Source of the DNA: Escherichia phage PSD2001
Sequence record: OK254198.1
Direction: 5' to 3' (one strand)
Length of the DNA stretch: 64,000 nucleotides
In this document: positions 1 through 64,000 of the stretch, in pieces
How the letters are laid out: each line of letters starts with the position of its first letter
Position numbering within the stretch: position 1 is the first letter of the stretch
The notes under the pieces: generated by a model
What the model was told of the DNA's origin: nothing
Seen by the model: only the letters and a program-made list of their open reading frames with translations
Databases searched by the model: none
Made by a program: the position numbers and the translations under genes

Positions 1-225
1 AACATATTGGTAATCTGGTTCTTCAACCGAGATAAGTCCAGCAGACACTTTGATGATAACCGTCTGAATATCGCGAGTAGTCATACCATCGCGCAGATGC
101 GGTTTGATTGTTTCGTATAATTCATATGGGTCGATATTAGTTCCTTCACATGACCAGGAAAGAACTTTAATAATTTTCTGGCCATCAAAATCTTGGGATA
201 CACCACTACTTTTTTGTACTTGCAT
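1..225 (-). CDS. nrdA: ribonucleotide reductase large subunit NrdA, N-terminal 75 aa (gene runs off the window start)
   Basis: Minus-strand ATG at 223-225 preceded by a GAGG RBS; hand translation MQVQKSSGVSQDFDGQKIIKVLSW...EEPDYQYV matches the T4 NrdA N-terminus; lies downstream of td as in T4. Confidence 0.85.
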   Translation of the reverse strand, partial: MQVQKSSGVSQDFDGQKIIKVLSWSCEGTNIDPYELYETIKPHLRDGMTTRDIQTVIIKVSAGLISVEEPDYQYV

Positions 226-258
226 GTTTTCCTCTATAGTTCAAAAGGGTTGGGAACC

Positions 259-504
259 TTAAATTGTTTCTGGTAGTTCCGAAGTCATTTCATCATTATA
301 TTCTTCTTCTGACTGGACAGTGATGTCAAAATATGACTGGACGTCACCGGCTGAATCATGACAGTAGACACGTTCATGTCTTTTGGCCAGAAATTTGATT
401 CCGTCAATAGTGATATAAGAATTTGGGGCAGGTAAATCCTGTTCGGTAAATTGTGGCATTTCAAAAATGACTTCGCCTGACTGGCGTTTAAATCGTAAAT
501 TCAT
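259..504 (-). CDS. hypothetical protein (81 aa), nrdA-upstream small ORF
   Basis: Six-frame ORF on the same strand as flanking early genes, tightly packed. Confidence 0.5.
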   Translation of the reverse strand: MNLRFKRQSGEVIFEMPQFTEQDLPAPNSYITIDGIKFLAKRHERVYCHDSAGDVQSYFDITVQSEEEYNDEMTSELPETI

Positions 505-563
505 AATTTCCTCTCATTAAATTTTAAATAATTATATCACAGTGCCCTGAAGCGGAATCGTAT

Positions 564-863
564 TTATGTACCCAAATCCTCGAGCGAAAAGGTGTCTTTG
601 AAAAGTTTGTTAACGACTAGAGCGATAATATCACCATGACATGACTTCGGTTTGCATGTGCAGGCTAATCGCATTCCGCGGAGAGTTTCAAGGTGTTCTC
701 TTTTGATTTCACCCGATTTAATCTTTGCTATGAAATATTCTTTAAAGTTCTTTATGTTTTCTTCTCGGGTACCATCTTTATATGGATTTCCCCACATGGT
801 ACCCCGTTGAATATTCACATCAAAGTCGGATTGATATTTGTTAACAACCCGACAGGCTTTCAT
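564..863 (-). CDS. hypothetical protein (99 aa) with Cys/His motif (CTCKPKSCHGD), possibly DUF4326-like
   Basis: ORF track; GNPY...R...CxC...CHGD pattern; domain assignment is from memory only. Confidence 0.5.
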   Translation of the reverse strand: MKACRVVNKYQSDFDVNIQRGTMWGNPYKDGTREENIKNFKEYFIAKIKSGEIKREHLETLRGMRLACTCKPKSCHGDIIALVVNKLFKDTFSLEDLGT

Positions 864-924
864 AGTAGGAAGTTAAGCCCGACCATTACGGCCAGAAATA
901 AAATACCGACAATTTGAATTTTCA

Positions 925-2701
<1,777 letters not shown>

Positions 2702-2711
2702 TATATTTTCC

Positions 2712-2951
2712 TCACGCTTTCTTAGCGATTTTCCAGTCAGCTTTAAATTGGTCAACATCAGAGTGGTGAATCCAGAAACCAGATGAGCTACCATCTTCAT
2801 AAAGAGGACAACCATCACACTCATCTTTCCAACCCATTGCACACAAAGTTTCTTCAGCTTTTTCCAGAGCTTCTGGATTGTTACCCTGGATTGTAAAGTA
2901 CCATTTGCCTTTAACTTCTGAATCTTTGATGCTCTCACGTTGTAATTTCAT
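2712..2951 (-). CDS. hypothetical Cys-rich protein (79 aa)
   Basis: ORF with GGAG RBS; CAMGWKDECDGC motif; early promoter cassette directly upstream. Confidence 0.55.
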   Translation of the reverse strand: MKLQRESIKDSEVKGKWYFTIQGNNPEALEKAEETLCAMGWKDECDGCPLYEDGSSSGFWIHHSDVDQFKADWKIAKKA

Positions 2952-2991
2952 TTTATTCTCCAGGGTTTTAGTTGTTAACTCAGTATGGGAC

Positions 2992-3030
2992 CATTATGTC
3001 ATAGCCCCATTTGGTTGTACACTACTTTTT
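2992..3030 (-). promoter_or_regulatory. T4-type early promoter cassette (UP A-tract, -35 GTGTACA, -10 ATAATG, conserved leader)
   Basis: Plus-strand pattern cattat-N16-gttgtacactacttttt; member of a repeated family. Confidence 0.6.
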
Positions 3031-3295
3031 AAATTTTATCAAGCCATTTTCCAAGTTTAGTCATTTCCTTGGTGGCTTTTTCCATACTTCTGAACTTAAC
3101 TAATAAAGGATAGGTATCTACACCCATCACCAGATTGGTTGCAAGACTATGTTCACCCACAAGCCATAATGAGTATGTTTGAACATCCAGACCATAATTT
3201 CTGTCTTTATGTAAACGTACACCCATTACTTCAAACTGTTCACTCGCCCTTTCTACTGCGTCCAGGAAATCATCTTTAGTCATATTAGACCCCAA
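3029..3295 (-). CDS. hypothetical protein (84-88 aa)
   Basis: ORF track; start may be the internal Met at 3283. Confidence 0.45.
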   Translation of the reverse strand: MGSNMTKDDFLDAVERASEQFEVMGVRLHKDRNYGLDVQTYSLWLVGEHSLATNLVMGVDTYPLLVKFRSMEKATKEMTKLGKWLDKI

Positions 3296-3647
3296 AAGTT
3301 GCTTTAATCAATGCAATGACTTCCGCAGCATTTTTGTGATTGACTTGCACATGAATGGTTTGGGTATCAACATCAGGAGCATCGCCATCAACTTCCAGGA
3401 AGTGGCGGAATTCACTTTCAGAGAGTTCAAAATAATCATCAGCTCCATCGCTATTCAGGATGGTACCATCTTTCATTTCAACTTTTTCAACAAAATAATC
3501 ACCTTCAATATAACACATATCCAGGACTTTGAAGGAATTACCATGTTGTTCCATCAACTTGACCATACACGAATTAGATTTAGGATTTTCTTTAATGAAA
3601 CGTTTTTTGGCAGCAGGGTCTAATACGTAAAATTTACCAGTTTCCAT
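3285..3647 (-). CDS. hypothetical protein (120 aa), paralog of 3994..4356
   Basis: Start moved to internal Met with GAGGA RBS; shares the DDYFELSE.EF motif and C-terminal helix with 3994..4356. Confidence 0.6.
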   Translation of the reverse strand: METGKFYVLDPAAKKRFIKENPKSNSCMVKLMEQHGNSFKVLDMCYIEGDYFVEKVEMKDGTILNSDGADDYFELSESEFRHFLEVDGDAPDVDTQTIHVQVNHKNAAEVIALIKATFGV

Positions 3648-3704
3648 TTTAATTTCCTCATATTCAATTGGGAACATATTATCATGTTCCCGTTGGTTTG
3701 TATA

Positions 3705-3932
3705 CTAAGCTTCAATCAAATTCATATAAAATTCAGCGTCTTCCGGGTGCATCCCTTCGCAATACTCATCAGCCATAAAGCGGGTAAGGTCTTCAAGAGG
3801 ACCTTGGACTTCAATTTGCATACTACAGAATTGCTTATCTTTAATGTAAGTCATGCACAAAGAAGGATAACGATTGCGAATAACTTCGTAAGTGTATTCA
3901 AAATCAACGATATCAATATTAACCTTAGCCAT
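3705..3932 (-). CDS. hypothetical protein (75 aa)
   Basis: ORF track; early promoter cassette upstream. Confidence 0.5.
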
Positions 3933-3959
3933 TTTATTTTCCTCATGTAGTTGATAGGT

Positions 3960-3995
3960 CTATAGTATCTCAACCATAGACCCTTGTAAACTGCT
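3960..3995 (-). promoter_or_regulatory. early promoter (-35 GTTTACA)
   Basis: Plus-strand ttgtaaac with -10-like element ~16 nt away; upstream of 3705..3932. Confidence 0.5.
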
Positions 3996-4356
3996 ATTTG
4001 AAAGCTTTTTGTAGAAGTTCAATGATTTGGTCAACGTTATTAGCATCCACAACACAATTAATAGAAACCGCACCTGAAGGTGTTTTTGCATAACTAGAGT
4101 ATTCACGGAAGCAATAAAACTCTTCTTCACTAAGTTCAAAATAATCATCGCCCATACCATCATCATTATAGATTGCACCATTAGCACAAATGATTTCGGT
4201 TACATAATCATAGCCGTCTGCACTTGATATTGATTTAACTTCAAACCAACCGCCATTTTCTTGGATGATGTCGACCATACCAGCATTCGATGAACTAATA
4301 TCAATGAAAGATTTAATACGATGTGGATTGAACTCATATTTTTTGCCGATTTCCAT
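3994..4356 (-). CDS. hypothetical protein (120 aa), paralog of 3285..3647
   Basis: ORF track; shared motif with 3285..3647; early promoter cassette upstream. Confidence 0.6.
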   Translation of the reverse strand: MEIGKKYEFNPHRIKSFIDISSSNAGMVDIIQENGGWFEVKSISSADGYDYVTEIICANGAIYNDDGMGDDYFELSEEEFYCFREYSSYAKTPSGAVSINCVVDANNVDQIIELLQKAFK

Positions 4357-4393
4357 TTTAATTTCCTCAGTTGTTATCAGTAGTTGATGGAAT

Positions 4394-4433
4394 CATTATG
4401 CCTTAGCTCAAAGGACTTGTACACTACTTTTTG
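4394..4433 (-). promoter_or_regulatory. early promoter cassette
   Basis: cattat...cttgtacactactttttg directly after the gene 32 terminator. Confidence 0.6.
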
Positions 4434-4444
4434 AAAATAAAAAA

Positions 4445-4460
4445 GGGACCCGAAGGTCCC
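4445..4460 (-). terminator. rho-independent terminator after gene 32
   Basis: gggaccCGAAggtccc followed by a T-run on the minus strand. Confidence 0.75.
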
Positions 4461-4466
4461 CTTATA

Positions 4467-5378
4467 TTAAAGGCCAGCCAGAAGGTCGTCAAGACCATCA
4501 TCAGAAGGCTCTGGAGTGCTTGGAGCAGTCGCAGTGCGTTCAGACTTAGCAGGTTTGCTGGAAGTGAAGTCTTCCATATCTTTATCAAAATCGTCCAGGT
4601 CAGCACCCAGTTTATCGGCTTGCGCAGCAGCTTTAGAAGCAGCACCACCGAGAGCAGCTGTACCCATTACTTTAGAGAATTTCTTCTGATTCTCTTCAAG
4701 AGATTTAAATACCAGCAATTCATTCAGGTCAGACATTTCGTCCCAAAGTTTTTTCTGGAATGCTTCATCATTGATGCCAGCGATTTCAGACTGGTTCATG
4801 AATTTGGAATCATCGTAGTTTTTATAATTGGAAACCATTTTAGATTTCAGTACGAAGTTCGCACCTTCAAAAGGACAGGTTACATCAACAGCTGTTTCGC
4901 CCATGTCAACATCGACTTCAACCATCTGGTTGATTTTGTCCATGATTTTCTTACCAAAGCGATATTTGAATACTTGACCTTCGTTAGACGGAACTGCAGG
5001 GTCTTTAATGACCAGGATGTTAGCCCAGTAAGAAGTATTACGCTTCAGTTTACGATATTCGGATTCGTTTGTATTGTACAGGTCATTCTTATTCATGTAC
5101 GCACACACAGGGCAGTTTTCATAATCGCCGTGAGTAGAAGTACAGTTTTCAATATACCATTGACCAGCATTTTTAAAGCCGTGGTTAACGAGCTTGATGA
5201 ATGGAGATGGATTTTCTTCATTCTTAGAAGGCAGGAAACGAATAACCGCAGAGCCGACGCCATCAGTATCTTTCAGTTTCCATTCTTTTTTATCGTCAGA
5301 AGAGAAACCAGAACCACCTTTAAGAGCGTTAAGGGAAGCAGCCAGGTCAGCAGGGTTTTTACGTTTAAACATAGACAT
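4467..5378 (-). CDS. 32: single-stranded DNA-binding protein gp32
   Basis: 303 aa; [23 protein letters not shown]...; Zn-binding Cys/His cluster; acidic C-terminus; terminator hairpin immediately downstream. Confidence 0.95.
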
Positions 5379-5438
5379 ATGATTTTCCTTAGATTATTTG
5401 ATTTTTAGCAGTTGTTTTGATTACGTATTAATTATACT

Positions 5439-6107
5439 TCAAAGTGCTTGAAGCGTTATTTGACAGTTTTTAACGGTCTCGATGAACAATTTACGAGCTT
5501 CAAGAGAATCTATATTTAAGATTTTCTTATAGGCATTTAGTTTGGTTGAATACTTTTCCCAAACCAAGTCGTTAGTCTGTTCATCATGTTTATTTATAAT
5601 ACCTAAAAATGAATCAAGCAAACAAAACGTTTCAAATGAGATAACATTCGATTGGAGAAGTTTGAAAATATAACTTGTGTTTACTTTAGTATTATACTCG
5701 AAAATCTCTTGGAGCGATTTGACTTCGACTTTCTTACTGAAGTAATATATGTTCTTTATATCATCTTCGTATACTTGTCTAATTCTTTTAAGTCGGCCAA
5801 TGTATTCCCTATAAAATATTAGAGCATCGGCATCACTTATATCGCCTATCCATGCATCCTGGTTTGCAACCAGGTTTGACATGAATATTAACGTTAATTC
5901 TTTAAGAGTGTACTTATCGCTAAGCTTTTCGAAAAAATACTTATCGCGACGTTTTTGATAAGCACTATCGGAGATTCGCATGGTCCAGTTATATTTGATA
6001 ATATCATAACGACCCGAAAAATGCTGTTTGATGGATAAGTACAGTTGGTATACTGATTTACCATTTATATATCGGTTGTTATTTGGAGGCATGCGAATCG
6101 TAATCAT
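5439..6107 (-). CDS. 59: helicase loader gp59
   Basis: 222 aa; MITIRMPPNNNRYINGKSVYQLYL... matches T4 gp59 along its length. Confidence 0.92.
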   Translation of the reverse strand: MITIRMPPNNNRYINGKSVYQLYLSIKQHFSGRYDIIKYNWTMRISDSAYQKRRDKYFFEKLSDKYTLKELTLIFMSNLVANQDAWIGDISDADALIFYREYIGRLKRIRQVYEDDIKNIYYFSKKVEVKSLQEIFEYNTKVNTSYIFKLLQSNVISFETFCLLDSFLGIINKHDEQTNDLVWEKYSTKLNAYKKILNIDSLEARKLFIETVKNCQITLQAL

Positions 6108-6397
6108 AACAAAAAGTCCAGCGTATTAGTTTTCTGTGTACGAGACATACTCGGACGAAGCAAGTTATCATCATATGCTTCATTCATAATCTTATCGACG
6201 ATTCCCGCAGGGATATATCGCGCAAAATTGCCTTCAGGAATTCCACGTTCTTCCAACCAGGCAGTCGCAGCTTCCAGATAAGACATTTCAGTTGACTCGA
6301 CCATAGCTTCAATATCAAGCCCGTTTTGCTGCTTACTAATCGCCCCGGAAGGCGATTCAGTTTTCTGTGTATCAAAATTAACTAAAGAGGACATCAT
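6104..6397 (-). CDS. 33: late transcription accessory protein gp33
   Basis: C-terminal 97 aa of the track ORF (start at internal MM) match T4 gp33 (...YLEAATAWLEERGIPE...KTNTLDFLL); upstream part of the track ORF overlaps dsbA. Confidence 0.8.
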   Translation of the reverse strand: MMSSLVNFDTQKTESPSGAISKQQNGLDIEAMVESTEMSYLEAATAWLEERGIPEGNFARYIPAGIVDKIMNEAYDDNLLRPSMSRTQKTNTLDFLL

Positions 6398-6647
6398 AGA
6401 GCTCCACAGCTTCGGTTTTTTCATCTTCAAAACGCTCACGAGTGCCTTTATGATACAGGCCGAGCTGTGTATTGAACATCTTACCGTCAACACCTAATTC
6501 AGTTTTTGCCTTGTCTTTAAGGTCTTTAATTTCGTCTGCATATGCTTCCATTTTTAATTTGGTATCGGAAGCAGCTTTAATCAGCTTGGCCAGTTCAGCA
6601 CCATGAGTATCAGGACAAAATTCAACTTTCACTTTTTTCTCTTTCAT
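6378..6647 (-). CDS. dsbA: dsDNA-binding protein DsbA (late transcription)
   Basis: 89 aa, same size as T4 DsbA, between rnh and 33. Confidence 0.8.
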   Translation of the reverse strand: MKEKKVKVEFCPDTHGAELAKLIKAASDTKLKMEAYADEIKDLKDKAKTELGVDGKMFNTQLGLYHKGTRERFEDEKTEAVELYDVLFS

Positions 6648-6655
6648 AATATACC

Positions 6656-7600
6656 TTAATAAAATTCGGCAATGTTTGCAGTTAGTTTAGACAGACCAGA
6701 CTTAACAAAGTAAGGATAAACTTTACTTTTAGCCGGGATAACGTAGTTATTATATCGTTCTAAGATTGAAGCGGATATTTCCGTTGGGATAAAGTCCATA
6801 TCAATCAACAATTGATTTTCACAGAATCTATTATATTGTTCTTCTGTTAAAAGCGTTTTCAAAACATCGTGGTCGTAATAGTTGAGTGCAATTTGTTCAA
6901 GCTCAGCGGCGCGGGTCGGTGGAGTGCGTTCGCCTTCTTCGTGGGTGTAATAAAAATCACCACGAACCTTGATGCTTGACACGTTATCTTTTTTGTCACC
7001 TTTAACAACCTTTGTCACGCAATCCATAAGGGCATCGCCTGATTTAGTTTTGACATATTTTTTCTGCATCGGGGACCATTGTTTCACCCCAGGGAATTTA
7101 TGTAGCTGTGTAAAGTCACCATCCGAAGAAACAATCATAACCGGATGTCCTAGACCAGTGAGCAACTTCGTTAATACTGCAATATGGTCATCAGCCTCGA
7201 CTTTATCCATATTCATCACGATGTAAGGCATATGTTTTTCCATTTCATCGATGATGATATGCATGGCAGCATGTAGACCTTCCCAATCGAATTGAGACTC
7301 TTCACGAGCTTTCGCACGGTTTTTCTTATAGTAATAAGATTTAGTCCGGCGCCAATAACCGTTCTTCGAGTTATCAACACAAATAATCGGAATCGTATAA
7401 CCGAGCTTCTTGAACTGCACAATATTTTTTCGGATAGAGTTTAGAACCAGGTGTCTGGTCATTGCAGTTGTTACCTTCGGAAAGCCTGCGTCTTTGCCGA
7501 ATTCCTGGAAGGCTGCAGCCATGATGAGCTGACTAAAATCGAGTAACTGAAAACCATCTTTTTGACGGTCTTCTTCAGGGAGTAAAAAATCTAAATTCAT
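6656..7600 (-). CDS. rnh: RNase H / FEN-type 5'-3' exonuclease
   Basis: 314 aa; ...GYWRR...YYKKNRAKAREES..DWEG...SSDGDFTQLHK... matches T4 RNase H. Confidence 0.93.
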   Translation of the reverse strand: MNLDFLLPEEDRQKDGFQLLDFSQLIMAAAFQEFGKDAGFPKVTTAMTRHLVLNSIRKNIVQFKKLGYTIPIICVDNSKNGYWRRTKSYYYKKNRAKAREESQFDWEGLHAAMHIIIDEMEKHMPYIVMNMDKVEADDHIAVLTKLLTGLGHPVMIVSSDGDFTQLHKFPGVKQWSPMQKKYVKTKSGDALMDCVTKVVKGDKKDNVSSIKVRGDFYYTHEEGERTPPTRAAELEQIALNYYDHDVLKTLLTEEQYNRFCENQLLIDMDFIPTEISASILERYNNYVIPAKSKVYPYFVKSGLSKLTANIAEFY

Positions 7601-7628
7601 ATGAACCTCTGTTCAATTAGTTGACTCG

Positions 7629-7658
7629 ATTATATTAGCATAAAATTTTTAAAGCAAT
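7629..7658 (-). promoter_or_regulatory. MotA-dependent middle promoter for rnh (MotA box ATTGCTTTA plus -10 TATAAT)
   Basis: Reverse complement reads ATTGCTTTA-N12/15-TAATATAAT, ~25 nt upstream of the rnh ATG. Confidence 0.6.
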
Positions 7659-7665
7659 ATAAATA
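7657..7665 (+). promoter_or_regulatory. T4-type late promoter (TATAAATA) for gene 34
   Basis: TATAAATA ~35 nt upstream of the gene 34 ATG. Confidence 0.7.
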
Positions 7666-7696
7666 CACATATACCAAATCAATAAGGATAAAGCAC

Positions 7697-10600
7697 ATGG
7701 CCGATATTTTAAAACCAGCATTCAGAGCAACATCCGGTCTCGATGCTGCTGGTGAGAAAGTCATTAATGTCGCAAAAGCTGATTACTCAGTTTTATCAGA
7801 CGGCGTTAACGTAGATTTCTTTATAGAAGAAAACACAGTTCAACAATATGATGCAACACGCGGATACAAAAAGAACTTTGCAGTTATTAATGATAACCGT
7901 ATTTGGGTTGCTCAACGTGATATCGCGGCTCCTGCGGGAGCATTTACCCCTCAGTATTGGTTAGCAACTCGTACTGACCCGAAATGGGAAACTGTTGCAT
8001 CTCCAACTCGTCAGCTTAACTCGGGTGAATTTATCGCCGTCGACTCGGCTGCAAGCTTTACCACATTTACATTGCCTCCAAACCCGGTTGACGGTGATAC
8101 CATCGTTATTAAAGATATCGGTGGGAACGTTGGTTACAATGAAATTAAAATCCAGTCAAGCAACGTACCAGGGGCAGGTAACCAAAAGATTGTTCGCTTT
8201 GGTAATCAGTATCCGGAAATTTTAATTACCAAACCATTCTCTTATAACATGCTTATCTTTTCAAACCGCTTATGGCAATTTTGGGAAGCTGGCAACGAAG
8301 AACGTGGCATCAGAGTAGAACCATCAACGGGTCGTTTCCATGCACAAGCTGGCGACTTTATTATGCGTCGTTATACAACTGGTGCACCGATTACTTTCAT
8401 TCTTCCTAAGTATGCAAACCAGGGTGATATTGTCAAATCTGTTGATATCGATGGCATGGGACCAACGTTCCACCTGATGGTTGAAACTTTTGACACCAGT
8501 TCCAGTCTTGGAAAAGCTGGCCAGCATCAAATGGAATTCCGTACCACAGGTGATGGTTTCTTCGTTTATAATGCTGCCGAAAAACTCTGGTATGTTTGGG
8601 ACGGTGATAATAAAACTCGTCTGCGCGTTATTCGTGACAGTGTTAAACTTTTACCAAACGAAAGCATCATTGTATTTGGCGAAGATAACTCAACTCCGGC
8701 AACGATTAATATCGATTTACCAACTAATGTTTTACAAGGTGACATTGTTAAAATTGCGCTGAACTATCTCCGCAAATCACAGACCGTTAATATAAGAGCT
8801 GCTGTTGGTGATAAGATTGCATCTGACATTAAATTGCTACAATTCCCTAAACGTTCCGAGTATCCACCGGATACAACTTGGGTGCTGGTTGATTCATTAA
8901 CCTTTAATGGCAACATCAGTTATACTCCGGTTATTGAATTGTCATATGCAGAAGATACAGTGGCTGGAACAAGTTATTGGGTTGTCGCTCAGAACGTCCC
9001 GACTGTCGAACGAGTTGACTCATTAAATGATTCCACGCGCGCACGTCTTGGTGTTATTGCTCTGGCAAACCAGACTCAGGCAAACGTTGACCATGAAAAT
9101 AATCCAGAGAAAGAACTTGCAATTACCCCTCAGACTTTAGCCAACCGTGTTGCTAAAGAGAACCAACGAGGCATTGCCAGAATCGCAACGACTGCTCAAG
9201 TAAATCAGAACAGTGATTTTGCATTTGTTGATGATGTAATTATTTCTCCGAAAAAACTCAATGAACGTACGGCAACAGAAACGAGACGTGGGCTCGCAGA
9301 ACTCGCCACACAGCAAGAAACCGATGCAGGTGTAGATGATACCACAATTATCACTCCAAAGAAACTGCAAGCGCGTCAGGGCTCAGAATCGCTATCTGGT
9401 ATTGTAACTTACGTTTCAACGACTGGTACAACTCCTGCTGCTTCACGTGAATTAAATGGTACAAACGTTTATAATAAAAATACGGTTAATCTGGTTGTTT
9501 CCCCGAAAGCTCTTGACCAGTACAAAGCTACTTACACTCAGCAAGGCGCGGTTATTCTTGCGGTTGAAAGTGAAGTAATTGCTGGTACTTCTCAATCTGG
9601 ATGGGCAAACGCAGTCGTTACTCCAGAAATGTTACATCGCAAAACTGCTCTTGATTCCCGTATCGGTTTAATCGAGATTGCTACCCAGGTTGAAACAGAT
9701 GCAGGAACCGATTATACCAGAGCTGTGACTCCCAAAACGTTAAATGACCGTAAAGCATCAGAAACGTTAACCGGCATAGCCGAGATTGCTACGCAATCAG
9801 AATTTGATACTGGAACTGATGATACTCGTATCTCAACCCCATTAAAAATTAAAAATAGATTTAATAATACTGCTCGTACTTCTGTTAATGCATTAAGTGG
9901 TTTAGTAGAAACAGGGACGCTCTGGGACCATTATAGCCTGAATATTCTTGAAGCAAATGAGACTCAGCGTGGCACAGCAAGATTAGCAACTCAGGGCGAA
10001 GTCAATACTGGCACTGACGATAAAACAATCGTTACTCCGCTTAAATTGATGTCGAAAAAAGCTACTGAAAATGCCGAAGGTATTGTTCGCATCGCGACAA
10101 ACGCAGAAGCAACAGCAGGCACATCAAAAGTCTTGGCCATTAGTCCGTCTGCGCTGAAATATATTGCACAAACGGAAACAACCTGGGAAGCATCTGAAAC
10201 ACTGCGTGGATTTGTTCGTTTATCTTCTGGTGCAGCTACTTCGGCCGCAACTACAACGACTGGTGCAGGATTTACATATGCAAATGGTGTGTATACTCCG
10301 GACCCAAGTAAACTGGTTAGCTATGCAAAATCTGGATATGCAGTTTCGCCTTACGAATTAAACCGCGTATTGCAAAACTTCTTACCGATAAATGCAATGG
10401 CTGTTAATGCCGAAAAACTGGATAACCTCGATTCGACCCAGTTTATTCGTCGTGATATTGCTCAGACTGTTGAAGGTGCGTTAACTCTTACTAAACAGAC
10501 AAATATCTCTGCTCCGGTTGTATCGACGAGCACTGCAGTGTTTACTGATGTAACGGCTGGCACTTCGACGTTCGGAACTGTGAATGTTGTTAACGGAACT

Positions 10601-11653
10601 AACAAGTGGAAAATCACTGCTCCTTCCGCCGGAACGACAATGACTATTGGCGATACGACTAACGTATTGACATTAAACACCGCCTCGGGTAATGTTGCTG
10701 TATTGAACAACCTCAGCGCCGGTAACGATGTTCAAGCCAAAAATAATTACGTTCTAAATGGTCGTACTATTGCAACCACGACGGGTGAAGCTTCTGGCGC
10801 AACTCTGGCTCTGGGTGATAACTCGCAGAATTTAGTGCTTAAAACTCTTGATGCTGGTAATATCATAGCAAACGGTGGCGGTGCATTTAAAGTCCTGACC
10901 GAGAAAAACGCTGTTGAGATTGTAGATAGAAACTTTGTTAACCAAGCCGGTGATACAATGTCTGGTGTGCTCCGTGTGAATGCTCCAGTCCGCGTATTCG
11001 GTACGAAACCAAGTCTTATCGCACAAGCCCCGACCGCAGATACTGTTGGCTTCTGGTCTGTCGATATCAATGATGAACCGACTTACAGCCAGTTCCCTGG
11101 CTACTGGACAATGAAGTTAAAACGTCAGGTAAACATTGATACAGTTCAAACTAAACCTGCTGGGGTAACTGATGAAGTTTGGAATGCTTCTGGTTGGTTA
11201 ACTGAAAACGGAACTTTCGCCTCGCCTGCTATTCGTTATCGTAATGATGACGGCTCGCTCGGTGACGAAGTATTGAGTAGTTCTGGTCAGAAACTGCGCG
11301 GAACCTGGTTTGACTATTCAGTTCGTGATAAACAAATTAAATATCCTGGTACATTGACTCAGTTCGGTAATACGCTGGATTCGTGCTATCAAGATTGGGT
11401 TTGCTATCCAACTGGATTGAACGGTGGTACTATTCGTTATACCCGTACCTGGCAGAAAAATAAATCTGCATGGACGACTTTCGCAATGGTTTACACCGCG
11501 GATAACCCTCCATCTGCAGAGGATGTTGGTGCATTACCGGCTGACAACACAACGATGGGGAACTTAACCATTCTCGATTGGTTGCGTATCGGTAACGTGC
11601 GTATCATCCCAGACCCGACCACTAAATCCGTTAAGTTTGAATGGATTGAATAA
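7697..11653 (+). CDS. 34: long tail fibre proximal subunit gp34
   Basis: 1318 aa; N- and C-terminal similarity to T4 gp34 (C-terminus ...GNVRIIPDPTTKSVKFEWIE); late promoter upstream. Confidence 0.95.
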   Translation: MADILKPAFRATSGLDAAGEKVINVAKADYSVLSDGVNVDFFIEENTVQQYDATRGYKKNFAVINDNRIWVAQRDIAAPAGAFTPQYWLATRTDPKWETVASPTRQLNSGEFIAVDSAASFTTFTLPPNPVDGDTIVIKDIGGNVGYNEIKIQSSNVPGAGNQKIVRFGNQYPEILITKPFSYNMLIFSNRLWQFWEAGNEERGIRVEPSTGRFHAQAGDFIMRRYTTGAPITFILPKYANQGDIVKSVDIDGMGPTFHLMVETFDTSSSLGKAGQHQMEFRTTGDGFFVYNAAEKLWYVWDGDNKTRLRVIRDSVKLLPNESIIVFGEDNSTPATINIDLPTNVLQGDIVKIALNYLRKSQTVNIRAAVGDKIASDIKLLQFPKRSEYPPDTTWVLVDSLTFNGNISYTPVIELSYAEDTVAGTSYWVVAQNVPTVERVDSLNDSTRARLGVIALANQTQANVDHENNPEKELAITPQTLANRVAKENQRGIARIATTAQVNQNSDFAFVDDVIISPKKLNERTATETRRGLAELATQQETDAGVDDTTIITPKKLQARQGSESLSGIVTYVSTTGTTPAASRELNGTNVYNKNTVNLVVSPKALDQYKATYTQQGAVILAVESEVIAGTSQSGWANAVVTPEMLHRKTALDSRIGLIEIATQVETDAGTDYTRAVTPKTLNDRKASETLTGIAEIATQSEFDTGTDDTRISTPLKIKNRFNNTARTSVNALSGLVETGTLWDHYSLNILEANETQRGTARLATQGEVNTGTDDKTIVTPLKLMSKKATENAEGIVRIATNAEATAGTSKVLAISPSALKYIAQTETTWEASETLRGFVRLSSGAATSAATTTTGAGFTYANGVYTPDPSKLVSYAKSGYAVSPYELNRVLQNFLPINAMAVNAEKLDNLDSTQFIRRDIAQTVEGALTLTKQTNISAPVVSTSTAVFTDVTAGTSTFGTVNVVNGTNKWKITAPSAGTTMTIGDTTNVLTLNTASGNVAVLNNLSAGNDVQAKNNYVLNGRTIATTTGEASGATLALGDNSQNLVLKTLDAGNIIANGGGAFKVLTEKNAVEIVDRNFVNQAGDTMSGVLRVNAPVRVFGTKPSLIAQAPTADTVGFWSVDINDEPTYSQFPGYWTMKLKRQVNIDTVQTKPAGVTDEVWNASGWLTENGTFASPAIRYRNDDGSLGDEVLSSSGQKLRGTWFDYSVRDKQIKYPGTLTQFGNTLDSCYQDWVCYPTGLNGGTIRYTRTWQKNKSAWTTFAMVYTADNPPSAEDVGALPADNTTMGNLTILDWLRIGNVRIIPDPTTKSVKFEWIE

Positions 11654-11661
11654 GAGGTAAT

Positions 11662-12792
11662 ATGGAAAAATTTATGGCAGAGTTTGGACAAGGATACGTC
11701 CAAACGCCAGTTATATCAGAAAATAATGCCGTTAAATTTAAAATGAGTATAGCAGGGAGCTGTACTCTTTCCACGGTGAAATCGTATATCAAATTTCAGG
11801 ATGAACGAATTGGACCAACTACTTTTGGTAATGGTCTGACTCTATTGGAAATTGATACAACTACGAATAAAATTGTTAACACGAAAAACTATTCATTAAC
11901 TAGCACACATGATGCAATCAGTCAGGCATTAATCACCTTTGTGGAATCTGTTCCAGCCGGAAGATTGATTGCTTTTATTTCTTCAGGGAAACTAAACGCA
12001 TCACAGCCATTAATTGATTGGTTCCGTAAATGCGGTTCAAGGGCATTCCCAGATAAATGGCTGATTGATAAAGTTGATACATCATACTCGGCTTTTTACA
12101 TAACCGGCCGGAACGTAATTGTTTCGGAGCATGTTAAGTATAATGACGGGAAGTTAGTTGAGGATGTTTCGACTCCGCTTGAAGTCATTTATGATACCTT
12201 TAGTGATATAGGAGCAACAGGCTATCCTGTGCGCATAACGGAAGACGAGAGCACGTATTCATCAACAGGTGATGGAACATCAACCGCAATTAGAAGGTTC
12301 CCCACAGAGGACCTGGTGACTCCTATGAGCACCTATAACCTTTTACCTTTGGATGTGCTTTACCTGAAGTTTCAGATGTCATTTGACGCCGCACTGAAAG
12401 CTGCCGGGACTGTAAGGACTTCGGTTCGATTCTTTAAAAGTCCTAGCACTTCTCCGATATCAAATACAAACATCGATATTGCGGCAAACGTTCCAGCTGG
12501 TGCATGGGCAAGTTTCGAAAGATATGTCGAGATTCCAGCGGGAGCCGATGGCTTTACAGTAGTAACATCAAGGACTGTAGCTGTGGGAACTGGGTCAATA
12601 CGTAATATTGTTATTGGCGAGATAACCAGAGGCGATTCGGCATTCAAACCAGCTGAATTTGGTGTCAACGGCATAAGGATGTCATATGCAAACGATGCAA
12701 CAAATACAGGCAATACAATTGTAACATTACCAGATGCACAAGCTCCGAGAGCCGGCAAGATATATGCAGCCGAACTACGGGAAAAACAATAG
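11662..12792 (+). CDS. 35: long tail fibre hinge protein gp35
   Basis: 376 aa; N-terminus MEKFMAEFGQGYVQTP identical in pattern to T4 gp35; terminator hairpin downstream. Confidence 0.93.
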   Translation: MEKFMAEFGQGYVQTPVISENNAVKFKMSIAGSCTLSTVKSYIKFQDERIGPTTFGNGLTLLEIDTTTNKIVNTKNYSLTSTHDAISQALITFVESVPAGRLIAFISSGKLNASQPLIDWFRKCGSRAFPDKWLIDKVDTSYSAFYITGRNVIVSEHVKYNDGKLVEDVSTPLEVIYDTFSDIGATGYPVRITEDESTYSSTGDGTSTAIRRFPTEDLVTPMSTYNLLPLDVLYLKFQMSFDAALKAAGTVRTSVRFFKSPSTSPISNTNIDIAANVPAGAWASFERYVEIPAGADGFTVVTSRTVAVGTGSIRNIVIGEITRGDSAFKPAEFGVNGIRMSYANDATNTGNTIVTLPDAQAPRAGKIYAAELREKQ

Positions 12793-12814
12793 GACTCTTC
12801 GGAGTCCTTTTTTC
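12791..12814 (+). terminator. rho-independent terminator after gene 35
   Basis: aggactcTTCGgagtcct + TTTTTT. Confidence 0.8.
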
Positions 12815-12816
12815 GT

Positions 12817-12824
12817 TATAAATA
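12817..12824 (+). promoter_or_regulatory. late promoter (TATAAATA) for gene 36
   Basis: Exact TATAAATA right after the gp35 terminator. Confidence 0.7.
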
Positions 12825-12859
12825 CAAAATATCATATGCCGGTTGAAGAGGACTTATAA

Positions 12860-13507
12860 ATGGCAGATTTAAAACTAGGCTCAACAGCCGGAGGTTCGGT
12901 CCTCTGGCACCAGGGTAATTTCCCATTAACACCAGTCAGTAATGACTTATATTTCAAAACTTATAAAATTTATTCCGAATATAACAAGCCACAAGCCGTC
13001 GATAACGATTTCGTTTCTAAAGCTCTTGGCGGTAATTATAAAGCAAATGTATATTTCGAACAAGGCCTGACATTTAACGATTCAAATGGTTACGGGATTA
13101 AGTTGGGAGCGAGAACGGGCGGTGTACCATTTACCGCATCTTTCCGTATTAAGGGGCCGTTTGGATTTGAGACTGAAACGGGAACACCATTCGTTATTTT
13201 TGACCCTGACACTACAACAAGAGCAAAACGTCTTACTGTTATGGGTGATACGTTAGCTCGACAAATTTATGATGAAACAGGTCGTGTATTTTCTCCAGGG
13301 AATACTCCGTCAAAAGCTCAAGTTGGTCTTGGTAATGTAACTAACCAGCAACAGGTGGAACTAAATAATAGTACATTGCAAACAATGACAGGTAACTTGT
13401 CAGCACCTAATTTCTTCTCTAGGAACCCTGCATCAGACCCGGCCCATGTGCCTCGTTTTGACCAAATCGTTCTTAAAGACTCCGTACAAGATTTTGGATA
13501 TTATTAA
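12860..13507 (+). CDS. 36: long tail fibre distal connector gp36
   Basis: 215 aa; position and size; TATAAATA late promoter upstream. Confidence 0.88.
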   Translation: MADLKLGSTAGGSVLWHQGNFPLTPVSNDLYFKTYKIYSEYNKPQAVDNDFVSKALGGNYKANVYFEQGLTFNDSNGYGIKLGARTGGVPFTASFRIKGPFGFETETGTPFVIFDPDTTTRAKRLTVMGDTLARQIYDETGRVFSPGNTPSKAQVGLGNVTNQQQVELNNSTLQTMTGNLSAPNFFSRNPASDPAHVPRFDQIVLKDSVQDFGYY

Positions 13508-13515
13508 GAGGCATT

Positions 13516-16500
13516 ATGGCTACTTTAAAACAAATACAATTTAAAAGAAGTAAGGTTGCCGGCGTTCGCCCGGCGCCAACAGTTCTTGCTGAAGGTGAAC
13601 TGGCTATCAACCTGAAAGACCGCTTACTTTTTACTAAAGATGACACCGGCGCCATCATCGACCTTGGCTTTGCCAAAGGTGGTAATATCGACGGAAACGT
13701 TATTCATAACGGTAACTACAATCAAACCGGTGATTATACCCTAAATGGTACCTTTACCCAAACAGGTGATTTTAATTTAACCGGTATTGCTCGTGTAACT
13801 CGTGATATTATTGCTGCAGGTCAGATAATGACTGAAGGCGGAGAACTTATTTCTAAGAGTGCTTCAACTTCTCATTTGAGATTCTTTGATGGTGCATCAC
13901 GTGAACGTGGTATTATCTTTTCTCCTAATAATGCAGGTTTGACAACTCAGGTAGTTAATATCCGCGTTCAAGATTATGCCGCTGATAGCGAAAGCATTTA
14001 TGCGTTTTCAGGCAACGGTGTATTTTCTTCACCTGAAGTATCGGCACGGAAATCTATTTCATCCCCACAAATTCTGACCGATAAAGTTATTACAGATGGG
14101 AAGAAGACGGGCGATTATGATATATCTTCATTAGCAAATAATAATTCTGACACGGATAAAAACTATTTGCGCATTGTACGTACCGACCCAGCGTCTGCAA
14201 TACTTCATGAAATTTGCGAAAATAACGGCATAAGTTGGTATTCAGGTTCGACTCCAACTGAGTATATGTTGTCATTTTCTTATTCCGGTGGGGTGCAGGC
14301 AGGACATTCTATTGCAGTAGGTATGGAATCAGGCCCGATGGTTGGTTCTGCCTTAGGTAAAGGTTCAATTGCCCTCGGTGATAATGATACCGGATTTAAA
14401 TGGCATCAAGATGGGTATTTTTTTAGCGTTAATAACGGCACAAAAACTTTCCTTTCTGGCCCGGCGGAAACCACCAGTCTTAGAAAAATGGTTATGGGTT
14501 ATTCTGTAAACGGTACCGATTTAACCACTCCTCCGGTGGAAAATTATGCTTTGGCTACTGTTGTCACTTATCATGATAATAACGCGTTTGGAGATGGTCA
14601 GACTCTTTTGGGTTATTATCAAGGTGGTAATTATCACCACTATTTCCGCGGTAAGGGTACTACAAACGTTAACACTGCTGGCGGTTTGTTAGTTACTCCT
14701 GGCAATATTGATGTTGTTGGTGGTTCTGTTAATATTGATGGCCGAAATAACAACTCAGTTTTGCTTTTTAAAGGTTATACCACTGGTCAGAGCTCTGTTG
14801 ATAATATGTCTATTGCCGTATGGGGTAACACCTTTAATACAGTAGATGGCATCCGTAAAAACGTGATGGAAATTTCTGATGCAACTAGTTGGATGCATTA
14901 TATTCAACGAACAACTGCAGGTAAAGTCGAATCTGTTATAAATGGCACCCAGATTGTTAATGAAAACTTGACAGTAGTAAAAAATGCTACATTTGACGGT
15001 ACAATCAGCGCAGCCGGTGAAATCGCGACAAATGCTGTAAATGGTCTTCGTATTTGGAACAATGATTACGGTGCCATTTTTAGACGTTCAGAAGGAAGTC
15101 TTCATATTATTCCTACAGCATTTGGCGAAGGACAGAATGGTGATATCGGCCCACTTCGTCCATTTAGTATATCTTTAGATACAGGTAAGGTTGTTATTCC
15201 TGACTTGGATTTGAGTTATGCTTCTTTTGCAGCAAACGGCTATATTAAATTCGGTGGGCATGGCGCTGGTGCAGGCGGTTACGATATTCAATATGCACAA
15301 GCAGCTCCTGTTTTCCAAGAAATTGATGATGACGCGGTAAGTAAATATTATCCTATTGTTAAGCAGAAATTCTTACAAGGAAAAGCTGTTTGGTCTTTAG
15401 GTACTGAAATTAATTCCGGGACTTTTGTTTTGCATCATTACAAAGAAGACGGGACCCAAGGTCATACATCAAGATTTAATGCCGATGGTACAGTTAACTT
15501 CCCGGATAACGTCCAAGTTGGTGGTGGTGAAGCTACTATTGCTAAAAATGGCAATATTTTCTCTGATATTTGGAAAACATTTACTTCAGCTGGCGATGTA
15601 ACTAATATTCGAGACGCTATTGCCACCCGTGTTGCTAAAGAAGGCGATACAATGACCGGCAAATTAATCGTTAAAAGAGACTCCGACGCTATTAATATTG
15701 CTGCTGGTGATGAAACTGATTCTGGCTATTTACTTGGAACAGCAGGTGGAGTAAATTCTTGGTACGTTGGTAAAGGTGGAGCAGATGACAGTGTTTCATT
15801 TTATAATTTCAAAACTACCGCAGGAATTACTCTTAATAGTGTAGGTGATATTGATTTTAATGTTAAAAATCAAGCTACTGCAGCTTCATTAAATTTTTAT
15901 CGCTTATATTTAAATGGAAGACAGTGGGTTGCTACACAAGGTCACGGTTATGGAAACCAATGGCAAACAGAAGCTCCTTATTTCGTCGACTTCGGTGAAT
16001 CTGTTCCTAAAGATAGTTATATGCCAATTATCAAAGGAAAAAGCACTCTAATTACCGATGGATATTCTACTAAAGCAGACTTCGGTATTATTCGATTGGG
16101 TGGAGCTGCTACTTGGGGTTCTGCTGTTATTCGTGTGGGTTCTGCTGAAAGTGGCGATGCAAGTCACCCTAATGCTATATTCGTTTTTGGGGCCGACGGC
16201 ACCTTAACCGCTCCCAATGCTTTGAATGCCTCAGGTCGAATGGGCATTGGTACAGCATGTACATTACCAAATGCTTCTCTTGCCATAGGTGATAACGATA
16301 CAGGCTTTGCCACTAGAGGCGACGGAAGCCTAGGAGCCTATGCCAACGGTCAGAGTGTGTTCTTCTGGGAATTTAACGGTATTACGACCGAGCAAAATAA
16401 GTTTTTAAACGTTAATGCCGGTATGTATGTTCGTGATAATATTGACGTTAATGACGTTTATATTCGTTCTGATATCCGTTGTAAGTCAGAAATTAAGCTT

Positions 16501-16785
16501 ATTGATAACGCCCAAGAGAAATCCAAACTCTTAGGTGGTTACACTTATTTGCTTAAAAACTCCGTTACTGATGAAGTTAAACCCTCTGCTGGTTTGATTG
16601 CACAGGAAGTTCAAGAAGTATTGCCTGAACTTGTGACTGAAGATAAAGAGACTGGCTTACTTCGTTTGAATTATAACGGTATTATCGGTTTAAATACTGC
16701 TACTATCAACGAGCATACTGACGAAATCAAGGAATTGAAATCTGAAATTGCTGAATTGAAAGCATTAATTAAATCATTATTATAA
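13516..16785 (+). CDS. 37: long tail fibre distal subunit gp37, with C-terminal intramolecular-chaperone-like domain
   Basis: 1089 aa; Gly-rich repeats; C-terminal ~110 aa ([10 protein letters not shown]...[14 protein letters not shown]...[13 protein letters not shown]) resemble the autoproteolytic chaperone domains of phage fibres. Confidence 0.9.
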
Positions 16786-16789
16786 GAAA

Positions 16790-16803
16790 GGGCCTTCGGG
16801 CCC
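16790..16803 (+). terminator. stem-loop after gene 37 (no clear T-run; may be attenuating or structural)
   Basis: gggccTTCGggccc immediately before the gp38 RBS. Confidence 0.4.
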
Positions 16804-16814
16804 TGGAGGTTTTT

Positions 16815-17600
16815 ATGGCAGTAGTAGGAATACCTGGTTGGATTGGAACATCAGCAGTGGCCGAAACAGGTCAACGTTGGATGTCTGCAGCTTCTAGAGA
16901 ATTGCGTCTAGGGAACCCATCTTGGATGTCGCAATTTGCTGGTCGGTCAAGAGAAATTATTCACACAGTAAGTGAAAACCATAACTTTAACGGTCAATGG
17001 TTCCGCGACCGTTGCTTTGAAGCTGGCGCTGCCCCTATTGTGTTTAATATCGTCGGGAATATTGTATCTTATACTCGTGATGTTCCGTTGTTCTTTATGT
17101 ATGGCGATACACCTAATGAATACGTTACTTTGAATATCCACGGCGGTGTTCATATGTGGGGACGTGGTGGGAATGGCTGGGCAGCAGGGGCGATAAATGC
17201 CTCAAACGGCGGGGATGTTATACAAAATGATATTGGGGGTCGATTACGTATATGGAACTATGGTGTCATTGCTTCAGGTGGCGGCGGTGGCGGTGGATAT
17301 TCAATGGCCAACAACTGGGCTGGTAAGTATGTGGCCGGTGGTGGTGGTGGTCGTCCATATGGTTTAGGCGGTACTAATGGTGCCGCTTGGCCCGGTGGTA
17401 ATGCTTCTTATGAAAGTCCAGGAGCTGGTGGTAATACAGGGCAATATTGGGCCGGTGCAGGTGGCGATGCTGGTGCCCCTGGTCAGGCTGCAAATCCTGG
17501 TCATGGTTATTCTACCCCTCCTATGGCCGCCGGACGCGCGGTGTTCGGAAGTTCTCCTGCTTGGGGGGCAACGGGCACTATCTATGGCTCATGGTTATAG
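16815..17600 (+). CDS. 38: tail fibre adhesin gp38 (T2/T6-type, glycine-rich motifs)
   Basis: 261 aa; poly-Gly motifs ([21 protein letters not shown]) separated by variable segments; GGAGG RBS; directly after gp37. Confidence 0.88.
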
Positions 17601-17611
17601 TACATAAGCGC

Positions 17612-17619
17612 TATAAATA
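17612..17619 (+). promoter_or_regulatory. late promoter (TATAAATA) for holin t
   Basis: Exact TATAAATA 18 nt upstream of the t RBS. Confidence 0.7.
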
Positions 17620-17637
17620 TCTTTAAAGGAGAAAAGT

Positions 17638-18291
17638 ATGGAACCAAAAGTAGGAATATCAATACCCGACCTACTTTTTGGACTTCTTGATAGAATTTTT
17701 AAAGATAATGCGACCGGGAAAGTTGTTTTTTCCAGGGTACTAGTTATTGTTCTATTATTTTTAATGGCGGTAATCTGGTATAAAGGTGATGCACTTTTAG
17801 ATGCGTACAGGGATGCTTCATATGCCTCATACACTGAAATGATAAGGCAAGACCAGGATAACAGATTTAAAATTGCAGCTATCGAGCAAATCCAGATAGT
17901 CCACTCGTCAAGTGGGGCAGACTTTACAGCAATATATTCTTTTAGACCAACTAACCTTAACTACTTTGTGGATATGGTGGGATACGAGGGGATATTGCCT
18001 GATACAGTCGACGAAAAAAATTTAGGTGGGTTTCCAATAGATAAAACTTCGGCGGAATATTTGGCGGGGGTTAATGGTAATTATTTTGAATCCAGTACGG
18101 AATCTGTATTCTTACCAACAAAGAAAAAAAGCAGCTTCACATATATGTTCAGCTGCCCATTCTTTAATTTGGAAAACGTTTATGCAGGTACAGTCTCACT
18201 GTACTGGTATAAGCAAAAACCTAACCTTGGTTTTGATAGGCTTTCTGCTATGTGTGGACAAGCAGGTCGTACGCTCGGGCGTACACGTTAG
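17638..18291 (+). CDS. t: holin T
   Basis: 217 aa; ...LLFGLLDRIFKDNATGKV...single TM...; matches T4 holin; late promoter TATAAATA upstream. Confidence 0.93.
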   Translation: MEPKVGISIPDLLFGLLDRIFKDNATGKVVFSRVLVIVLLFLMAVIWYKGDALLDAYRDASYASYTEMIRQDQDNRFKIAAIEQIQIVHSSSGADFTAIYSFRPTNLNYFVDMVGYEGILPDTVDEKNLGGFPIDKTSAEYLAGVNGNYFESSTESVFLPTKKKSSFTYMFSCPFFNLENVYAGTVSLYWYKQKPNLGFDRLSAMCGQAGRTLGRTR

Positions 18292-18563
18292 AATCCGGAG
18301 GTATACATCATAAGATAACGGTGTATATCTTCGAATCCTTCGTTAAATTGTTCAATGATTTGTTCAATTTCATCTTCAGATAAACTTTTAAACAATTTGT
18401 TAAACGATACATTGTTTAACTCATTCCCATTCTCATTTCTCAATCCCAACTCATTCAAAAACGCGATAAACACATCACGCTTCATCGTAATATCTTCCCG
18501 GTCGGTTTTAATCAAAATTGAAGTTACAGTAACAATTTCAGAAACGATTTCAAATTTAGTCAT
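18288..18563 (-). CDS. asiA: anti-sigma70 factor AsiA
   Basis: 91 aa; ...VTVTSILIK...FIAFLNE...EQFNEGFEDIHRYL matches T4 AsiA. Confidence 0.9.
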   Translation of the reverse strand: MTKFEIVSEIVTVTSILIKTDREDITMKRDVFIAFLNELGLRNENGNELNNVSFNKLFKSLSEDEIEQIIEQFNEGFEDIHRYLMMYTSGF

Positions 18564-18621
18564 TTTAATTTACTCAAGTATTCAATAAGACATTCAATTA
18601 TTCAGTAAGGATATTGTACTA

Positions 18622-18786
18622 TTATTCCTCTGGGTTGTACACATGATTTTCCATCTGTACAACATATTCCTGATACATCTGTTCAACCGGTTCCTGGAAC
18701 TTAAAATCAGTCCCAAGGAATTCATCAAAGCAAGTCTGTTCGCGTGTGCGTTGCCCAGTGATGGTGTTCTCTAAGTTATGACTCAT
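18622..18786 (-). CDS. hypothetical small protein (54 aa); not in ORF track
   Basis: Hand-translated; GAGGAG RBS; fills the asiA-arn gap; coordinates approximate. Confidence 0.4.
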   Translation of the reverse strand: MSHNLENTITGQRTREQTCFDEFLGTDFKFQEPVEQMYQEYVVQMENHVYNPEE

Positions 18787-18796
18787 AGTTTACTCC

Positions 18797-19078
18797 TCAA
18801 TCAATATAATCTTCTAAACCAAAATCATCAATTTCTTCTTGAATTTCTCTTAATACTTGTTCTTCATCTAGACCAGGACCAAAAATCACTTTAGCGTAGC
18901 CAGGTCGTTCACTAGAGAATCGAATTGTATATTCCGGTTGAATATAGCCAAAGCTGCTATCCAAATCACAAAGAATTTCTGCATAGATTTCGGCTGGAAC
19001 TGAAGCATGGATTTTAAAAAGCTCATCAATAAGAATAACCAATTCAGTTGCTTGATATGTATGGAGTTTAGTAATCAT
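18797..19078 (-). CDS. acidic protein in the T4 arn position (candidate Arn-like anti-restriction DNA mimic)
   Basis: 93 aa, strongly acidic C-terminus (EEQVLREIQEEIDDFGLEDYID); position between asiA and motA. Confidence 0.45.
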   Translation of the reverse strand: MITKLHTYQATELVILIDELFKIHASVPAEIYAEILCDLDSSFGYIQPEYTIRFSSERPGYAKVIFGPGLDEEQVLREIQEEIDDFGLEDYID

Positions 19079-19187
19079 AGCCTTTACCCTTGTGCTTCTG
19101 CTTGCGTTTGGACTGCATTTCAGTTTTCTTCTTATCCTTATGGACAGACGCCTTATTGAAATCGTGTTTAGCTACCAGGTTGTTCAT
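19068..19187 (-). CDS. hypothetical very basic small protein (39 aa); not in ORF track
   Basis: Hand-translated MNNLVAKHDFNKASVHKDKKKTEMQSKRKQKHKGKGYDY; overlaps the arn-like start by 11 nt; coordinates approximate. Confidence 0.3.
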   Translation of the reverse strand: MNNLVAKHDFNKASVHKDKKKTEMQSKRKQKHKGKGYDY

Positions 19188-19446
19188 GTAATTTCCTTAA
19201 TTGGTATTCAAGAGAGCTAATAATTTCTTTATTAGTCGCAATATACATATCACGCAGGAAGGGCTTCAGGCCTTCCCTAACTCTATATGTGTTATCACTA
19301 ATATCCTTTATATATTCATGGTCTAAAGCATCCCAACCTGGCTGGTTAACATAAGTTCCCCAGTTGTCTTCCATCATAGTATTCAGATGTTTGATATGAT
19401 TAATATGGTTTTCAATCGCATCAATTTGGAGTTGTTTAAGGTTCAT
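19168..19446 (-). CDS. hypothetical protein (92 aa)
   Basis: ORF track; tightly packed with neighbours. Confidence 0.5.
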   Translation of the reverse strand: MNLKQLQIDAIENHINHIKHLNTMMEDNWGTYVNQPGWDALDHEYIKDISDNTYRVREGLKPFLRDMYIATNKEIISSLEYQLRKLHEQPGS

Positions 19447-19907
19447 TAGTAAAGGTCCTCTGAATAAAGTTCTTTCTCACTACCGCCACGTTCAATACGC
19501 ACCTGATTTGCATAAGTCGCAATAATCATTGCTTCTTCGCGGGTCCAGTAATTGCTGTATTGGTCAATAAACCCTTGGTTATCACCGCAAACATGGTCTG
19601 ACACAAGTTTATCACTTACCTGGTCAAGCACTTCTGCCATATCTTTTGAATAATGTCTGGCACCAGGAATAACCAGAGTCCCACCATCTTTTAACTTAAA
19701 GCGGTTGGCTGCGCACACAATCCTGCGCTGATATTTTTCATTGTTGTTCCAATGAGCAATCTGCCAACAGATTTCAGGAACTTCCTTTAGAATATCTTCT
19801 TCTGTGCATTTATAACCATGTGCTTTAAATTTTTCAGCAAGACTTTCTGGAGTCTCACGAGATAAAGGAACATTCAGCATTTTTAAACGATTAATAAATG
19901 GGTTCAT
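19446..19907 (-). CDS. hypothetical protein (153 aa)
   Basis: ORF track; 1-nt overlap with neighbours. Confidence 0.55.
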
Positions 19908-20236
19908 TTAAACCATCCTTTAACACGTTGCCACAGACTTTTCTGTTGAGCTTTATTAACACCAATTGAGCGAATAACTGGTTGTGATTCCAGGTATTCT
20001 TTATAGTCAGCTTTATAGACTTCATATGCTGCTGGAACAAAGGCACCAATCGCCGCCATGAAGTTCTTGCGAGCACCAAATGGAGCTACTGCATCATCCT
20101 GGCGATGGATAAGATACTGACCAGCTTTGACCTTGACAATAGTCCCAAGGTAAGCGCCATGATACCAAACATCCCAACCCTCTTGAGTAGGTTCTACGCA
20201 AGCACGCAATTCATTAACAATATTCAGCTTATTCAT
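19904..20236 (-). CDS. hypothetical protein (110 aa), motA.1-like position
   Basis: ORF track. Confidence 0.5.
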
Positions 20237-20243
20237 AATTTCC

Positions 20244-20852
20244 TCACTTTAAGATGTTAATAACATGTTGAATGTTTTCAGTTGACATATGATTGTCAAT
20301 GTAGGTATTCAATCCACCTACTTTAACGCTAAATCCCACGTCTGTAAACTGTTTTACTATCTTTTGTTCAGTATTATACGCATGCACGCGAATCTGACCA
20401 TCACGACGTACATCAATCTGTTTTAATGTCTTGACACGCTTGAACTTCACAATCAGATTGCTGCGGTCTTCTGAAATGCTCTTAAAGTCAATACCAATAG
20501 ACAACAATTGCTCTTTGATATATTCTGCAGTCGCTTCCATTTCATCAGTCACACCGCGTTTTGTTCTTGTCTTCTTCACTTCCAGAAGGTCAGGATTATT
20601 TTCATTCGCCCAAAGTTCAGCTGCATCCAGAATAAGGTCAACGCCTTTTTCTGTAACCATCAAACCATCACCAGAAGCTTCAACATAGTTGTTATTCAAC
20701 AATGTCTGCACACTATCAATTGATGTGTTCTGCTGGTCTAAAACAACCTCTGGACTCACGAAGTTGTTTTTGTATACAAACACCAGAGCATTGACATCAG
20801 TCTCATGCAGCGCGTTCTGGGAGCATTTAACGATATAATTTAACTTGTTCAC
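20244..20852 (-). CDS. motA: middle-transcription activator MotA
   Basis: 202 aa; SGDGL motif and overall resemblance to T4 MotA. Confidence 0.85.
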   Translation of the reverse strand: MNKLNYIVKCSQNALHETDVNALVFVYKNNFVSPEVVLDQQNTSIDSVQTLLNNNYVEASGDGLMVTEKGVDLILDAAELWANENNPDLLEVKKTRTKRGVTDEMEATAEYIKEQLLSIGIDFKSISEDRSNLIVKFKRVKTLKQIDVRRDGQIRVHAYNTEQKIVKQFTDVGFSVKVGGLNTYIDNHMSTENIQHVINILK

Positions 20853-20854
20853 AA

Positions 20855-21082
20855 TTATCCCTTAATAGATTTCATGTAATTTGATGCATATGATTGTACC
20901 ACAGTACGTTTCATATGGGAAGTAGAAACAATCACATCAATTGCTTGTTTACGTTCTTCTTTAGAGTTTGCCAGTTTGAACATGTCAAAGTAGTAGTAGC
21001 AAGCTTCTTTGTTAGATTTGAATTTGATGTTGATGTATTCTTGACCTTCATTCTGTTGTGCAGTAAACATTTTATTCTCCAA
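20855..21082 (-). CDS. hypothetical protein (75 aa)
   Basis: ORF track; early promoter cassette immediately upstream. Confidence 0.5.
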   Translation of the reverse strand: MENKMFTAQQNEGQEYINIKFKSNKEACYYYFDMFKLANSKEERKQAIDVIVSTSHMKRTVVQSYASNYMKSIKG

Positions 21083-21098
21083 AGTTTTTGTGATTCAG

Positions 21099-21151
21099 TG
21101 TGTAACTCAGTATGGAATCATTATGTCCTAAGACAAGGGGGTTGTACACTA
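21099..21151. repeat. 53-bp exact direct repeat, copy 1 (partner at ~47422-47474)
   Basis: tgtgtaactcagtatggaatcattatgtcctaagacaagggggttgtacacta read identically at both places. Confidence 0.85.
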
Positions 21152-21160
21152 CTTTTTTTA
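21119..21160 (-). promoter_or_regulatory. early promoter cassette (copy inside the 53-bp exact repeat)
   Basis: cattat...gttgtacactactttttttaaaa; upstream of 20855..21082. Confidence 0.65.
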
Positions 21161-21170
21161 AAATAAAAAA

Positions 21171-21186
21171 GGACCCCGAAGGGTCC
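21171..21186 (-). terminator. rho-independent terminator after the gene 52 unit
   Basis: ggaccccGAAgggtcc with a T-run on the minus strand. Confidence 0.7.
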
Positions 21187-21284
21187 TAGTCTTTATCTAT
21201 CTTATTACCAATAAACATACCAACAATCACACCTGCGATTGCCGCAAAAATACAAAGCAATGCAAACTCAACTCCAAAACTCAT
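21186..21284 (-). CDS. small hydrophobic peptide (32 aa), translationally coupled to the gene 52 stop; not in ORF track
   Basis: ATGA overlap with gene 52 stop; MSFGVEFALLCIFAAIAGVIVGMFIGNKIDKD; ends inside the terminator hairpin. Confidence 0.4.
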   Translation of the reverse strand: MSFGVEFALLCIFAAIAGVIVGMFIGNKIDKD

Positions 21285-22660
21285 AGAGCCTCCAAGTCAT
21301 TAAGGTATTCAGTTTTAACATCAGTTGTCTTCCAGTATTCATGCTCAGCTTTCTTAGCCTTTGCTTCGTCTGCAAGCTTCTTGGCTTCATCAGAGGTCAT
21401 ATGGTAGATGTTCATCGCCACTAACTTCTCTGCATAATCGCCATATATTTCACTTGCCTGGAGTTCCTCAATCAACTTCTTACGAGGTTTCCCCTGGATA
21501 ACAACCTTACCGTCAATCACTTCTTTAATAAAGAAGACTTTTGCCCGGGCCAGTTTAAATGCTGCTTCAGTTTCTTTAATCTTACTGTCAATTCGCACTT
21601 GAACATAAGTCTTACGGACATCAACGAAATCGCGAATCAGGTCAAGCGTGTTGGTGTATTCGGCCAGCTTACCTTTGTGATTAAGCACCGTTAAGTTCTG
21701 GGAGAGCTTCTCAATCAGACCGAAGTCTTTCATGATTTTCTCATGATTCTCTTCTTCAGTACCATCCAACTTGTATTCTTTGCGGAATTTAATCTTAAAC
21801 CCAAAACCATGCTCGCCGCAGTTATCTTTCCAGGTGATAAAACCTTTCTCTTCCAGCGGGTCCAGGATTTTACTTGTATACTTTTCCAGGTTCCATTGGA
21901 CCGGGATTTCAGTAATTTCCATTTGGGTCCTGGAGGTCATTTTGTATGTGCCATGAAGTTCATACTTACCAGGCTCTTCCAGCTCAACAACTTCACCGCG
22001 GAATTCTGGATATTTTACTTTCGGAGCAACCGGCTCACGACCTTCCACGATAGCTTTAACAGCTTCCTTGACGTCCTGGAACGAATGAGGAAGTATATCA
22101 GTAGCGAAGCCAACAGCAATCCCAGAAGTGGCGTTAAGTAATACAGTAGGAATAACAGGAAGATAAAAAGCAGGAGGCTTATGTTCTTCATCAGGATGGA
22201 CCGGAGCATATTCTGTATCCTTAAACAAGTTATAAAAGTTCTTTGAAACCCTTGCGAATACATAACGAGCTGATGATGCTTCTGGCACCATTCTGGAACC
22301 AAAGTTGCCTTGCCCATCAAACATGGGGTATTCATTTTTATATGTTGCGACCAGACCAGAAGTTGCTTCTTCCGCCGATGCTTCGCCATGGTGATAACCA
22401 TAATCAGCTACGCCGCCGGCGATAGATGCAACTTTATGGAATTTATTCTTATCACCACGAGCCAGGTCTAATGCTCTCGCCATAACAAATCTGTGAACTG
22501 GTTTAAAACCATCAATCATGTTTGGGATGGCACGACCTTCCACAGTGTAGATAGCATATGATAATGCTTCCACATCAATAATGTCTTTTAGACTGCGTGG
22601 GTTAAGGGTCCCCATGGAATCACTGAACTGTTTGGACATCATACTTAAAACGTCAGACAT
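21281..22660 (-). CDS. 52: DNA topoisomerase II medium subunit gp52
   Basis: 459 aa; GyrA/ParC-like N-terminus (...AIPNMIDGFKPVHRFV...) as in T4 gp52. Confidence 0.93.
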   Translation of the reverse strand: MSDVLSMMSKQFSDSMGTLNPRSLKDIIDVEALSYAIYTVEGRAIPNMIDGFKPVHRFVMARALDLARGDKNKFHKVASIAGGVADYGYHHGEASAEEATSGLVATYKNEYPMFDGQGNFGSRMVPEASSARYVFARVSKNFYNLFKDTEYAPVHPDEEHKPPAFYLPVIPTVLLNATSGIAVGFATDILPHSFQDVKEAVKAIVEGREPVAPKVKYPEFRGEVVELEEPGKYELHGTYKMTSRTQMEITEIPVQWNLEKYTSKILDPLEEKGFITWKDNCGEHGFGFKIKFRKEYKLDGTEEENHEKIMKDFGLIEKLSQNLTVLNHKGKLAEYTNTLDLIRDFVDVRKTYVQVRIDSKIKETEAAFKLARAKVFFIKEVIDGKVVIQGKPRKKLIEELQASEIYGDYAEKLVAMNIYHMTSDEAKKLADEAKAKKAEHEYWKTTDVKTEYLNDLEAL

Positions 22661-22668
22661 ATATCACC

Positions 22669-22809
22669 TTACCAGATTAACGAATGTACTGCCATTATAG
22701 CATCAGAAATAAAAAGCACAACCTGCACTAATGCAAACATAACTCCATAATACAACGCCACCAATAAGGTAGCAAGGGCTAACGAGTAGCCCAGGATTTT
22801 CTTAATCAT
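22669..22809 (-). CDS. small membrane protein (46 aa); not in ORF track
   Basis: ATGA overlap with the upstream gene stop; hydrophobic; ends 8 nt before the gene 52 ATG. Confidence 0.4.
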   Translation of the reverse strand: MIKKILGYSLALATLLVALYYGVMFALVQVVLFISDAIMAVHSLIW

Positions 22810-22991
22810 TTGTTAACCGCTGATTCCAGAAATTTGACTAAGGCATCCAGTACAAACCATGTGCAAATAAATCCTGCAAAAAGAGTACTTGGGACCCATA
22901 CACCTGTAGCAAAAAGAGTCACAGCAACGATAACAGCTACGAGCCAGATAAAAGTAAAAACTGTTTGCATATTTTCCTCAAGGGCGTCCAA
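22806..22991 (-). CDS. small membrane protein (61 aa), in the T4 ac/stp region
   Basis: ORF track; two predicted hydrophobic helices. Confidence 0.5.
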
Positions 22992-23059
22992 AGACGCCAG
23001 TTAATTTCAGATTATGACGATGCCATTGCATCACGTGCTCATTATGGAAATTACTCATA

Positions 23060-23509
23060 TTAATAGCTCTGCAGAATGAATTTAAAGTTATCAGCAAGCA
23101 TGCGATTCATTTCTGAAAGGGTCTGACAATCAGAACTATGTGAGCGTGTGAACGCCATCGCAATTTGACCTTTACCATAACCAGTTGTCAAAGGTTTCAT
23201 TTTAGAAACTGGAACAAACAGGACTTCATAGATAACACCATTGTTCGCCATTGTGCGCGACAGTTGTGAACGCTGTTTGCGGATGTGACTTAATACAGTG
23301 TCAAACCCTTGTTGTGAACGTTGGTTACCAACGTAAAAACGTGCAGCAACAATACGTGATTCGCCTTCACCTTTAACCACGAAATAAAAACCTGGTTGGG
23401 TGATAGCTTCTTTAGTTGGACGCCCTACAACATAATTGCCATTATGGATGTGAGCAACAGTGGTAGCGCCAGCATTCAGTACGTCACGACGGGTCATGTA
23501 AGTAGTCAT
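23060..23509 (-). CDS. ndd: nucleoid disruption protein Ndd
   Basis: 149 aa; ...PGFYF...[29 protein letters not shown]...[12 protein letters not shown]...AFTR...[15 protein letters not shown] matches T4 Ndd. Confidence 0.9.
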
Positions 23510-23552
23510 ATTAATTTCCTCAGTAAGTTAAAGTTTTGTGCTCCAGTGGGGT

Positions 23553-23592
23553 CATTATACTCTGACCCCAAGAGTTTGTACACTATTTTTGA
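23553..23592 (-). promoter_or_regulatory. early promoter cassette with stem-loop spanning the -10 region
   Basis: ggggtcattatactctgacccc ... tttgtacactattttt. Confidence 0.55.
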
Positions 23593-23927
23593 AGTTGTTC
23601 TAAAATAAATCCGCTGGTGTAAAAGGGAGCATTATAAACCTTGTTCAGTGGGTTCAAAGCCTGTCCGTAAGTATCACATAGTTCTTTGATAACATTTTCA
23701 TAGCTTACATAATAACCACTATGATAATACGGGTCCATACTCATACGAAATTTAATGAACCGATAAAAGCCTGTTTCTGGGTCTTGAACGAAAACGAAAT
23801 CAGCACTCGTCATAATTTTTGAATCTACGCCGGGAATCATACTTTGATTGAATGCCGCCGATGCATCCTGAAGGCTGAGTTGTTTAAAGAACATCACCTT
23901 AGCATTACCAAAAAAGATTTTAGACAT
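23583..23927 (-). CDS. hypothetical protein (114 aa)
   Basis: Start set at internal Met with AAGGA RBS. Confidence 0.5.
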   Translation of the reverse strand: MSKIFFGNAKVMFFKQLSLQDASAAFNQSMIPGVDSKIMTSADFVFVQDPETGFYRFIKFRMSMDPYYHSGYYVSYENVIKELCDTYGQALNPLNKVYNAPFYTSGFILEQLQK

Positions 23928-23937
23928 GATAATTTCC

Positions 23938-24150
23938 TTATTCAGCGTCAACAGAAATAGCCATCAGTTCATCAACAGTAAGACACTGTACACTAGGACC
24001 TACGCAAAAACGCTTAGTTGAATCATTGAGGTCTGTAGCATTAACAGGTTGTAATTCGGTCCCAACTTGCAAAGGAGAAATACGAATAAGTTGTTGGCCA
24101 TTATGCAATACAAAGCTCTCACCGACTACCACATCTTTAAAAAGTTTCAT
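23938..24150 (-). CDS. hypothetical protein (70 aa)
   Basis: ORF track; GAGG RBS. Confidence 0.5.
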   Translation of the reverse strand: MKLFKDVVVGESFVLHNGQQLIRISPLQVGTELQPVNATDLNDSTKRFCVGPSVQCLTVDELMAISVDAE

Positions 24151-24167
24151 AATATTTTCCTCAGTAA

Positions 24168-24314
24168 TTAAAGAATTTCTTCAATTTGAATGTATTTGCT
24201 ATAACCTTCCTCAATGAGGATATCACGAGCACAATCAGCACTGATATAAGCATTAAAGCTAAGGGTTTTAATCACTTTACCATGCAGCTTTACTTTATAA
24301 ATTCGATTACCCAT
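24168..24314 (-). CDS. hypothetical protein (48 aa)
   Basis: Internal Met with GAGG RBS; intergenic cassette near-identical to that of 23938..24150. Confidence 0.45.
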   Translation of the reverse strand: MGNRIYKVKLHGKVIKTLSFNAYISADCARDILIEEGYSKYIQIEEIL

Positions 24315-24324
24315 AATATTTTCC

Positions 24325-24435
24325 TCAGAAGTTAAAGAATACGCGTACATGGTCAATCATAAAAACAATTGGGAAAATGCTCAGGACAACAAACAGTACA
24401 AACATGTTCCAAATGGCTTTAAGTAACTTTTTCAT
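24325..24435 (-). CDS. small hydrophobic peptide (36 aa); not in ORF track
   Basis: GGAG RBS and early promoter cassette upstream; coordinates approximate. Confidence 0.35.
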   Translation of the reverse strand: MKKLLKAIWNMFVLFVVLSIFPIVFMIDHVRVFFNF

Positions 24436-24460
24436 AATCATCTCCAGTAGTTGATAGGTT

Positions 24461-24498
24461 CATTATACTACAACCACTGGAGATGTACACTCTTTTAT
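24461..24498 (-). promoter_or_regulatory. early promoter cassette
   Basis: cattatacta...gatgtacactctttt. Confidence 0.55.
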
Positions 24499-24580
24499 GC
24501 AAGTTTCAATAATAATAAACTAAAACAAACGCAAATTACTGGGATGCACAACATCCAGATAAAACACCAGGTTCTGCTGC

Positions 24581-24844
24581 TCACAATTCCACCTCAATGA
24601 TTTCAAGTTGATTTTCAACAATTGCATGCTGAATACATTTATACACATCAATGGACCAGGAATTATTATATTGCCCATCAATCAAACGTTGAAGGTCTTC
24701 GCGAGTTGACAGATATGGTTGGTCTGATTCCCATTTTGATAAAAACATTGTGGTGTATGTATCGCCTTCGCCGGTGACAAAGGTCGCGGATGCAACAAAT
24801 TCCCCAGTAACTTTATGCTTGACATAGTAAAATTTAAATTTCAT
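24581..24844 (-). CDS. hypothetical protein (87 aa)
   Basis: Internal Met with GGAG RBS; early promoter cassette upstream. Confidence 0.5.
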   Translation of the reverse strand: MKFKFYYVKHKVTGEFVASATFVTGEGDTYTTMFLSKWESDQPYLSTREDLQRLIDGQYNNSWSIDVYKCIQHAIVENQLEIIEVEL

Positions 24845-24872
24845 TTTGTTTCTCCAGTCTGTTTGGTAACTC

Positions 24873-24912
24873 AGTATGAAGCCATTATGCACTGACTCCA
24901 TACTGATGTACA
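24873..24912 (-). promoter_or_regulatory. early promoter cassette
   Basis: aactcagtatgaagccattat...gatgtacactatttt. Confidence 0.55.
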
Positions 24913-24917
24913 CTATT

Positions 24918-25193
24918 TTAATTGTGCATTTGTTCTTTAACTTCTTTATATGCGCCAACTGCATTCACGACCCCAGTAAAATCTGCAGTACCGCGATAGA
25001 GATATAAAGCAATTTCAGTCAGGTGGTAGACTTCAAATTCTGAAAGATAAACGATAACGTCATAATATGCAACTTGACCCTGGACTTCGTTGAATACCAC
25101 ATCAAAAATTTCATGAGTTGGAAAATTGATGTTGTTGTTTTTGAGTGCTTGGATAAGAATTTGTTTGATGTTGTGAGTAGTAACGTGTTCCAT
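24918..25193 (-). CDS. hypothetical protein (91 aa)
   Basis: Internal Met with GAGGA RBS; the track ORF's 5' extension overlaps the next gene. Confidence 0.5.
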   Translation of the reverse strand: MEHVTTHNIKQILIQALKNNNINFPTHEIFDVVFNEVQGQVAYYDVIVYLSEFEVYHLTEIALYLYRGTADFTGVVNAVGAYKEVKEQMHN

Positions 25194-25222
25194 GATAATG
25201 TCCTCATTTGTTGGTATGAGGA

Positions 25223-25256
25223 CATTATTACACAGTTGGTTCAGCTTGTAAACCGG
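25223..25256 (-). promoter_or_regulatory. early promoter (-35 GTTTACA)
   Basis: cattattacacag...cttgtaaacc; hairpin cctcat...atgagg adjacent. Confidence 0.5.
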
Positions 25257-25834
25257 TGATAGGGAAATTTTTCTTCTGAACAAGAACGGAGGTACCAGCC
25301 ATCCCCTTGTGACTTTTGCACAAGACCAGACTCAGGAACGAAAGCACCAGGTCCAGCAAGGAATTTTGGCTTAAAACGATAACCTTTGATAGTCTCTTTT
25401 ACATTAAACATAATCATAAGGTCAGCAAGCTTGTGTTGCATAAAAGGACCAAGATTGACCCCGTAACCATGCGGATAATCGCCCTGGTGACCAGTATGCA
25501 CGGATATCCATTTGGAACCGGACTGATGAGTCTTGACTTCAATTCTTACGCCTTCTTTCGAAACTACATCAAATGCAAAGGAATAAGGATTATCGTAATC
25601 TTCATCACCGCCGCATAAAAAGCCGGAGGTCCATTTGGCAATAGCTTGTTCTGCCATTGTAGCCACCATACATCTTTGCATGACTTGCTCACGGTCCTGG
25701 CCAGGGTCTTTACGTAATGAATACCTGGCAGTGTCTACAATCTTTTGCAGTGATTCTGGGGTTAAGTCTTCTTTTGTATAAAGAAAGGAAGGCATCTTTT
25801 TCAGATGCTCCCATGTTTTACTCTTCTGAATCAT
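25241..25834 (-). CDS. hypothetical protein (197 aa) in the T4 denB (endonuclease IV) position
   Basis: Size and position next to rIIB resemble T4 denB; sequence identity not confirmed from memory. Confidence 0.45.
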   Translation of the reverse strand: MIQKSKTWEHLKKMPSFLYTKEDLTPESLQKIVDTARYSLRKDPGQDREQVMQRCMVATMAEQAIAKWTSGFLCGGDEDYDNPYSFAFDVVSKEGVRIEVKTHQSGSKWISVHTGHQGDYPHGYGVNLGPFMQHKLADLMIMFNVKETIKGYRFKPKFLAGPGAFVPESGLVQKSQGDGWYLRSCSEEKFPYHRFTS

Positions 25835-26087
25835 CTTTTACCTCATCGATACCGACGATTCCCCGGATATGAAGCTCGCCATAGTACAAACGGTCATTAG
25901 CATCAAATGTATCAGAATCCGGGTCAGGAAATTCCCCAACAACTACTTCATCACATTCCAACCAGCCATAGTGAACATCACCTTCATGCTTGATAAGCTT
26001 ACCACAGTAAACTATTCCTGCATAATGATGACCCCGGAGATTTGAAACTTTGATGTCACGGTCTGACACATTGAAATGCTTAATCAT
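25818..26087 (-). CDS. hypothetical protein (89 aa)
   Basis: ORF track. Confidence 0.5.
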   Translation of the reverse strand: MIKHFNVSDRDIKVSNLRGHHYAGIVYCGKLIKHEGDVHYGWLECDEVVVGEFPDPDSDTFDANDRLYYGELHIRGIVGIDEVKDDSEE

Positions 26088-26090
26088 AAT

Positions 26091-26288
26091 TTATTCACCA
26101 AAATAAGAGATACGAGTTGCCAGTACATGAGCATATGCGCCCATCGCATCTAACTGGGCAATCAAAAGACCTTGTTGACGAGCATCGAGAGTTTCAAAAA
26201 CTCCACCCTTAATAAACTCTTCAAGAGCATTAATTTTCAAAACCAGCTGGTCATATTCTTCAACTACACGTGCTTGGAAACCTAACAT
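26091..26288 (-). CDS. hypothetical protein (65 aa)
   Basis: ORF track; directly downstream of rIIB. Confidence 0.5.
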   Translation of the reverse strand: MLGFQARVVEEYDQLVLKINALEEFIKGGVFETLDARQQGLLIAQLDAMGAYAHVLATRISYFGE

Positions 26289-26300
26289 AAAGCCTCATTA

Positions 26301-26314
26301 GGGGCCGAAGCCCC
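26301..26314 (-). terminator. stem-loop terminator after rIIB
   Basis: ggggcCGAAgcccc. Confidence 0.55.
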
Positions 26315-26321
26315 GATTAAT

Positions 26322-27296
26322 TTAGAATTGTTCAGTTACATCATCAAGGACCAGATAACCACATACCCTCATTTTGGAATCATTATAATCCACCGGGATG
26401 CTTACAACATCGCGCGGGTGAACTTTACAGGATACGATGCGCCCATCACCATGACCAAAGCCACTTCCGATATAACCTTTAGAACAAACGTGCAGCCCAG
26501 TTGAACAGGTCTGTTCGTCATTGTCATTCACACGAGAGCGCGGCATTTTAACATATTGGCCAGGGCTGTTGTCGAATGTGTTTGAGTGGCAATCTTTGTA
26601 GGTTGAACGAACCATTTTCCATGCGATGAAATGGCCGTCTTCGGTGATTTCGATATCGTTCGCAACCAGGAAGTCAAACAAACGCTGTACGGCTTTCTCA
26701 CTCGGGTTCTCAAGGAGATTCTCAAGGAACGGCAGATAAAATTCAAAGTCTTCGCCATTTTGCATTGAATCAATGATACGAGTAACCAGGCCAGAGCGCA
26801 GTTCAATTCCCTGATAGAACAGACTACCACCTTCAATACGCACATCGCCTTTTACATATTTTTGTACTGCAGCTTTGATTGAAATAAACTCGATAGCATC
26901 ATCAAAACGAGATTCAATCAATGCCTGAATAATATCATTAAAGTGTTTATGGTCTTTTGTTGCGTTCCAGACTGTACGACCTTCAGTGATGGAAACGAAT
27001 TTGCTTGATGCGTTCCATACGATTTCTGGACGGCTACCGCCGATTGTATCTTCAACAACCGGAACTTCAACCGTTACTGTCACTGGAGCATTAATCGCCA
27101 CACCAACAGCTGCTTTCAGTGATGCAGAAATGGTTTTAGATAATTTTGATTCTTTATCATTTTTCAAAACACGGCGAATGGTGTCAACCGATACACCGAA
27201 ATTATCTGCTAGTTCCTGTTGGGTATAATTACCAGTTTTATAAAGAGAAACTACCTGGTTTTGGTCAAATTTGGATAAAGCTTTAATATTAAACAT
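26322..27296 (-). CDS. rIIB: rIIB membrane-associated protein
   Basis: 324 aa; ...YTQQELAD.FGVSVDTIRRVLKN... matches T4 rIIB. Confidence 0.93.
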   Translation of the reverse strand: MFNIKALSKFDQNQVVSLYKTGNYTQQELADNFGVSVDTIRRVLKNDKESKLSKTISASLKAAVGVAINAPVTVTVEVPVVEDTIGGSRPEIVWNASSKFVSITEGRTVWNATKDHKHFNDIIQALIESRFDDAIEFISIKAAVQKYVKGDVRIEGGSLFYQGIELRSGLVTRIIDSMQNGEDFEFYLPFLENLLENPSEKAVQRLFDFLVANDIEITEDGHFIAWKMVRSTYKDCHSNTFDNSPGQYVKMPRSRVNDNDEQTCSTGLHVCSKGYIGSGFGHGDGRIVSCKVHPRDVVSIPVDYNDSKMRVCGYLVLDDVTEQF

Positions 27297-27297
27297 A

Positions 27298-29532
27298 TTA
27301 TTCCTTATTGGCCGCTTCCACGGCTTTCATGATTTGAGCAACGTTCTGTACTTGTTCAGTTGACATGGCGTTACGGTTATATAAAAAGTGTGAAACAATC
27401 GGGTGATTCTTTTCAAATTCAAAAACCATTTTATCGCTTGTTACCGAAGCGTTTTTGGTCAGGTCGTCATAAATCTTATTACAAAGGACCAGTGTTTCCT
27501 GCATGGTCTTATCAACCGTTCCACTGTTATATGCGTTATAAGCAAAGAACTTATTGAACTGCATTAGTTCGGCATAGTCAGTATTCACATCTTTCTGAAC
27601 ATCTTTTGCATAAAAATACTTGAACATAAAATTCAGTTCTGCATATTCAGACAGGATAGGAATATAATAACGCGAACGGCTTGAAGCGGCAATGTACTGG
27701 TCAGCATCAACCGCATCAATCAATTCCACATAACGATTGACTGCAGCTTCAATCAGACAATCACACTGCGCCAGCTTGGTAACCTTTTTCTGAAGCTGTG
27801 GACGAATAACACAGAATTCATTGATTTCCAACAGGTTTGCCAGTTTACACAATGTCTGGGTCCCGAAGGTCGTGGTGCCATATTCTTGATTCAACGGGGA
27901 AATGCTACTGCGGTTAATGAATACAGCATAACCATCGATTTCCTCTGCATCAGCTGCACATGTAAATTCTTCAACAGACTGCCATTTGCCATTAGTTTTA
28001 GTCCAACGAATCAATGATGGAGTCTTTGACTTAACGCGCGCTTTCGGGTCAGCAACCGGAATCCAGTCTTTTACAAGGGCGGTCAGTTCAGACGTACGAT
28101 AGATATTAACTGTATCGCCTTTAAATCGTTCTTGAAGTTGAACCATCAGACGTGTTTGAATTTCGCTGGTTGGGTCAACGAACAATAGACTACTACCTTG
28201 TACAGTCGGGACTTTACCAGATGCTTTGAGCTTTTTGGCTTTCGCGCTGGTGTCATATAGCATTGAACTGATACCACGAATCATCGCAATTCGCCCTTTA
28301 GCATCGTCAATAACAATGTTCAAGGTATTATTCTGAATACCAAACATGCTCGTCAGACTTGCAGTATTCGTGTTCGAGCTTGAGTTACGCAGACGTTTCA
28401 GACGGGTAGTGCTATAGATATCATAGACAACCCCGGCATTAATAAGGTCTTTGTCCAGCTCGAACATTTCATACATCTGGTTAAAGGTCAATTGCGATTT
28501 CGTAAATTTCGTTTCAGCATTACGAGCTTTCAGAAAATTACGAGCTTCATAACTCAGACTCTGTAATTCGCGATACGTGTGGCGGATACATTCTGATTCC
28601 TGCCATTTCTTACAATCATCTTCCATGACTTTCTTATCAAGGGATTCAATACGTTCAACGATATTTGCGACCGTACGTTTATCCAGTGATAATGCTTCGC
28701 GAGAAGGTGCAATATCCAACGAACCCATCGGGAACTTAATAAAGACAACATCATTTTTGGCAGTCATCCAGGTTTTCTTTGTATAACCGTCGGCAATTGG
28801 ATAAACAATTCCACCGTAAATTGCATAAAGACCATAACGTTCTGGGCTGCTATAATTAATACGCTCTGGAGCATAATAATCATCAAATTCCGGGAAATAA
28901 TTAATTTCGCCTACGCCTTGTACTTCAGCCAGTCCAGCAAATGGGCGCATGATATATGCAATCTCGTGGCGGAACTTACCAAAATCATTACTATCAACCG
29001 GGACAACAACTTCAATCCCTGTGCGGTCGCCAGGTTTCATTGGTTCGCTAAAGGTTGGCTTAATCTGTGGACCATCACCATCCATATAAGCGACATAACC
29101 ATTAACTTGACCATCATGATACGAAATCAGGCTAAACGTCTCTGTATAACTGAACGGAGATTTAGAACCCAGACCAAAGCCACCAATAAAATCATTGGAT
29201 TCAGCCTTGGATGATGCAAAGAAACTGTTATACAGACCTGGGGTATTTTCATCACCACGAATCTGGAAATCACTCATACCCGGACCAAAGTCACGACACA
29301 CAAAACGTGGGTCCAGTTCACCAGGAGCCTGGACAATGAATTTATCCTGACAACCATTGAGCATATGAGCATCAATCATATTGGTAATCAGCTCACGAAC
29401 AACCGCACGCACCTTGTTTGTATAAAGGTCGCTGGTCAGAATCTTAAACACCTTTGGAGATGCCTGGATTGTGAATGCTGATGCCTTGGCACCATTACCA
29501 AGGATTGTTTCCTTTTCAGTTTCTAAAATCAT
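27298..29532 (-). CDS. rIIA: rIIA protein
   Basis: 744 aa; N-terminus ...KETILGNG.K...SPKVFKIL.SDLYTNK.RAVVRELITNMIDAH... matches T4 rIIA. Confidence 0.95.
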   Translation of the reverse strand: MILETEKETILGNGAKASAFTIQASPKVFKILTSDLYTNKVRAVVRELITNMIDAHMLNGCQDKFIVQAPGELDPRFVCRDFGPGMSDFQIRGDENTPGLYNSFFASSKAESNDFIGGFGLGSKSPFSYTETFSLISYHDGQVNGYVAYMDGDGPQIKPTFSEPMKPGDRTGIEVVVPVDSNDFGKFRHEIAYIMRPFAGLAEVQGVGEINYFPEFDDYYAPERINYSSPERYGLYAIYGGIVYPIADGYTKKTWMTAKNDVVFIKFPMGSLDIAPSREALSLDKRTVANIVERIESLDKKVMEDDCKKWQESECIRHTYRELQSLSYEARNFLKARNAETKFTKSQLTFNQMYEMFELDKDLINAGVVYDIYSTTRLKRLRNSSSNTNTASLTSMFGIQNNTLNIVIDDAKGRIAMIRGISSMLYDTSAKAKKLKASGKVPTVQGSSLLFVDPTSEIQTRLMVQLQERFKGDTVNIYRTSELTALVKDWIPVADPKARVKSKTPSLIRWTKTNGKWQSVEEFTCAADAEEIDGYAVFINRSSISPLNQEYGTTTFGTQTLCKLANLLEINEFCVIRPQLQKKVTKLAQCDCLIEAAVNRYVELIDAVDADQYIAASSRSRYYIPILSEYAELNFMFKYFYAKDVQKDVNTDYAELMQFNKFFAYNAYNSGTVDKTMQETLVLCNKIYDDLTKNASVTSDKMVFEFEKNHPIVSHFLYNRNAMSTEQVQNVAQIMKAVEAANKE

Positions 29533-29539
29533 GTTTTTC

Positions 29540-29749
29540 TCACTTTATGTTACGTTTGATTAATTCTGCAACTTCAAGAAGTTCATCCTTTGTTGCGGTG
29601 TCTGAAGCTATTTTAATACGGATTTCTTTGAAGCGTTCTTTAAACTCTTCAGCTTCTCTTATATCAAAAAATCGTTGGATAACGCGGTATTCTTTATGGA
29701 CAGCCTTATCAAACAGTTCCATATTAACTTTGAAGTTCGTCATTTCCAA
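29540..29749 (-). CDS. hypothetical protein (60-69 aa), rIIA.1-like position
   Basis: ORF track; an alternative start at ~29722 sits 2 nt before the upstream stop. Confidence 0.45.
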   Translation of the reverse strand: MEMTNFKVNMELFDKAVHKEYRVIQRFFDIREAEEFKERFKEIRIKIASDTATKDELLEVAELIKRNIK

Positions 29750-30008
29750 TCTCCTGTAATATTTTTCTCATACTACGCATGGTAGCTTTATGTTCTTGGT
29801 CATGGTATATCAATGCAAGGAGTGCTTCAATTCGCTCCTCAGGAACCTTCTGACCAGCTTTAATGCTCATGGCTGTTGTTCTTACAGCCAACAAGTAACT
29901 TCGCTTCCTGTCGCTATCTGGGAGCTCCTGCACCTTCCTCAGGCCTGCTTCCATAATACAACGAGCAACATTCTGTAGATTAACTAAACTTCCGTCAGAC
30001 ATAATCAT
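29724..30008 (-). CDS. hypothetical protein (94 aa)
   Basis: ORF track. Confidence 0.5.
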   Translation of the reverse strand: MIMSDGSLVNLQNVARCIMEAGLRKVQELPDSDRKRSYLLAVRTTAMSIKAGQKVPEERIEALLALIYHDQEHKATMRSMRKILQEIGNDELQS

Positions 30009-30063
30009 ATTTTCACCTCAAGGACATCTTAACGCAATTTTTATGGCTTGTACATAATAAAAA

Positions 30064-30079
30064 AGGACCCGAAGGTCCT
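30064..30079 (-). terminator. rho-independent terminator downstream of the gene 39 unit
   Basis: aggaccCGAAggtcct + T-run on the minus strand. Confidence 0.7.
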
Positions 30080-30084
30080 TTTGG

Positions 30085-30237
30085 CTACTCAACTTTATAG
30101 ACTTGCCCATATGCGGTATAGTATTCACCATCCCAGGTCTCGCACATAATGGTGACAAAGGATGCAAACAGGGGTTTAGTATCGGCCCACAGATAACCGT
30201 ATTCGCCATTTGACAACGTAACCCACCACTTTTTCAT
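30085..30237 (-). CDS. hypothetical small protein (50 aa); not in ORF track
   Basis: Hand-translated MKKWWVTLSNGEYGYLWADTKPLF...; followed by a terminator hairpin. Confidence 0.4.
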   Translation of the reverse strand: MKKWWVTLSNGEYGYLWADTKPLFASFVTIMCETWDGEYYTAYGQVYKVE

Positions 30238-30279
30238 GGACTTCTCCTATAAGACGGGAGAATATTCTCCCACATCTAT

Positions 30280-32112
30280 TTATAGCGTCGCATTCATCCA
30301 GTCTTTACGCTGCTGGGAATCTTTACCGAATAGCATTTCGAACAGTTCTTTCCAGTTGTCGGGCAATTGAACAACTTCGAATACCGGTTCGAGCAATACA
30401 CGTTTATACTCGGAATCTTCCAGAGAACCAAGTCCCTTGATATATCGGATGGTGTGCTTCGGAAGTTTATCCTTAGCTTCTTCATAGTCAGGAAGAGAAT
30501 AGAACCATTCTTGTTTATCTTTGAGCTGTGCAATAATAACAGGAGTTTTCACAAAGCGAATTCGTCCTTCATGGAACAGCTCCGGCCAGTTACTGAAAAA
30601 CGCCAATAATGATGGATAGATACTACCGACACCATCCACATCCGCATCTGTCATGATAGCAATGTTTCGGTAATTCATATTCTCGGCCGGCTGACCAATC
30701 GTTAACCCAGTAATTGCACACACATCAAAGGCTTCGGCGTTCTTCATAACGTCAACGGCTTTCAGACCCCATGTGTTTTTAAACTTACCACGTAATGGAT
30801 AAGCACCTTGCAATTCACGGTCGCGAACCTTGATAAATGGACCAGTTGCAGAATCACCCTCGGTCAGGAACAGAGTCGTTTCCAGCTTATCATTGCCCCA
30901 TTCGTTGGCCTTGATATGCTTCTGTACCTTGGCCTTTGAAGCTTTCTTATTTGCCTTAGTCTCTGCTGCTTTCTCTGCAGCCAATTTACGGGCTAACGCA
31001 GCTTCAACAATCGGCATAATCAGCGGTTCATTTTTCAGAATAGCTTGCGCGATTTTCTTAGCATCAATCTTAATGTGATTTCGGATTTCACCAGCCGGAG
31101 AAGTCAATCGCTCCTTGGTCTGGGAATCAAATCGCATGTTGCTCATATCGCGGATGAACATAAGCATGGTGAGACATTCTTTAACTCGTGCCTTGGTCAC
31201 CTCGATGCCTTTATATTTGCGCTTAATCGCCGGCTGAAGGTGTTCACAGATATCATCCATAACACATTCAACGTGGTGTCCGCCATTCTTTGTATGAATG
31301 TTGTTGACATAAGTCAGCTGACGGAAACCGTCCGGGCTGGTCGTAAAGGCCATCGATACTGTATCAGTTTCCTGGATAACAACTTCAGTCCCGAATTGCT
31401 TGGAGAACTTCTTGAAATTACCATCAACCTTTTTACCATTAAAGGTGAACTGAATATCCGGATAAACAACCGCGAGAGTTTGCAGACGGTCCAATGTAAT
31501 ATCCAGATAAATCTGGGACAGACTATTTTCTTCAAAGTGACTAAAATCTGGAACAAATATAACAGTTGTACCTTTGCCCTTAGATTTCTTGGTGGACCAA
31601 CCTTTGTTTTCCATACCGTTGGAGCAGTTAACGGTGATTTCATTTGCACCATCAGCGGTAATCCCGGTGAACAATACAGAGAAAATATTGGTCAGAGAAG
31701 ACCCGACACCATTCATCCCGCCAGTTTTACGTTCAGCATCATCACCGAAGTTGCCACCGGCTTTTGGAATAGTCCATGCTGCAACAGGGCCAGGGATTTG
31801 TTCACCGTTTTGGTCTGTAACCATTGCTTGTGGAATACCACGGCCATTATCAGAAACCGAAATCTGATTATCTTTAATTTGGACATCAATTTTATTGGCA
31901 AATTTAAAACTGGTGCGAATTGCTTCATCAACAGAGTTATCGATAATTTCATCAATCAGTTTTACAATACCAGGAACATAGCTTACGGACTTATATTCAC
32001 CAAACAAGAATCGCTCATGCGCTTCATTTGAACTGGAACCAATATACATCCCGGAACGTTTTTTGATATGTTCGACGTCCGAGAGTACTTTAATTTCATT
32101 ATTAATCATCAT
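30280..32112 (-). CDS. 39: DNA topoisomerase II large (ATPase) subunit, uninterrupted 39+60 fusion form
   Basis: 610 aa single ORF; GyrB-like N-terminus; longer than the split T4 gp39 as recalled, consistent with a contiguous 39+60. Confidence 0.93.
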   Translation of the reverse strand: MMINNEIKVLSDVEHIKKRSGMYIGSSSNEAHERFLFGEYKSVSYVPGIVKLIDEIIDNSVDEAIRTSFKFANKIDVQIKDNQISVSDNGRGIPQAMVTDQNGEQIPGPVAAWTIPKAGGNFGDDAERKTGGMNGVGSSLTNIFSVLFTGITADGANEITVNCSNGMENKGWSTKKSKGKGTTVIFVPDFSHFEENSLSQIYLDITLDRLQTLAVVYPDIQFTFNGKKVDGNFKKFSKQFGTEVVIQETDTVSMAFTTSPDGFRQLTYVNNIHTKNGGHHVECVMDDICEHLQPAIKRKYKGIEVTKARVKECLTMLMFIRDMSNMRFDSQTKERLTSPAGEIRNHIKIDAKKIAQAILKNEPLIMPIVEAALARKLAAEKAAETKANKKASKAKVQKHIKANEWGNDKLETTLFLTEGDSATGPFIKVRDRELQGAYPLRGKFKNTWGLKAVDVMKNAEAFDVCAITGLTIGQPAENMNYRNIAIMTDADVDGVGSIYPSLLAFFSNWPELFHEGRIRFVKTPVIIAQLKDKQEWFYSLPDYEEAKDKLPKHTIRYIKGLGSLEDSEYKRVLLEPVFEVVQLPDNWKELFEMLFGKDSQQRKDWMNATL

Positions 32113-32162
32113 CTTTCCTCTTGTGTATGGAGGTATTATAAGTCACATATTTTAAAGCAAAA

Positions 32163-32176
32163 AGGCCCGAAGGCCT
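32163..32176 (-). terminator. rho-independent terminator after 32178..32582
   Basis: aggccCGAAggcct + T-run. Confidence 0.65.
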
Positions 32177-32177
32177 T

Positions 32178-32582
32178 TTATTTGAATCGAAGCTGCTCTA
32201 ACATTTTAATAGCTTGTAGGCGCCCGGCTTCAGTTTTAACCGTAATAATAACATCGCCGCCGGTAACAACGATATCCTCTTTTGATTCCTGTTCGGTTAT
32301 TTCAGAATCATATTCCTTTATCGGGGTTTCTTCAAAATATTTAAATTCATCACCAAAAATAAGACCGGTTCCATTACGGCTATGGAAAGAAAATTCAGTT
32401 CCATCGATAGTACTAAATTCCGTAACAACATTTGCTTCCATCTTAGTGACTGAAAACTCTTTGGTAGTAACCAAATCAATGATAGAGGTTCCTTGTTGGT
32501 TCAAAATGCTACCAGGCATACCGACATGTTTAAGGAAGCCATCTAAATCTTTAATGTGATAACTCTTTCCAATTTTAAACAT
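32178..32582 (-). CDS. hypothetical protein (134 aa)
   Basis: Internal Met with GAGGA RBS; upstream extension overlaps the lipoprotein gene; terminator hairpin directly downstream. Confidence 0.5.
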   Translation of the reverse strand: MFKIGKSYHIKDLDGFLKHVGMPGSILNQQGTSIIDLVTTKEFSVTKMEANVVTEFSTIDGTEFSFHSRNGTGLIFGDEFKYFEETPIKEYDSEITEQESKEDIVVTGGDVIITVKTEAGRLQAIKMLEQLRFK

Positions 32583-32589
32583 AATATCC

Positions 32590-32850
32590 TCATTCGAATC
32601 GGATGGTTGAATTCTTAAACAGCAATCCAGAACAAACAGTTCCTTTAACTTTCTTACCAGTTGGCCCGACGGCCGTAAAGCCTGTATGTTGGAAATCATC
32701 TTCAGAGCAACCCATCCAGTTATATCCGGTGATTTGGATTTGCTCATAGCCGTTTGCATCTAATACACGAATGGCATTATCTGCATCAGTACAACCAGCC
32801 AATGAAACCGCCAGTACCAGTGCTGCAATAGAACGATTAATGTATTTCAT
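32590..32850 (-). CDS. small lipoprotein (86 aa; signal peptide with LAGC lipobox)
   Basis: MKYINRSIAALVLAVSLAGCTD... lipoprotein signal peptide. Confidence 0.6.
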   Translation of the reverse strand: MKYINRSIAALVLAVSLAGCTDADNAIRVLDANGYEQIQITGYNWMGCSEDDFQHTGFTAVGPTGKKVKGTVCSGLLFKNSTIRFE

Positions 32851-32856
32851 AATTTC

Positions 32857-33033
32857 TCACTTAGTCAGCAGGTCGTAAAAACCGCCATTAACATGTTTAG
32901 GAGCCGAGACTAACCGAACAGCCAGCCGATGGCAATCAGGACAAACATCATTATCTCTTTCAGAGATTTTCTTGATTTTTTCGTATTCTTTCGCGCAGTC
33001 ATTGGATTGGCATTTGTAGTCATAAAGTGGCAT
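32857..33033 (-). CDS. zinc-ribbon protein (58 aa; FmdB-like CxxxxC...CPDC); not in ORF track
   Basis: Hand-translated MPLYDYKCQSNDCAKEYEKIKKISERDNDVCPDCHRLAVRLVSAPKHVNGG...; AAGGA RBS. Confidence 0.55.
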   Translation of the reverse strand: MPLYDYKCQSNDCAKEYEKIKKISERDNDVCPDCHRLAVRLVSAPKHVNGGFYDLLTK

Positions 33034-33034
33034 G

Positions 33035-33409
33035 TTATTCCTTAAAATGTGCTTTCAACATCTGGTAAACGGTCCAGGCTTCAGAGTTATTAGAAATAGT
33101 GATTTTAGTCAAAGGGAATTCGCTTGGTTCAAATGCTTCATCAGCGTCTTCACATTCATCTTCAGTATCGTCATCTTTTTCTTCTTCAAAGAAACGACGT
33201 TCATCTTCCTTTATGAATATTCTCTCTATTCCACCGGTCGAAAATTCTATCCGATATACATCACCACCTTCAATTCCGACTGGTCTAAATCCTTCACCAT
33301 TGATTATAGCATCAGCTATATTATCATTATCAGAGCATAACAAACGGAATCTGCTTTCAGCAACATTATCTTTAAAATAATACCATTTATCAGTTTCAAA
33401 TTTCAACAT
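33035..33409 (-). CDS. hypothetical acidic protein (124 aa)
   Basis: Internal Met with AGGAGA RBS; acidic tract EEEKDDDTEDECEDADEAFEPSEF. Confidence 0.5.
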   Translation of the reverse strand: MLKFETDKWYYFKDNVAESRFRLLCSDNDNIADAIINGEGFRPVGIEGGDVYRIEFSTGGIERIFIKEDERRFFEEEKDDDTEDECEDADEAFEPSEFPLTKITISNNSEAWTVYQMLKAHFKE

Positions 33410-33626
33410 GATAAGTCTCCTTCCAAAAATCTGTACCATCTTCTGATTCTTCGCGGAACAGCGCATAGCTGGGTAGTTCCGCACCTTCATACGCATACAC
33501 ATAAATGATGTCAGTGGTGCAAAGAAATTCATTGATATTTTTCTTAACAATCACTTTATCACTTTCAGCGGTTTCCCAGAACTCTTCAGCGGTCAGGGAA
33601 GTGGTCACGCAATCTTCATTAAACAT
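33396..33626 (-). CDS. hypothetical acidic protein (76 aa)
   Basis: ORF track; GAGGAG RBS. Confidence 0.5.
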   Translation of the reverse strand: MFNEDCVTTSLTAEEFWETAESDKVIVKKNINEFLCTTDIIYVYAYEGAELPSYALFREESEDGTDFWKETYHVEI

Positions 33627-33672
33627 AATATTCTCCTCAATGATAGGGCAAAAACCCTATCATTTTTATAAT

Positions 33673-34164
33673 TTAGGCAAAATGAATATCAGCATACTCA
33701 ACGATAAAGCTCTCAGGAACAACCTTAAAGGTTCCAAGGAATACGATATTATACAGTTTGACACCTTCTTCAACCCACTGGTCGGTGATGTAACCGGACA
33801 TACTAGTGGTTTCATAAGTCGGACCGTACTTGCAATTGTATTCAAACGGTTTAGGTGAAACGAAAAAGACACCTTTACCTAATTTCCATTTAAAATCAAC
33901 CCCAACATGAGACTGGTCGATGGTTTCAACTTCTTCAACCACAGGGGCGATATATCCAGTAAATTCAGTTGATTCCAGGAATTTAGGATGTACATAAGCC
34001 AATTGAGTTTCAGCATGACCATGTTTAGGAATAATACGCACTTTAACTTCTTTAATTCCACCCACTAAATTAGTGCGAAGACCTACAACCTCAACAAAAC
34101 GACCAGCAGCTTTAGAACGAGATTCTTTAGAAACACGTACAATATCACCAGCTTCAACTTTCAT
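33673..34164 (-). CDS. hypothetical protein (163 aa), paralog of 34244..34999 by C-terminal domain
   Basis: Shared C-terminal motif GY.TDQW.E.GV.L.N.V..G.F.VVP.S..VE; early promoter cassette upstream. Confidence 0.6.
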   Translation of the reverse strand: MKVEAGDIVRVSKESRSKAAGRFVEVVGLRTNLVGGIKEVKVRIIPKHGHAETQLAYVHPKFLESTEFTGYIAPVVEEVETIDQSHVGVDFKWKLGKGVFFVSPKPFEYNCKYGPTYETTSMSGYITDQWVEEGVKLYNIVFLGTFKVVPESFIVEYADIHFA

Positions 34165-34204
34165 AATTTTCTCTCTTGGTTAATAAGTTTATTCTCCAGT
34201 GGGA

Positions 34205-34240
34205 CCATTATACTCTGGCCCCAAGAGTTTGTACACTTTA
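34205..34240 (-). promoter_or_regulatory. early promoter cassette with stem-loop
   Basis: gggaccattatactctggcccc...tttgtacact; upstream of 33673..34164. Confidence 0.55.
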
Positions 34241-34243
34241 AAT

Positions 34244-34999
34244 TTAATTAAAAATTTCAACAACCATGGAACGTGGTACAACAGTAAATTCACCAGCATG
34301 GACAACGTTCAGGAGTTCAACACCATCCTCAATCCACTGGTCTGTTACCCAACCACAAATGGAACTGTTAAATGGGCGTTTGATTTGAACTGGTTTACAC
34401 AACAAGTCAATAGGGTCACCCAGTTCGCTAACTTCTTTCAGCAGCACAGATTCACGCGGATAAAGGATAGCTTCAAGATTGTCACCTGATTCATTGACTG
34501 CAGTAAATTCAAAGATGCTTTGGTGATTGTGGTACTTAACTGTTTTAACGGTAAATGGAGTAAATCCAAAAATACCTTTCAGTACGCGCCAACCAGCATG
34601 CATTGCAACAGTCTTTCCAAATTGACTATCATCTTCAATAAGCTGATAGGTTTTACCAACTTTGATAGGAGTTTCTTCAACTTCTTTGAAGAGTTCAATC
34701 TCAGCTTCATAAACCATAATTTTTTCTACTTCATTAGTATCAAGGCGACGTGCATGCAGAATATATGCTTTATCAAACCAGTTACTTTTTACAAAAGTTT
34801 CAACAATAAATTCGCCTTCACCTAAAGCATCAGTCAAAGTATTATATCCAGAAACCATAGCTGCGTTTTGAATAATAGGTTCAATCAGTTGATAAGTTTT
34901 GTTAATTTCAATAGTCATATTTTGTTTCTCAAGTTTTAATGGTTTAATTGGGCGAACATACATACTTACAACATCAAAGTCAATAAATTCTGGTTTCAT
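34244..34999 (-). CDS. hypothetical protein (251 aa) with internal repeat and C-terminal domain shared with 33673..34164
   Basis: Internal duplication (..NKTYQLIEP.. / ..GKTYQLIEDD..); shared C-terminal domain. Confidence 0.6.
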   Translation of the reverse strand: MKPEFIDFDVVSMYVRPIKPLKLEKQNMTIEINKTYQLIEPIIQNAAMVSGYNTLTDALGEGEFIVETFVKSNWFDKAYILHARRLDTNEVEKIMVYEAEIELFKEVEETPIKVGKTYQLIEDDSQFGKTVAMHAGWRVLKGIFGFTPFTVKTVKYHNHQSIFEFTAVNESGDNLEAILYPRESVLLKEVSELGDPIDLLCKPVQIKRPFNSSICGWVTDQWIEDGVELLNVVHAGEFTVVPRSMVVEIFN

Positions 35000-35256
35000 T
35001 ATGCAACCTTATTGAACATCGCCAGTTGATTAGGTTGTACAACCATAATTTCACGACGACCTTTTGCATTTGACACGTTCAGGTAGATGCCTTTGTTCAT
35101 GTCTGTTTCTTTATCATATACCGCAATTTTATTGACAGTAAAGATTTTACCACGAATATTTGTAAATGCACATTCAAACGCTTTAGTCAGACCTGCTTCA
35201 GCAGCTTGAAGAGCAGACATTTCATATTGTTGGCCAATTTCAAAAGAAGTAATCAT
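34999..35256 (-). CDS. hypothetical protein (85 aa)
   Basis: Internal Met with GAGGA RBS; the track ORF's 5' extension (STTDEDNK) is the translated conserved leader cassette. Confidence 0.5.
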   Translation of the reverse strand: MITSFEIGQQYEMSALQAAEAGLTKAFECAFTNIRGKIFTVNKIAVYDKETDMNKGIYLNVSNAKGRREIMVVQPNQLAMFNKVA

Positions 35257-35287
35257 TTTGTTATCCTCATCAGTAGTTGATGAGATG

Positions 35288-35325
35288 ATTATGTCTCTTT
35301 CCATTGGCCTTGTACACTACTTTTT
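35288..35325 (-). promoter_or_regulatory. early promoter cassette
   Basis: gattatg...cttgtacactactttttat; between dexA and 34999..35256. Confidence 0.5.
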
Positions 35326-36010
35326 ATCGTTTTTTCGGCAAAGATAATGGGTCTGCATCTTCTTCGGAAGGAACTTCATCTAAACCAAGAGCATAGCGCT
35401 GGGCATACTTCAACATCAAAATATCTTTCGCGCAGTCATGTACCGAATCGTGCGCCACAAATCCATCTAAAGTCCCTTTTGGTAATGGGGTTTCACACAT
35501 CTTACGGACGAGTGACAGGGCTTCGATTGCTGTCCTAATATCACGCTGGTTCCAGAATACAACCGGCTCCAGGTCATAGGTATTCAATTCACGCTCAGGA
35601 ATCCCCTCATTGCGCTGTAGGTCGCGGATAAGGTCAACAAACAACGGGAAGTCAAAAGACATTCCACGGCACCACATAAGGCTTTCGTATTTGTTAATTC
35701 CATTGCCATTCAGATAGTCAATCGCCTGTTGGATACCGGTCAGAGTATCAATATCATGCGCAGAAGGAGCCAGGTTAACACGAGCTTCTGGTGATTGTTT
35801 TTTCCACCAACCCATGGTTGTTGTGTCGAACAACCGCTTACCTTTTTGGTATTCGAGGCTGAACTTAATACGTTTGCCGCGATTAACCAGGGTTTCGAAT
35901 GATTCCACAATAGCAGGGTCAGATTCGAATGTAATCAGAGCCAGGTCAATAACGGCCCCCTTCGAGCCGTTTCCCAGAGTTTCAAAGTCAATAATAGCAT
36001 CAATCATCAC
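35324..36010 (-). CDS. dexA: exonuclease A (DexA)
   Basis: 228 aa; ...IDFETLG...AVIDLA...WCRGMSFDFP..VDLIRD...LPKGTLDGFVAHDS.HDCAKDI.M.KYA.RYA.GL... matches T4 DexA. Confidence 0.92.
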   Translation of the reverse strand: MMIDAIIDFETLGNGSKGAVIDLALITFESDPAIVESFETLVNRGKRIKFSLEYQKGKRLFDTTTMGWWKKQSPEARVNLAPSAHDIDTLTGIQQAIDYLNGNGINKYESLMWCRGMSFDFPLFVDLIRDLQRNEGIPERELNTYDLEPVVFWNQRDIRTAIEALSLVRKMCETPLPKGTLDGFVAHDSVHDCAKDILMLKYAQRYALGLDEVPSEEDADPLSLPKKR

Positions 36011-36239
36011 ACATCTCTTTTAATTTCTGAATTTCGCCAGCAACATAATCAGAGATAAAAATCCCTGGCTCTTCATTGTTAAAATATTCAATCGCGGCCA
36101 TACGTTTCCGAATAAGATTCAGTTCCAGTAAAACGTAATTACCCTGTTGGACGATAGTCGGATTATCTTCGAAAAATTCAACCGCGTCCTGAATACCATA
36201 GATAAGAGTATCTAAATCTTCTTTATGTACTTTATACAT
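36000..36239 (-). CDS. hypothetical protein (79 aa), dexA.1-like
   Basis: ORF track; short overlaps with dda and dexA. Confidence 0.45.
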   Translation of the reverse strand: MYKVHKEDLDTLIYGIQDAVEFFEDNPTIVQQGNYVLLELNLIRKRMAAIEYFNNEEPGIFISDYVAGEIQKLKEMCDD

Positions 36240-37560
36240 AATATGCGTCGTACCTCGCTCGTGTGATTCCTACATAAGCCAACTGGCTCGCTAATGAAGC
36301 TTCGGCCATATGGATGCATGGAGTATAGATGAATGCTTTGTCCACTGAAACGCCCTGGGCCTTGTGGATTGTACTGACCGGAAGAGCACGAACTTTCAAG
36401 AAGGTCCGGCGAGCTTTCCAGAAGTCTTTCCACTCTGGACGTTTACCAGCGGCTTTCATCTGTTTGTATGTGTCAGCAACTTTAGCCAGATATGCCTGGA
36501 ATTTCGGTTGCTGGTCTTCTGGTAAAACTTTGATGCGGTCAACCTGATATTCTTCATCTTCATCAATTGACTCAACTTCCAGGTCCCAGTAATTAATCAC
36601 TAACTGGTGCGATTCACCTTTACAACGGAGAATTGTGGAAGTGTATTTGCAATCCTTGATGCGAACCAACTGACCATTATTAAAAATGGTTTCGCTGAAT
36701 TTCTTACCTTCAAATTCCAGCTCTTTCATGTGTGGCTCTTGCATAACCAGGACTTCATACGGTAAAAATGCTTTATCCGTTTCATAGAGCTTACGGCGAA
36801 TGATATTGTTCAGTTTTTCAACTGATTTATTCGTGTAAGCATACATCCGGTTTTCCATCAACATATCAGCATCTTTTACAATACTGAAATAGTTTATCAT
36901 GAAATCCTTTAAAGCGGTTTGTGAGGTGAAACCTTGTACGCCATGACCTTCATACATACAATCACGGAACCAGCCACCATTACGAATTTCTGTCGCCACT
37001 TCAATGATAGGAGCATTGCTTCGCATGACCTCAGTCAGATGAATCTGTTTGAACTTAGGATGCGTAAAGAATGGGCTTATCTTTTGTTGTGTGCTTCCTG
37101 GGTCAACTGGTTGCAGCTGGTGCATATCACCAATCCCAAGAATAGTACACCATTCAGGAACAGAGTTAAGAATAATCTTAAACAGAGACCCGTCATACAT
37201 ACTTGCTTCATCACAAACCAGAACATTGCATTTTGACATGTCAGGCATTTCGCGCTGTTCAAAAACGTTTTGGTCTTCATATGTGGTCGGGTTAATCTTC
37301 AGAATACTATGGATTGTATTCGCCGTTTGACCAGACAATTTAGATAGAACCTTTTTTGCCTGGTGAGTTGGTGCAGCAAGCACAATTCCCATAACTCCAT
37401 TACGCACTAAGTGGTCAATGACAAATTTTGTCAGAGTAGTTTTACCTGTGCCAGCTGGGCCATTCAGAGTGATACATTCCCCTGAACGTCGCTGAATAGC
37501 TTCAGTGATATAATCAAAAGCTTCTTTTTGTCCTGTGTTCAAGTCTTCAAATTTAATCAT
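36232..37560 (-). CDS. dda: Dda DNA helicase (SF1)
   Basis: 442 aa; Walker A GPAGTGKTTLTKF; matches T4 Dda throughout. Confidence 0.95.
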   Translation of the reverse strand: MIKFEDLNTGQKEAFDYITEAIQRRSGECITLNGPAGTGKTTLTKFVIDHLVRNGVMGIVLAAPTHQAKKVLSKLSGQTANTIHSILKINPTTYEDQNVFEQREMPDMSKCNVLVCDEASMYDGSLFKIILNSVPEWCTILGIGDMHQLQPVDPGSTQQKISPFFTHPKFKQIHLTEVMRSNAPIIEVATEIRNGGWFRDCMYEGHGVQGFTSQTALKDFMINYFSIVKDADMLMENRMYAYTNKSVEKLNNIIRRKLYETDKAFLPYEVLVMQEPHMKELEFEGKKFSETIFNNGQLVRIKDCKYTSTILRCKGESHQLVINYWDLEVESIDEDEEYQVDRIKVLPEDQQPKFQAYLAKVADTYKQMKAAGKRPEWKDFWKARRTFLKVRALPVSTIHKAQGVSVDKAFIYTPCIHMAEASLASQLAYVGITRARYDAYYV

Positions 37561-37856
37561 GCCAATTTTACTCGCTTAACATATAAAGTATCTAAAACTA
37601 ATTTCAATTCTCGTGCGTGTTCTTCAGTAGGAAAAACTGTTTTTGTTTCGCGCTTATCAAACCACCATTTTCTGGGAATATACCGTGTTTCAATACGTCC
37701 CATGCGTAAATAGCGGTTTGTAGTATATGAATAGTTGGCAAGTTCATATTCTGCGCCCGCTTTTGTGGTGTATAAGGTAACCTTTCCATCATACTCCAAT
37801 GGGCGTTCAAAACCATCTTTATCTTTGTGAACCAGCACATATGCGTAGTACATCAC
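37557..37856 (-). CDS. hypothetical protein (99 aa), dda.1-like
   Basis: ORF track; 4-nt overlap with dda. Confidence 0.5.
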   Translation of the reverse strand: MMYYAYVLVHKDKDGFERPLEYDGKVTLYTTKAGAEYELANYSYTTNRYLRMGRIETRYIPRKWWFDKRETKTVFPTEEHARELKLVLDTLYVKRVKLA

Positions 37857-37857
37857 A

Positions 37858-38601
37858 TTAACCTCTAATCAGTTTAAAAATTGACGCGTTCAAAGGTAGA
37901 CCACGTTTCAGTTTAAGGCGGTCAATGAATGACAACTTATCTAAACGCTCCAGACCTTGAATAATTTTATCATACATATCGTAACGCGTTTCAGCGTCAG
38001 ATGATTTCATTTTCAGACGCCAGTCAGGACCACCCATAACCATTTTCAGCCCACGTTGACTAGTTCCGATGGAAGCCATTTGTCCATGGATACGAGCCTT
38101 GACTGCAATCACAGAAGGGGTGGTATCTTTAGCGCCACTTTTATAAAGCTCTTTTAAATGTTTTTGACGTTTCTTGATTCCACGTTCGGTATCTTTAATA
38201 TTTTTAACAATTTTGCGAATTTTATAATAGTCAGCAGGAGTTACTTTAAAACTATTGGGCATCTTAGAACCGCCATTAATACGCACCGCCAAACGAGTCT
38301 GCGCACGTTTAAGTTCATCAAGAGATAAATCAGCACGTAAACCGTTGTACTTAGTTTTGACAGGGATAACATTGCCTTCAATATAACCTATATCATTGTT
38401 AAAGCGTTCAAAGGAAACTTTATCTTGAGTTGAATTTTCATCAAAACGTTCACCAGAATACGCACAGAATTCTTGTTTCAAAAGATTGGCGATATACTTA
38501 CTAGACAGATTGAAATCCTTGTTACGACGTTTTGCAGACGTTTTGGTATGCTCGCGACGTTTGTAAACTTTTAATTCAAACTCTTCTTTTGACATATTCA
38601 T
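37858..38601 (-). CDS. hypothetical protein (247 aa) in the T4 srd position; contains a possible degenerate HNH/His-Me-finger-like segment
   Basis: Position and size; CAYSGERF...SFERFNNDIGYIEGNVIPV segment; assignment uncertain. Confidence 0.45.
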   Translation of the reverse strand: MNMSKEEFELKVYKRREHTKTSAKRRNKDFNLSSKYIANLLKQEFCAYSGERFDENSTQDKVSFERFNNDIGYIEGNVIPVKTKYNGLRADLSLDELKRAQTRLAVRINGGSKMPNSFKVTPADYYKIRKIVKNIKDTERGIKKRQKHLKELYKSGAKDTTPSVIAVKARIHGQMASIGTSQRGLKMVMGGPDWRLKMKSSDAETRYDMYDKIIQGLERLDKLSFIDRLKLKRGLPLNASIFKLIRG

Positions 38602-38646
38602 GATATTTTTCTCATCTTACGGACGATTGAAAACTCAGTATGGATT

Positions 38647-38685
38647 CATTATACACTATACATCTTTTATGTACACTACTTTTTA
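38647..38685 (-). promoter_or_regulatory. early promoter cassette
   Basis: aactcagtatggattcattat...tgtacactactttttag; upstream of the srd-slot gene. Confidence 0.55.
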
Positions 38686-38757
38686 GCCTTTAACGCTTTT
38701 ATTTTTACTGTGTATAATGGTTCTAAGGTCTTTGGCCTTTTGTTAACCCAGAATACT

Positions 38758-39372
38758 TCAGTAAGAAAGAACGGAAAGATTCCATAATTTATAGTCTTCC
38801 CATCTATAAATGCTCTCAATAGAGTCCACGCGTAGCGTAGTTCCCGCAGGGAACATCATCTCATCTTCATCATTTACTAATTGCAAGTTTGAAGAACGAG
38901 TTATTTCAGGATATAGTCCATTGAACTCTTCAGGAGGTGCCGCACAAATCATTTTAAAAATCGCTTCCTGATAATCAAATGCGAATGGTGCATCATTAAT
39001 ACAGAAAATATTTTTGGTTCCATAGAAGCTAAAGGAAGCAAAGTTACGCGCAACACTGAAATCTTTGGAGAAACTCATTACACGGTCAAACTCAATCGTA
39101 GCACCAACACATCCTACGGTTTCAAGATATGCCAAAGTTTTCTTAGAAATCCCGCGATATAACTTACCAGGCACAACAGAAGTCAAATTCTTACGAATAA
39201 TTTTGTTCAAAGTTTCCTGGATAGTGTCTGGCTTATTTTCCATGCACTGCCAGAGTGTACTCTGTTCCAACTCAGAGTAAATTTCATCAATTTCAATCTG
39301 GGTATTTTCACGAAAATATTCACATTTAACTGCATTGATGTACTCTGCTAATTGGTGACTTGCGTACAGCAT
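38758..39372 (-). CDS. modA: ADP-ribosyltransferase, ModA-like
   Basis: 204 aa from internal Met with GAGGA RBS; R (LYRGIS), S (SFS) and E-x-E-like (EDEMMF) motifs; paralog of the next gene; position after srd slot. Confidence 0.6.
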   Translation of the reverse strand: MLYASHQLAEYINAVKCEYFRENTQIEIDEIYSELEQSTLWQCMENKPDTIQETLNKIIRKNLTSVVPGKLYRGISKKTLAYLETVGCVGATIEFDRVMSFSKDFSVARNFASFSFYGTKNIFCINDAPFAFDYQEAIFKMICAAPPEEFNGLYPEITRSSNLQLVNDEDEMMFPAGTTLRVDSIESIYRWEDYKLWNLSVLSY

Positions 39373-39416
39373 TTTATTATCCTCATCAGTAGTTGATAGG
39401 AACATCTTAACGTGTC

Positions 39417-39977
39417 TTATTGCTCTTGTATACAGTCAAGAACATAATAATCACCAACAAATCCAGCATCAACTATCACGAATTTCTGGTCAACTGGAAC
39501 AAACCATTCAAGCTCAGAATCAATCATGTCCATGTATTCTTCACGTCTTAACGTTGCCGCCTGTTCGGAACCAGAAGCAGTATTGAAGAATTCCAGTGGA
39601 ACGTCAAGCGCGATTTTGCGCATCGCATCATGGTAACAAAAAGCTTTGGTCTGATTCAATCTGATGATAGTCCTTGACACATATTCCATTGCAGCAAAAT
39701 CCCTGGCAATACCATAGTCTTCTGTAAAGGAGGTTATCCTTCCAAATTCAAAAGGTTGCATTGATTCTTTTGCTTCATCTAACAAATCAATCTCTTGCTG
39801 GGTTACCCCACGATACAAGACTGTATCAGGTACAGATAACCTTGACTTGATGATTGAGTTAACGTTTGAATGCAAGGTCTTATCGACTTTTGATGTGCGG
39901 CATTCAAATAATGAAGCTATCTCCATTTCACTAAATTTTAACTGGTTGGGTTCGGTATCAGATTTGATGATGTTCAT
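39417..39977 (-). CDS. modB: ADP-ribosyltransferase, ModB-like
   Basis: 186 aa; R (VLYRGV), S-x-T (SFTEDYG), E-x-E (ELEWFVP) motifs. Confidence 0.6.
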   Translation of the reverse strand: MNIIKSDTEPNQLKFSEMEIASLFECRTSKVDKTLHSNVNSIIKSRLSVPDTVLYRGVTQQEIDLLDEAKESMQPFEFGRITSFTEDYGIARDFAAMEYVSRTIIRLNQTKAFCYHDAMRKIALDVPLEFFNTASGSEQAATLRREEYMDMIDSELEWFVPVDQKFVIVDAGFVGDYYVLDCIQEQ

Positions 39978-40033
39978 AATGGCCTCTCTGTTGTAAGAAA
40001 GACCATTATGTCATTAGGAGGGGAGTAAGTAAA

Positions 40034-40267
40034 CTACTTAAATACTCCAAGTGGGACGCCAAAGACTGCAATGTCTGCGGCCATGCCAATCGGAGATTGA
40101 TATGATGAGTAAGAACTTTTCGATTCTGTCGGGCGTTTGACTTTAATTGTCTCGGATTCAGTCTTAATCCTTTGTAAGCGATTAATTTTTTGTTGCTCAA
40201 TTTCCTTATGAGCGTGTTTACGGTCGATATCCAGCGCCGATGTGGGAATATTTGTTAACCAGTTCAT
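40034..40267 (-). CDS. hypothetical protein (77 aa) with C-terminal SSYSSY motif
   Basis: Start set at the Met that gives an ATGA overlap with the upstream ORF. Confidence 0.45.
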   Translation of the reverse strand: MNWLTNIPTSALDIDRKHAHKEIEQQKINRLQRIKTESETIKVKRPTESKSSYSSYQSPIGMAADIAVFGVPLGVFK

Positions 40268-40443
40268 CGTTTCACCCATGGTGCCCATGGAGGTGGGTCG
40301 TCGTAATATGAGGCCAGGTCGCGTAGAACTTCCATTGGGAGACTAAAACCATGCTTCTGTATAATCGCATCAAGTTCGTCAACTAGGTCCACACGGGCTT
40401 CCGTAGGAGCTTTAGGCTCTTCAAAAAGTTCAAATAAATCCAT
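40264..40443 (-). CDS. hypothetical acidic protein (59 aa); not in ORF track
   Basis: Hand-translated [28 protein letters not shown]...; start codon overlaps the upstream stop by 1 nt. Confidence 0.4.
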   Translation of the reverse strand: MDLFELFEEPKAPTEARVDLVDELDAIIQKHGFSLPMEVLRDLASYYDDPPPWAPWVKR

Positions 40444-40931
40444 TAGTAACCACCAATCGGACCGTAACCATACATACGAGCACGCATTTTAGTATCTTGA
40501 ATAGCTTCTTCTGTTAAAGTAAAGCGTAGACCAATATCAAAGTGCTTCCAAATCTGACGTTCAACTTCAGCAAGGTCGTCGGTAGTGGAAATCAGATATG
40601 TGCGACCTTTAAGGCGTTCTTCTGAAATTCTATCGGTATCTTTATAGAAGATATCCGCAGTACCTTCTGCATAAGGGTCCGGGTGACGATAGCCTTTAAT
40701 GTGTAGAGCTTCGGAAACAGTAAACGGACACCCTTCAGCCACATTAACGTTTTTGTTATGAAATACCTTCATCGTGATATTTTCTGGCATTGTCAGGTTC
40801 ATTAATTTTGTTTCCAACTCAGTAACCGAATCCATGCCATTATATGCAAAGATAAGACAGGCTGTTGCATCGTAAGGTCGTGTTTGCCCAGCAGAATCAC
40901 GGACATAGAATTCTAATTCATATACTTTCAT
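40443..40931 (-). CDS. hypothetical protein (162 aa), mrh/srh region
   Basis: ORF track. Confidence 0.55.
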
Positions 40932-41077
40932 AATGTTTTCCTCTTACCAACTAATGGACCATCAGGAACTTTATTTTCCTTGATGTACTTTTCATTTTCT
41001 TCCATCATTTTACTGCCAATTTTCAAAAGCAAATCCAGTGCTTCTTTTGCCTGACGTTCAGCTTCTTCTTGTGTCAT
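40928..41077 (-). CDS. hypothetical small protein (49 aa); not in ORF track
   Basis: Hand-translated; overlapping start/stop with both neighbours. Confidence 0.35.
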
Positions 41078-41268
41078 GATTTATCTCCGTAGATATCACG
41101 CATCAGTTTAAGCACAGCTCGTTCGGTCTTCTTTTCCTGCATATCTTTGACGCTTGCGGCGGCCCATTCTTCAGCTTCGCGCTGCATTTCTTCCTCGGCT
41201 CTGGCCACCCAGGAATCATCAATCCCCGGGGTAACCAACCAATCTTTAAGCCAACTTGTAATTCTCAT
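41074..41268 (-). CDS. hypothetical protein (64 aa)
   Basis: ORF track. Confidence 0.5.
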
Positions 41269-41628
41269 TTAATCACACGAGCTGGAAGATGAATCACAGC
41301 TTCCTGAATCATAGGAGGAATAAGACGAATCACCAGTCCACGAACTGACAGCGGCCGCAGTAACCACAATCGGAGTCATATCAATATGCGGTGTAGTATC
41401 GACATGGCTTGTAGAACGTCTTGAATCCAGATGCTCTTTTAACTTTTTCGAATTCAATGGCAATGCGCCTGGTCCGACATTACCGGCTTTTTCTGGGCGG
41501 CGACGAACTTCTTCCATCATACCATCGCCCATGTAAACATATTCTCTTAGTTTAACATCTGGCAGGCTAACAGGAACCACCCCTTCACCAGGTTTAGTCT
41601 TGAATAAATTCTTGAGCCAACTAATCAT
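41269..41628 (-). CDS. hypothetical protein (119 aa) with Ser/Cys-rich C-terminal tail
   Basis: ORF track; tail ...DSSYSSYDSGSCDSSSSSCD. Confidence 0.45.
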   Translation of the reverse strand: MISWLKNLFKTKPGEGVVPVSLPDVKLREYVYMGDGMMEEVRRRPEKAGNVGPGALPLNSKKLKEHLDSRRSTSHVDTTPHIDMTPIVVTAAAVSSWTGDSSYSSYDSGSCDSSSSSCD

Positions 41629-41822
41629 AGGAAACCTCGTTTAAATTCAACTTGACCATCATCATAACGGATTTCAATATTGAATTCTAAAGAATCATCA
41701 TCGTGCATCATGAATGAATGTACGATAACCTCATCAAACACACCCAGACCATACTTAAAATGCACATCATGGGCAATAACTTCATCTAAAGTTTTATTTG
41801 GTTTAATCCAACGGTTTAACAT
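41625..41822 (-). CDS. hypothetical protein (65 aa)
   Basis: ORF track. Confidence 0.5.
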   Translation of the reverse strand: MLNRWIKPNKTLDEVIAHDVHFKYGLGVFDEVIVHSFMMHDDDSLEFNIEIRYDDGQVEFKRGFL

Positions 41823-41877
41823 AGTATTCTCCTCTGTAGTTGAGATAATTATACCATCTCTATTAAAAGCAAAAAAG

Positions 41878-41895
41878 GGAACCCGAAGGTTCCCT
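41878..41895 (-). terminator. rho-independent terminator after soc
   Basis: gggaaccCGAAggttccc + T-run on the minus strand. Confidence 0.75.
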
Positions 41896-41899
41896 ATAA

Positions 41900-42133
41900 T
41901 TAAACTACTGGGGTAGGCGTAAACATCGCCGCGTTCTTAGTTCGCCAATCGGCTGCATCAGTCACTACAGTAGTATAGGCTGCAACGGCCGAAGGGAAAG
42001 TCTGATAATGAGCATTGGCAATACGGTGCTCGTTTGAATAGATTTCAAACGGAACAGATACTTCAACACCTTTAACTTCTTTACCTTCACCAGCTGGATG
42101 CGTAAAGGTTTTGATATTAACGAAACCACCCAT
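41900..42133 (-). CDS. soc: small outer capsid protein Soc
   Basis: 77 aa; ...VNIKTF...AHYQTFPS..AAY.TV... matches T4 Soc; minus-strand late promoter upstream and terminator downstream. Confidence 0.9.
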   Translation of the reverse strand: MGGFVNIKTFTHPAGEGKEVKGVEVSVPFEIYSNEHRIANAHYQTFPSAVAAYTTVVTDAADWRTKNAAMFTPTPVV

Positions 42134-42164
42134 AATAAACTCCTTTGTTGTTTAATTACAGGTG

Positions 42165-42172
42165 TATTTATA
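42165..42172 (-). promoter_or_regulatory. late promoter (TATAAATA) for soc
   Basis: Reverse complement TATAAATA ~30 nt upstream of the soc ATG. Confidence 0.65.
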
Positions 42173-42174
42173 AC

Positions 42175-42456
42175 TTACAATTTGGCGGCTTGGACTGCTT
42201 TATTGGCTTCAGTCATTTTAGCTAGATTTTCAGCAGTAGGATTGACAATGTATTCGGCTGTAGCTTGAGCAAAAACATTATGAGTTTCGATTACATTTTT
42301 AGCATTTTCAATATTCATATCAATTTCTTGTTTAGATAAATTTTTTAGTTGATTGGCTAAGAGTTCTACAAAGATTTCAACATTAGCGTTTTCAATTATA
42401 TCATTAATATGCTTCTTACGAGCTTTCTTAAGCTGACGTTTATTTAAACGAGGCAT
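42175..42456 (-). CDS. hypothetical protein (93 aa)
   Basis: ORF track; start overlaps the gene 56 stop. Confidence 0.5.
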   Translation of the reverse strand: MPRLNKRQLKKARKKHINDIIENANVEIFVELLANQLKNLSKQEIDMNIENAKNVIETHNVFAQATAEYIVNPTAENLAKMTEANKAVQAAKL

Positions 42457-42974
42457 TAATAACCTCGGTCCTGACGAGCAAAGTTCTCGGCATTTTTCAG
42501 GTAATACAGTTTAAAGATTTCTTCTGCAGTCAGTCCAAGACCATGGAACATATTTAGAACGAAATGTAGAATATCAATCATCTCGAATTTAATTTCTAGC
42601 TGGTCTTCAGGAGACAATTCATCAATACGACGATTACGGAATTCAGCATGTTGCGCTTTCCACGGCTTCCAGCAACTGGATGCGGCTTTCTCACCATTAG
42701 ACATGCCACCGAGCGAAGTCAGAAGTTCACGGAATTCGTCGTCAACATAATCTTTCTGGTTGCGAAGCCATGCAACAACATCGCCTGCGGTTGCCAATTC
42801 ATCTGGATGTGCGTTATATTCTGGTTTTTCTGTAGCCAGACGAACCTGCAAAGATTTCTGCATATCAAGCATAATCTGCAGAGGGTCATCATTGCCTTTT
42901 AGGACATCATTATACGCATCTTGCGCTTTATCAACACCAGCAATCAGTTGAGAACACTCGTTAAAATGAGCCAT
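42456..42974 (-). CDS. 56: dCTP pyrophosphatase (dCTPase/dUTPase, MazG-like) gp56
   Basis: 172 aa from Met with AAGGA RBS; size and position of T4 gp56; MazG-like helical pattern. Confidence 0.8.
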   Translation of the reverse strand: MAHFNECSQLIAGVDKAQDAYNDVLKGNDDPLQIMLDMQKSLQVRLATEKPEYNAHPDELATAGDVVAWLRNQKDYVDDEFRELLTSLGGMSNGEKAASSCWKPWKAQHAEFRNRRIDELSPEDQLEIKFEMIDILHFVLNMFHGLGLTAEEIFKLYYLKNAENFARQDRGY

Positions 42975-43058
42975 TATATTTTTCCTTATCAATTCATATT
43001 GTTTGTATGTTAATTATATCATATTGGTTTAAAGCATAAATACAAGAAAGGAGGATGT

Positions 43059-43256
43059 ATGCTCAAACTATCTAGTCTAATTCAAGCCATCAAAGGCAGT
43101 CGTAAGCGAACGATTCTGGTCCTTTCGATACTCTGTTTTGTTCTACTCTGGAATTTCATTGTTGCCCCTATTGCATTGACACATGGTGTTATATTACCAG
43201 TCGTCGCGCTCGAATCAGTTGTAGATGTTTCACTAGCATTAATCGGCCTTATATAG
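43059..43256 (+). CDS. small membrane protein (65 aa) on the opposite strand to its neighbours
   Basis: Strong AAGGAGG RBS; two hydrophobic helices; ATAAATA late-promoter-like motif ~30 nt upstream. Confidence 0.5.
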   Translation: MLKLSSLIQAIKGSRKRTILVLSILCFVLLWNFIVAPIALTHGVILPVVALESVVDVSLALIGLI

Positions 43257-43364
43257 GTGGAACTTACTGGTTGTGCCCATCGCTGCAACACAAGGGGTGC
43301 ACTTACCCCAGGTCACAATGGAACATATCCATTCCATCATCGGTTACTTTACCGGAATCCCTTC

Positions 43365-44393
43365 CTAAACTTTTGCGTACTTCGAAAGTCGCATTCTCGC
43401 CATCAATCCTTGAGCAACGTTATCGGCCATATATGATTCGATTTGTTCAGGGGTTGCCCCTTCTGATTTAACCATCTCATTTATGTCTTTTGTATGCCAT
43501 GGCGCATTGTCCCAGAACATAACAGCTTCGCCAGCTTCAACGAGCTTCTTCATACGTTTAATCGTATCCGGATGTCTTGGCTCGTTGTCCATCACCCACA
43601 CTCTGGTTTCTGGATAAGGAACAGCTTCTAATGCTAATGTTCCACCGGTTATCGCAATGCTGTTAGGGATAAACAAACTATCAATCGGACCTTCCATTAC
43701 CCATACACGTTTACGCTCATCAATCTTGTCTACGCCATAGACTTTGGAAGCTTCTGGGTGAGCTTTGATTGTGATATATTTTTGTGGTGCATCTTTGCGA
43801 AGAGCTCGTCCTTGGAAAGATTCGATTTCTTTTTTGCCGTTGAAGATAGGAATAACCAAGCGTGGTTCATTCGTTTCATTCTTATACGTCCCAGGATTAA
43901 CGGAGTTAACTAATGCAGGCCATTGGTTTGTAAACCATAGTCGGTTCCAAACATTGCTTGGAATACATCGACTTTTTACATACTTAACTATCGGATGTGC
44001 TTCTGGTAAAGTATCGAGTCTTTCACAAAAAGCAAGCTGCTCGATAACCGGAGTTTTTTCTGGTTCTTTCGGAGTTTCAATGACTTCATTGCGTTGTCGC
44101 CCGAAGGCGTTCTCCTTGTACTTCTCAACCATATATTCCCGGTGTAAATCAGGCTCAAACTCTTTTATGTATTTGCTTATATGCGTGGAGTAGTCACAGT
44201 TAAAACATTTCACATAAACCGCACCATCAGACGGATTGGTATACGCCCAGAATCGAGCCTTGTGTGAATCTTTCTGGGAGTCCCCGCAAACCTTACAACG
44301 ACAGTTTGCTTTAAATGTGCTCCCGGTGACTTCTCTATAACGTGGTTGATACGATAAAGCTCTGACTGCAAATTCTTTATCAATATATGACAT
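43365..44393 (-). CDS. 61: DNA primase gp61
   Basis: 342 aa; N-terminal zinc-ribbon CRCKVCGDS...CFNC; same length as T4 gp61. Confidence 0.93.
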   Translation of the reverse strand: MSYIDKEFAVRALSYQPRYREVTGSTFKANCRCKVCGDSQKDSHKARFWAYTNPSDGAVYVKCFNCDYSTHISKYIKEFEPDLHREYMVEKYKENAFGRQRNEVIETPKEPEKTPVIEQLAFCERLDTLPEAHPIVKYVKSRCIPSNVWNRLWFTNQWPALVNSVNPGTYKNETNEPRLVIPIFNGKKEIESFQGRALRKDAPQKYITIKAHPEASKVYGVDKIDERKRVWVMEGPIDSLFIPNSIAITGGTLALEAVPYPETRVWVMDNEPRHPDTIKRMKKLVEAGEAVMFWDNAPWHTKDINEMVKSEGATPEQIESYMADNVAQGLMARMRLSKYAKV

Positions 44394-44424
44394 AGTTTCC
44401 TCATTTCAATGGCCCCGAGGACCA

Positions 44425-44592
44425 TTATACTGTAGGTTTATCGTCTTTGTTCTTACGCTTTTTTGATGGGATTTGTTCAGGGCCTTTATTGACAACTGCC
44501 CCGGAAGTGGTACCTGTTGCGATATTAGTTGGGTTTCCACCTGCATCGCCAGCAACCATATCTTCGTTGATAAAATCTTTGAATGTTTTCAT
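44425..44592 (-). CDS. hypothetical small protein (55 aa); not in ORF track
   Basis: Hand-translated MKTFKDFINEDMVAGDAGGNPTNIATGTTSG...; G-rich RBS; coordinates approximate. Confidence 0.35.
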   Translation of the reverse strand: MKTFKDFINEDMVAGDAGGNPTNIATGTTSGAVVNKGPEQIPSKKRKNKDDKPTV

Positions 44593-44611
44593 AACACCCC
44601 CTTTCCGCTAT

Positions 44612-44803
44612 TTATACAACGAAGATAGCTTTATCACCATTTGCATCAGTCACTTCATAAGTGTCTTCATGATACAACGGAATAATCCAGGTAACACCAT
44701 CATCAGCGATAACATGGATTGCTTCTTGGTCTTGCGACACGATTTCATATTCTTCAAAAATCTGGAAGACCGAAATCTTAGAGCCCGTACACATTGCACT
44801 CAT
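44612..44803 (-). CDS. hypothetical protein (63 aa)
   Basis: ORF track. Confidence 0.4.
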   Translation of the reverse strand: MSAMCTGSKISVFQIFEEYEIVSQDQEAIHVIADDGVTWIIPLYHEDTYEVTDANGDKAIFVV

Positions 44804-44999
44804 ATTGTTCCCTTCTTTTAATTAGTTGACGATGCGCCTTTTTAAGTTTACGAATCTGGCGTTTAGTTGGTCGAGCAACGTAAGCTTGAGTAGTTACTCG
44901 TCCAAAAACTCCATACTTGGGAGACGGCGTATCAATAAAGACTTCCCATTGGCAAGAGTAACTATATATTGCTTTAGAGAATTGGGTCAAAACAAACAT
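44778..44999 (-). CDS. hypothetical basic protein (73 aa)
   Basis: ORF track; basic C-terminal region. Confidence 0.45.
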   Translation of the reverse strand: MFVLTQFSKAIYSYSCQWEVFIDTPSPKYGVFGRVTTQAYVARPTKRQIRKLKKAHRQLIKRREQYECNVYGL

Positions 45000-45000
45000 A

Positions 45001-45046
45001 TTAACCTCGCTTCATGAAGGCATTAAAAATCTGGTCGTCGACAGAC
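45001..45046. repeat. ~45-bp near-identical direct repeat at the 3' ends of two adjacent genes (partner at ~45356-45401)
   Basis: ttaacctcgcttcatgaaggcattaaaaatctggtcgtcgac vs ttaatctcgcttcatgaaagcattaaaaatctggtcgtcaac. Confidence 0.8.
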
Positions 45047-45354
45047 TGTTCTTGAGCTTTGACCCAAGCCCCTTCCAAAATGTCATTTGCTTCAGTAGAT
45101 AGCATGACCCCAATTTCAGGGTTTCCGGTTATCCATGCTGCACAATCACGTACATTCTTTTTATCAAATGGATAGCCGCGAGTATCTTCATAAGGTCCAT
45201 TCATTACCATAAATGAGCGAGCCTTTATGATAACACCATCTTTAACGATAATATAACCAATCGCCTGATTAAACCGAGGCTCACGAAATTCATAATGAGC
45301 ATTACCATCATTATTGCTCGTCAGTTCAAAATTCAGAAAATTATAATAACTCAT
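45001..45354 (-). CDS. hypothetical protein (117 aa) with C-terminal tail SVDDQIFNAFMKRG shared with the next gene
   Basis: ORF track; ~45-bp near-identical DNA repeat at the 3' ends of both genes. Confidence 0.55.
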   Translation of the reverse strand: MSYYNFLNFELTSNNDGNAHYEFREPRFNQAIGYIIVKDGVIIKARSFMVMNGPYEDTRGYPFDKKNVRDCAAWITGNPEIGVMLSTEANDILEGAWVKAQEQSVDDQIFNAFMKRG

Positions 45355-45355
45355 A

Positions 45356-45796
45356 TTAATCTCGCTTCATGAAAGCATTAAAAATCTGGTCGTCAACTGA
45401 ATAAACAGGGGTTTCCAGAAGTTTCAAAAGACTGTTTTTGATGTACTTACCAGGGATACCCATATTAACAATACTGTCATTCAATTCATTATCTGGGATG
45501 ATGTCTTTAAATTCAAACCCGTCAAACTCAACCTTGTCAGGAATACCGTCAGCGAAAAAATAAACCAATTGGTGCATTGTATTGCGCGAAAATAATTTAG
45601 ACTTGACCGCAATAAGTTCTTGCCAATGGTTTAATTCTTTGTTAAGAAGTTTATGAGCAAACGTAATTCTATTGTCACTATCGACAAGAAAATAACCCAG
45701 GTATTGAATGGGTTCGTCGCTCCAAAACATCCTGTATGCTTGTGCATTTTGATTTTTACAACGAAGTTTTTTGATAACTAAATTTCTGTTAATCAT
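45356..45796 (-). CDS. hypothetical protein (146 aa) with C-terminal tail SVDDQIFNAFMKRD
   Basis: Internal Met start lying 1 nt after the sp stop; shared C-terminal tail. Confidence 0.55.
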   Translation of the reverse strand: MINRNLVIKKLRCKNQNAQAYRMFWSDEPIQYLGYFLVDSDNRITFAHKLLNKELNHWQELIAVKSKLFSRNTMHQLVYFFADGIPDKVEFDGFEFKDIIPDNELNDSIVNMGIPGKYIKNSLLKLLETPVYSVDDQIFNAFMKRD

Positions 45797-45797
45797 T

Positions 45798-46091
45798 TTA
45801 TTCACCTGTAACCCATTGAACAATCTTGCTGTTGTCAAATGAAGCATCGCAATACAGAACATAGTTATACTGCATAACGTCACCAGAAGCCAGTTGGTCA
45901 GATACTTCTTTAACCATATCAGGGTGGTCACGTTTAGTAATGTTCATGATATCAGCATAAATCTGATGTTCAACATCGGTCTGGTCAGCAGTCATGGACC
46001 ACTCACAAAGGTCTTTATCAAGTCCAGCAGTAACTGGAGCTGTACCACATGATGCTACGGTAAGAATTGCTGCGATTAATAACTTTTTCAT
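45798..46091 (-). CDS. sp: Spackle periplasmic protein (superinfection exclusion / lysozyme inhibitor)
   Basis: 97 aa; signal peptide; ...DKDLCEWSMTADQT.VE.QI.ADIMNI.KRD.P.M...GDVMQYNYVLYCD... matches T4 Sp. Confidence 0.9.
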   Translation of the reverse strand: MKKLLIAAILTVASCGTAPVTAGLDKDLCEWSMTADQTDVEHQIYADIMNITKRDHPDMVKEVSDQLASGDVMQYNYVLYCDASFDNSKIVQWVTGE

Positions 46092-46109
46092 TTCAATCTC
46101 CTCAGTAGT

Positions 46110-46152
46110 TGATAGGGATAATATACTGCATTATCCCTTTGATGTACACTTA
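46110..46152 (-). promoter_or_regulatory. early promoter with stem-loop (gggataat...attatccc)
   Basis: gatgtacact plus a perfect 8-bp inverted repeat; upstream of sp. Confidence 0.45.
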
Positions 46153-46491
46153 TTTTTCACCTTCAACTGAAAAACCGGTCAATTTGTAATATTCGGCACG
46201 TGCAATATGAAGAGCTGCTTCAATATCAGTAAGGCAGATTTCTTCATTTAACAGTTGCGCTTCAACGGTCAAAATCAGATTACGCAATGCGGTACCCTTA
46301 CGCATGTCTACTTTATGAATTAGCTTGTCATCAACAAAAGCTTCAACCAGCGCATTATAGTTATCAGCAGTCTTCTGGACATACCAGTGAATACCTGCGG
46401 GGTGGAACATGCTAGAACGTTCAAAAGATGGTACACCAACAGCACTCACTTTGATTGTTACTTTTACGCGGTCTTCTGGATTAAAAGCCAT
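46150..46491 (-). CDS. hypothetical protein (113 aa), tandem paralog of 46492..46704
   Basis: Shared segment NYNALVEAFVDDKLIHKVD vs VNNALVKAFVNDNKVFECD. Confidence 0.5.
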   Translation of the reverse strand: MAFNPEDRVKVTIKVSAVGVPSFERSSMFHPAGIHWYVQKTADNYNALVEAFVDDKLIHKVDMRKGTALRNLILTVEAQLLNEEICLTDIEAALHIARAEYYKLTGFSVEGEK

Positions 46492-46704
46492 TTAGATTTC
46501 CTCAGATAAGTGGATACGATAATCACATTCAAAAACTTTATTGTCATTAACAAAGGCTTTCACCAGCGCATTATTCACTTCTGCATACTGCACTGTAACC
46601 CATTCAATCATATTTTGGTCACTAACATCCAGCGCAGTTTCTTTGGTAAACATATTACCATTTTCAAACCAACCAATAAACACTACGTTCTCTAATTTAT
46701 ACAT
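46492..46704 (-). CDS. hypothetical protein (70 aa), tandem paralog of 46150..46491
   Basis: ORF track; shared motif. Confidence 0.5.
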   Translation of the reverse strand: MYKLENVVFIGWFENGNMFTKETALDVSDQNMIEWVTVQYAEVNNALVKAFVNDNKVFECDYRIHLSEEI

Positions 46705-47022
46705 TTAGATTTCCTCACAAAACGCCCAGTCTGCATGATAAACTGTTGCGCCTTTAGTATCATTTAAACAAACCACGTCAACAGGTGCAATCACACGATA
46801 AAGACGGGGTTCTCCTCCATACGAGCGAGCTGCTCTTCCTGCATAGATACGCGCCAAACCAATATCTTCAGTAAAAAACACACGCCCTAAATTTTTCTTA
46901 CGCCCAACTTCTGACAGAACACCAGTTACATCAGGAGGACAAAGCATATTTTGGATTCCAGCATTAGAGCTTGACCCATGATAATAAACTTTGTATTCTG
47001 CCTTGCAATCAATGGTTTTCAT
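46705..47022 (-). CDS. hypothetical protein (105 aa)
   Basis: ORF track; early promoter cassette upstream. Confidence 0.5.
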   Translation of the reverse strand: MKTIDCKAEYKVYYHGSSSNAGIQNMLCPPDVTGVLSEVGRKKNLGRVFFTEDIGLARIYAGRAARSYGGEPRLYRVIAPVDVVCLNDTKGATVYHADWAFCEEI

Positions 47023-47065
47023 TTTATTCTCCAGTAGTTGATAGAGTCATTATAACATAAGAAAA

Positions 47066-47082
47066 AGGGGCTGTAAGCCCCT
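47066..47082 (-). terminator. rho-independent terminator after 47091..47393
   Basis: aggggcTGTAAgcccct + T-run. Confidence 0.65.
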
Positions 47083-47090
47083 TTATTCAC

Positions 47091-47393
47091 TTACGCCAAC
47101 TCATAGTTGTGCATAGTCAGACAACGAATTTTCCCAGTAGTTGGGTGCATAACAGTCACACTAATTGTGTAATCATCGCACACGTTAACAAAAGGTTCAG
47201 CGATAACATATACTTCACCGCCTGCAAGCAGATACTCACGAAGAGAGCTGCGAACAGATGAAGGTTGAACATCGCTTTTGAGCTTTATTAATTTACCAGT
47301 TTGAATGCCTGATGCGATAAGAGCAGCACAGTTTTCATCACGGCGAGCGAATTGTCCAAAATAGTAACGATTCATGTCGGTTTGATTAAACAT
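47091..47393 (-). CDS. hypothetical protein (100 aa)
   Basis: ORF track; terminator hairpin downstream. Confidence 0.5.
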   Translation of the reverse strand: MFNQTDMNRYYFGQFARRDENCAALIASGIQTGKLIKLKSDVQPSSVRSSLREYLLAGGEVYVIAEPFVNVCDDYTISVTVMHPTTGKIRCLTMHNYELA

Positions 47394-47421
47394 ATGGTTT
47401 TCCTTTTAACAGTTGGTTTAT

Positions 47422-47474
47422 TGTGTAACTCAGTATGGAATCATTATGTCCTAAGACAAGGGGGTTGTACACTA
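47422..47474. repeat. 53-bp exact direct repeat, copy 2
   Basis: Same 53-mer as at ~21099-21151. Confidence 0.85.
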
Positions 47475-47480
47475 TTTTAA
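47442..47480 (-). promoter_or_regulatory. early promoter cassette (second copy of the 53-bp exact repeat)
   Basis: Identical to the 21.1-kb copy. Confidence 0.65.
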
Positions 47481-47720
47481 TTCATTAATTAAATGAAAAT
47501 CTTGTGCATTGAAAGTAATGAAAAAATAATCATTCCCTTCAACTGAAGCATGACAAGCAACACTACACCAGCGCCTTGCTCTGTTCAATGAGCAATCCAA
47601 AATTTTAAAAGGCTTCAGACCAACAATGTCAGCTGTTCTTTTATTATGCTCACAAATATCAGCATACTTTTGGAGAGCTTCTTCAGATTTGAACTGGTAA
47701 TGCACATTAACTAATAACAT
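47472..47720 (-). CDS. hypothetical protein (82 aa) in the slot next to gene 41 where T4 carries dmd
   Basis: Position only; GAGGA RBS. Confidence 0.45.
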   Translation of the reverse strand: MLLVNVHYQFKSEEALQKYADICEHNKRTADIVGLKPFKILDCSLNRARRWCSVACHASVEGNDYFFITFNAQDFHLINELK

Positions 47721-47794
47721 TTTATTATCCTCATCAGTAGTTGATGGGATAATAGTACACTCTTTTTATGGTGATGTAAACCCCTAAATGAAAA

Positions 47795-47808
47795 AGACCC
47801 GAAGGTCT
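47795..47808 (-). terminator. rho-independent terminator after gene 41
   Basis: agaccCGAAggtct + T-run right after the stop codon. Confidence 0.65.
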
Positions 47809-49248
47809 TTAGAATTTCATTTGAGCAGCAAGGTCGTCCAGGTCGCTCCTGTTGACCCTGGTTTGTCTATTCATTTCAGCCTGGCGATTCATCTCACCGG
47901 TGGCTTCTTTAACCGTAGGGCCTTGTTTAGGAGCTGAATCATCATCAATCTCGTACCAGCGCTGATTGCCTTTCTTAACACCCATCTTGAATTTATTATA
48001 GTAGTTCTTATCGCCATAACGAGACTTAAGCTGTTTGATTAACTGTAGTCCCATTTGAGCGAATTCTTCGGTCTCAACAACACCCAACATAAAGTCGGCC
48101 GTGTGAGCAATACCAAAGGATTCTGCGATGTCAGCCATATCAATCTCAGCTGCAACGTTTGCGCCCCTTGTTGTCTGCGCTGCAGTCCACAGGACTACAT
48201 TTTTCTCGACCGCCAGACCACGAAGTTCTTCTGCAACCATCTTAATCAGACCGTAACTGTTTTCGGTAAACGTTTTCAGTCTTGAGCTTGCACAGATTGC
48301 CAGGTAGTCAACAATAATCACATCCGGCACAAACCCTTGCTTCAGTTTGTATTCATTCAATAATGCACGGAAGGTATCCGCATGAGCACCGCCAGTTGGA
48401 TATTGTTTTATCTTCAGAGTCCCAAGAGTCCCGGCTGCACGCCATTTTTCCATCTTAGCTTTATATTCCGCCCATGACACATGACCTTCATCAATATCAT
48501 CCAGAGATACATCCAGCAAGTTGGCATCAATACGTTTGGCACATACTTCTTCAGCCATTTCCATGCTTATATAAAGCACGTTATGACCAGTCTGAAGATA
48601 GTCGGCCGCTAACGAACAAAGTCCCAGAGATTTCCCGACGTTGGTCCCGGCCAGTAAAACGTTCTCTGTGCCGTACTCAACTCCACCCTTCGTGATTTTA
48701 TTCAGGATGTTAATGCGGAACGGAACCTTTTTCGATTTGTTCAGATAAGTCTGGAATCGAGCTTCGTAATCGTTTAACCAATCATGGCCCAGAGCAGAGT
48801 CAAAACAGATAGACAATGCATCGCGCATGATGTCGGGGATAGCACCAATATCCGGGATTCGTTTATCACGTTTATCTTTCGGAAGTTCGGCATTACTCTG
48901 GATTTCGATAATCCTGGATGTGGCATTGAACATCGCAGATTTCTGCACATACTTCTCGGTTTCTCTAACCAACCATTCTTGGTCTTCTGGAGTATCGGCC
49001 AGGACTCCTAAGAGTTTCTTTGTGCCTTCATATTCGACTTCAGAAAGGTCAGAACTGTCGAGCGCGATATCAAGTGCAGTCTTAGTTGGTACCGCTTGAT
49101 ATTCTTTTACGTGTTCGTTAATCGTATTAAAAAGGGTCTTCGCGGGACCCTTTTCAAAATATGTGTTATTCAGATACGGCCAGACTTTAACAAAATATTC
49201 CTTGTTAAAGAGTAGCTGGGATAAAATAGTTTCTACCACTTCCACCAC
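47809..49248 (-). CDS. 41: replicative DNA helicase gp41 (DnaB-like)
   Basis: 479 aa; Walker A ...GTNVGKSLGLCSLA...; close to the T4 gp41 length. Confidence 0.95.
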   Translation of the reverse strand: MVEVVETILSQLLFNKEYFVKVWPYLNNTYFEKGPAKTLFNTINEHVKEYQAVPTKTALDIALDSSDLSEVEYEGTKKLLGVLADTPEDQEWLVRETEKYVQKSAMFNATSRIIEIQSNAELPKDKRDKRIPDIGAIPDIMRDALSICFDSALGHDWLNDYEARFQTYLNKSKKVPFRINILNKITKGGVEYGTENVLLAGTNVGKSLGLCSLAADYLQTGHNVLYISMEMAEEVCAKRIDANLLDVSLDDIDEGHVSWAEYKAKMEKWRAAGTLGTLKIKQYPTGGAHADTFRALLNEYKLKQGFVPDVIIVDYLAICASSRLKTFTENSYGLIKMVAEELRGLAVEKNVVLWTAAQTTRGANVAAEIDMADIAESFGIAHTADFMLGVVETEEFAQMGLQLIKQLKSRYGDKNYYNKFKMGVKKGNQRWYEIDDDSAPKQGPTVKEATGEMNRQAEMNRQTRVNRSDLDDLAAQMKF

Positions 49249-49577
49249 CTCTTTTTCATTTTAATCTTATCAATTTCATCTTGTATTTGCATTGTAACAC
49301 ACTTTTCTACATGCACTGCAAGCTCCGCTTTGCGGTCTTCAGAAGGGGTGCCGAAATCAACTGAAACTTTTCCAGATGGTTCAATTTTAATTCCGGTTAC
49401 GTACACAATGTGACTGGACCCATCAGGGAGTGATAACAGAATTTCCTGCCGTACAGTTCCCATGGATTGCCGGATAATCTCCAAACTTTTTTCGTAGTAA
49501 GGTACAGAAGGAGCCTTAGCTCCCTCCGCATCTTTCTCGAAATTATCTAAATCAGATAAATCGATATCATTCATCAA
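49233..49577 (-). CDS. 40: head vertex assembly chaperone gp40
   Basis: 114 aa between 41 and uvsX; size and position match T4 gene 40. Confidence 0.6.
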   Translation of the reverse strand: MMNDIDLSDLDNFEKDAEGAKAPSVPYYEKSLEIIRQSMGTVRQEILLSLPDGSSHIVYVTGIKIEPSGKVSVDFGTPSEDRKAELAVHVEKCVTMQIQDEIDKIKMKKRWWKW

Positions 49578-50745
49578 GGTCTTCCATCATATCTAAATCG
49601 TTTTCGATATCTGCCGCAGATGGTTTTGCCTTACCTTCAGGAGCAGTGTATTTTTCAACCTTGGAGGCAATAAGCGCATCAACTTCGGCATCAACAACAG
49701 CATTGCTATCGATTGCACCCAGTTGGTAATGGCGTTTGATTGCATCACGGAAAGGTTCGTGTTTGAACAGTGGGCCCCAGAATTCGGTGCAGTTAGTATC
49801 TTTTGCGCGCCATGATTTTTCTTCGCGGACCATTTCACCGGTCTCAACATCAAGATATTCACGGTTATACCAACCAACTTTTGGTTTCACCACAAATCCG
49901 ATTTCCATTGCCATATCAAGCAGGCCAGAATACGGGTCAATACCGCCATCGAATTTTACATCAATGAAGAATTTACTTTTCTCTTTGACCATACGAGATT
50001 TTTCGGCGTTCAGAACAAATTGGAAGCCTTCAAGTTCTTTACCAGTTTCTTTAATCTGGCGTTTGCCGATAATGAATACGGTGTCCGCGGAATACATAAC
50101 ACCTGTACCGCCGGTCATAACGGTTTTGCTATACATCTCAATCGTCTCGATTGTATGGTTAACCGCGACACAAGGAATATCCTTGATGCTAAAATACGGG
50201 GTAACAATACGGAACAGAGATTTCAGGGATTTGGCACGAGTCATATCACCAACGACTTTTTCGTTCATTGCATCTTCTGTTTCTTTTTTCGACGCCATGT
50301 TACCGATTGAGTCAATAAAGATAATGACTTTTTCACCACGCTCAATTGCTTCAAGCTGATTAACCATATCAACTTTCAATTGTTCAACCGACTGGATTGG
50401 TGTATGGATAACACGTTCCGGGTCAACTTTCATTGCACGAAGATATGCTTCTGTGATACCAAATTCTGAATCATAGAACAAACAGATTGCATCGGGGTAT
50501 TTGTTCATATATGCAGAGACCATCGTTAAACCCATATTGGATTTAAAGTGTTTTGACGGACCAGCAAAAATAGTCAAACCTGACTGCATACCACCATCTA
50601 GTGCACCGCTGATTGCAATGTTCAGCATCGGGATTTTTGTACGAACTACATCTTTATCATTAAAGAACTTGGACTTGGTAAGAGTCGCGGTCATTTTGGA
50701 TGTAGAAGCTTTAATCAAACGGGATTTCAAATCTGCAATAGACAT
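49567..50745 (-). CDS. uvsX: UvsX recombinase (RecA-like)
   Basis: 392 aa; N-terminus MSIADLKSRLIKASTSKMTA...; RecA-fold ATPase motifs. Confidence 0.95.
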   Translation of the reverse strand: MSIADLKSRLIKASTSKMTATLTKSKFFNDKDVVRTKIPMLNIAISGALDGGMQSGLTIFAGPSKHFKSNMGLTMVSAYMNKYPDAICLFYDSEFGITEAYLRAMKVDPERVIHTPIQSVEQLKVDMVNQLEAIERGEKVIIFIDSIGNMASKKETEDAMNEKVVGDMTRAKSLKSLFRIVTPYFSIKDIPCVAVNHTIETIEMYSKTVMTGGTGVMYSADTVFIIGKRQIKETGKELEGFQFVLNAEKSRMVKEKSKFFIDVKFDGGIDPYSGLLDMAMEIGFVVKPKVGWYNREYLDVETGEMVREEKSWRAKDTNCTEFWGPLFKHEPFRDAIKRHYQLGAIDSNAVVDAEVDALIASKVEKYTAPEGKAKPSAADIENDLDMMEDLDE

Positions 50746-50830
50746 TCATTTTTTCCATAGGCACCATTATATTTTTCTCACAGGTTTAAGATAGGATAAT
50801 TATATCACTGTATTTTCAGAGCAATTAATG

Positions 50831-51334
50831 TTAGTTAATACCTTGGCGTGCTTTCTCTTTAGCTACACATTTATTAATATAGCTCAGACGGTTTTGAGCA
50901 GAACGCTGATACATATCGCGATACTCATTGGCTTTTGGAGAACCCGTCTCCGCTGCCTGATAAGCTTCAGCGCGCATGATGTTTATCTGCATATTGATAT
51001 ATGACATGCAGACCTGTGAAATCTGGTTAACAGTATCCAGGTCATTTTGTCGCTTGGTTTTTGCTTCCAGCTTGGCAATGATTTCGTCATGCTTCGCCGC
51101 TTGCTCGCGTTTGTACTCAATTTCACGTTGAGCATATTTCGCGCAGTTGTTTCCGCATTGATTGTTGTCGCGTTTGTAGATAAGTCCAGTACCACCTTTG
51201 AAATCAAAGGAACCATTATGCACCTGACGGTCCGCAGCAATTCGCGCTTTACCAATCTCGTTGGCATTAACAACATCACCCTGGTAAGCACAACCAGATA
51301 GCAGCATAACAGCTGCGATAGCTAACTTTTTCAT
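50831..51334 (-). CDS. lipoprotein (167 aa; signal peptide with LLSGC lipobox)
   Basis: MKKLAIAAVMLLSGCAYQG...; occupies the slot where T4 has beta-gt/42. Confidence 0.6.
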   Translation of the reverse strand: MKKLAIAAVMLLSGCAYQGDVVNANEIGKARIAADRQVHNGSFDFKGGTGLIYKRDNNQCGNNCAKYAQREIEYKREQAAKHDEIIAKLEAKTKRQNDLDTVNQISQVCMSYINMQINIMRAEAYQAAETGSPKANEYRDMYQRSAQNRLSYINKCVAKEKARQGIN

Positions 51335-51342
51335 TTTGCTTC

Positions 51343-51486
51343 CTAATTAAAACATTCATAGCGGGCTTGGAGCCCCAAAAATACCCAACCCAAAATTAAA
51401 GTTGGAATCATATGTGGAGTCATTATTGCCCAGTAGATTGACATACTAAAAAATGCAATCAGTACAATAATTGTAATTATCTTCAT
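51343..51486 (-). CDS. small membrane protein (47 aa); not in ORF track
   Basis: ATGA overlap with the imm stop; hydrophobic; AGGAAG RBS for the lipoprotein follows. Confidence 0.4.
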   Translation of the reverse strand: MKIITIIVLIAFFSMSIYWAIMTPHMIPTLILGWVFLGLQARYECFN

Positions 51487-51725
51487 TTTGCTTCCTTGAT
51501 GATAATTACTTGTGCGTTTGATTTACGTTCAGCAACGAGTGCCCAGATAAATGCAATAAACCATCCGACCATTGTCCAACCTAACAGGAGGTTAACAAAG
51601 AAGATTCCGCAATTACTTTTGGTTCCACGCAGTAGCGCGATAATCCACGGCAGAAAATATGCTAGTGCAGCCAGGAAGAAAGAACCTGCACCAAGAACAA
51701 CAGTACCCGCAATTAATGTTTCCAT
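51483..51725 (-). CDS. imm: superinfection immunity protein Imm-like (two TM helices)
   Basis: 80 aa; ...LPWIIALLRG...FFVNLLLGWTMVGWFIAFIWAL... resembles the Imm family; directly upstream of 43 as in T4. Confidence 0.65.
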   Translation of the reverse strand: METLIAGTVVLGAGSFFLAALAYFLPWIIALLRGTKSNCGIFFVNLLLGWTMVGWFIAFIWALVAERKSNAQVIIIKEAK

Positions 51726-51759
51726 TTTAATATCCTTAAGTTATTCATCAGTTGATGAG

Positions 51760-51795
51760 GTAATCATACGGCAATCCATTGCCGTTGTAAACACT
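51760..51795 (-). promoter_or_regulatory. early promoter (-35 GTTTACA) with 8-bp stem-loop in the spacer, upstream of imm
   Basis: acggcaatccattgccgt hairpin followed by ttgtaaacac. Confidence 0.45.
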
Positions 51796-54509
51796 TAAAA
51801 GTCAAACATGTCAAAAAGAGTTGCTTTCTTTTCGTAATCAACCTTTGCAGCTTCAGAGAAACCTGTTAATGGCTTAACAAAAGTCTTCTGGAACAGTGTG
51901 TTGTAGTCCATCCACTGCAGAACCTGGTCACGGATTTCAATCGGGAGTTCAATCCCAGATGGCCATGCAATCACGGTTTCACCAAACGGGTTACCAACTT
52001 TAAGAGGAAGTACATACACCTTTTCCCCTTCCATGATTTGCGGAACAGTCTTCAGACCTTTAGTTGCACGCATATATGCAAGCACACCTTTGATATGAGC
52101 AGGACACTTAAATCCAGGGAAACCGCCTTCATTATATTTCTGGATGTTGTTAACCGATGATACACCAGCGATGGTCATGTAGTTAAGCTCATTAAATTCC
52201 TTATTGAATTCCTTGAAGTATGTCTGCAGAGATTCTTCGCCTTCTTGCAGCATACGGCGGATACATTCTTTCAGAGCTTTCTGACATGCCTTTGGAGTAC
52301 TCGACTTTTGAGTTTCCAGACCCATGATTTTCAGTTTCGGAACAGCATATCGCGTGCCTTCCATATCGTACACGTTCAACGCATAACGCTTCTTCGCCGT
52401 CCAGAATCCACCCACACCTTTAGAACCCAGCGGAGGACATGCAATCGCCTCACGGTCCATAAACATAAGGTGCTGTTTGTTGTTCATGTATTCAGCCAGC
52501 TCACGGAAAGCTTTATCGATTGCCGGTTCCAGACGGTCTTTCGCAAACTTGTCCATGAAGTCAACCAGGTGGTTTGTATCACGGAATTTAGATTCGCCAC
52601 CAACCTTTTTAATCAGGTTATCGCATTGGATATAAATGGAGTCAGTATCGCCATAGAACACATAAGTTTCGCCGCTTGTCCCACAAACACTATCGAAGTA
52701 TTCGTTAACTTTACGCTCAATCCACTGCAATGCAAGTTGTCCGAAAGATGTAATCGCGGTTGCATTTCGCAGGTCAAAGTAACGGAACCAGATATTGCCC
52801 AGAGCGCCATAACAACTGTTGATAAGCAGTTTACGGTTAATCTGTGCGGTCATGCCTGCAACTTCTTCCATCTGTGCTTTGTACAACATACCATTCAGGA
52901 CTGTTTGATTCAGACCATGCAAGGTTGTTTTCATATTGTCATCAAAGTCATGACGATAATCAACTTCAGGCTCGGTTGTACCAGTTCCTGGATTACGCAG
53001 AGCTTCCTTAATCAGTTCACCATTACGTTGAGCCGCAAGCATATAGCCTTTGTGTTCTTTACGCTGATTAAACACCTTGGTGACTTCTGTCGGAATAATA
53101 CCCGCAACATCTTTAAAATACATCATACCATTTGGAGCACAACTAAATGTATCAGACGGACGGTCAGCAGTTCCTGCGATGTATTCATACATCTGGGCTG
53201 GTGCAAATGAACCGGCAATCGTTTCTGGACTGATGTTAATCTGTCGGATAATGCTTGGATACAGAGATGTTAAGTCACAGCTCATTACATATTTGTATGC
53301 GTTCGGAATCGGTTCCTTAACAAATGCACCAGGGAATGATTGACGAACATGTGATTTGGTTTCCGGAATGACTTTGTTTTGAGTCTTCAGGCTGTTAAAG
53401 ATAATCGCATCCCAAGTTTTGATTGGGCTGAATACAGACTGAATCTGCATTTTTGCATAATAACCCATTGACTGGCTCAGATTAATAAACTGTCGCTTAC
53501 GGTCAATCTGCACAACACGATAAACGTCGATGATGTTATAAGAAATATACCGCTGGTGATTTGATTCGCGCAGTTTAGAAATCGGGCCATCATACGGGAG
53601 TTTACCAACACCCAGTTCAGATTCCGCAACATAATCCAACGAATAAGACGGTTGGTTTGTGAAGCTGAACTTTTTATACAGGTCCAGATAATCCAGAACA
53701 GAGATACCCAGAATCTGAATGATTTCTTGTTCTTCACCAAAGCCATTGTTAATGACCTTAACTTTTGTACGACGATGTGGACTCAGACGTTTTGCCGTAG
53801 CTTCACCAAATACATTTTTAAGGCGGTTGTAGATATATGGAATATCAAATTTCTCGATGTTCCAACCAGTTAACATAACCGGAGTTTTCTCGTTCCAGAA
53901 TACCAAATACTGCTGGAGCATTTCTTCTTCTGAATCGAAAGCCATATAAACAATTTTTTCCAGGATTTCTTCAGGGACTTCATCGCCACCGTCTTCCTGC
54001 AGCTTAGCAGCAATATCAATAGACCATTGCTCCACAGTGGCGTATGGTGAGCTCAAAAGGTCAAAGACATAGAATTTATCGTCTACCGAATCATAGTGCG
54101 TCAGGGCATCAATAGGGTGACGTGCTTCAGACGGCTCAGGAAACCCATCGGGAGATGTCACCTCGATATCGAAGTTAGCAACACGGATTTTACTTGAATC
54201 ATATTTGATTTCGTGCGGGTAACGGTCGGACAAGTATGCGAGTTTAAAGTCGTCCATACCCATAGCTTCGAGACCCATGTCATTCATTCGCTTCATCCAC
54301 TGGGATGCATCACGCATGGAATCGAATTCTTTTTTCACACAACCTTTATTATAGATGTCTGTATACTTTGCAGCTTGGTCTTCACGGGCGTGCATAAACA
54401 AGCATGGAGCATAAGGGATTTCACGAACACGTTCATGACCATTCTTGTCAATATATCGTTCGTGTAGGTTGTCACCGATTTGTTCGATAGTTAAATAAAA
54501 TTCTTGCAT
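51795..54509 (-). CDS. 43: DNA polymerase gp43 (family B), single uninterrupted ORF
   Basis: 904 aa; N-terminus MQEFYLTIEQIGDN..ERYIDKNG.ER.RE..Y matches T4 gp43; exonuclease and polymerase motifs. Confidence 0.97.
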   Translation of the reverse strand: MQEFYLTIEQIGDNLHERYIDKNGHERVREIPYAPCLFMHAREDQAAKYTDIYNKGCVKKEFDSMRDASQWMKRMNDMGLEAMGMDDFKLAYLSDRYPHEIKYDSSKIRVANFDIEVTSPDGFPEPSEARHPIDALTHYDSVDDKFYVFDLLSSPYATVEQWSIDIAAKLQEDGGDEVPEEILEKIVYMAFDSEEEMLQQYLVFWNEKTPVMLTGWNIEKFDIPYIYNRLKNVFGEATAKRLSPHRRTKVKVINNGFGEEQEIIQILGISVLDYLDLYKKFSFTNQPSYSLDYVAESELGVGKLPYDGPISKLRESNHQRYISYNIIDVYRVVQIDRKRQFINLSQSMGYYAKMQIQSVFSPIKTWDAIIFNSLKTQNKVIPETKSHVRQSFPGAFVKEPIPNAYKYVMSCDLTSLYPSIIRQINISPETIAGSFAPAQMYEYIAGTADRPSDTFSCAPNGMMYFKDVAGIIPTEVTKVFNQRKEHKGYMLAAQRNGELIKEALRNPGTGTTEPEVDYRHDFDDNMKTTLHGLNQTVLNGMLYKAQMEEVAGMTAQINRKLLINSCYGALGNIWFRYFDLRNATAITSFGQLALQWIERKVNEYFDSVCGTSGETYVFYGDTDSIYIQCDNLIKKVGGESKFRDTNHLVDFMDKFAKDRLEPAIDKAFRELAEYMNNKQHLMFMDREAIACPPLGSKGVGGFWTAKKRYALNVYDMEGTRYAVPKLKIMGLETQKSSTPKACQKALKECIRRMLQEGEESLQTYFKEFNKEFNELNYMTIAGVSSVNNIQKYNEGGFPGFKCPAHIKGVLAYMRATKGLKTVPQIMEGEKVYVLPLKVGNPFGETVIAWPSGIELPIEIRDQVLQWMDYNTLFQKTFVKPLTGFSEAAKVDYEKKATLFDMFDF

Positions 54510-54573
54510 TTGGTTTCCTTTATAGTCGAGTGATTGACTTTTGTTTTATGACTTGACGCTATTATACTACAAA

Positions 54574-54589
54574 AGGGACCGAAGTCCCT
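54574..54589 (-). terminator. rho-independent terminator after regA
   Basis: agggacCGAAgtccct + T-rich tail. Confidence 0.7.
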
Positions 54590-54599
54590 TTGCTTTAAA

Positions 54600-54968
54600 T
54601 CAATTACCAATTGTATATTTGGCTACGAGCTTCCAGTCGTCTTTTTGTTTGAATGAAATAACACGGAAGTTATTTGTTACTGCGAACAATTCATTATGCT
54701 CTTCTTCTTTGATAGCAATTAAGCCCCAGTCTTCAAGCAGTTGGGCGATGGAATCACGGCGCTGATAGTCTTCGCCGTCAATATCAACCTGACGACCATC
54801 CATGCGCAGCATTTCTTTGAAGTGAACAATATAATAACGACCTTGCTTTTGGAGGATGTGGCAGCTCTGGTACAGTACACGGTCTTTATTATTTGCGATG
54901 CCCATACGGGTCAGAGTTTCTTTAACTTTCAGGAAGTCTTCAGGTTGCTTTAATGTAATTTCAATCAT
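54600..54968 (-). CDS. regA: translational repressor RegA
   Basis: 122 aa; near-identical in pattern to T4 RegA (MIEITLK.PEDFLKVKETLTRMGIANNKD.VLYQSCHILQK...). Confidence 0.95.
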   Translation of the reverse strand: MIEITLKQPEDFLKVKETLTRMGIANNKDRVLYQSCHILQKQGRYYIVHFKEMLRMDGRQVDIDGEDYQRRDSIAQLLEDWGLIAIKEEEHNELFAVTNNFRVISFKQKDDWKLVAKYTIGN

Positions 54969-54969
54969 T

Positions 54970-55548
54970 TTACCATTCCAATATTTGTTTTTTAATTTCT
55001 TTTTGTTCTTTCACATTACTGGTAACGGTCTTTAAGAATTCATCCGTTACCAGACCTTTTGTCTTTTTCAAAACATCTTTAAGACTACCTTTGACTTTCA
55101 ATGTTTCCATATACATCAAAGCATCATCTGCATTAATTGTATAATATTTCATCAAAAGCTTAAGCACAAGCTGGACGTTGACTACATCCGGTTCAGCCTT
55201 GGCCCATTTGCCATAACGCTTGCCTTGTGGAACTGCATGCAGCAAATAATTATAATGCTGCTGGTCTGTTAACCCGGAACCGATTAAGTTCATCACGTTC
55301 ACCTGCATGATGCAATCAACATGTTGACTCAATGCGTTATCCAGCCAGAATTTATTGTAGTTTTCCGATTGAATCAGGTTCCGTGGTTTTTTGCTAACGG
55401 TTATGTCGTTAAGAATCGCGAACAATTCATTTTCTGCTTTCTCTTTGTATGAATCGGACAATTCCTGAATTTTGTTAAAGTCGCGTGATTTCCACGCAAC
55501 TTCATGTTCGTTTAATTGAACGTCATCATCAAAGAGACTTACAGCCAT
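54970..55548 (-). CDS. 62: clamp loader small subunit gp62
   Basis: 192 aa; position between regA and 44. Confidence 0.85.
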   Translation of the reverse strand: MAVSLFDDDVQLNEHEVAWKSRDFNKIQELSDSYKEKAENELFAILNDITVSKKPRNLIQSENYNKFWLDNALSQHVDCIMQVNVMNLIGSGLTDQQHYNYLLHAVPQGKRYGKWAKAEPDVVNVQLVLKLLMKYYTINADDALMYMETLKVKGSLKDVLKKTKGLVTDEFLKTVTSNVKEQKEIKKQILEW

Positions 55549-56498
55549 TTCATTTCCCCAGCCAGTTGAGCAAACAGATAAGTCAAGTGAACTTCGGTAT
55601 TGGCCGCAATGCCATGATACTGATTATTCTCACCCACAATCTCATACATGCGGATGATACTTGCACCAGTCAGTTTGCCATACATTTCATCAGCCAGCTT
55701 TGCAATGAAGCTTGAATAATCATTTGCATGCTTAGGAGCCAGCCCACGGAGAACTTTAAAGTTACGGTCCTTAAGGGCATCAATCACATCATCAATTGGC
55801 GTGCGATTGTTTGTCACGATACTCAGAATACCAGAATCGATAACACCCTTTGCAGAGTAACGGTCAAGCTCGTTAATTGTCTTACGCAGGTCCGGGAAGT
55901 TATGCTTAACCAGAGCAGCAACAACTTTCAGGTCTTCGATTTCAACACCTTCATTTTTACATACCGCAACTGCACGATGAATCATCTCTTTCATCATGGT
56001 AGTCTGGTCAGCCGGAGTTGCTTCACCAAACTTAATTACGCGACAACGAGACTGCAACGGAGTAATGATGCCATCGATATTGTTTGCAGTCATAATGATT
56101 GAACAGTTGCTCGAATAAGCTTCCATAAAGCTACGGAGGTGACGTTGTGATTCAGCCAGCCCCGCGCGGTCGAACTCATCGATAACGATTACCTTGCGGC
56201 GACCTTCGATTGATTTAGATGATGCAAAGCGAGTCAATTCATTACGCACAAAGTCAATTCGGCAATCGGAGCCGTTAACAAACAGCATATCAGAATTCGT
56301 ATCTGCACACATAGCTTTTGCAACTGTTGTCTTACCAGTACCAGGGGAACTACTGACCAGAATCAAGTTAGGAATCAAACCTTTTTTAACAATCGCCTCT
56401 AATGTTTCTTTATCATGAGCCGGGAGAATACACTCTGATAATGTACCTGGGCGGTATTTTTGTTCCCACATGAATTCTTTGTCATTAACCGTTAACAT
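55539..56498 (-). CDS. 44: clamp loader large subunit gp44 (AAA+)
   Basis: 319 aa; Walker A SPGTGKTT; same length as T4 gp44. Confidence 0.95.
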   Translation of the reverse strand: MLTVNDKEFMWEQKYRPGTLSECILPAHDKETLEAIVKKGLIPNLILVSSSPGTGKTTVAKAMCADTNSDMLFVNGSDCRIDFVRNELTRFASSKSIEGRRKVIVIDEFDRAGLAESQRHLRSFMEAYSSNCSIIMTANNIDGIITPLQSRCRVIKFGEATPADQTTMMKEMIHRAVAVCKNEGVEIEDLKVVAALVKHNFPDLRKTINELDRYSAKGVIDSGILSIVTNNRTPIDDVIDALKDRNFKVLRGLAPKHANDYSSFIAKLADEMYGKLTGASIIRMYEIVGENNQYHGIAANTEVHLTYLFAQLAGEMKWL

Positions 56499-56532
56499 AT
56501 ATTTTCCTCATATTAGTTTCTACTTTGTACTC

Positions 56533-56550
56533 CATGGGGCCGGAGCCCCA
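56533..56550 (-). terminator. rho-independent terminator after gene 45
   Basis: atggggcCGGAgccccat + T-rich tail. Confidence 0.7.
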
Positions 56551-56554
56551 TTTA

Positions 56555-57250
56555 TTAATCTTGGAATTCGTGGCTAGAGCCTTGTTCCATTGCAATCACA
56601 TAGCTTGCTTGTGTACCTTCAAACTTCGTAGCAAATTTATCATCTTTCGCCCAAAGCATAACACGGTAATCAGCCGGAATCATTTTCATGTTCAGTTTGT
56701 TAATGATAAATTTGAACGCTGCATCGCCTTCGTAATCGCCACACACCAGGGAATACAATGGACGTGCTAATTCTTTATCTTCGAGCTGGTTATAACCATG
56801 GATAACAATCTTACCGTCTTTGTTGGTGATTGCAAAGGTGTCTAGAGACAAACCACCAGCCACACGCAGAAGCTGCTGCAGGTCACTGCCTTTCAGGTCG
56901 AAGATAACCTTAGCTACCGGGAAAGGAATCTTCTTAGCAGGAAACACGATAGTGCTCGGGTCTGCTGCAGGCCAGTGAATCGTTGAACGTTGGTCTTTGA
57001 TAATGATATTCGATGCATCTTCAGCCAGGGATACTTCAGCTTGGTCAGTTACCAGACCCAGGATACTTAAGAAGCCATTCAGGTCATAAATTGCAGCTTC
57101 AAAGTCGATTGTATCATTGATTTCAGATTCACCATATGACGCTCCAGTTACGGAACGAGTCAGGATGGTATTACCTGGCTTAAGCATAATGCCAGAGTAG
57201 ATAGAAGTGAAGTTTTTCAGAACTGCGATAGTGTCTTTAGAGAATTTCAT
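56555..57250 (-). CDS. 45: sliding clamp gp45
   Basis: 231 aa; matches T4 gp45 (...IYDLNGFL..L.LV.D.AE...WPAADPST.V.P...LQQLLRV...). Confidence 0.95.
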   Translation of the reverse strand: MKFSKDTIAVLKNFTSIYSGIMLKPGNTILTRSVTGASYGESEINDTIDFEAAIYDLNGFLSILGLVTDQAEVSLAEDASNIIIKDQRSTIHWPAADPSTIVFPAKKIPFPVAKVIFDLKGSDLQQLLRVAGGLSLDTFAITNKDGKIVIHGYNQLEDKELARPLYSLVCGDYEGDAAFKFIINKLNMKMIPADYRVMLWAKDDKFATKFEGTQASYVIAMEQGSSHEFQD

Positions 57251-57280
57251 TTAATTACCTTTTATTCAAATCAAAATTAA

Positions 57281-57712
57281 TTAAGCAACAACTGCCATTT
57301 GTTTGCGGATAGCTTCTGGAAGAGATTCAATATACTCTGGAAGTTGCGCAGCAATAATAGAACCAGCTTGCGCCAGATGGTCATCAGAGTTAACACAATA
57401 ATCATCTTCAAGACGTTCGGAACCGTCACGGTCGATAACCAGTTTAGCACCAGCAGCCAGTGAATCGTTGTAATGACGTTGCATCAGTTCAATCCACTTA
57501 TCAGATACATCAGTATCAATCACACCGTACAGCATGAATTTAACTTCTTGAGGAAGTGATTTCAAACGGGTGGCAGATACTTCATCACATGCCAGGACCC
57601 AGGATTTGCGGATGCGGTTTTGGTTATGTGGGTTAGCGTCGGTGCGGATGGTTTTAACTTGGATATCTTTAGCAGTTACGTTGTTCATAATATTCTCTCT
57701 ATTCATTATCAA
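57281..57712 (-). CDS. hypothetical protein (143 aa) in the T4 rpbA position (RNA polymerase binding protein A)
   Basis: Position between 45 and 46; sequence not verified from memory. Confidence 0.5.
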   Translation of the reverse strand: MIMNRENIMNNVTAKDIQVKTIRTDANPHNQNRIRKSWVLACDEVSATRLKSLPQEVKFMLYGVIDTDVSDKWIELMQRHYNDSLAAGAKLVIDRDGSERLEDDYCVNSDDHLAQAGSIIAAQLPEYIESLPEAIRKQMAVVA

Positions 57713-57931
57713 TTAATCAAAGTATTCATATGCAAACCAGGCATTGTGTCTGTTCGCGATTATTTTAACATATTCTTCACCGAAAGCGTTTTGTAAGTCA
57801 CGTTCAGTAACAAGGTGTTCATCTTTCGAAAAGGTATTAACTAACACATACCGTTTAATTTCAGGGACAGCCAGTAAATGCTGCCCGGTTAAAAAATTGC
57901 TCATAAATAATATTATCCGTTGCAGTATCAA
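57713..57931 (-). CDS. hypothetical protein (72 aa), 45.2-like position
   Basis: ORF track. Confidence 0.5.
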   Translation of the reverse strand: MILQRIILFMSNFLTGQHLLAVPEIKRYVLVNTFSKDEHLVTERDLQNAFGEEYVKIIANRHNAWFAYEYFD

Positions 57932-58666
57932 ACAAGGGTCTGATATGAATTATAACATCATTTACCAAAAGCTTATTAGCAGAGCATTGAATCGCAAATT
58001 AACCACATACTCTGAAAGTCATCACATTATACCCCGTTGTATGGGTGGGGCAGACGATGCTTCAAATCTTGTTGATTTAACTCCCGAGGAACATTTCGTT
58101 TGTCATCAACTGTTGGTCAAAATGCATCCAAATAATGCTTCTTTGGTCTATGCCGCGCGCATGATGACAGTTTCCTCACCAAACGCCGACAGAAGCAAAA
58201 ACAAATTATTTGGATGGCTTCGTCGTAAAAACTTGGAAGCTCAACAAAATAAAATTTTCTCCGATGAAACCAGAAAGAAAATGTCAGAATCCGCCAAATT
58301 AAAACCGAGAGTTGAATGTCCACACTGTGGAAAAACCGGTCTCGTTGGCAATATGAATCGTTGGCATTTTGATAACTGTTCCAAAGGTCCAAACAAGGTT
58401 GTTCATACTATTCCAGAAAAACAAAAGCAAAAAATTTCAGTAGGATTAAAACAAGCTAAACATGAAATTTTAACTTGTGAATTTTGTGGTCTTGAAGGTA
58501 AAAAGTGTGTTATATCCACTCACCAACAATTCTGCAAATCCAATCCAAACCGGAAGAAAAAGGTGGACCCCAAAATTCAGTGTCCACATTGTAATGTAGT
58601 CGGTACGCCAGCCAATATGAAACGTTGGCATTTTGATAACTGCAAAATGAAGCCTCAATAAGAGGC
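57932..58666 (+). mobile_element. putative homing endonuclease insertion between 45.2 and 46
   Basis: Single oppositely oriented HNH gene filling an intergenic slot in a conserved replication gene block; boundaries inferred. Confidence 0.5.
57945..58661 (+). CDS. free-standing HNH homing endonuclease (mob-like) with tandem zinc-binding repeats
   Basis: 238 aa from internal Met; HNH motif SHHIIPRCMGGADDASNLVDLTPEEHFVCH; repeats CPHCGKTGLVGNMNRWHFDNC / CPHCNVVGTPANMKRWHFDNC; opposite strand to all neighbours. Confidence 0.8.
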   Translation: MNYNIIYQKLISRALNRKLTTYSESHHIIPRCMGGADDASNLVDLTPEEHFVCHQLLVKMHPNNASLVYAARMMTVSSPNADRSKNKLFGWLRRKNLEAQQNKIFSDETRKKMSESAKLKPRVECPHCGKTGLVGNMNRWHFDNCSKGPNKVVHTIPEKQKQKISVGLKQAKHEILTCEFCGLEGKKCVISTHQQFCKSNPNRKKKVDPKIQCPHCNVVGTPANMKRWHFDNCKMKPQ

Positions 58667-60349
58667 TCATTCCAGAACAGTAAATCGACCGACTTTTTTC
58701 ATTTGAAGATGCTGCCCATATGCTTCTGGGTCGTGTTCACGATGGCTAATGATAAACACGTTTTGACCTTCCAATTTATTAATAATTGCCTGGATAGCTT
58801 TGATGCCTTCGGCGTCAGTGGCTGAATCCATGACCTCATCCAGAATCAACGTACTAATTTGCACACCAGATACTTTCGCAGCAATATCACGCCATGTAAA
58901 CAGCAATGCAATATCGATACGAGCTTTTTCGCCCTGGCTAAATGATGCATAGCTGAAGTCTTCACGTCCACGAGATTTAATCGTTTCGTTGAACTCTTCA
59001 TCTAACGTAAAACTATAATCAGCTTCCATAACTTTAAGGTAAGCGTTTATCTGCTTATTAAAGATAGGAATATATTTCTTAATAATCGCACCTTTGATAC
59101 CAGAATCTTTCAACATATCCGTTAGGATGCCACGTTGATATTTTTCCATCACAAGGTCAGATTTCTGTTTGACTATTTTATCAAGCTGGTCTTGAAGCAT
59201 TTTAATGTCTGCTGCATGGTCAATAAATTCTGACTTAGCTTGCTCGATTAATGCTTTAACCTTTTTAGCCTTTTCAACAGTCTGGACTAAGGTTTGTTTC
59301 TTAGTTTGAATGTCTTGGGCTATTGTACGCTGGTTTTGTCTTGCAGCAGAATACGTATCAAATTGCTCCTGAACAGCATTCTGACGAGCTTTATGCTTAT
59401 CAGCTGATGCATTACATTCTTCAATCTTTGACTCAATCCTGGCGACAATGGGGTCTCCTGGATGCAACTGACTGGCACAAGTCTGACAGCAACCACCTTT
59501 CTCGTACAGACCAACAACCTTTCGGTAATCGTCAATCTTCGATTTAATCAGGAATGATTCCTGCTTTAACTTCGTGAGTTCATGCTCAGGGTCTTCTCCC
59601 AAGATTATCTCGGTCAGTCTTGTCGTTGCTTCTTCGATAGTCGTTTTGATTCCACGTGCTTCCGTGGCAAGTTCATCATACATCGTTTGCAGCCGCAACA
59701 GATTATCACCTGATAATTTTCTTTGACGGTCTTCGTTGTCCTGATAGATTTTAATCTGTTGAACAATACCATCATGCTGCACATCCATCACCTGGATTTG
59801 ACTATTGACTTCGCGGATAAGAGATTTGTTCAGCTTATCCATATCGGCCAGTACAGAAACCTCTAAAAGGTCTTCGACAAGTTTTCTTCTTGCAGGAGTG
59901 GATAGGCCCATAAAAGGGGTATATCCAGCTGTGCCGAGTACGACAATCTGTTTGAAGCTTGCATAGGACATTCCGATAAGCTGTTCAAATTCTGCTTGGA
60001 AGTCTTTACTGCTGGCAGATTCATCAAGACGTTTACCGCCACAAGAGATTTCAAAAACATTGGGTTTTTGCCCGCGTTTGATATAGTATTCTTTTCCATC
60101 ATATTCCATCCACAATTCAACGAGCATATCTTTTTTGTTGCTCGAGTTAATCAACTGGCCTTTCTTTACATCACGGAAAGGCTTACCGAACATAGCAAAG
60201 GTAACCGCTTCAAGGAACGTAGATTTACCCGCACCATTCTTACCGGTGACCAGAGTTTTTTGGACTTTATCCAGTTCAACAGTAATCGGTTGAGCACCAA
60301 CCGACATAATATTTTTATAGATAACTTTCTTAAGCTTAAAAGTCTTCAC
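58667..60349 (-). CDS. 46: recombination endonuclease subunit gp46 (Rad50/SbcC-like ATPase)
   Basis: 560 aa; Walker A GKNGAGKSTFLEA; coiled-coil middle; same length as T4 gp46. Confidence 0.95.
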   Translation of the reverse strand: MKTFKLKKVIYKNIMSVGAQPITVELDKVQKTLVTGKNGAGKSTFLEAVTFAMFGKPFRDVKKGQLINSSNKKDMLVELWMEYDGKEYYIKRGQKPNVFEISCGGKRLDESASSKDFQAEFEQLIGMSYASFKQIVVLGTAGYTPFMGLSTPARRKLVEDLLEVSVLADMDKLNKSLIREVNSQIQVMDVQHDGIVQQIKIYQDNEDRQRKLSGDNLLRLQTMYDELATEARGIKTTIEEATTRLTEIILGEDPEHELTKLKQESFLIKSKIDDYRKVVGLYEKGGCCQTCASQLHPGDPIVARIESKIEECNASADKHKARQNAVQEQFDTYSAARQNQRTIAQDIQTKKQTLVQTVEKAKKVKALIEQAKSEFIDHAADIKMLQDQLDKIVKQKSDLVMEKYQRGILTDMLKDSGIKGAIIKKYIPIFNKQINAYLKVMEADYSFTLDEEFNETIKSRGREDFSYASFSQGEKARIDIALLFTWRDIAAKVSGVQISTLILDEVMDSATDAEGIKAIQAIINKLEGQNVFIISHREHDPEAYGQHLQMKKVGRFTVLE

Positions 60350-60564
60350 AAAAGATTCCTTTTAATGTATCTTTTAGACCATTCTATCATATCATCATAA
60401 TCTAAAAAGCATTCATCAAATTCAGCCATGCAAACCACTCCCTGCGCCGTTTTTGATGTGATATAAATTATTCCGACATATCTCGAATCTTCTTCGGTAT
60501 AATCAATATTTGCTACAAATTCATCATCAAGATTAAATTCAAAAGTCTTCATCATAATAAGCAT
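60346..60564 (-). CDS. hypothetical protein (72 aa), 46.1-like
   Basis: ORF track. Confidence 0.5.
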   Translation of the reverse strand: MLIMMKTFEFNLDDEFVANIDYTEEDSRYVGIIYITSKTAQGVVCMAEFDECFLDYDDMIEWSKRYIKRNLL

Positions 60565-60802
60565 CCTTGATGCATGATTCAGCCATATGAATTAATGTCT
60601 CTGGGGTATCATCTTCCATTACATTAAAGCTAAATTCTACGGCCCAATCGGTGACTACATAGACTTTGATAAGTTGACCGGTTTCCCGGTCAGTGATAGC
60701 TTCAAACCAATACTTAATAGTATTCGGTTGATTATCGTCGTCAACCACATCACATTCGCGGATATGTTCAAGACCCGCTTCATTAAAATCATAAAGTCTC
60801 AC
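60539..60802 (-). CDS. hypothetical protein (87 aa), 46.2-like
   Basis: ORF track. Confidence 0.5.
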   Translation of the reverse strand: MRLYDFNEAGLEHIRECDVVDDDNQPNTIKYWFEAITDRETGQLIKVYVVTDWAVEFSFNVMEDDTPETLIHMAESCIKDAYYDEDF

Positions 60803-61818
60803 GGTTGCACCTCAAGGTATAATTTGTTGGCCAATGCTTTGAGAGCTTTTGACTCTTTCTCATTGGCGTCAGGTAATGCATCGATATATTCTGCCATCAT
60901 ATCTGTTAAGCGTTTTATGTCTAACTCTTCATCAGAGTCTGATGTGTCAACACTGTTATCAACCTTATTGACAACACGCAATTCATGCACACGCTTTTCT
61001 AATTCAGATTCAAACTTGGTCAGGTCTTTATCGACTTTTTCTACAATAACACGGACTGATAAGTCTTTGAAGTCGTCGTAATTAATAGTTTCGTTTGGAT
61101 AGAAAATCTTCCGATGCCAGGTGGTTTCATTCGGAATAAATTTCATCTCTTCGGTTTCTGTATCAAATTCCCAGAATCCGCGCGGGTCATTCTCATCACC
61201 TGCTGTTAATGTCCATGGTGTCCCGATGTACTTAACGTTTGCAGCTTCTGAAATTGTGTGGAAGTGACCAGACCAAACTTGCTTGTACTTCTTAAGGAAA
61301 TCAGGCTCAAGTCCGTGAGATTTCAATCCTTTATAGAAATAAAACCCAGTTAATTCCCAGTGACCGATGCAATATTCAGCCCCAGAAGTTTTGATGTGTT
61401 GATGAATGTCAGTTGCGTTCTCGTCGCACATCCATGGAATCATATCAATCTGGCAACCGTCAAAATCAACAGTCGTTGGCTTATCATAGATTTTAACATG
61501 GTCATACTTATTCAGGAGTTCGGTGATAGCATTAGGATGAATCTTATTCTTCAGATTCATGTCATGATTCCCGACTATCGTGTGCATAGTAATTCCTGCT
61601 TCACGAAGGAGTTCCATAATCTCACGGCTGAATTCCATCGTCTTATGCGTTACGGCCTTACGGACGTCAAAAATATCCCCATATTGAATCCAGACTTTAA
61701 TCCCATTCGCTTTGGAATATGCAATCGCTTGTAAAATACCATCGCGTTGAATGTTTTGAGCCCATGGGTCGTCAGCTTTGACACCTAAGTGCCAATCACC
61801 TAAATTTAAAATTTTCAT
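60799..61818 (-). CDS. 47: recombination endonuclease subunit gp47 (Mre11/SbcD-like)
   Basis: 339 aa from internal Met MKILNLGDWHLG (phosphoesterase motif I); GNHD motif. Confidence 0.93.
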   Translation of the reverse strand: MKILNLGDWHLGVKADDPWAQNIQRDGILQAIAYSKANGIKVWIQYGDIFDVRKAVTHKTMEFSREIMELLREAGITMHTIVGNHDMNLKNKIHPNAITELLNKYDHVKIYDKPTTVDFDGCQIDMIPWMCDENATDIHQHIKTSGAEYCIGHWELTGFYFYKGLKSHGLEPDFLKKYKQVWSGHFHTISEAANVKYIGTPWTLTAGDENDPRGFWEFDTETEEMKFIPNETTWHRKIFYPNETINYDDFKDLSVRVIVEKVDKDLTKFESELEKRVHELRVVNKVDNSVDTSDSDEELDIKRLTDMMAEYIDALPDANEKESKALKALANKLYLEVQP

Positions 61819-61958
61819 AAGCCAAGCACCGTTATCGCAATGCAAAATAAAATTACTGAAATGAACCCGTCAGGAGTAGAAAAGAATCCTATCCAACAAG
61901 CTCTTGTGAATGTGTAGAATGCCATGAATAACACGACATATCCTAAAAATAATTCCAT
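61815..61958 (-). CDS. small membrane protein (47 aa), translationally coupled to gene 47; not in ORF track
   Basis: GAGGAG RBS; stop overlaps the gp47 ATG; hydrophobic. Confidence 0.4.
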   Translation of the reverse strand: MELFLGYVVLFMAFYTFTRACWIGFFSTPDGFISVILFCIAITVLGL

Positions 61959-62008
61959 ATACTCTCCTCAGTTGGTTCATTTTATCATCCCGAATATAAA
62001 GCAAAAAA

Positions 62009-62027
62009 GGAAGCGCTAGGCTTCCTT
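62009..62027 (-). terminator. stem-loop terminator in the 47-55 region
   Basis: aggaagcGCTAggcttcct + T-run. Confidence 0.5.
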
Positions 62028-62189
62028 TCCAATTAATACACCGTACAGAGGTTCGTGAGAAGACCTGAACTTGATAGGCTTATAGGTAATAGTACCTTCA
62101 TTTTCTGCTTTAATGCGAGCGGCTTCAAATTGAAGAATCATCTCGTTTTTGTCAGATTTAATCTTATCAAAATCCATCGAATTCATCAT
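62016..62189 (-). CDS. hypothetical small protein (57 aa); not in ORF track
   Basis: Hand-translated; AAGAGG RBS; coordinates approximate (+/-1). Confidence 0.3.
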   Translation of the reverse strand: MMNSMDFDKIKSDKNEMILQFEAARIKAENEGTITYKPIKFRSSHEPLYGVLIGKEA

Positions 62190-62247
62190 TCATATAACCT
62201 CTTAAACTTTTTCGTATTCGTCGTTCATTAGCCTGCTGTCCATGTTA

Positions 62248-62454
62248 TCATCGTTGCCACCATTTCTTAAGTTGATGTGAGTCTACCCAAACTTTGGATG
62301 TCGGCTCAATTTTAACAATACCTTTTGGAACACCATAAGGGCCAAGGAGCTTACATTCGGTTTCGGTCTGCTTGATACAGATATCACCATATGAGCGAAA
62401 TCTGAAAGCGGCCCCTACACGAAGCCGCTTAAACGGTTTATTTACTAATGCCAT
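62248..62454 (-). CDS. hypothetical protein (68 aa)
   Basis: ORF track. Confidence 0.45.
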   Translation of the reverse strand: MALVNKPFKRLRVGAAFRFRSYGDICIKQTETECKLLGPYGVPKGIVKIEPTSKVWVDSHQLKKWWQR

Positions 62455-62749
62455 TTACGATTTCCCAAATTTGTTTGCGAGTAGTTTCCCACATCAACTT
62501 AATCAGGTCTTCCGTAACTGGTTGGCGGTAAATTCCACGCAGTTTAACTAAAGCATATTTGTATGCTTCAAAATTGTTTTCCAGCACTGCCCCTTGAGCA
62601 TGCTTATTCAGTCGTGCAATTTCACGAGCATTCTTTTTCAGAATCTTTGCTGCTTGACTCTGTGCTTCGAGTGCGTTCGCTTCTTCGAGACGTTCCTGTG
62701 CTTCTTCAATCTGCTTATCGGTCAGTTGAGAAATATCTGGAGCTTGCAT
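62438..62749 (-). CDS. hypothetical protein (103 aa)
   Basis: ORF track. Confidence 0.5.
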   Translation of the reverse strand: MQAPDISQLTDKQIEEAQERLEEANALEAQSQAAKILKKNAREIARLNKHAQGAVLENNFEAYKYALVKLRGIYRQPVTEDLIKLMWETTRKQIWEIVNGISK

Positions 62750-62750
62750 A

Positions 62751-63002
62751 TTAATCCTTGGGAGTTAACTCAATTGTAAAATATAGATTAGCATTATCCA
62801 CATGATAACGGTAATCAACGTTATTATCCGGTGAAGTAAATTCCAGATTCCGGACGTTTAAAGGGTCGATATCAATTGGAAGACCTTTTATGTCTCGTAG
62901 ATAAAGTTTAATGAAATATGGGAGAGCCGTAAAGTCTTCCTCGATTTTATCTAAAAAATCGGTAATATCAAATTGATGTTCCATATAAAAAATCCAAATC
63001 AC
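62751..63002 (-). CDS. hypothetical protein (83 aa)
   Basis: ORF track. Confidence 0.45.
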
Positions 63003-63525
63003 CCTCTTTATCTTTGGCGCTCTTATCAGACCCTGGCGCTTTAACTAAAGAGGATTCGTACTGTGTCATTTTGTCATAGATGTCCTGGATAAATGTTTCA
63101 TCAGCCAGAGCCACCATATCGTCGTCACGTGAATCATATACGTTATGGACGAAGTAGCTATATTTCTTTGCCATTTCTTTACGTTCTTTTTTGATACGCT
63201 GAACGAAAGCATTGAAGCAAGCCATTGTTATGTAAGCATGTGGATTATCGTATTTTGTTTCGTCGAAGTTGTGAAGACCTTTTATTGCGGCCTCAATTCC
63301 GTCTGCTATCATTTCTTGCTTCCAGGATTGGGTATATCCGGAGAAGTTGAAACGTTTGCTAAGACCTTCGGCTATAAGCATAATCGCCAGACCGATAACA
63401 TCGTTCTGGCGAATAATTTTGTTCGGGTCGGTGTTCGCATTCAGCTTCTGTTTCCACTCCGAAATAGCTTTCAAAAGCTCTTTATTATTTACATAGTTAT
63501 TCTTGGTTAATTTAATTTCGTTCAT
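62968..63525 (-). CDS. 55: late sigma factor gp55
   Basis: 185 aa; ...[13 protein letters not shown].......[111 protein letters not shown] matches T4 gp55. Confidence 0.95.
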
Positions 63526-63573
63526 ATCGCCTCACTTAGTATATGAATATTATATCATCCTTAATACAAAGCA

Positions 63574-63840
63574 TTAGCGAAGTAAACAGTAAGCCTGGAA
63601 GACCTTCTCCATAATTGCCTTAAATTCATGGATGTCAATATAAGGGATAACCTCGGCATCACTAATGAATTCCATCAGACGGTCATGCTCGTTGCGGTAT
63701 TGTCCTTCATTCAACATACTGATATGGGACTCCCAAGAGCCATACCCTTCTGCGTGTGGGAAGAATGTTATTTTCATGAATTCATCCACCCAAAACGTTC
63801 CCAGGTCCTGGATGGATATCATTGTATGATTGATGTGCAT
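63574..63840 (-). CDS. hypothetical protein (88 aa), 55.1-like
   Basis: ORF track. Confidence 0.5.
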   Translation of the reverse strand: MHINHTMISIQDLGTFWVDEFMKITFFPHAEGYGSWESHISMLNEGQYRNEHDRLMEFISDAEVIPYIDIHEFKAIMEKVFQAYCLLR

Positions 63841-64000
63841 CAGTACACCATCTGGGCAGCTTCTAAAACATCGTCAAGCTTATCAAACTGGTCAACATAA
63901 TCAATCCCACCTACTTCATCTTTAGCATACAACCAATACTGGTGGAATTCATATTCAATAATAAAGTGGTCACCTTCAATCTGGAGAACCCCATCACCAT
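63840..64000 (-). CDS. C-terminal fragment of a hypothetical protein (gene starts beyond the window end)
   Basis: Open frame to the window edge ending ...DKLDDVLEAAQMVY; stop overlaps the next ATG by 1 nt. Confidence 0.4.
   Translation of the reverse strand, partial: GDGVLQIEGDHFIIEYEFHQYWLYAKDEVGGIDYVDQFDKLDDVLEAAQMVY

Follow-up and report, generated by a model that had tools for sequence, protein, structure and literature searches.

The long tail fibre tip of Escherichia phage PSD2001 is very probably of the T2/T6/S16 type, with a self-cleaving gp37 capped by a gp38 adhesin that bears the host-range loops. The window, that is, the whole stretch of 64,000 nucleotides analysed (record OK254198.1), was identified as this phage by exact protein look-up, gp37 being UIS66074.1 and gp38 UIS66075.1. 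Its domains, catalytic residues, fold matches, loop positions, absent T4-type tip and module boundaries were computed directly here. A preliminary description had proposed that host range resides in the gp38 loops rather than in the gp37 tip; all the sequence-level checks put forward there gave outcomes that favour it, and, judged from sequences and models, this interpretation is supported rather than proven, and it keeps that standing because the published claim that the gp37 C-terminus binds LPS (PMC12323348), which runs directly counter to it, is weak evidence in our judgement. The architecture is ordinary, already known and well-understood biology, and the practical interest of the finding is modest; the one twist is that a published study places the receptor-binding protein (RBP) of PSD2001 in the gp37 C-terminus, precisely the segment whose removal is predicted here.

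The fibre genes stand in the canonical order g34, g35, g36, g37, g38, holin t, with g38 located between the chaperone-bearing g37 and holin t and separated from g37 by a 29-nt spacer. The reading frames of g37 and g38 lie exactly at the coordinates given in the preliminary description (13516-17600). The genes and their signals are:

7697-11653: g34
11662-12792: g35
12817-12824, plus strand: T4-type late promoter motif ahead of g36, exact match to TATAAATA
12860-13507: g36
13516-16785, plus strand: g37, distal long tail fibre subunit precursor (1089 aa, 116.3 kDa; open reading frame, PHROG 1699, exact look-up)
16789-16804, plus strand: intercistronic hairpin AGGGCC-TTCG-GGCCCT with a UUCG tetraloop, located after the stop codon of g37 and before the Shine-Dalgarno sequence of g38
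16805-16809: g38 Shine-Dalgarno sequence GGAGG
16815-17600, plus strand: g38, tail-fibre tip adhesin (261 aa, 26.8 kDa; open reading frame, profiles, exact look-up)
17612-17619, plus strand: late promoter motif TATAAATA of holin t (exact motif)
17638-18291: holin t (PF11031, E=2.4e-66)

The same motif is found upstream of g34, at 7658, and its count in the whole window (7 observed, 4.8 expected) is not above chance; its location and what is established for late promoters of T4 are the grounds for calling it a late promoter. The predicted promoter at 12817 likely opens the late transcription unit of g36, g37 and g38. The position of the hairpin is kept in T2, T6, T4 and Bp7, with compensatory changes. 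A natural control for T4-type versus PSD2001-type tips is provided by the sibling phage PNJ212 on the same host, which has a T4-type tip and whose gp38 shares 93% identity with the T4 chaperone; between these two phages the swapped segment ends, and backbone identity resumes, exactly at 17612. The motif at this position marks where the exchangeable g37-g38 module ends on its right.

For gp37, the full-length protein matches PHROG 1699 (E=0), and aa 1-657 are homologous to T4 gp37 (35% identity), the homology ending at approximately aa 657. Its features are:

13516-16467, plus strand: predicted mature gp37, aa 1-984, 104.7 kDa (cleavage position by homology)
16264-16467, plus strand: distal beta-helical tip of mature gp37, aa 917-984 (aligns to S16 gp37 tip 6f45_A residues 23-95)
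16405-16782, plus strand: aa 964-1089, protein 100% identical to Bp7 gp37 (alignment)
16465-16470, plus strand: predicted autocleavage site Arg984/Ser985 in the motif DVYIR^SDIRCK
16468-16782, plus strand: Peptidase_S74 / intramolecular chaperone (IMC), aa 985-1089, 105 aa, 11.6 kDa (Pfam, conservation, profile and fold matches)
16468-16470, plus strand: putative nucleophile Ser985
16483-16485, plus strand: putative general base Lys990
gp37 aa 1056-1089: C-terminal heptad coiled coil (heptad pattern a=IIIII, d=NHLLL)

The preliminary description had likened a C-terminal segment of about 110 aa to autocleaving chaperones. The part quoted there begins at aa 983 (107 aa) and the chaperone proper at Ser985 (105 aa), which makes the length given there accurate; the resemblance lies far beyond chance: a profile search recovered PF13884 (Peptidase_S74) at aa 985-1041, covering profile positions 1-58 of 58 (E=4.6e-12; 46.5 bits, the curated Pfam cut-off being 22 bits), and phmmer matched S16 gp37 (6f45_A) with E=2.7e-32. 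Profile matches of the chaperone include 6f45_A (4.5e-41) and the MyRF ICA domain 7dc3 (1e-11). The domain occupies the very end of gp37, directly after the beta-helical fibre segment. Ser985, Asp986 and Lys990 are invariant in an alignment of 65 diverse S74 homologues, the remaining invariant family positions are also intact, and the Ser-Lys dyad motif S985-D-I-R-C-K990 aligns with those of S16, T2, T6 and MyRF. In the AF2 model, beta strands precede the chaperone, whose IMC part has pLDDT >90, as does a helix at fragment positions 153-188 (aa 1053-1088), and Foldseek matched the chaperone model to both 7dc3 and the endosialidase IMC 3gw6 with probability 1.00. An S74 fold ending in a long helix, which would form a trimeric coiled coil, is predicted from models of monomers, the proteins themselves acting within a trimer-monomer complex.

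Around the cleavage site, fPS phages carry the same DVYIR^SD sequence (DVYIR^SDGRLKI) and S16 a homologous one (DLNVS^SDRRIKK), and VYIRSDxRxK is invariant in the aligned T2, T6 and Bp7 proteins. Autoproteolytic release of the chaperone is established for S16 and T2 only, and just 69 residues of S16 gp37 are ordered in 6f45; by analogy, PSD2001 gp37 is predicted to autocleave at Arg984-Ser985. The DVYIR strand that closes the tip is likewise predicted to form a flat docking surface for gp38, a role described in PMC7917993.

The gp38 protein comprises two domains:

16815-16940, plus strand: N-terminal attachment domain, aa 1-42, with the Trp9/Trp22/Trp37 'prongs' (PF21721)
16953-17597, plus strand: receptor-binding domain, a beta-helix and polyglycine-II sandwich, aa 47-261 (PF05268, 9v85 match, AF2)

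Both domain profiles were matched over their entire lengths, namely PF21721 Gp38_N (73 bits, E=1.6e-20, positions 1-40 of 40) and PF05268 GP38 (252 bits, E=7.3e-75, positions 1-218 of 218), and the protein also matches PHROG 2056 (E=2e-107) and the 9v85 sequence (E=8e-102). The poly-glycine motifs separated by variable segments that had been noted in this 261-aa protein were borne out as ten glycine runs, including G7 (155-161) and G5 (175-179), and five high-entropy segments; glycine makes up 22% of the protein and 30% of aa 111-261, and the alignment contains invariant Gly columns. Trp9, Trp22 and Trp37 all align with Trp of S16, Trp9 and Trp22 being at least 90% conserved among 86 gp38 sequences. 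The proposed alignment with T2, T6 and S16 adhesins gave identities of 46% (T2), 64% (T6) and 57% (S16-like), and 77% with PP01. The AF2 model (pLDDT 88) superimposes on PP01 gp38 (9v85_C) with TM 0.95 and rmsd 0.7 A and matches S16 6f45_D with E=2.8e-21; no fold other than 9v85/6f45 was matched when it was searched against the PDB. By sequence and model, gp38 is a bona fide T2/S16-type gp38 adhesin.

Location at the virion fibre tip and receptor binding have been demonstrated for gp38 of S16, PP01, T2, Bp7 and LHE83, and the Bp7 group names GP38 as the Bp7 RBP (PMC10987938). In a T2-type module, gene 38 is essential and the N-terminal part of gp38 must match its gp37 partner (PMC12892980). 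In PSD2001, the Bp7 type is seen both at the gp37 tip/IMC and at the gp38 N-terminus, with gp38 aa 1-39 being 97-100% identical to Bp7/UGJNEcP4; judged from these alignments, the gp37 block of aa 964-1089 is co-inherited with the attachment domain. Many database records label gp38 of the PSD2001 type 'assembly catalyst/chaperone'.

A T4-type tip, with a needle/head gp37 and a gp38 chaperone, was rejected for PSD2001 as the features that it requires are all missing, in agreement with the earlier expectation. PSD2001 gp37 gave no matches to the Collar or Phage_fiber profiles, both of which are matched by T4 gp37, and has 0 HxH motifs versus 8 in T4 gp37, and a comparison of PSD2001 gp38 with T4 gp38 detected no relationship (E=11). 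The two phages are alike in gene positions, the proximal two-thirds of gp37, the late-operon layout and the 37-38 hairpin. However, T4 gp37 lacks S74 and carries a Collar domain, a His-x-His iron needle and a head that binds the receptor directly, and T4 gp38 (183 aa) is an unrelated non-structural chaperone.

By homology, gp37 would be synthesised as a 116-kDa precursor, whose C-terminal 105-aa S74 domain would trimerise via the terminal coiled coil and template folding of the preceding trimeric beta-helix. Lys990 would then activate Ser985 for the cut of the Arg984-Ser985 bond, and departure of the 11.6-kDa chaperone would expose a flat hydrophobic tip of three DVYIR strands. One gp38 monomer may dock on this tip via its N-terminal domain (Trp9/22/37), with the polyglycine-II sandwich holding five hypervariable loops at the distal end, where they would make reversible receptor contact and set the host range.

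The five high-entropy segments in the 86-sequence alignment (aa 123-129, 163-173, 187-194, 206-212 and 226-235) are separated by invariant glycine motifs and coincide with PP01 loops A-E:

17178-17195, plus strand: loop A, aa 122-127, WAAGAI (same sequence as in PP01)
17304-17333, plus strand: loop B, aa 164-173 (9/10 identical to PP01; Lys-Tyr pair kept)
17373-17390, plus strand: loop C, aa 187-192, TNGAAW (4/6 identical to PP01)
17433-17447, plus strand: loop D, aa 207-211, NTGQY (1 deletion and 1 substitution relative to PP01; essential Tyr kept)
17493-17513, plus strand: loop E, aa 227-233, NPGHGYS (6/7 identical to PP01)
17502-17504, plus strand: His230 of loop E, in place of PP01 Ala228

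Altogether, PSD2001 and PP01 share 28 of the 34 loop positions that align, the 35th PP01 position being deleted in loop D, and in the alignment PSD2001 gp38 consists of PP01-type loops in a Bp7-type scaffold. Work on PP01 links the loop B Lys-Tyr pair to LPS sugar contact and places Ala228 at the loop tip, which enters the cleft between OmpC loops 5 and 7; the A228D change there abolishes infection (PMC12892980). Because the loops are of the PP01/HY01 type, the receptor may be O157-type OmpC together with LPS outer-core sugars, contacted through the loop B Lys-Tyr pair, with His230 modulating or weakening the protein contact; this sequence-based prediction falls a little short of an even call, and its OmpC part is weakened since, given the effect of A228D, His230 may be incompatible with OmpC binding.

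The published view differs from the gp38-tip reading in taking gp37 itself as the RBP, as in T4, with its C-terminus binding the R3 LPS outer core and gp38 serving as an assembly factor only. It draws on Wang et al. 2025 (PMC12323348), where the gp37 C-terminus is named an LPS-binding protein: adsorption of PSD2001 depends on LPS and capsule, and a recombinant gp37 fragment, 'ORF165C', relieves the inhibition of the phage by LPS, restoring the titre at 100 nM and above when pre-incubated with LPS, which a Hoc control did not; the database label mentioned above agrees with this view. Nevertheless, it appears highly unlikely. An S74 chaperone with its catalytic residues intact forms the gp37 C-terminus, and in S16 and T2 domains of this kind are cut off. 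The ORF165C primers as printed are exact matches to the window but bracket only nt 16612-16800 (aa 1033-1089 and the stop), wholly inside the chaperone, although the true construct is uncertain because the orientation printed for the forward primer is wrong. That Bp7 gp37 binds LPS, a premise of this view, is at odds with the GP38 statement of the Bp7 group (PMC10987938), gp38 was neither tested nor mentioned by Wang et al. (PMC12323348), and the competition assay was a single indirect one with a fragment of unverified trimeric state, which we judge weak; the missing Collar domain, fibre repeats and HxH motifs of gp37 and the lack of relationship between gp38 and the T4 chaperone also speak against it. 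The presence of a Gp38 adhesin gene in PSD2001 has already been pointed out in a 2026 preprint. Barely credible is a fibre that ends in an uncleaved or still attached S74 domain, with gp38 binding elsewhere or not at all, as neither the catalytic Ser and Lys nor any other invariant family position is altered, Bp7 has a 100% identical domain together with a gp38 that is its functional RBP, and in PSD2001 the gp38 docking domain with its Trp prongs is conserved.

A different alternative retains the gp38 tip but supposes that gp38 binds carbohydrate only, namely Gal I/Glc II/Glc III of the R3 LPS outer core and possibly group 4 capsule, with no outer-membrane protein needed. Periodate impairs the adsorption of PSD2001 whereas proteinase K does not, from which the authors concluded that polysaccharides are the sole receptors; free LPS inhibits adsorption, waaG and waaO deletions confer complete resistance, and the two stable resistant mutants analysed mapped to waaF and etp, with ompC mutants not being recovered (PMC12323348). 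Consistent with this, His230 replaces PP01 Ala228, where the polar A228D kills OmpC-dependent infection, and the Lys-Tyr pair implicated in sugar contact is kept. There are precedents, as fPS-65 uses inner-core heptose, RB32-type adhesins use OmpA and LPS, and, in work ascribed to Drexler et al. in 1991, Ox2 gp38 host-range mutants reportedly moved from OmpA to LPS. However, porins in intact cells are often protease resistant, and the 28 shared loop positions are those of an OmpC-binding adhesin. Deep-rough and outer-core mutants lower porin too, with the LPS mutants examined for PP01 containing less OmpC (PMC12892980), the receptor mapping relied on only those two stable mutants (PMC12323348), and a test of PSD2001 on delta-ompC is not reported in the text or supplements of Wang et al. 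On balance, carbohydrate-only binding is possible but rather unlikely. More specifically, it is doubtful, yet conceivable, that His230, the two changes in loop C and the deletion and substitution in loop D turned a PP01-type gp38 into an adhesin that binds glycans only, namely the R3 LPS outer core and perhaps group 4 capsule. The published 'polysaccharide-only' phenotype would in that case be real but mediated by gp38 rather than gp37, and would represent a natural, structurally interpretable protein-to-carbohydrate receptor switch on a polyglycine-II scaffold.

Among known systems, the endoNF IMC (3GW6) and MyRF ICA (7DC3) share with PSD2001 PF13884, the S-x4-K dyad spacing and the fold with a long C-terminal helix, but at 11-24% identity, and are attached to a sialidase tailspike and a eukaryotic transcription factor, respectively, rather than to a T-even fibre. 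T2 and T6, in which gp37 processing and gp38 capping are established, have the VYIRSDxRLK cleavage motif, an S74 domain and a gp38 of 261-262 aa whose glycine motifs are those of PSD2001, whereas their loops are unrelated; their receptors are FadL/OmpF for T2 and Tsx for T6. The S16 gp37-gp38 tip (PDB 6F45; Dunne et al. 2018) is likewise built from two genes, with an S74 chaperone cut before SDxRxK and a gp38 with a Trp-prong attachment domain, a PGII sandwich and distal hypervariable loops. The two phages differ in identity (47-57% for gp38, ~40% for the gp37 tip/IMC), in the residue before the scissile bond (Arg in PSD2001, Ser in S16) and in IMC length (105 versus 113 aa), and the S16 loops, which read Salmonella OmpC, are unrelated in sequence.

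Bp7 (Dhakavirus) is identical to PSD2001 over the last 126 aa of gp37, comprising the tip strand and the whole IMC, is 90-97% identical over gp38 aa 1-121 and has the same 37-38 intergenic hairpin. All five of its gp38 loops differ (TVNGN / LQNSWAPNAT / GGVNW / YTSQF / ...), and it is reported to use K-12 LamB and OmpC (PMC10987938). The deposited Bp7 g38 carries frameshifts. In PP01 (PDB 9V85; PMC12892980), the 77% identity of gp38 extends over aa 40-259, and the critical PP01 tyrosines Y159, Y209 and Y230 are conserved in PSD2001, as are K168/Y169. O157:H7 was the isolation host of both phages, and each depends on the outer core of LPS. The inter-loop scaffold, attachment domain and C-terminus of PSD2001 gp38 are Bp7-type, unlike those of PP01, and its loops differ by A228 to His230, Q161 to Met164, N184T, R188A, T207Q and deletion of G208. 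OmpC is a strict requirement of PP01, whereas published work describes PSD2001 as polysaccharide-only.

On its plus strand the window has a full long-tail-fibre operon of the T-even type, and PHROGs and Pfam assignments agree with the gene names for all six of its genes.

Genes of the long-tail-fibre operon (coordinates, strand, gene, product length)
7697-11653, + strand, g34, 1318 aa
11662-12792, + strand, g35, 376 aa
12860-13507, + strand, g36, 215 aa
13516-16785, + strand, g37, 1089 aa
16815-17600, + strand, g38, 261 aa
17638-18291, + strand, holin gene t, 217 aa

T4-type late promoter motifs TATAAATA stand upstream of g34, g36 and t, and given this placement g36, g37 and g38 probably form a single late transcription unit, as in T4. 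A sigma-70 promoter scan returned hits at chance level only; the relevant promoter type here is that of the T4 late promoters. Scanning the whole window for tRNAs and Rfam families gave no hits. The exact GenBank matches of gp37 (UIS66074.1) and gp38 (UIS66075.1) belong to Escherichia phage PSD2001, for which two published cloning primers also match the window perfectly; the two entries are labeled 'hypothetical protein' and 'tail fibers protein', respectively, and neither product has an NCBIfam match. The hinge connector gp35 (11662-12792) shows, at aa 57-128, a weak but above-threshold Pfam match to the ILEI/interleukin-like EMT inducer domain PF15711 (E=1.1e-6; 29.5 bits, cut-off 27).

The preliminary description had read 13516-17600 as a T2/T6-type receptor module in which gp37, the distal tail fibre protein, ends in a chaperone-like segment of ~110 aa, and it was right as to position, size and kind. 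The segment quoted there starts at gp37 aa 983; the 105-aa domain itself has Ser985 as its first residue, and profile searches recovered it as Pfam Peptidase_S74 ('chaperone of endosialidase'), matched across the whole profile (E=4.6e-12, twice the curated cut-off), and as a homolog of the S16 gp37 construct of PDB 6F45 (E=2.7e-32). An alignment was built of 65 diverse S74-domain proteins, retrieved with the C-terminal 189 aa of gp37 as the query; Ser985, Asp986, Lys990, G1008, G1026, I1028-A-Q1030 and P1037 are invariant in all 65 sequences. Among solved structures, the profile of this alignment matched S16 gp37 (4.5e-41), the intramolecular chaperone auto-processing domain of MyRF (1e-11) and another phage fibre (2e-11). 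The AlphaFold2 model of gp37 aa 901-1089 has pLDDT >90 in the chaperone part and a terminal helix of 36 residues, with a clean heptad pattern in the final 34 residues of the protein; its top fold matches are the MyRF ICA (7dc3) and the endosialidase 'Intramolecular Chaperone' (3gw6), with a probability of 1.00 each. The predicted scissile bond, DVYIR^SDIRCK, aligns with the site DLNVS^SDRRIKK, after which the final 113 residues of S16 gp37 are autocleaved (PMC7917993); the ordered part of S16 gp37 in the crystal amounts to only 69 residues. DVYIR is shared with the fPS phages, and VYIRSDxRxK is unchanged across T2, T6 and Bp7. Cleavage in PSD2001 would release a mature gp37 of 104.7 kDa and a chaperone of 11.6 kDa (computed masses), and the latter should be absent from the virion. 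Gp37 aa 446-552 also match the C-terminal trimerisation domain of gp34 (PF21446).

The assignment of gp38 as a glycine-rich adhesin of the T2/T6/S16 type was likewise borne out. Glycine makes up 22% of the protein and 30% of aa 111-261, with ten glycine runs, and both adhesin Pfam models match (PF05268, E=7e-75; PF21721, E=1.6e-20). Gp38 is 47-57% identical to S16-type gp38, and its aa 40-259 share 77% identity with the PP01 gp38 receptor-binding domain (PDB 9V85; E=8e-102), onto which the AlphaFold2 model (mean pLDDT 88) superposes with an rmsd of 0.7 A and a TM of 0.95. A search of the PDB with this model gave no fold match beyond 9v85 and S16 gp38. The polyglycine-II sandwich is a rare fold, and matches to S16/PP01-type adhesins alone are expected. 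The N-terminal attachment domain retains three tryptophans aligned with those that insert into the gp37 tip in S16. Gp38 is predicted to be on the PSD2001 virion. Column entropy in an alignment of 86 gp38 sequences delimited five variable segments (aa 123-129, 163-173, 187-194, 206-212 and 226-235), which fall on receptor loops A-E of PP01, as defined by crystallography and genetics (PMC12892980). The 'gp38' of SD286 (PMC12946066) was set aside as an unrelated DUF7173 protein outside the adhesin family.

Every available computational test supports the T2-type reading of the module. The module itself is textbook, the phage is already deposited, and the presence of the adhesin was already noted in the literature. 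The T2-type tip, with its self-cleaving gp37 chaperone and gp38 adhesin, was already known in the 1980s, and its structures date from 2018 and 2026; among T-even phages it is the predominant form, with 776 phage records matching this gp38.

The loops bear on the receptor, as they closely resemble those of PP01.

Loops of PSD2001 gp38 compared with PP01
Loop A, gp38 aa 122-127, WAAGAI, 6/6 identical to PP01, no difference
Loop B, gp38 aa 164-173, 9/10 identical to PP01, Gln -> Met
Loop C, gp38 aa 187-192, TNGAAW, 4/6 identical to PP01, two substitutions
Loop D, gp38 aa 207-211, NTGQY, 4/6 identical to PP01, one deletion and one substitution
Loop E, gp38 aa 227-233, NPGHGYS, 6/7 identical to PP01, Ala228 -> His230

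In PP01, loop E enters the loop-5/loop-7 cleft of O157 OmpC, Lys168/Tyr169 of loop B lie near LPS sugars, and infection is impaired on outer-core mutants (PMC12892980). PSD2001 keeps the tyrosines essential in PP01 (Y159, Y209, Y230) as well as the Lys-Tyr pair. The tip residue of loop E differs among natural members of this loop family: PP01 has Ala, HY01 Ser and PSD2001 His, and both bov9_1 and a metagenomic variant have Asn. At position 228 of PP01, A228V and A228L were tolerated and A228D was lethal (PMC12892980). From the PP01-like loops and the conserved essential residues, we tentatively predict OmpC(O157) together with the LPS outer core as the PSD2001 receptor, at somewhat less than even probability. 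A receptor consisting of glycans only is a serious rival, albeit a less likely one: Wang et al. 2025 report that PSD2001 needs the group 4 capsule (etp) and sugars of the LPS outer core, and that its adsorption withstood proteinase K but was sensitive to periodate (PMC12323348). Neither the text nor the supplements of that study report a test of PSD2001 on delta-ompC, though its authors built the strain. Phage CkP1 was weighed as a possible earlier case of LPS binding by a gp38-type fibre and rejected, as its gp37 has a T4-like His-x-His needle.

The study of Wang et al., the only paper on the receptor-binding protein (RBP) of PSD2001, assigned this role to the gp37 C-terminus (ORF165C) and does not mention gp38 (PMC12323348). 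This assignment appears doubtful, as the gp37 C-terminus is the predicted S74 chaperone that should be missing from the virion, and the ORF165C primers bracket only gp37 aa 1033-1089 and the native stop, wholly within that domain. The printed primers match the window exactly (16612-16632 and 16780-16800); however, both are on the minus strand, the forward primer being antisense, and the pair as printed could not amplify. For ORF108C, one and the same sequence is given as forward and as reverse primer. The primer table is thus erroneous and unreliable, and the published construct is not reconstructable from it.

The PSD2001 backbone is ~95-96% identical to P479, CJ20, MN01 and phage '212', and the g37-g38 region is far more diverged, with a best identity of 81-86%. 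A Dhakavirus-like backbone, suggested by JS98/Bp7 matches, was dropped in favor of a Gaprivervirus-like one, since the closest backbone relative, P479 (MW269952; window 20000-40000 compared), is classified in Gaprivervirus. The label 'T6-like Tequatrovirus' in a 2026 preprint does not fit this relationship; PMC12323348 says simply 'T4-like'.

Gp37 itself is a mosaic, since its proximal ~890 aa (aa 1-891, 13516-16200) are 82-86% similar at the DNA level to the O157 phages wV7, AR1-type and EAWsc9, whereas its final 126 aa, covering the tip strand and chaperone, are 100% identical to Bp7 gp37. Gp38 aa 1-39 share 97-100% identity with Bp7 and UGJNEcP4, and this pairing of Bp7-type ends is consistent with the experimental finding that the N-terminal part of gp38 has to match its gp37 partner (PMC12892980). 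Within g38, 163 informative nucleotide sites switch repeatedly between two ancestries, with PP01-type blocks over the five loops (aa 119-130, 161-173, 180-190, 204-215 and 226-237) and Bp7-type blocks over the scaffold (aa 96-116, 131-154, 191-200 and 237-260). At 17178-17513 (gp38 aa 96-260), this fine-scale mosaic has loops of PP01/HY01/bov9_1 ancestry, and the beta-helix/PGII scaffold between them, like the C-terminus, is of Bp7/fPS-90 ancestry (78 vs 60 informative nucleotide sites). Such an alternation is the pattern expected from shuffling mediated by glycine motifs, as proposed by Trojet et al. As block identities are only 70-90%, either the exchanges are old or the true donors are unsampled. 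Bp7 g38 as deposited (NC_019500, 4950-5240) appears to be frameshifted twice close to its 3' end; the conserved stretches ...GNHLSRSGGGAPGRAVFGS... and ...SPTWGATGAIYGSWL* are found in the two other frames, and the C-terminal ~45 residues of the annotated protein are therefore probably artefactual.

A perfect AGGGCC-UUCG-GGCCCU tetraloop hairpin (16789-16804) separates the g37 stop from the g38 Shine-Dalgarno. T2, T6, T4 and Bp7 have a G+C-rich hairpin at the equivalent position with compensatory stem changes, which makes it a conserved intercistronic element, whichever gp38 type follows; it might help to stabilise the mRNA or to couple translation. In context the hairpin folds with unexceptional energy (z=-1.06) and terminator-like sites occur at chance level, and an intrinsic terminator was rejected.

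For basic biology these findings are of no consequence, and their practical relevance is narrow. PSD2001 is under development against E. coli O157:H7, and, if the reading is true, the five loops of gp38 would be the target for host-range engineering, cocktail design and resistance forecasting, and OmpC would be worth testing as its terminal receptor. The present analysis adds the exact predicted cleavage site and products, a map of the loops with their PP01-type ancestry in a scaffold of Bp7 type, a receptor prediction that is concrete and cheap to test, and documented grounds for doubting the published RBP assignment.

Comparison with T4 agrees with the original placement of the tip with T2/T6 rather than T4. 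T4 gp38 is unrelated to that of PSD2001 (BLASTP E=11), and gp37 homology with T4 stops near aa 657. In T4, gp37 carries a Collar domain, fibre repeats and eight His-x-His motifs and no S74 domain; conversely, PSD2001 gp37 has the S74 domain and lacks the Collar, fibre repeats and His-x-His motifs. The sibling phage PNJ212 ('212', PQ765507) has a ~96% identical backbone and the same host strain, but its gp37 bears T4 needle repeats and its 180-aa gp38 is 93% identical to the T4 chaperone. The PNJ212 GenBank annotation is off by one gene here, with gp37 named 'tail fiber assembly protein' and gp38 'holin'. DNA similarity between the two phages breaks off at about 13553 and resumes, at 96%, precisely at 17612, 12 bases past the g38 stop, at the late promoter of t, which marks the right-hand recombination boundary. 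Given a T4-type tip in a near-identical backbone and this loss of similarity, distal g37 and g38 behave as an exchangeable cassette, and the PSD2001/PNJ212 pair is a handy natural system for comparing the T2-type and T4-type adhesion strategies.

Follow-up and report, generated by a model that had tools for sequence, protein, structure and literature searches.

Cassettes upstream of small genes in a Gaprivervirus phage are probably sigma-70 early promoters in PeSL form, with gene conversion of the motA-promoter spacer and hairpins acting in read-through RNA

The window analysed here is a 64,000-nt stretch of the genome of Escherichia phage PSD2001 (OK254198.1). It matches Gaprivervirus genomes (VR7, SP18, VR20, P896, 212 and others) as a mosaic, at 92–98% DNA identity, and the phage is assigned to Gaprivervirus as a VR7/SP18-like T4-type coliphage. 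The gene order is T4-like and comprises asiA, motA, gp52, ndd, denB, rIIB/A, gp39, motB, dexA and dda, and srd, modA/B, soc, gp56, gp61, sp, dmd, gp41, uvsX, imm and gp43 through gp55. A cassette profile was built from the first-found cassettes and applied to the window and 12 relatives. It found 18 cassettes in the window, all of them on the minus strand, which is the early-gene strand, and 197 in the window and relatives together, again without exception on the early-gene strand. None lay in the late plus-strand tail-fibre block of the window. The family of at least 12 cassettes named in the original prediction is therefore real and its motif recurs elsewhere in the window, but 12 was an undercount. 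Orthologues of T4 early genes lie behind 8 of the 18 cassettes (asiA, the motA operon, ndd, motB, srd, mod, sp and imm), the ndd.4 orthologue is also preceded by a cassette in the same orientation, and ten small genes of unknown function likewise have one upstream. The distance from the cassette to the SD and ATG is 20–43 nt in all 18 cases. The variable small proteins had no match in Pfam and mostly matched 'unknown function' entries in PHROGs, and a search of the whole window with Rfam at gathering thresholds returned no family.

Several of the small genes are related to each other. Two adjacent 120-aa genes with separate cassettes (3285–3647 and 3994–4356, minus strand) are paralogues (phrog_622), and a third, 193-aa relative lies at 32178–32759 (minus strand), where the segment 32190–32587 is absent from six relatives. 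In TH15 the two 120-aa paralogues are differently arranged, an apparent gene-order shuffle around P2993–P4395. The first 49 nt of two other adjacent genes (45001–45354 and 45356–45931) are 92% identical (44997–45045 versus 45352–45400), and this sequence likeness marks the two genes as a tandem paralogue pair or a conversion tract.

The cassettes share an extended architecture (Table 1). The A-tract, the GTGTACA/GTTTACA -35 and the conserved leader that had been described for them agree with the column consensus and the motif counts, while the -10 element, originally given as ATAATG, is better read as the hexamer YATAAT followed by G. The consensus just upstream of the -35 is aaAaA.ta, an A-rich UP-like tract, and the AT-rich tract upstream of the cassettes often contains the stop codon of the upstream gene. 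The -35 is GTGTACA in 12 cassettes, GTTTACA in 3, GTATACA in 2 and GCTTACA in 1. All 18 have a spacer of 16–17 nt, a -10 of the form YAnnnT and an A at the 7th base past the -10; the bases ahead of this predicted +1 A are C-rich. The initial transcribed sequence exists in three versions, AUACUGAGUU, AUCAACUACUGR and ACUGGAG. The spacers are the least constrained part, with 17 different ones among the 18 cassettes. GTGTACA-N17-YATAAT with at most one mismatch matched 10 times, all on the minus strand, versus 0.29 expected, and CCATACTGAGTT and ATCAACTACTGR matched 5 and 7 times in the window versus 0.34 and 0.59 expected, respectively. A generic sigma-70 hexamer scan found 69 sites versus 56 expected, which is barely above background in this AT-rich DNA, so the support for promoters comes from the extended motif of the family and from orthology. 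A related but different element lies at 41832–41893 (minus strand). It is a MotA-box (TTGCTTTTA) middle promoter with the -10 TATAAT at 41848–41853, and it has a cassette-like leader ATCTCAACTACAGAGGAG, a GAGAT/ATCTC stem around the -10 and a terminator directly upstream.

Table 1. Putative early-promoter cassettes and associated elements in the window
Feature	Coordinates	Strand	Description
P2993	2977..3022	-	class-A leader; precedes 79-aa gene; hairpin 2985-3010 around -10
SD of P2993	2951-2961	-	perfect RegB site
P3676	3660..3705	-	GTATACA / TAATAT; 8-9 bp hairpin GGGAACAT..ATGTTCCC 3670-3691 around -10
P3962	3946..3991	-	T4-like GTTTACA / TACTAT; class-B leader; hairpin 3956-3983
P4395 with upstream terminator (~4442-4461)	4379..4461	-	composite paralogue of copy-1 cassette; no -10 hairpin
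P18613	18597..18642	-	precedes asiA (18288-18563); no hairpin
Copy 1 of 53-bp repeat	21099..21151	-	putative early promoter of 71-aa gene (20855-21070) and motA operon; -35 TGTACA 21143-21148; -10 CATAAT 21120-21125; predicted +1 A 21113; class-A leader
Terminator hairpin AGGACCCTTCGGGGTCCT and T-run	21170..21187	-	directly upstream of copy 1; composite terminator-promoter
P23554	23538..23583	-	precedes ndd; class-C hairpin 23541-23574 around -10, arms GGGGTCA..TGACCCC, outer CTCT/GGAG
P24462	24440..24490	-	precedes ndd.4 orthologue (36 aa, 24325-24435)
Hairpin of P24462	24440-24484	-	17 bp; spacer ATCTCCAGTGGTT complementary to leader/SD AACC..ACTGGAGAT
P24884	24868..24913	-	14-bp hairpin 24871-24906
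P34207	34191..34236	-	precedes motB; class-C hairpin 34194-34227 GGGGCCA..TGGTCCC; compensatory changes in orthologues
P35288	35272..35317	-	class-B leader; leader hairpin CTCATCA..TGATGAG; precedes 85-aa gene and motB.1
P38648	38632..38676	-	16-nt spacer; class-A leader; precedes srd
P39404	39388..39433	-	GTATACA / TAAGAT; class-B leader; precedes ADP-ribosylase gene (mod)
P46120	46104..46149	-	precedes sp (spackle); hairpin GGGATAAT..ATTATCCC 46114-46138
P47049	47031..47084	-	-35 CTTACA in loop of terminator hairpin AAAGGGGCTTACAGCCCCTTTTT (~47062-47084); T-run in spacer; left boundary of 723-bp indel
Copy 2 of 53-bp repeat	47422..47474	-	putative early promoter of 100-aa gene 47091-47393; -35 47466-47471; -10 47443-47448; predicted +1 ~47436
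TAG in copy 2	47472-47474	-	stop codon of upstream 82-aa gene
P47752 with upstream gp41 terminator (47791-47810)	47736..47810	-	GTTTACA / TACTAT; class-B leader; would drive 82-aa goF-like gene, an indel among relatives
P51763	51747..51792	-	precedes imm; 7-bp hairpin CGGCAAT..ATTGCCG 51768-51785 wholly within spacer

The architecture corresponds to that of T4 early promoters. The T4-type early consensus combines GTTTAC at -36 to -31 with an A-rich stretch from -40 to -44 and C from -3 to -1 (Nolan 2006, PMC1524935), and T4 early promoters have 'additional regions of consensus' (Hinton 2010, PMC2988021). The cassettes likewise have the UP-like A-tract, the G at -36, the 17-bp spacing between -35 and -10, the C-rich -3 to -1 and extra conserved positions, and they serve the same genes (motA, the ndd region and others). 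The difference is in the -35, which is GTTTAC in T4, whereas GTGTAC is dominant here (12/18). The same profile detected GTTTACA/TACTAT with the leader ..CTATCAAC.. in Dhakavirus, an RB69-like phage and T4, where the motA promoter bears the ATCAACTACTGA leader. Because the class-B leader is found in these three, it is taken to be ancestral. The class-A leader AUACUGAGUU is confined to Gaprivervirus among the genomes examined, and together with the GTGTACA -35 it looks like a local variant. From motif and orthology we infer promoter activity, start sites and timing: the cassettes would be fired by the host RNA polymerase right after infection, and would serve host-takeover genes and small accessory genes.

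The resemblance to PeSL cassettes that had been proposed is borne out feature by feature (AT-rich tract, sigma-70-type promoter, stem-loop, SD and ATG). In PeSLs the stem-loop lies most often between the -35 and -10 or over the -10 (PMC2839356, PMC4122927); in the window it lies in the spacer, around the -10, around the -35, or upstream as a terminator. Like the PeSLs of RB49/phi1 (Arbiol 2010, PMC2839356), the cassettes end in an SD and ATG, are repeated before small accessory genes on the early strand, and contain the ends of some indels and replacements between close relatives. Unlike them, they have GTGTACA and non-polyG/polyC stems instead of a perfect TTGACA -35 and polyG/polyC stems, and several members use a canonical UUCG-loop terminator instead. 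Mini-circles have been demonstrated for RB49/phi1 (PMC2839356), whereas the promoters and terminators in the window are predicted from sequence. The PeSLs of T4/PST and nt-1/KVP40 (PMC4122927) also include composite terminator-promoter motifs, and the T4/PST consensus TTTACW-N17-TAYWAT fits the minority GTTTACA/TACTAT members of the window. For T4/PST, the stem-loop is described as immediately preceding the promoter (PMC4122927), whereas in the window it surrounds the -10 in half of the members. The ndd.4 region is one of the exchange examples in Comeau 2014 (PMC4122927). The PeSL analogy is apt, and the elements themselves are probably T4-type early promoters.

Two of the cassettes contain an exact repeat. 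The 53-bp identity between 21099–21151 and 47422–47474 reported in the original prediction was confirmed, and its borders are sharp on both sides. The minus-strand sequence of the repeat is TAGTGTACA-ACCCCCTTGTCTTAGGA-CATAAT-GATTCCATACTGAGTTACACA, which consists of TAG-TGTACA with the -35, the 17-nt spacer ACCCCCTTGTCTTAGGA, the -10 CATAAT and GATTCC-A-TACTGAGTTACACA. Its exact 30-nt core had no match among IMG/VR viral contigs. Neither copy forms a significant hairpin (-5.7 kcal/mol, z about -1.2), and a terminator lies upstream of copy 1 and none upstream of copy 2. The -35 part TAGTGTACA and CATAATGATTCCATACTGAGTTAC are common to the copy-1 and copy-2 promoters in nearly all genomes compared. 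At the motA promoter the spacer (21126–21142) is hypervariable, with the version of the window and nine others in 12 genomes, while the -35 and the -10/leader are nearly invariant. Ten of 12 genomes have a spacer of another type than copy 2 at this promoter (for example AGTCCCTTGACCCGATG, ACCAGATGGTCATGAGG and TGACCCTTGACCTGATG). A copy-2-type spacer was found there only in the window and in TH44, with one difference in the latter. At the copy-2 promoter itself, the orthologues in 5 relatives have the spacer A[G/A]CCCCTTGTCTTAGGA, and the spacer in 212, P896, CJ20 and TH41 is AGCCCCTTGTCTTAGGA, one difference from the window. Because synteny is kept on both sides of copy 1 in all relatives and the difference is confined to the 17-nt spacer, the repeat is explained by short-patch gene conversion. 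The compared sequences indicate a converted tract of about 8–17 nt, added to 36 bp that the two paralogous promoters, which lie 26 kb apart, had in common beforehand. Copy 2 is likely the donor of the converted spacer and copy 1 the overwritten sequence. The same synteny means that copy 1 marks no exchanged module.

The two leaders part immediately after ACACA. That of copy 1 continues into GGAGAAUAAAA, a perfect RegB/S1 site which is its SD; GGAG is absent from copy 2. The RegB/S1 target consensus is GGAGRAYARAA (PMC1702504), and its perfect matches in the window are only 2951–2961, 21070–21080 and 47022–47032 on the minus strand, versus 0.27 expected. All three are SDs just downstream of early cassettes, including that of copy 1 (motA operon).

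To what extent cassettes coincide with recombination was examined with chained blastn alignments between the window and 12 relatives, which gave 55 distinct breakpoints outside the tail-fibre genes. Eight of these fall in cassette footprints, which make up 3.4% of the sequence (p=5e-4), but the fair null is that of gene junctions. Indel breakpoints were present at 8/18 cassette-bearing junctions versus 29/86 other gene junctions (OR 1.6, p=0.27), and the view that cassettes bound recently exchanged modules is thus not upheld as a general rule. Comparing cassette-flanked modules with relatives did reveal clear single exchange events. VR7 lacks 47473–47774 and with it the 82-aa goF-like gene; the missing stretch is precisely what separates the -35 boxes of P47752 and P47443 (copy 2). 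Five genomes lack 47085–47807 with two genes and two cassettes, and terminator hairpins lie at the bounds. P896 and CJ20 lack 46159–46515, which starts 10 nt upstream of the -35 of P46120. In 12 genomes, the gene behind the P24884 cassette encodes one of three unrelated proteins of 68, 87/88 or 51 aa. Since the cassettes are alike over 30–100 bp, homologous recombination of the phage would act on them, and recombination between cassettes would explain some of the indels and gene replacements. The aligned genomes demonstrate sequence exchange between cassettes in the conversion of the motA spacer and in the absence of 47473–47774 from VR7. Cassettes can thus serve as exchange points, although they are not shown to be privileged ones in this sample.

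Other recombining junctions consist of conserved RBS/start repeats, a translational-coupling junction and a homing-endonuclease insertion. RBS/start repeats of the form ..ACTGAGGAAATTAAAATG.. are present at 23507–23535, 24148–24176 and 24312–24340, and at 3633–3660, 3918–3945 and 4342–4369, and they coincide with the indel breakpoints 24148, 24319 and 4364. Because breakpoints lie at such repeats, recombination uses translation-initiation regions too and not promoters alone. The 305-aa ORF at 57744–58661 (plus strand) matches homing endonucleases (phrog_655, E=1e-67). It lies in a 773-bp segment (57896–58668) between the gp45/rpbA block and gp46; 7 relatives have about 45 bp in place of this segment.

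The 53-bp identity could also have arisen in other ways. Convergence through selection for an optimal promoter, or an assembly artefact, would produce it without recombination, and the 36 of 53 bp in the -35 and -10/leader are indeed kept in both promoters in nearly all genomes compared. However, it is the 17-nt spacer, the least constrained part of the family, that is identical here, and both copies in the window share a C that is absent at that position from the copy-2 promoters of relatives. An artefact is argued against by TH44, an independent genome with the same spacer type at its motA promoter. Taken together, an origin without recombination is extremely improbable. Alternatively, the cassettes may be mobile elements, either MITE-like or moving as a site-specific PeSL mini-circle, and the 53-bp repeat may be the footprint of a recent insertion of promoter plus gene. 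Promoter-plus-gene units do occur in 0, 1 or 2 copies between gp41 and dmd in 13 genomes, with bounds inside cassettes or terminators, one cassette stands before three unrelated genes, and RB49/phi1 provides a precedent for mini-circles (PMC2839356). Nevertheless, the syntenic flanks of copy 1, where the spacer alone differs, point to conversion and not insertion. Moreover, most cassettes are at orthologous positions in all genomes, their junctions are no richer in breakpoints than other gene junctions, and many breakpoints are at conserved RBS/start-codon repeats or at the homing endonuclease gene. Mobility is therefore considered unlikely, and gene conversion between resident promoters is the preferred explanation of the repeat.

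The stem-loops reported to span the -10 or the spacer of several cassettes were confirmed by folding in 9 of the 18. The spacer, the -10 and 22 nt were folded, and z scores were calculated against shuffles that keep the -10. The nine strong hairpins have MFEs of -11.4 to -21.8 kcal/mol (z ≤ -2.7); eight hold the -10 in or near the loop, and one, in the imm promoter, is wholly in the spacer. Among the distinct cores from all genomes, 53/113 had z ≤ -2.5. When terminators are included, 13 of the 18 cassettes have a stem-loop within or adjoining the promoter (a hairpin around the -10 in 8 and in the spacer in 1, a terminator upstream in 3 and around the -35 in 1). A hairpin and a terminator were never found together (0/4 versus 12/18 cassette types, p=0.03; 22 types in 13 genomes), which hints at an equivalent role. 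Intrinsic-terminator status of the hairpins around the -10 themselves is not supported, since they have no U-tract and none was called by the terminator scan; for the same reason, these hairpins give no sign of the terminator role that PeSL stem-loops have been proposed to play.

The pairing in these hairpins is maintained while the sequence changes. Orthologues of the motB promoter have the stems GGGGTC/GACCCC, GGGGCC/GGTCCC and GGGACC/GGTCCC, and paralogues have GGGAGC paired with GCTCCC or GTTCCC. The corresponding stems are GAGAGC/GCTCTC in the RB69-like phage and CGAGAATC/GGTTCTCG at the ndd promoter of Dhakavirus. In an alignment of 14 sequences, 96% of the cells are paired, and only two stem pairs are variable, both with double changes (9 cells). 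The observed covariation was reached by 0/500 shuffles, as counted for related, non-independent sequences. The 53 strong distinct cores are more stable in the sense than in the antisense orientation (-15.6 versus -12.8 kcal/mol; p=2e-6, indicative only, as the sequences are related), and they contain 57 G.U pairs in the sense versus 24 in the antisense orientation. Since it is only on the sense strand that compensatory and G.U changes preserve the hairpins, these are considered to act as RNA. The pattern of substitutions shows selection for the pairing of the -10 hairpins on the sense strand. The transcript of the cassette itself would start inside the 3' arm, so the structure is possible only in read-through RNA, where it might lead to attenuation, processing or stabilisation.

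Inverted repeats of this kind could instead work as DNA, either by serving a dimeric regulator as operators or by forming cruciforms that influence how the promoter opens. In favour of this, the stems flank the -10, where the DNA melts on open-complex formation, and several arms extend into the -10 hexamer itself. However, the arms of different cassettes are wholly unlike in sequence, as are those of different genera before the same gene, yet they still pair, which argues against a site for a sequence-specific protein. Furthermore, the substitutions pass through G.U pairs, which are possible on the sense strand only. In P24884, for example, three changes preserve the pairing as wobbles, and the hairpin has -20.3 kcal/mol in the sense versus -10.2 kcal/mol in the antisense orientation. 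A function at the DNA level is thus very unlikely, and RNA hairpins are the preferred explanation.

Two similar hairpins were observed outside the cassettes. In T4, the sequence at about 4545–4600 upstream of ndd has a hairpin GGCCG..CGGCC followed by TTGGAG and no recognisable -35; it occupies the position of the ndd-promoter hairpin of Gaprivervirus and suggests a promoter-independent role of the hairpin. In the window, a TATAAT without a -35 lies upstream of gp61 (44402–44432, minus strand), followed by the hairpin ATGGTCC-TCG-GGGCCAT just before the primase SD, and this could be the 5'-terminal hairpin of a middle or other transcript.

At the ndd.4 orthologue, which encodes a 36-aa membrane protein, the hairpin includes the SD. 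The promoter spacer ATCTCCAGT.. pairs with the leader and the SD ..ACTGGAGAT. According to the folding predictions, the SD is unpaired with a probability of 0.49 in the cassette's own transcript versus 0.00 in the read-through RNA. The corresponding values are 0.73 versus 0.00 for T4 ndd.4 (arms TTCTTCC/GGAGGAA) and 0.65 versus 0.10 for Dhakavirus ndd.4 (arms CTCCATTAG/CTAATGGAG), where the arms differ from those of the window by a compensatory change from G-C to T-A. Read-through RNA would thus hide the RBS of ndd.4, and only promoter-proximal transcripts would be translated. Strong masking is predicted at P24462 only, with a weaker effect at P47752 (0.48 versus 0.09). SD masking as a general role of the hairpins was ruled out, since the accessibility of the SD is unchanged at the others, and the role of those hairpins stays an inference for the same reason.

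RBS-masking hairpins that enclose a late promoter are found in the T4 genes e, soc, 49 and I-TevI. As predicted for ndd.4, the SD of these genes is sequestered in read-through RNA, but a transcript begun at the enclosed promoter has no 5' arm and can be translated. The difference is that the enclosed promoter is a late one in the T4 genes, whereas ndd.4 has an early sigma-70 promoter there, with the spacer itself as the 5' arm. It is possible, although somewhat doubtful, that about half of the early promoters carry, in their spacers, the 5' arm of an RNA switch, and that this is conserved across Tevenvirinae genera. RNA derived from upstream would then fold around the embedded -10 and be masked, processed or attenuated, while RNA initiated at the embedded promoter would have no such arm. 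The clearest case would be the anti-SD spacer of ndd.4 in T4, Dhakavirus and Gaprivervirus.

Overall, the cassettes are probably sigma-70 early promoters in PeSL form, with gene conversion of the motA spacer and with hairpins that act in read-through RNA. No description of early promoters in VR7 or other Gaprivervirus phages was found in the open-access literature searched, and the present analysis yields a catalogue of predicted early promoters for this genus. The 53-bp repeat provides a clean natural case of short-patch gene conversion, here between promoters that lie far apart in a T4-type genome. The PeSL shuffling model is tempered, since with 12 relatives the cassettes are no better recombination boundaries than other junctions. 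The evolution of the hairpins on the sense strand, their mutual exclusion with terminators and the predicted masking of ndd.4 in three genera make a function of promoter-embedded stem-loops directly testable. The promoter spacer is usually regarded as information-free; if spacers do encode the arm of an RNA switch, the expression of each such gene would hinge on which promoter made its transcript.

Follow-up and report, generated by a model that had tools for sequence, protein, structure and literature searches.

Conserved genes for predicted tiny membrane proteins beside genes 52 and 47 of a T4-like coliphage

Several very short, hydrophobic reading frames lie next to the genes for the topoisomerase II medium subunit (gene 52) and a recombination nuclease subunit (gene 47) in a T4-like coliphage, and this raises the question of whether the frames are genes and, if so, what their products do. 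The DNA analysed, called the window here, is a stretch of 64,000 nt from a member of the genus Gaprivervirus and is 97% identical to phage DK-13. The cluster of ndd, small ORFs and gene 52, as well as the 47.1-47 pair, is on the minus strand throughout (Table 1). Both are syntenic with T4, where the order is ndd-stp-ac-52.1-52-motA.1 and 47.1-47, and this agrees with the first-pass annotation of the window, which had stated that ac and stp lie in this neighbourhood in T4. The products of genes 52 and 47 are 70% and 72% identical to T4 gp52 and gp47, and AAGGTGA precedes the gene 52 start. The small ORFs are annotated in relatives as well.

Table 1. Features of the two loci, in window coordinates.
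Feature	Coordinates	Strand	Basis
Intrinsic terminator, AGGACCCTTCGGGGTCCT then TTTTTTATTTT	21170..21187	-	Sequence search
Predicted 32-aa single-helix hydrophobic protein, phrog_16377, G18xxxG22xxxG26 motif	21186..21284	-	PHROG match, dN/dS
Gene 52, topoisomerase II medium subunit, 459 aa	21281..22660	-	Listed ORF and comparison with VR7, VR25, DK-13
gp52.1 orthologue, 46 aa, Pfam DUF7396	22669..22809	-	40/46 residues as T4 gp52.1; profile matches
Predicted 54-aa two-helix hydrophobic protein, phrog_9347, T4 ac position	22806..22970	-	PHROG match; dN/dS 0.38; frame control
stp, 26 aa, missed by the first-pass annotation	22978..23058	-	T4 Stp 20/26 residues; PF08133; phrog_6763
ndd, nucleoid disruption protein, 149 aa, first in cluster	23060..23509	-	Listed ORF; Ndd annotation at matching position in VR7, VR25, DK-13
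Gene 47, SbcD-like recombination nuclease subunit, 339 aa, ATG 61818	60799..61818	-	ORF and comparison
gp47.1 orthologue, 47 aa, predicted helical hairpin, invariant RACWIGFFSTPDGFIS core	61815..61958	-	phrog_6693; T4 comparison
MotA-box middle-promoter match (TGCTTTA, 12 nt, TAAAAT), 21 nt upstream of gp47.1 ATG	61979..62003	-	Consensus only

Four membrane-like ORFs had been proposed around the two enzyme genes, and all four are present on the minus strand and strongly hydrophobic, with GRAVY values of 1.49, 1.68, 1.35 and 1.62 (range 1.35–1.68). They are short, and hydrophobicity by itself is weak evidence, because 15 of the 262 ATG-initiated ORFs of 30–65 aa in the window (5.7%) reach a GRAVY of at least 1.3. 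The possibility that they are chance open frames within AT-rich intergenic DNA is scarcely credible, however, and is refuted by the comparative data. Purifying selection on each small ORF is confined to the called frame (pN/pS 0.07–0.37, as against 0.7–4.9 in the shifted frames), with dN/dS of 0.06–0.38 across the four ORFs. Each matches a PHROG profile over its full length (E-values 1.7e-9 to 5.7e-31), Shine-Dalgarno motifs stand upstream of the starts, and conservation reaches T4 and Klebsiella phages. Indels among homologues leave the frame intact, giving forms of 29, 32 and 34 aa. Conservation of the reading frames in related phages had been named in the first-pass annotation as a check on the proposal; the frames are conserved and under purifying selection. 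Judged by these comparisons, the four ORFs are genuine conserved genes for predicted tiny membrane proteins. That genes of this kind lie beside T4-type topoisomerase and nuclease genes is already known.

Two of the ORFs are, by sequence, orthologues of the named T4 genes gp52.1 and gp47.1. Like T4 gp52.1 ('conserved hypothetical predicted membrane protein'), the window protein has 46 aa, is encoded directly upstream of gene 52 and ends in LFISD.IM..HSL.W; the gap to gene 52 is 4 nt in T4 and 8 nt in the window, and the two do not otherwise differ materially. Residues 1–46 of 46 match PF24129 (73.2 bits, cut-off 27), the match to phrog_3595 has an E-value of 7.6e-24, and dN/dS is 0.24. In 32 of the 32 related loci that have gp52.1, it adjoins gene 52 on the same strand. 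A T4 deletion that extends from gp52.1 to rIIB is viable (PMC9712115).

The second orthologue is about 80% identical to T4 gp47.1 ('hypothetical predicted membrane protein') and shares with it the core and a 4-nt ATGA overlap with gene 47. It differs in carrying one additional N-terminal residue and in that members of the window's genus either have it or lack it as one exact cassette. It matches phrog_6693 along residues 1–47 of 47 (E-value 5.7e-31), alignments show the conserved core RACW.GFFSTPDGFIS, and dN/dS is 0.20. AF2 models, which were built on shallow alignments and reach pLDDT 74–76, place predicted helices at residues 2–24 and 29–44; a helix of about 16 residues, as in gp47.1, is less than a membrane span usually takes. 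VR25 and VR26 lack an exact 141-nt block from ATG to ATG that holds gp47.1, and the gp47 of these phages is 97% identical. The GAGGAG ahead of the gp47.1 start thus serves either gp47.1 or gene 47. The candidate middle promoter farther upstream belongs to a pattern that matches the window 8 times, where 1.7 matches are expected. An exhaustive HMMER search of 1.84 billion representatives with the gp47.1 profile returned its own cluster only, from T-even phages. When 5.8 billion proteins were searched, gp47.1 matched 5 clusters and the 54-aa ORF matched 3, each of them closely related and from T-even phages; distant or cellular homologues of either were not found in these large protein searches.

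The other two ORFs belong to the PHROG families phrog_9347 and phrog_16377 and occupy the T4 ac and motA.1 positions; profile comparisons indicate that they are not homologous to the T4 genes there. Upstream of them the true stp gene begins 1 nt past the ndd stop. Its product matches PF08133 at 55.3 bits (cut-off 25) and phrog_6763 at an E-value of 2e-19, and resembles T4 Stp in its length, its place directly after ndd and the identity of residues 1–11. The two differ by F12W, Y13H and N15H within the N-terminal 18 residues, which are almost invariant in Stp and to which loss-of-function mutations map; Stp inhibits type Ic restriction and activates PrrC (PMC3014915). The window Stp is hydrophilic and thus stands apart from the four hydrophobic peptides. 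A Stp or Ac identity was rejected for each of the four, Stp being a separate gene and the ORF in the ac slot a member of phrog_9347.

That ORF had been called as 61 aa from a TTG at 22991 (22806..22991). The supported start is the ATG at 22970, with GAGGA four bases upstream, giving 54 aa; the homologues and the DK-13 annotation begin at the equivalent ATG, and the longer version would overlap stp by 14 nt. The AF2 model of the 54-aa ORF has predicted helices at residues 2–21 and 28–52 (pLDDT 76). The ORF is therefore like T4 Ac in its predicted two-helix hairpin, its similar size and its place in the stp-52.1 slot, and differs from it in family. In the PHROG search it matched phrog_9347 only and not the Ac family phrog_2501, its homologues are annotated as hypothetical proteins, and descent from Ac was rejected (hhalign of phrog_9347 against phrog_2501, probability 0.4%). 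The two families occur as neighbours in three related phages, L014, L020 and L043, and Yersinia phage P8, of the same group, has a true Ac-family ORF in the stp-52.1 slot. T4 Ac confers acriflavine sensitivity on the infected cell, an effect known for that protein only, and a preprint proposes that Ac blocks the efflux pump AcrAB-TolC (10.1101/2025.06.30.662393). The same phenotype should not be assumed for the 54-aa ORF, because it belongs to a different family and the two families co-occur. A search of the six-frame translation of the window with the Ac-family HMM found no Ac-family ORF, so that what links the 54-aa ORF to acriflavine is its position. Having no Ac-family gene, the phage would be expected to resist acriflavine naturally, unless phrog_9347 acts as an Ac analogue.

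The 32-aa ORF follows gene 52, and its GGAGG sits within the last codons of that gene. It was found in 27 phage records and is annotated, as hypothetical, in DK-13 and VR7. It matches phrog_16377 at an E-value of 1.7e-9, with a weak match to phrog_28787, and has a dN/dS of 0.06 (78 synonymous and 17 non-synonymous differences). T4 MotA.1 ('hypothetical predicted periplasmic protein') resembles it in an ATG that overlaps the gene 52 stop by ATGA and in being very hydrophobic, with small residues spaced for helix packing, and differs from it in length and family (49 aa, phrog_3487). The 32-aa ORF as a diverged MotA.1 was rejected, since hhalign against phrog_3487 gave a probability of 0.6%. The TAG stop of the ORF lies within the foot of the terminator stem, and the terminator is unchanged in relatives with a different 32-aa allele.

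In 27 of 41 related loci, gene 52 is followed by a strongly hydrophobic ORF with a start codon that overlaps the stop codon of gene 52, and these ORFs fall into about ten unrelated families. The control count, taken at the ends of the remaining long ORFs of those loci, is 4 of 110. The related loci are those with at least 50% gp52 identity, retrieved with an alignment query (a single-protein query returned 4 loci). The post-52 ORF is missing in about a third of the relatives, including clades with the same ...EAL C-terminus of gp52. The enrichment could mean a link with gp52; the accessory-module explanation given below treats it as incidental.

Each of the four ORFs had been described as overlapping its enzyme gene by an ATGA. 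This holds for the start of the 32-aa ORF at the gene 52 stop (ctATGAgt) and for the gp47.1 stop at the gene 47 start (ttATGAaa; junction ggcttATGAaaatt), where T4 likewise has a 4-nt overlap. It does not hold for the other two: the stop of the 54-aa ORF forms an ATGA overlap with the start of gp52.1 and not with gene 52, and gp52.1 ends in TAA, followed by 8 nt (ggtgatat) and the gene 52 ATG. There are 25 ATGA junctions on the coding strand of the window, compared with 2.3 in shuffled sequence; they are common across the genome and not peculiar to the small peptides. The broader proposal that the peptides are membrane-like and probably translationally coupled is supported.

Between genomes with flanking genes that are 96–97% identical, identity falls to 66% for the 54-aa ORF and to 57% for the 32-aa ORF. 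The alleles of the two ORFs assort independently, and the divergence is bounded exactly by the ORF body. Positive selection was rejected as the source of the divergent alleles, given their saturated dS (about 1.2) and a dN/dS near 0.3. On these patterns, each of the two ORFs without a T4 counterpart is a cassette that can be exchanged and whose alleles have diverged deeply. Small ORFs, including PeSL cassettes, are described as being shuffled in modular fashion within T4-type hyperplastic regions (PMC2839356, PMC4122927). In outline, PeSL cassettes are similar in that small ORFs are replaced, gained or lost between close T4-type genomes at short conserved junctions, and differ in that those junctions are promoter-stem-loop motifs, whereas here they are a Shine-Dalgarno motif with ATG, an ATGA or a terminator.

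The first-pass annotation had also suggested that the peptides may have defence-related roles. PADLOC-DB contained no defence-family match for any of the five peptides at E-values up to 1, and scans of Pfam, NCBIfam and PADLOC returned only DUF7396 and PF08133, with no functional family for the four hydrophobic peptides. Comparison by hhalign among all six small-ORF families gave probabilities below 4% in every case. A literature search found no functional studies of T4 gp52.1, gp47.1 or motA.1. Nothing in the analysis ties the four peptides to host defence, and the sole indirect hints of a role in conflict are patchy presence and cassette swapping.

We consider it likely that the peptides are small inner-membrane proteins of the T-even accessory gene set, packed and exchanged beside enzyme genes. 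From the arrangement of the genes, a probable early transcript would carry ndd, stp, the 54-aa ORF, 52.1, 52 and the 32-aa ORF in that order and end at the terminator, while a MotA-type middle transcript would begin just before 47.1 and run into genes 47 and 46. With its own Shine-Dalgarno motif or an ATGA junction, each small ORF would be made together with its neighbours. Each peptide would sit in the inner membrane of the host as a unit of one or two helices and may act by helix-helix packing against membrane proteins of the host or the phage; this mechanism is probable by analogy with T4 Ac and AcrAB-TolC, the mechanism of Ac being itself a preprint proposal. They would be dispensable accessory modules and not parts of the topoisomerase or the nuclease. 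The ORF body would be swapped or lost between the short conserved junctions, and exchange limited in this way would keep the expression of the essential neighbour.

A place in phage-host or phage-phage conflict, as membrane inhibitors or triggers of host defence or as superinfection-exclusion factors, is possible, though we judge it unlikely. The operon shared with stp and ndd points in this direction, as does the restriction of the gp47.1 family to T-even phages, and patchy presence with deeply diverged alleles swapped among near-identical genomes is typical of accessory conflict genes. The database scans argue against it, as does the selection on the alleles, which is purifying with dN not raised, and similar small hydrophobic conserved ORFs occur in the window away from such genes. 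It is distinctly doubtful that the peptides, supplied in step through ATGA coupling, serve the adjacent enzymes as membrane tethers or accessory subunits and so bring topoisomerase II or the gp46/47 nuclease to the membrane. The excess of strongly hydrophobic post-52 ORFs over those at other long-ORF stops, drawn from so many families, would fit such a role, as would the constant position of gp52.1 beside gene 52. Yet many relatives manage without a post-52 ORF, some of them with an identical gp52 C-terminus, gp47.1 is cleanly missing beside a nearly identical gp47 in VR25 and VR26, and the T4 deletion that removes 52.1 is viable. The T4 topoisomerase purifies as gp39/gp52/gp60 and is not known to carry further subunits, which also counts against tethering.

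Translation itself might be what matters, with 47.1 as a leader ORF through which termination-reinitiation would govern the translation of gene 47, and the 32-aa ORF sending ribosomes into the terminator stem to tune motA read-through. The ATG-to-ATG indel shows that 47.1 took the strong Shine-Dalgarno motif of gene 47, which keeps only GGTG 8 nt upstream and the ATGA junction, and the position of the TAG stop in the stem foot is consistent with the second part. Such a role in cis is very improbable given that the amino-acid sequences are conserved (RACWIGFFSTPDGFIS nearly invariant, dN/dS 0.06–0.20) and that hydrophobicity, unneeded for a purely cis role, is retained over the unrelated post-52 families. 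There is also a slim chance that the post-52 position and the pre-52 array are dedicated slots, which would repeatedly recruit unrelated one- or two-helix membrane peptides coupled to gp52 translation and serve a convergent function tied to the topoisomerase or to a single host membrane target.

As first stated, the finding adds little, since the ORFs are already annotated in T4 and sister phages and belong to Pfam or PHROG families; the analysis corrects one start codon and places the real stp gene. Positional annotation of the stp-52.1 slot is unsafe, as the slot can hold an Ac-family gene or an unrelated family within one genus. The loci also illustrate cleanly how small-gene cassettes are exchanged where translation signals form the junctions. 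Should the post-52 enrichment have a functional basis, it would offer a way into a class of phage micro-proteins that have no assigned role. Were the slots dedicated, the convergent function might be tied to the topoisomerase, for example by tethering the enzyme or the replication origin to the membrane, or be directed at one target in the host membrane, for instance an efflux pump or a defence sensor bound to the membrane. With a single host target, Ac, phrog_9347 and the peptides at the MotA.1 position would be interchangeable analogues.

Over its full length the interval 20800-23600 is 93-97% identical to Escherichia phages DK-13, VR20, VR25, VR7, and SP18, T4-like myoviruses of the genus Gaprivervirus, subfamily Tevenvirinae. 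The minus strand carries all genes of both sites (see table). The gene 52 layout is that of T4 (ndd-stp-ac-52.1-52-motA.1-motA), except that T4 has no gene between motA.1 and motA, where the window has a 75-aa ORF (phrog_17275, 1.2e-52); the T4 order at the gene 47 site is 47.1-47-46.2-46.1-46. The T4 analogy drawn in the first-pass annotation holds for the neighbourhood but not for the ORF assignment: the 54-aa ORF is not Ac, and stp is separate.

Features of the gene 52 and gene 47 sites and MotA-box matches in the window
Feature	Position	Strand	Place in order	dN/dS
ndd	23060-23509	-	gene 52 cluster, first	
stp	22978-23058	-	second	0.07
54-aa ORF	22806-22970	-	third	0.38
gp52.1	22669-22809	-	fourth	0.24
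gene 52	21281-22660	-	fifth	
32-aa ORF	21186-21284	-	sixth	0.06 (78 synonymous, 17 non-synonymous differences)
Intrinsic terminator	21170-21187	-	seventh	
75-aa hydrophilic ORF	20855-21082	-	between terminator and motA	
MotA-box promoter match	61979-62003	-	gene 47 site, first	
47-aa ORF (gp47.1)	61815-61958	-	after MotA-box match	0.20
gene 47	60799-61818	-	after gp47.1; then 46.2, 46.1, gene 46	
MotA-box matches, coding strand (six)	7632-7656, 9930-9955, 32135-32159, 43013-43036, 59175-59199, 61979-62003	-		

Of the 26 residues of the stp product, 20 are shared with T4 Stp, and its score on Pfam PF08133 is 55.3 bits (cut-off 25); this is a real stp gene. The product differs from T4 Stp by F12W, Y13H, and N15H, all in the N-terminal 18 residues, which are almost invariant and to which loss-of-function mutations map (review, PMC3014915). 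The same allele is found in two related loci (L014, L043), and Yersinia phage vB_YenM_P8 (PP693301.1) has a further variant, H15Y and P26S. The TTG at 22991, previously taken as the start of a 61-aa version of the 54-aa ORF, falls inside stp; the supported start is ATG 22970, also the start in homologues of this hydrophobic ORF and in the DK-13 annotation. The final stp codons hold a G+C-rich hairpin, GGCGTCTTTGGACGCC (22983-22998, minus strand), immediately before the GAGGA of the 54-aa ORF; no T-run lies behind it on the coding strand, and it is unchanged in VR20, VR25, and VR7 despite the different following ORF.

The four small ORFs (54-aa ORF, gp52.1, 32-aa ORF, and gp47.1) are present and very hydrophobic, as first noted (GRAVY 1.49, 1.68, 1.35, and 1.62; 19-residue maxima 2.1-2.8). 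Hydrophobicity alone is weak evidence, because a GRAVY of 1.3 is reached by 15 of the window's 262 ATG-ORFs of 30-65 aa, most of them inside other genes. Families were built from 80 gene-52 and 41 gene-47 neighbourhoods in viral contigs, and their pooled Nei-Gojobori dN/dS is 0.06-0.38. The called frame has by a wide margin the lowest pN/pS (0.07-0.37 vs 0.7-4.9 in shifted frames), the pairwise counts being phylogenetically non-independent but clear in direction. This comparative evidence shows all four evolving as genes. Each also has a credible predicted ribosome-binding context: GAGGA before the 54-aa ORF, the ATGA junction for 52.1, GGAGG within the final codons of gene 52 for the 32-aa ORF, and GAGGAG before 47.1. 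Other small hydrophobic ORFs that match PHROG families along their whole length lie at 24325-24441 (-, phrog_3098), 51343-51486 (-, phrog_3610, joined by ATGA to an 80-aa ORF), and 43059-43256 (+, phrog_2024), so small membrane-protein genes occur genome-wide and not only beside genes 52 and 47.

Gp52.1 is identical to T4 gp52.1 at 40 of 46 residues and matches Pfam DUF7396 over its full length (73 bits). The 47-aa ORF is T4 gp47.1 (phrog_6693, E-value 5.7e-31); its core, RACWIGFFSTPDGFIS, hardly varies, and its AF2 model is a helical hairpin (helices 2-24 and 29-44, pLDDT 74). When 1.84 billion representative proteins were searched exhaustively with the gp47.1 profile, only its own cluster came back, making it an orphan limited to T-even phages. 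The 54-aa ORF belongs to phrog_9347, its AF2 helices 2-21 and 28-52 flanking a conserved GVWVP turn. Assignment to the Ac family (phrog_2501) was rejected (hhalign probability 0.4%), and L014, L020, and L043 carry both families next to each other. The 32-aa ORF belongs to phrog_16377 by PHROG match and, as hhalign also indicates, not to the MotA.1 family (phrog_3487); it reads as one hydrophobic helix carrying the pattern G18xxxG22xxxG26, plus a charged tail, gives a weak Gly-zipper match in a profile scan, and is found in 27 phage records, often without annotation. No member of the Ac, MotA.1, or phrog_5941 families was found in the 64-kb window.

Annotation of these genes varies among relatives. 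In Shigella phage SP18 (GQ981382.1, 166000-166162) the 54-aa ORF is unannotated, and tblastn recovers it as two fragments with 89.5% identity; a frameshift or a pseudogene is possible there. In phage P8 the 141-nt CDS at the gp52.1 position (L129, 776-916), which immediately precedes the topoisomerase gene, is labelled 'recombination endonuclease subunit' and the CDS upstream of it 'clamp loader small subunit'; both labels look like annotation errors. Gene 52 is annotated as 445 aa from a later ATG in VR7 and as 459 aa in VR25 and DK-13 (L001 1485 vs L002 1440). In the window the longer form is favoured, because AAGGTGA precedes ATG 22660, 8 nt after the gp52.1 TAA.

The proposed ATGA overlap with an enzyme gene is found for the 32-aa ORF (gene 52 stop) and 47.1 (gene 47 start), but not for gp52.1 or for the 54-aa ORF, which overlaps 52.1. 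Such junctions are a general trait of the genome, with 25 on the coding strand among ORFs of at least 28 aa vs 2.3 in shuffled sequence. The MotA-box middle-promoter pattern (TGCTTYA, 11-13 nt, TANNNT) matches 8 times on both strands of the window vs 1.7 expected, and not once on the coding strand inside the ndd-52 cluster.

Among close relatives, two of the ORFs behave as exchangeable cassettes. At the nucleotide level ndd, stp, 52.1, and gene 52 share 96-98% identity with VR25 or VR7, but the 54-aa ORF shares just 66% with either; the 32-aa ORF is 57% identical to VR26 and VR7. The two ORFs vary independently of each other: VR25 carries the alternative allele at the 54-aa ORF alone, VR26 at the 32-aa ORF alone, and VR7 at both. 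Divergence starts immediately past the ATG and ends at the AATGA junction (54-aa ORF) or the terminator (32-aa ORF), between identical flanks. With dS saturated (1.2-1.3) and dN/dS about 0.3 between alleles, these are old alleles swapped by recombination and did not arise through recent positive selection. With 96% identity in its flanks, phage P8 has a true Ac-family member (phrog_2501, 84 bits) between stp and 52.1, giving this slot at least three alternative occupants in one close group. VR25 and VR26 lack gp47.1: the missing block measures exactly 141 nt and spans the distance between its start ATG and that of gene 47, so that GAGGAG-tatATG serves 47.1 in the window and gene 47 in those phages. 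Where 47.1 is present, gene 47 keeps GGTG 8 nt upstream and the ATGA junction, and functional translational coupling of the pair has good comparative support.

In 42 loci whose gp52 is at least 50% identical, the stretch from ndd to gene 52 holds a variable array from five small-ORF families (stp, phrog_5941, Ac, phrog_9347, and 52.1), in which 52.1 always adjoins gene 52. A strongly hydrophobic ORF (22-77 aa) starts across the gene 52 stop in 27 of 41 loci, from about ten unrelated sequence families; because the loci are mutually related, independent events are nearer the number of families than 27. Where other long ORFs of these loci end, the figure is 4/110 (base rate of any ATG, 4.6%). This enrichment is the one feature that generic genome packing cannot fully explain. 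Clades lacking the ORF (L026-L028, L054) read GAGGCTCTTTAAGAGCTT at the gene 52 stop vs GAGGCTCTATGAG in the window, retaining the gp52 C-terminus ...EAL with TAA in place of ATGA.

The small ORFs are thus protein-coding, hydrophobic, conserved, neighbour-coupled, and act as exchangeable modules. A purely cis role is weakened by their amino-acid-level conservation. A role as topoisomerase subunit or tether fits the enrichment after gene 52, but clean absence among close relatives weakens it. Defence or counter-defence is possible, as stp lies in the same operon (PMC3014915) and presence and absence follow a pattern that accessory conflict genes would show; none of the analyses run gave it direct support, and PADLOC defence profiles matched none of the peptides. 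The peptides would insert into the inner membrane and may act on membrane proteins of host or phage via helix-helix contacts. T4 Ac is the sole relative in the neighbourhood with a phenotype: its expression makes cells acriflavine-sensitive, and a block of AcrAB-TolC has been proposed in a preprint (10.1101/2025.06.30.662393) and cited as an assumption (PMC13250531). T4 survives a deletion that reaches from gp52.1 to rIIB (PMC9712115), which makes these genes dispensable under laboratory conditions.

The earlier observation is largely right but for three corrections, and the finding is already known and minor, since the ORFs are annotated in T4 or sister phages and in family databases. Only the cassette behaviour and the slot after gene 52 are mildly new.
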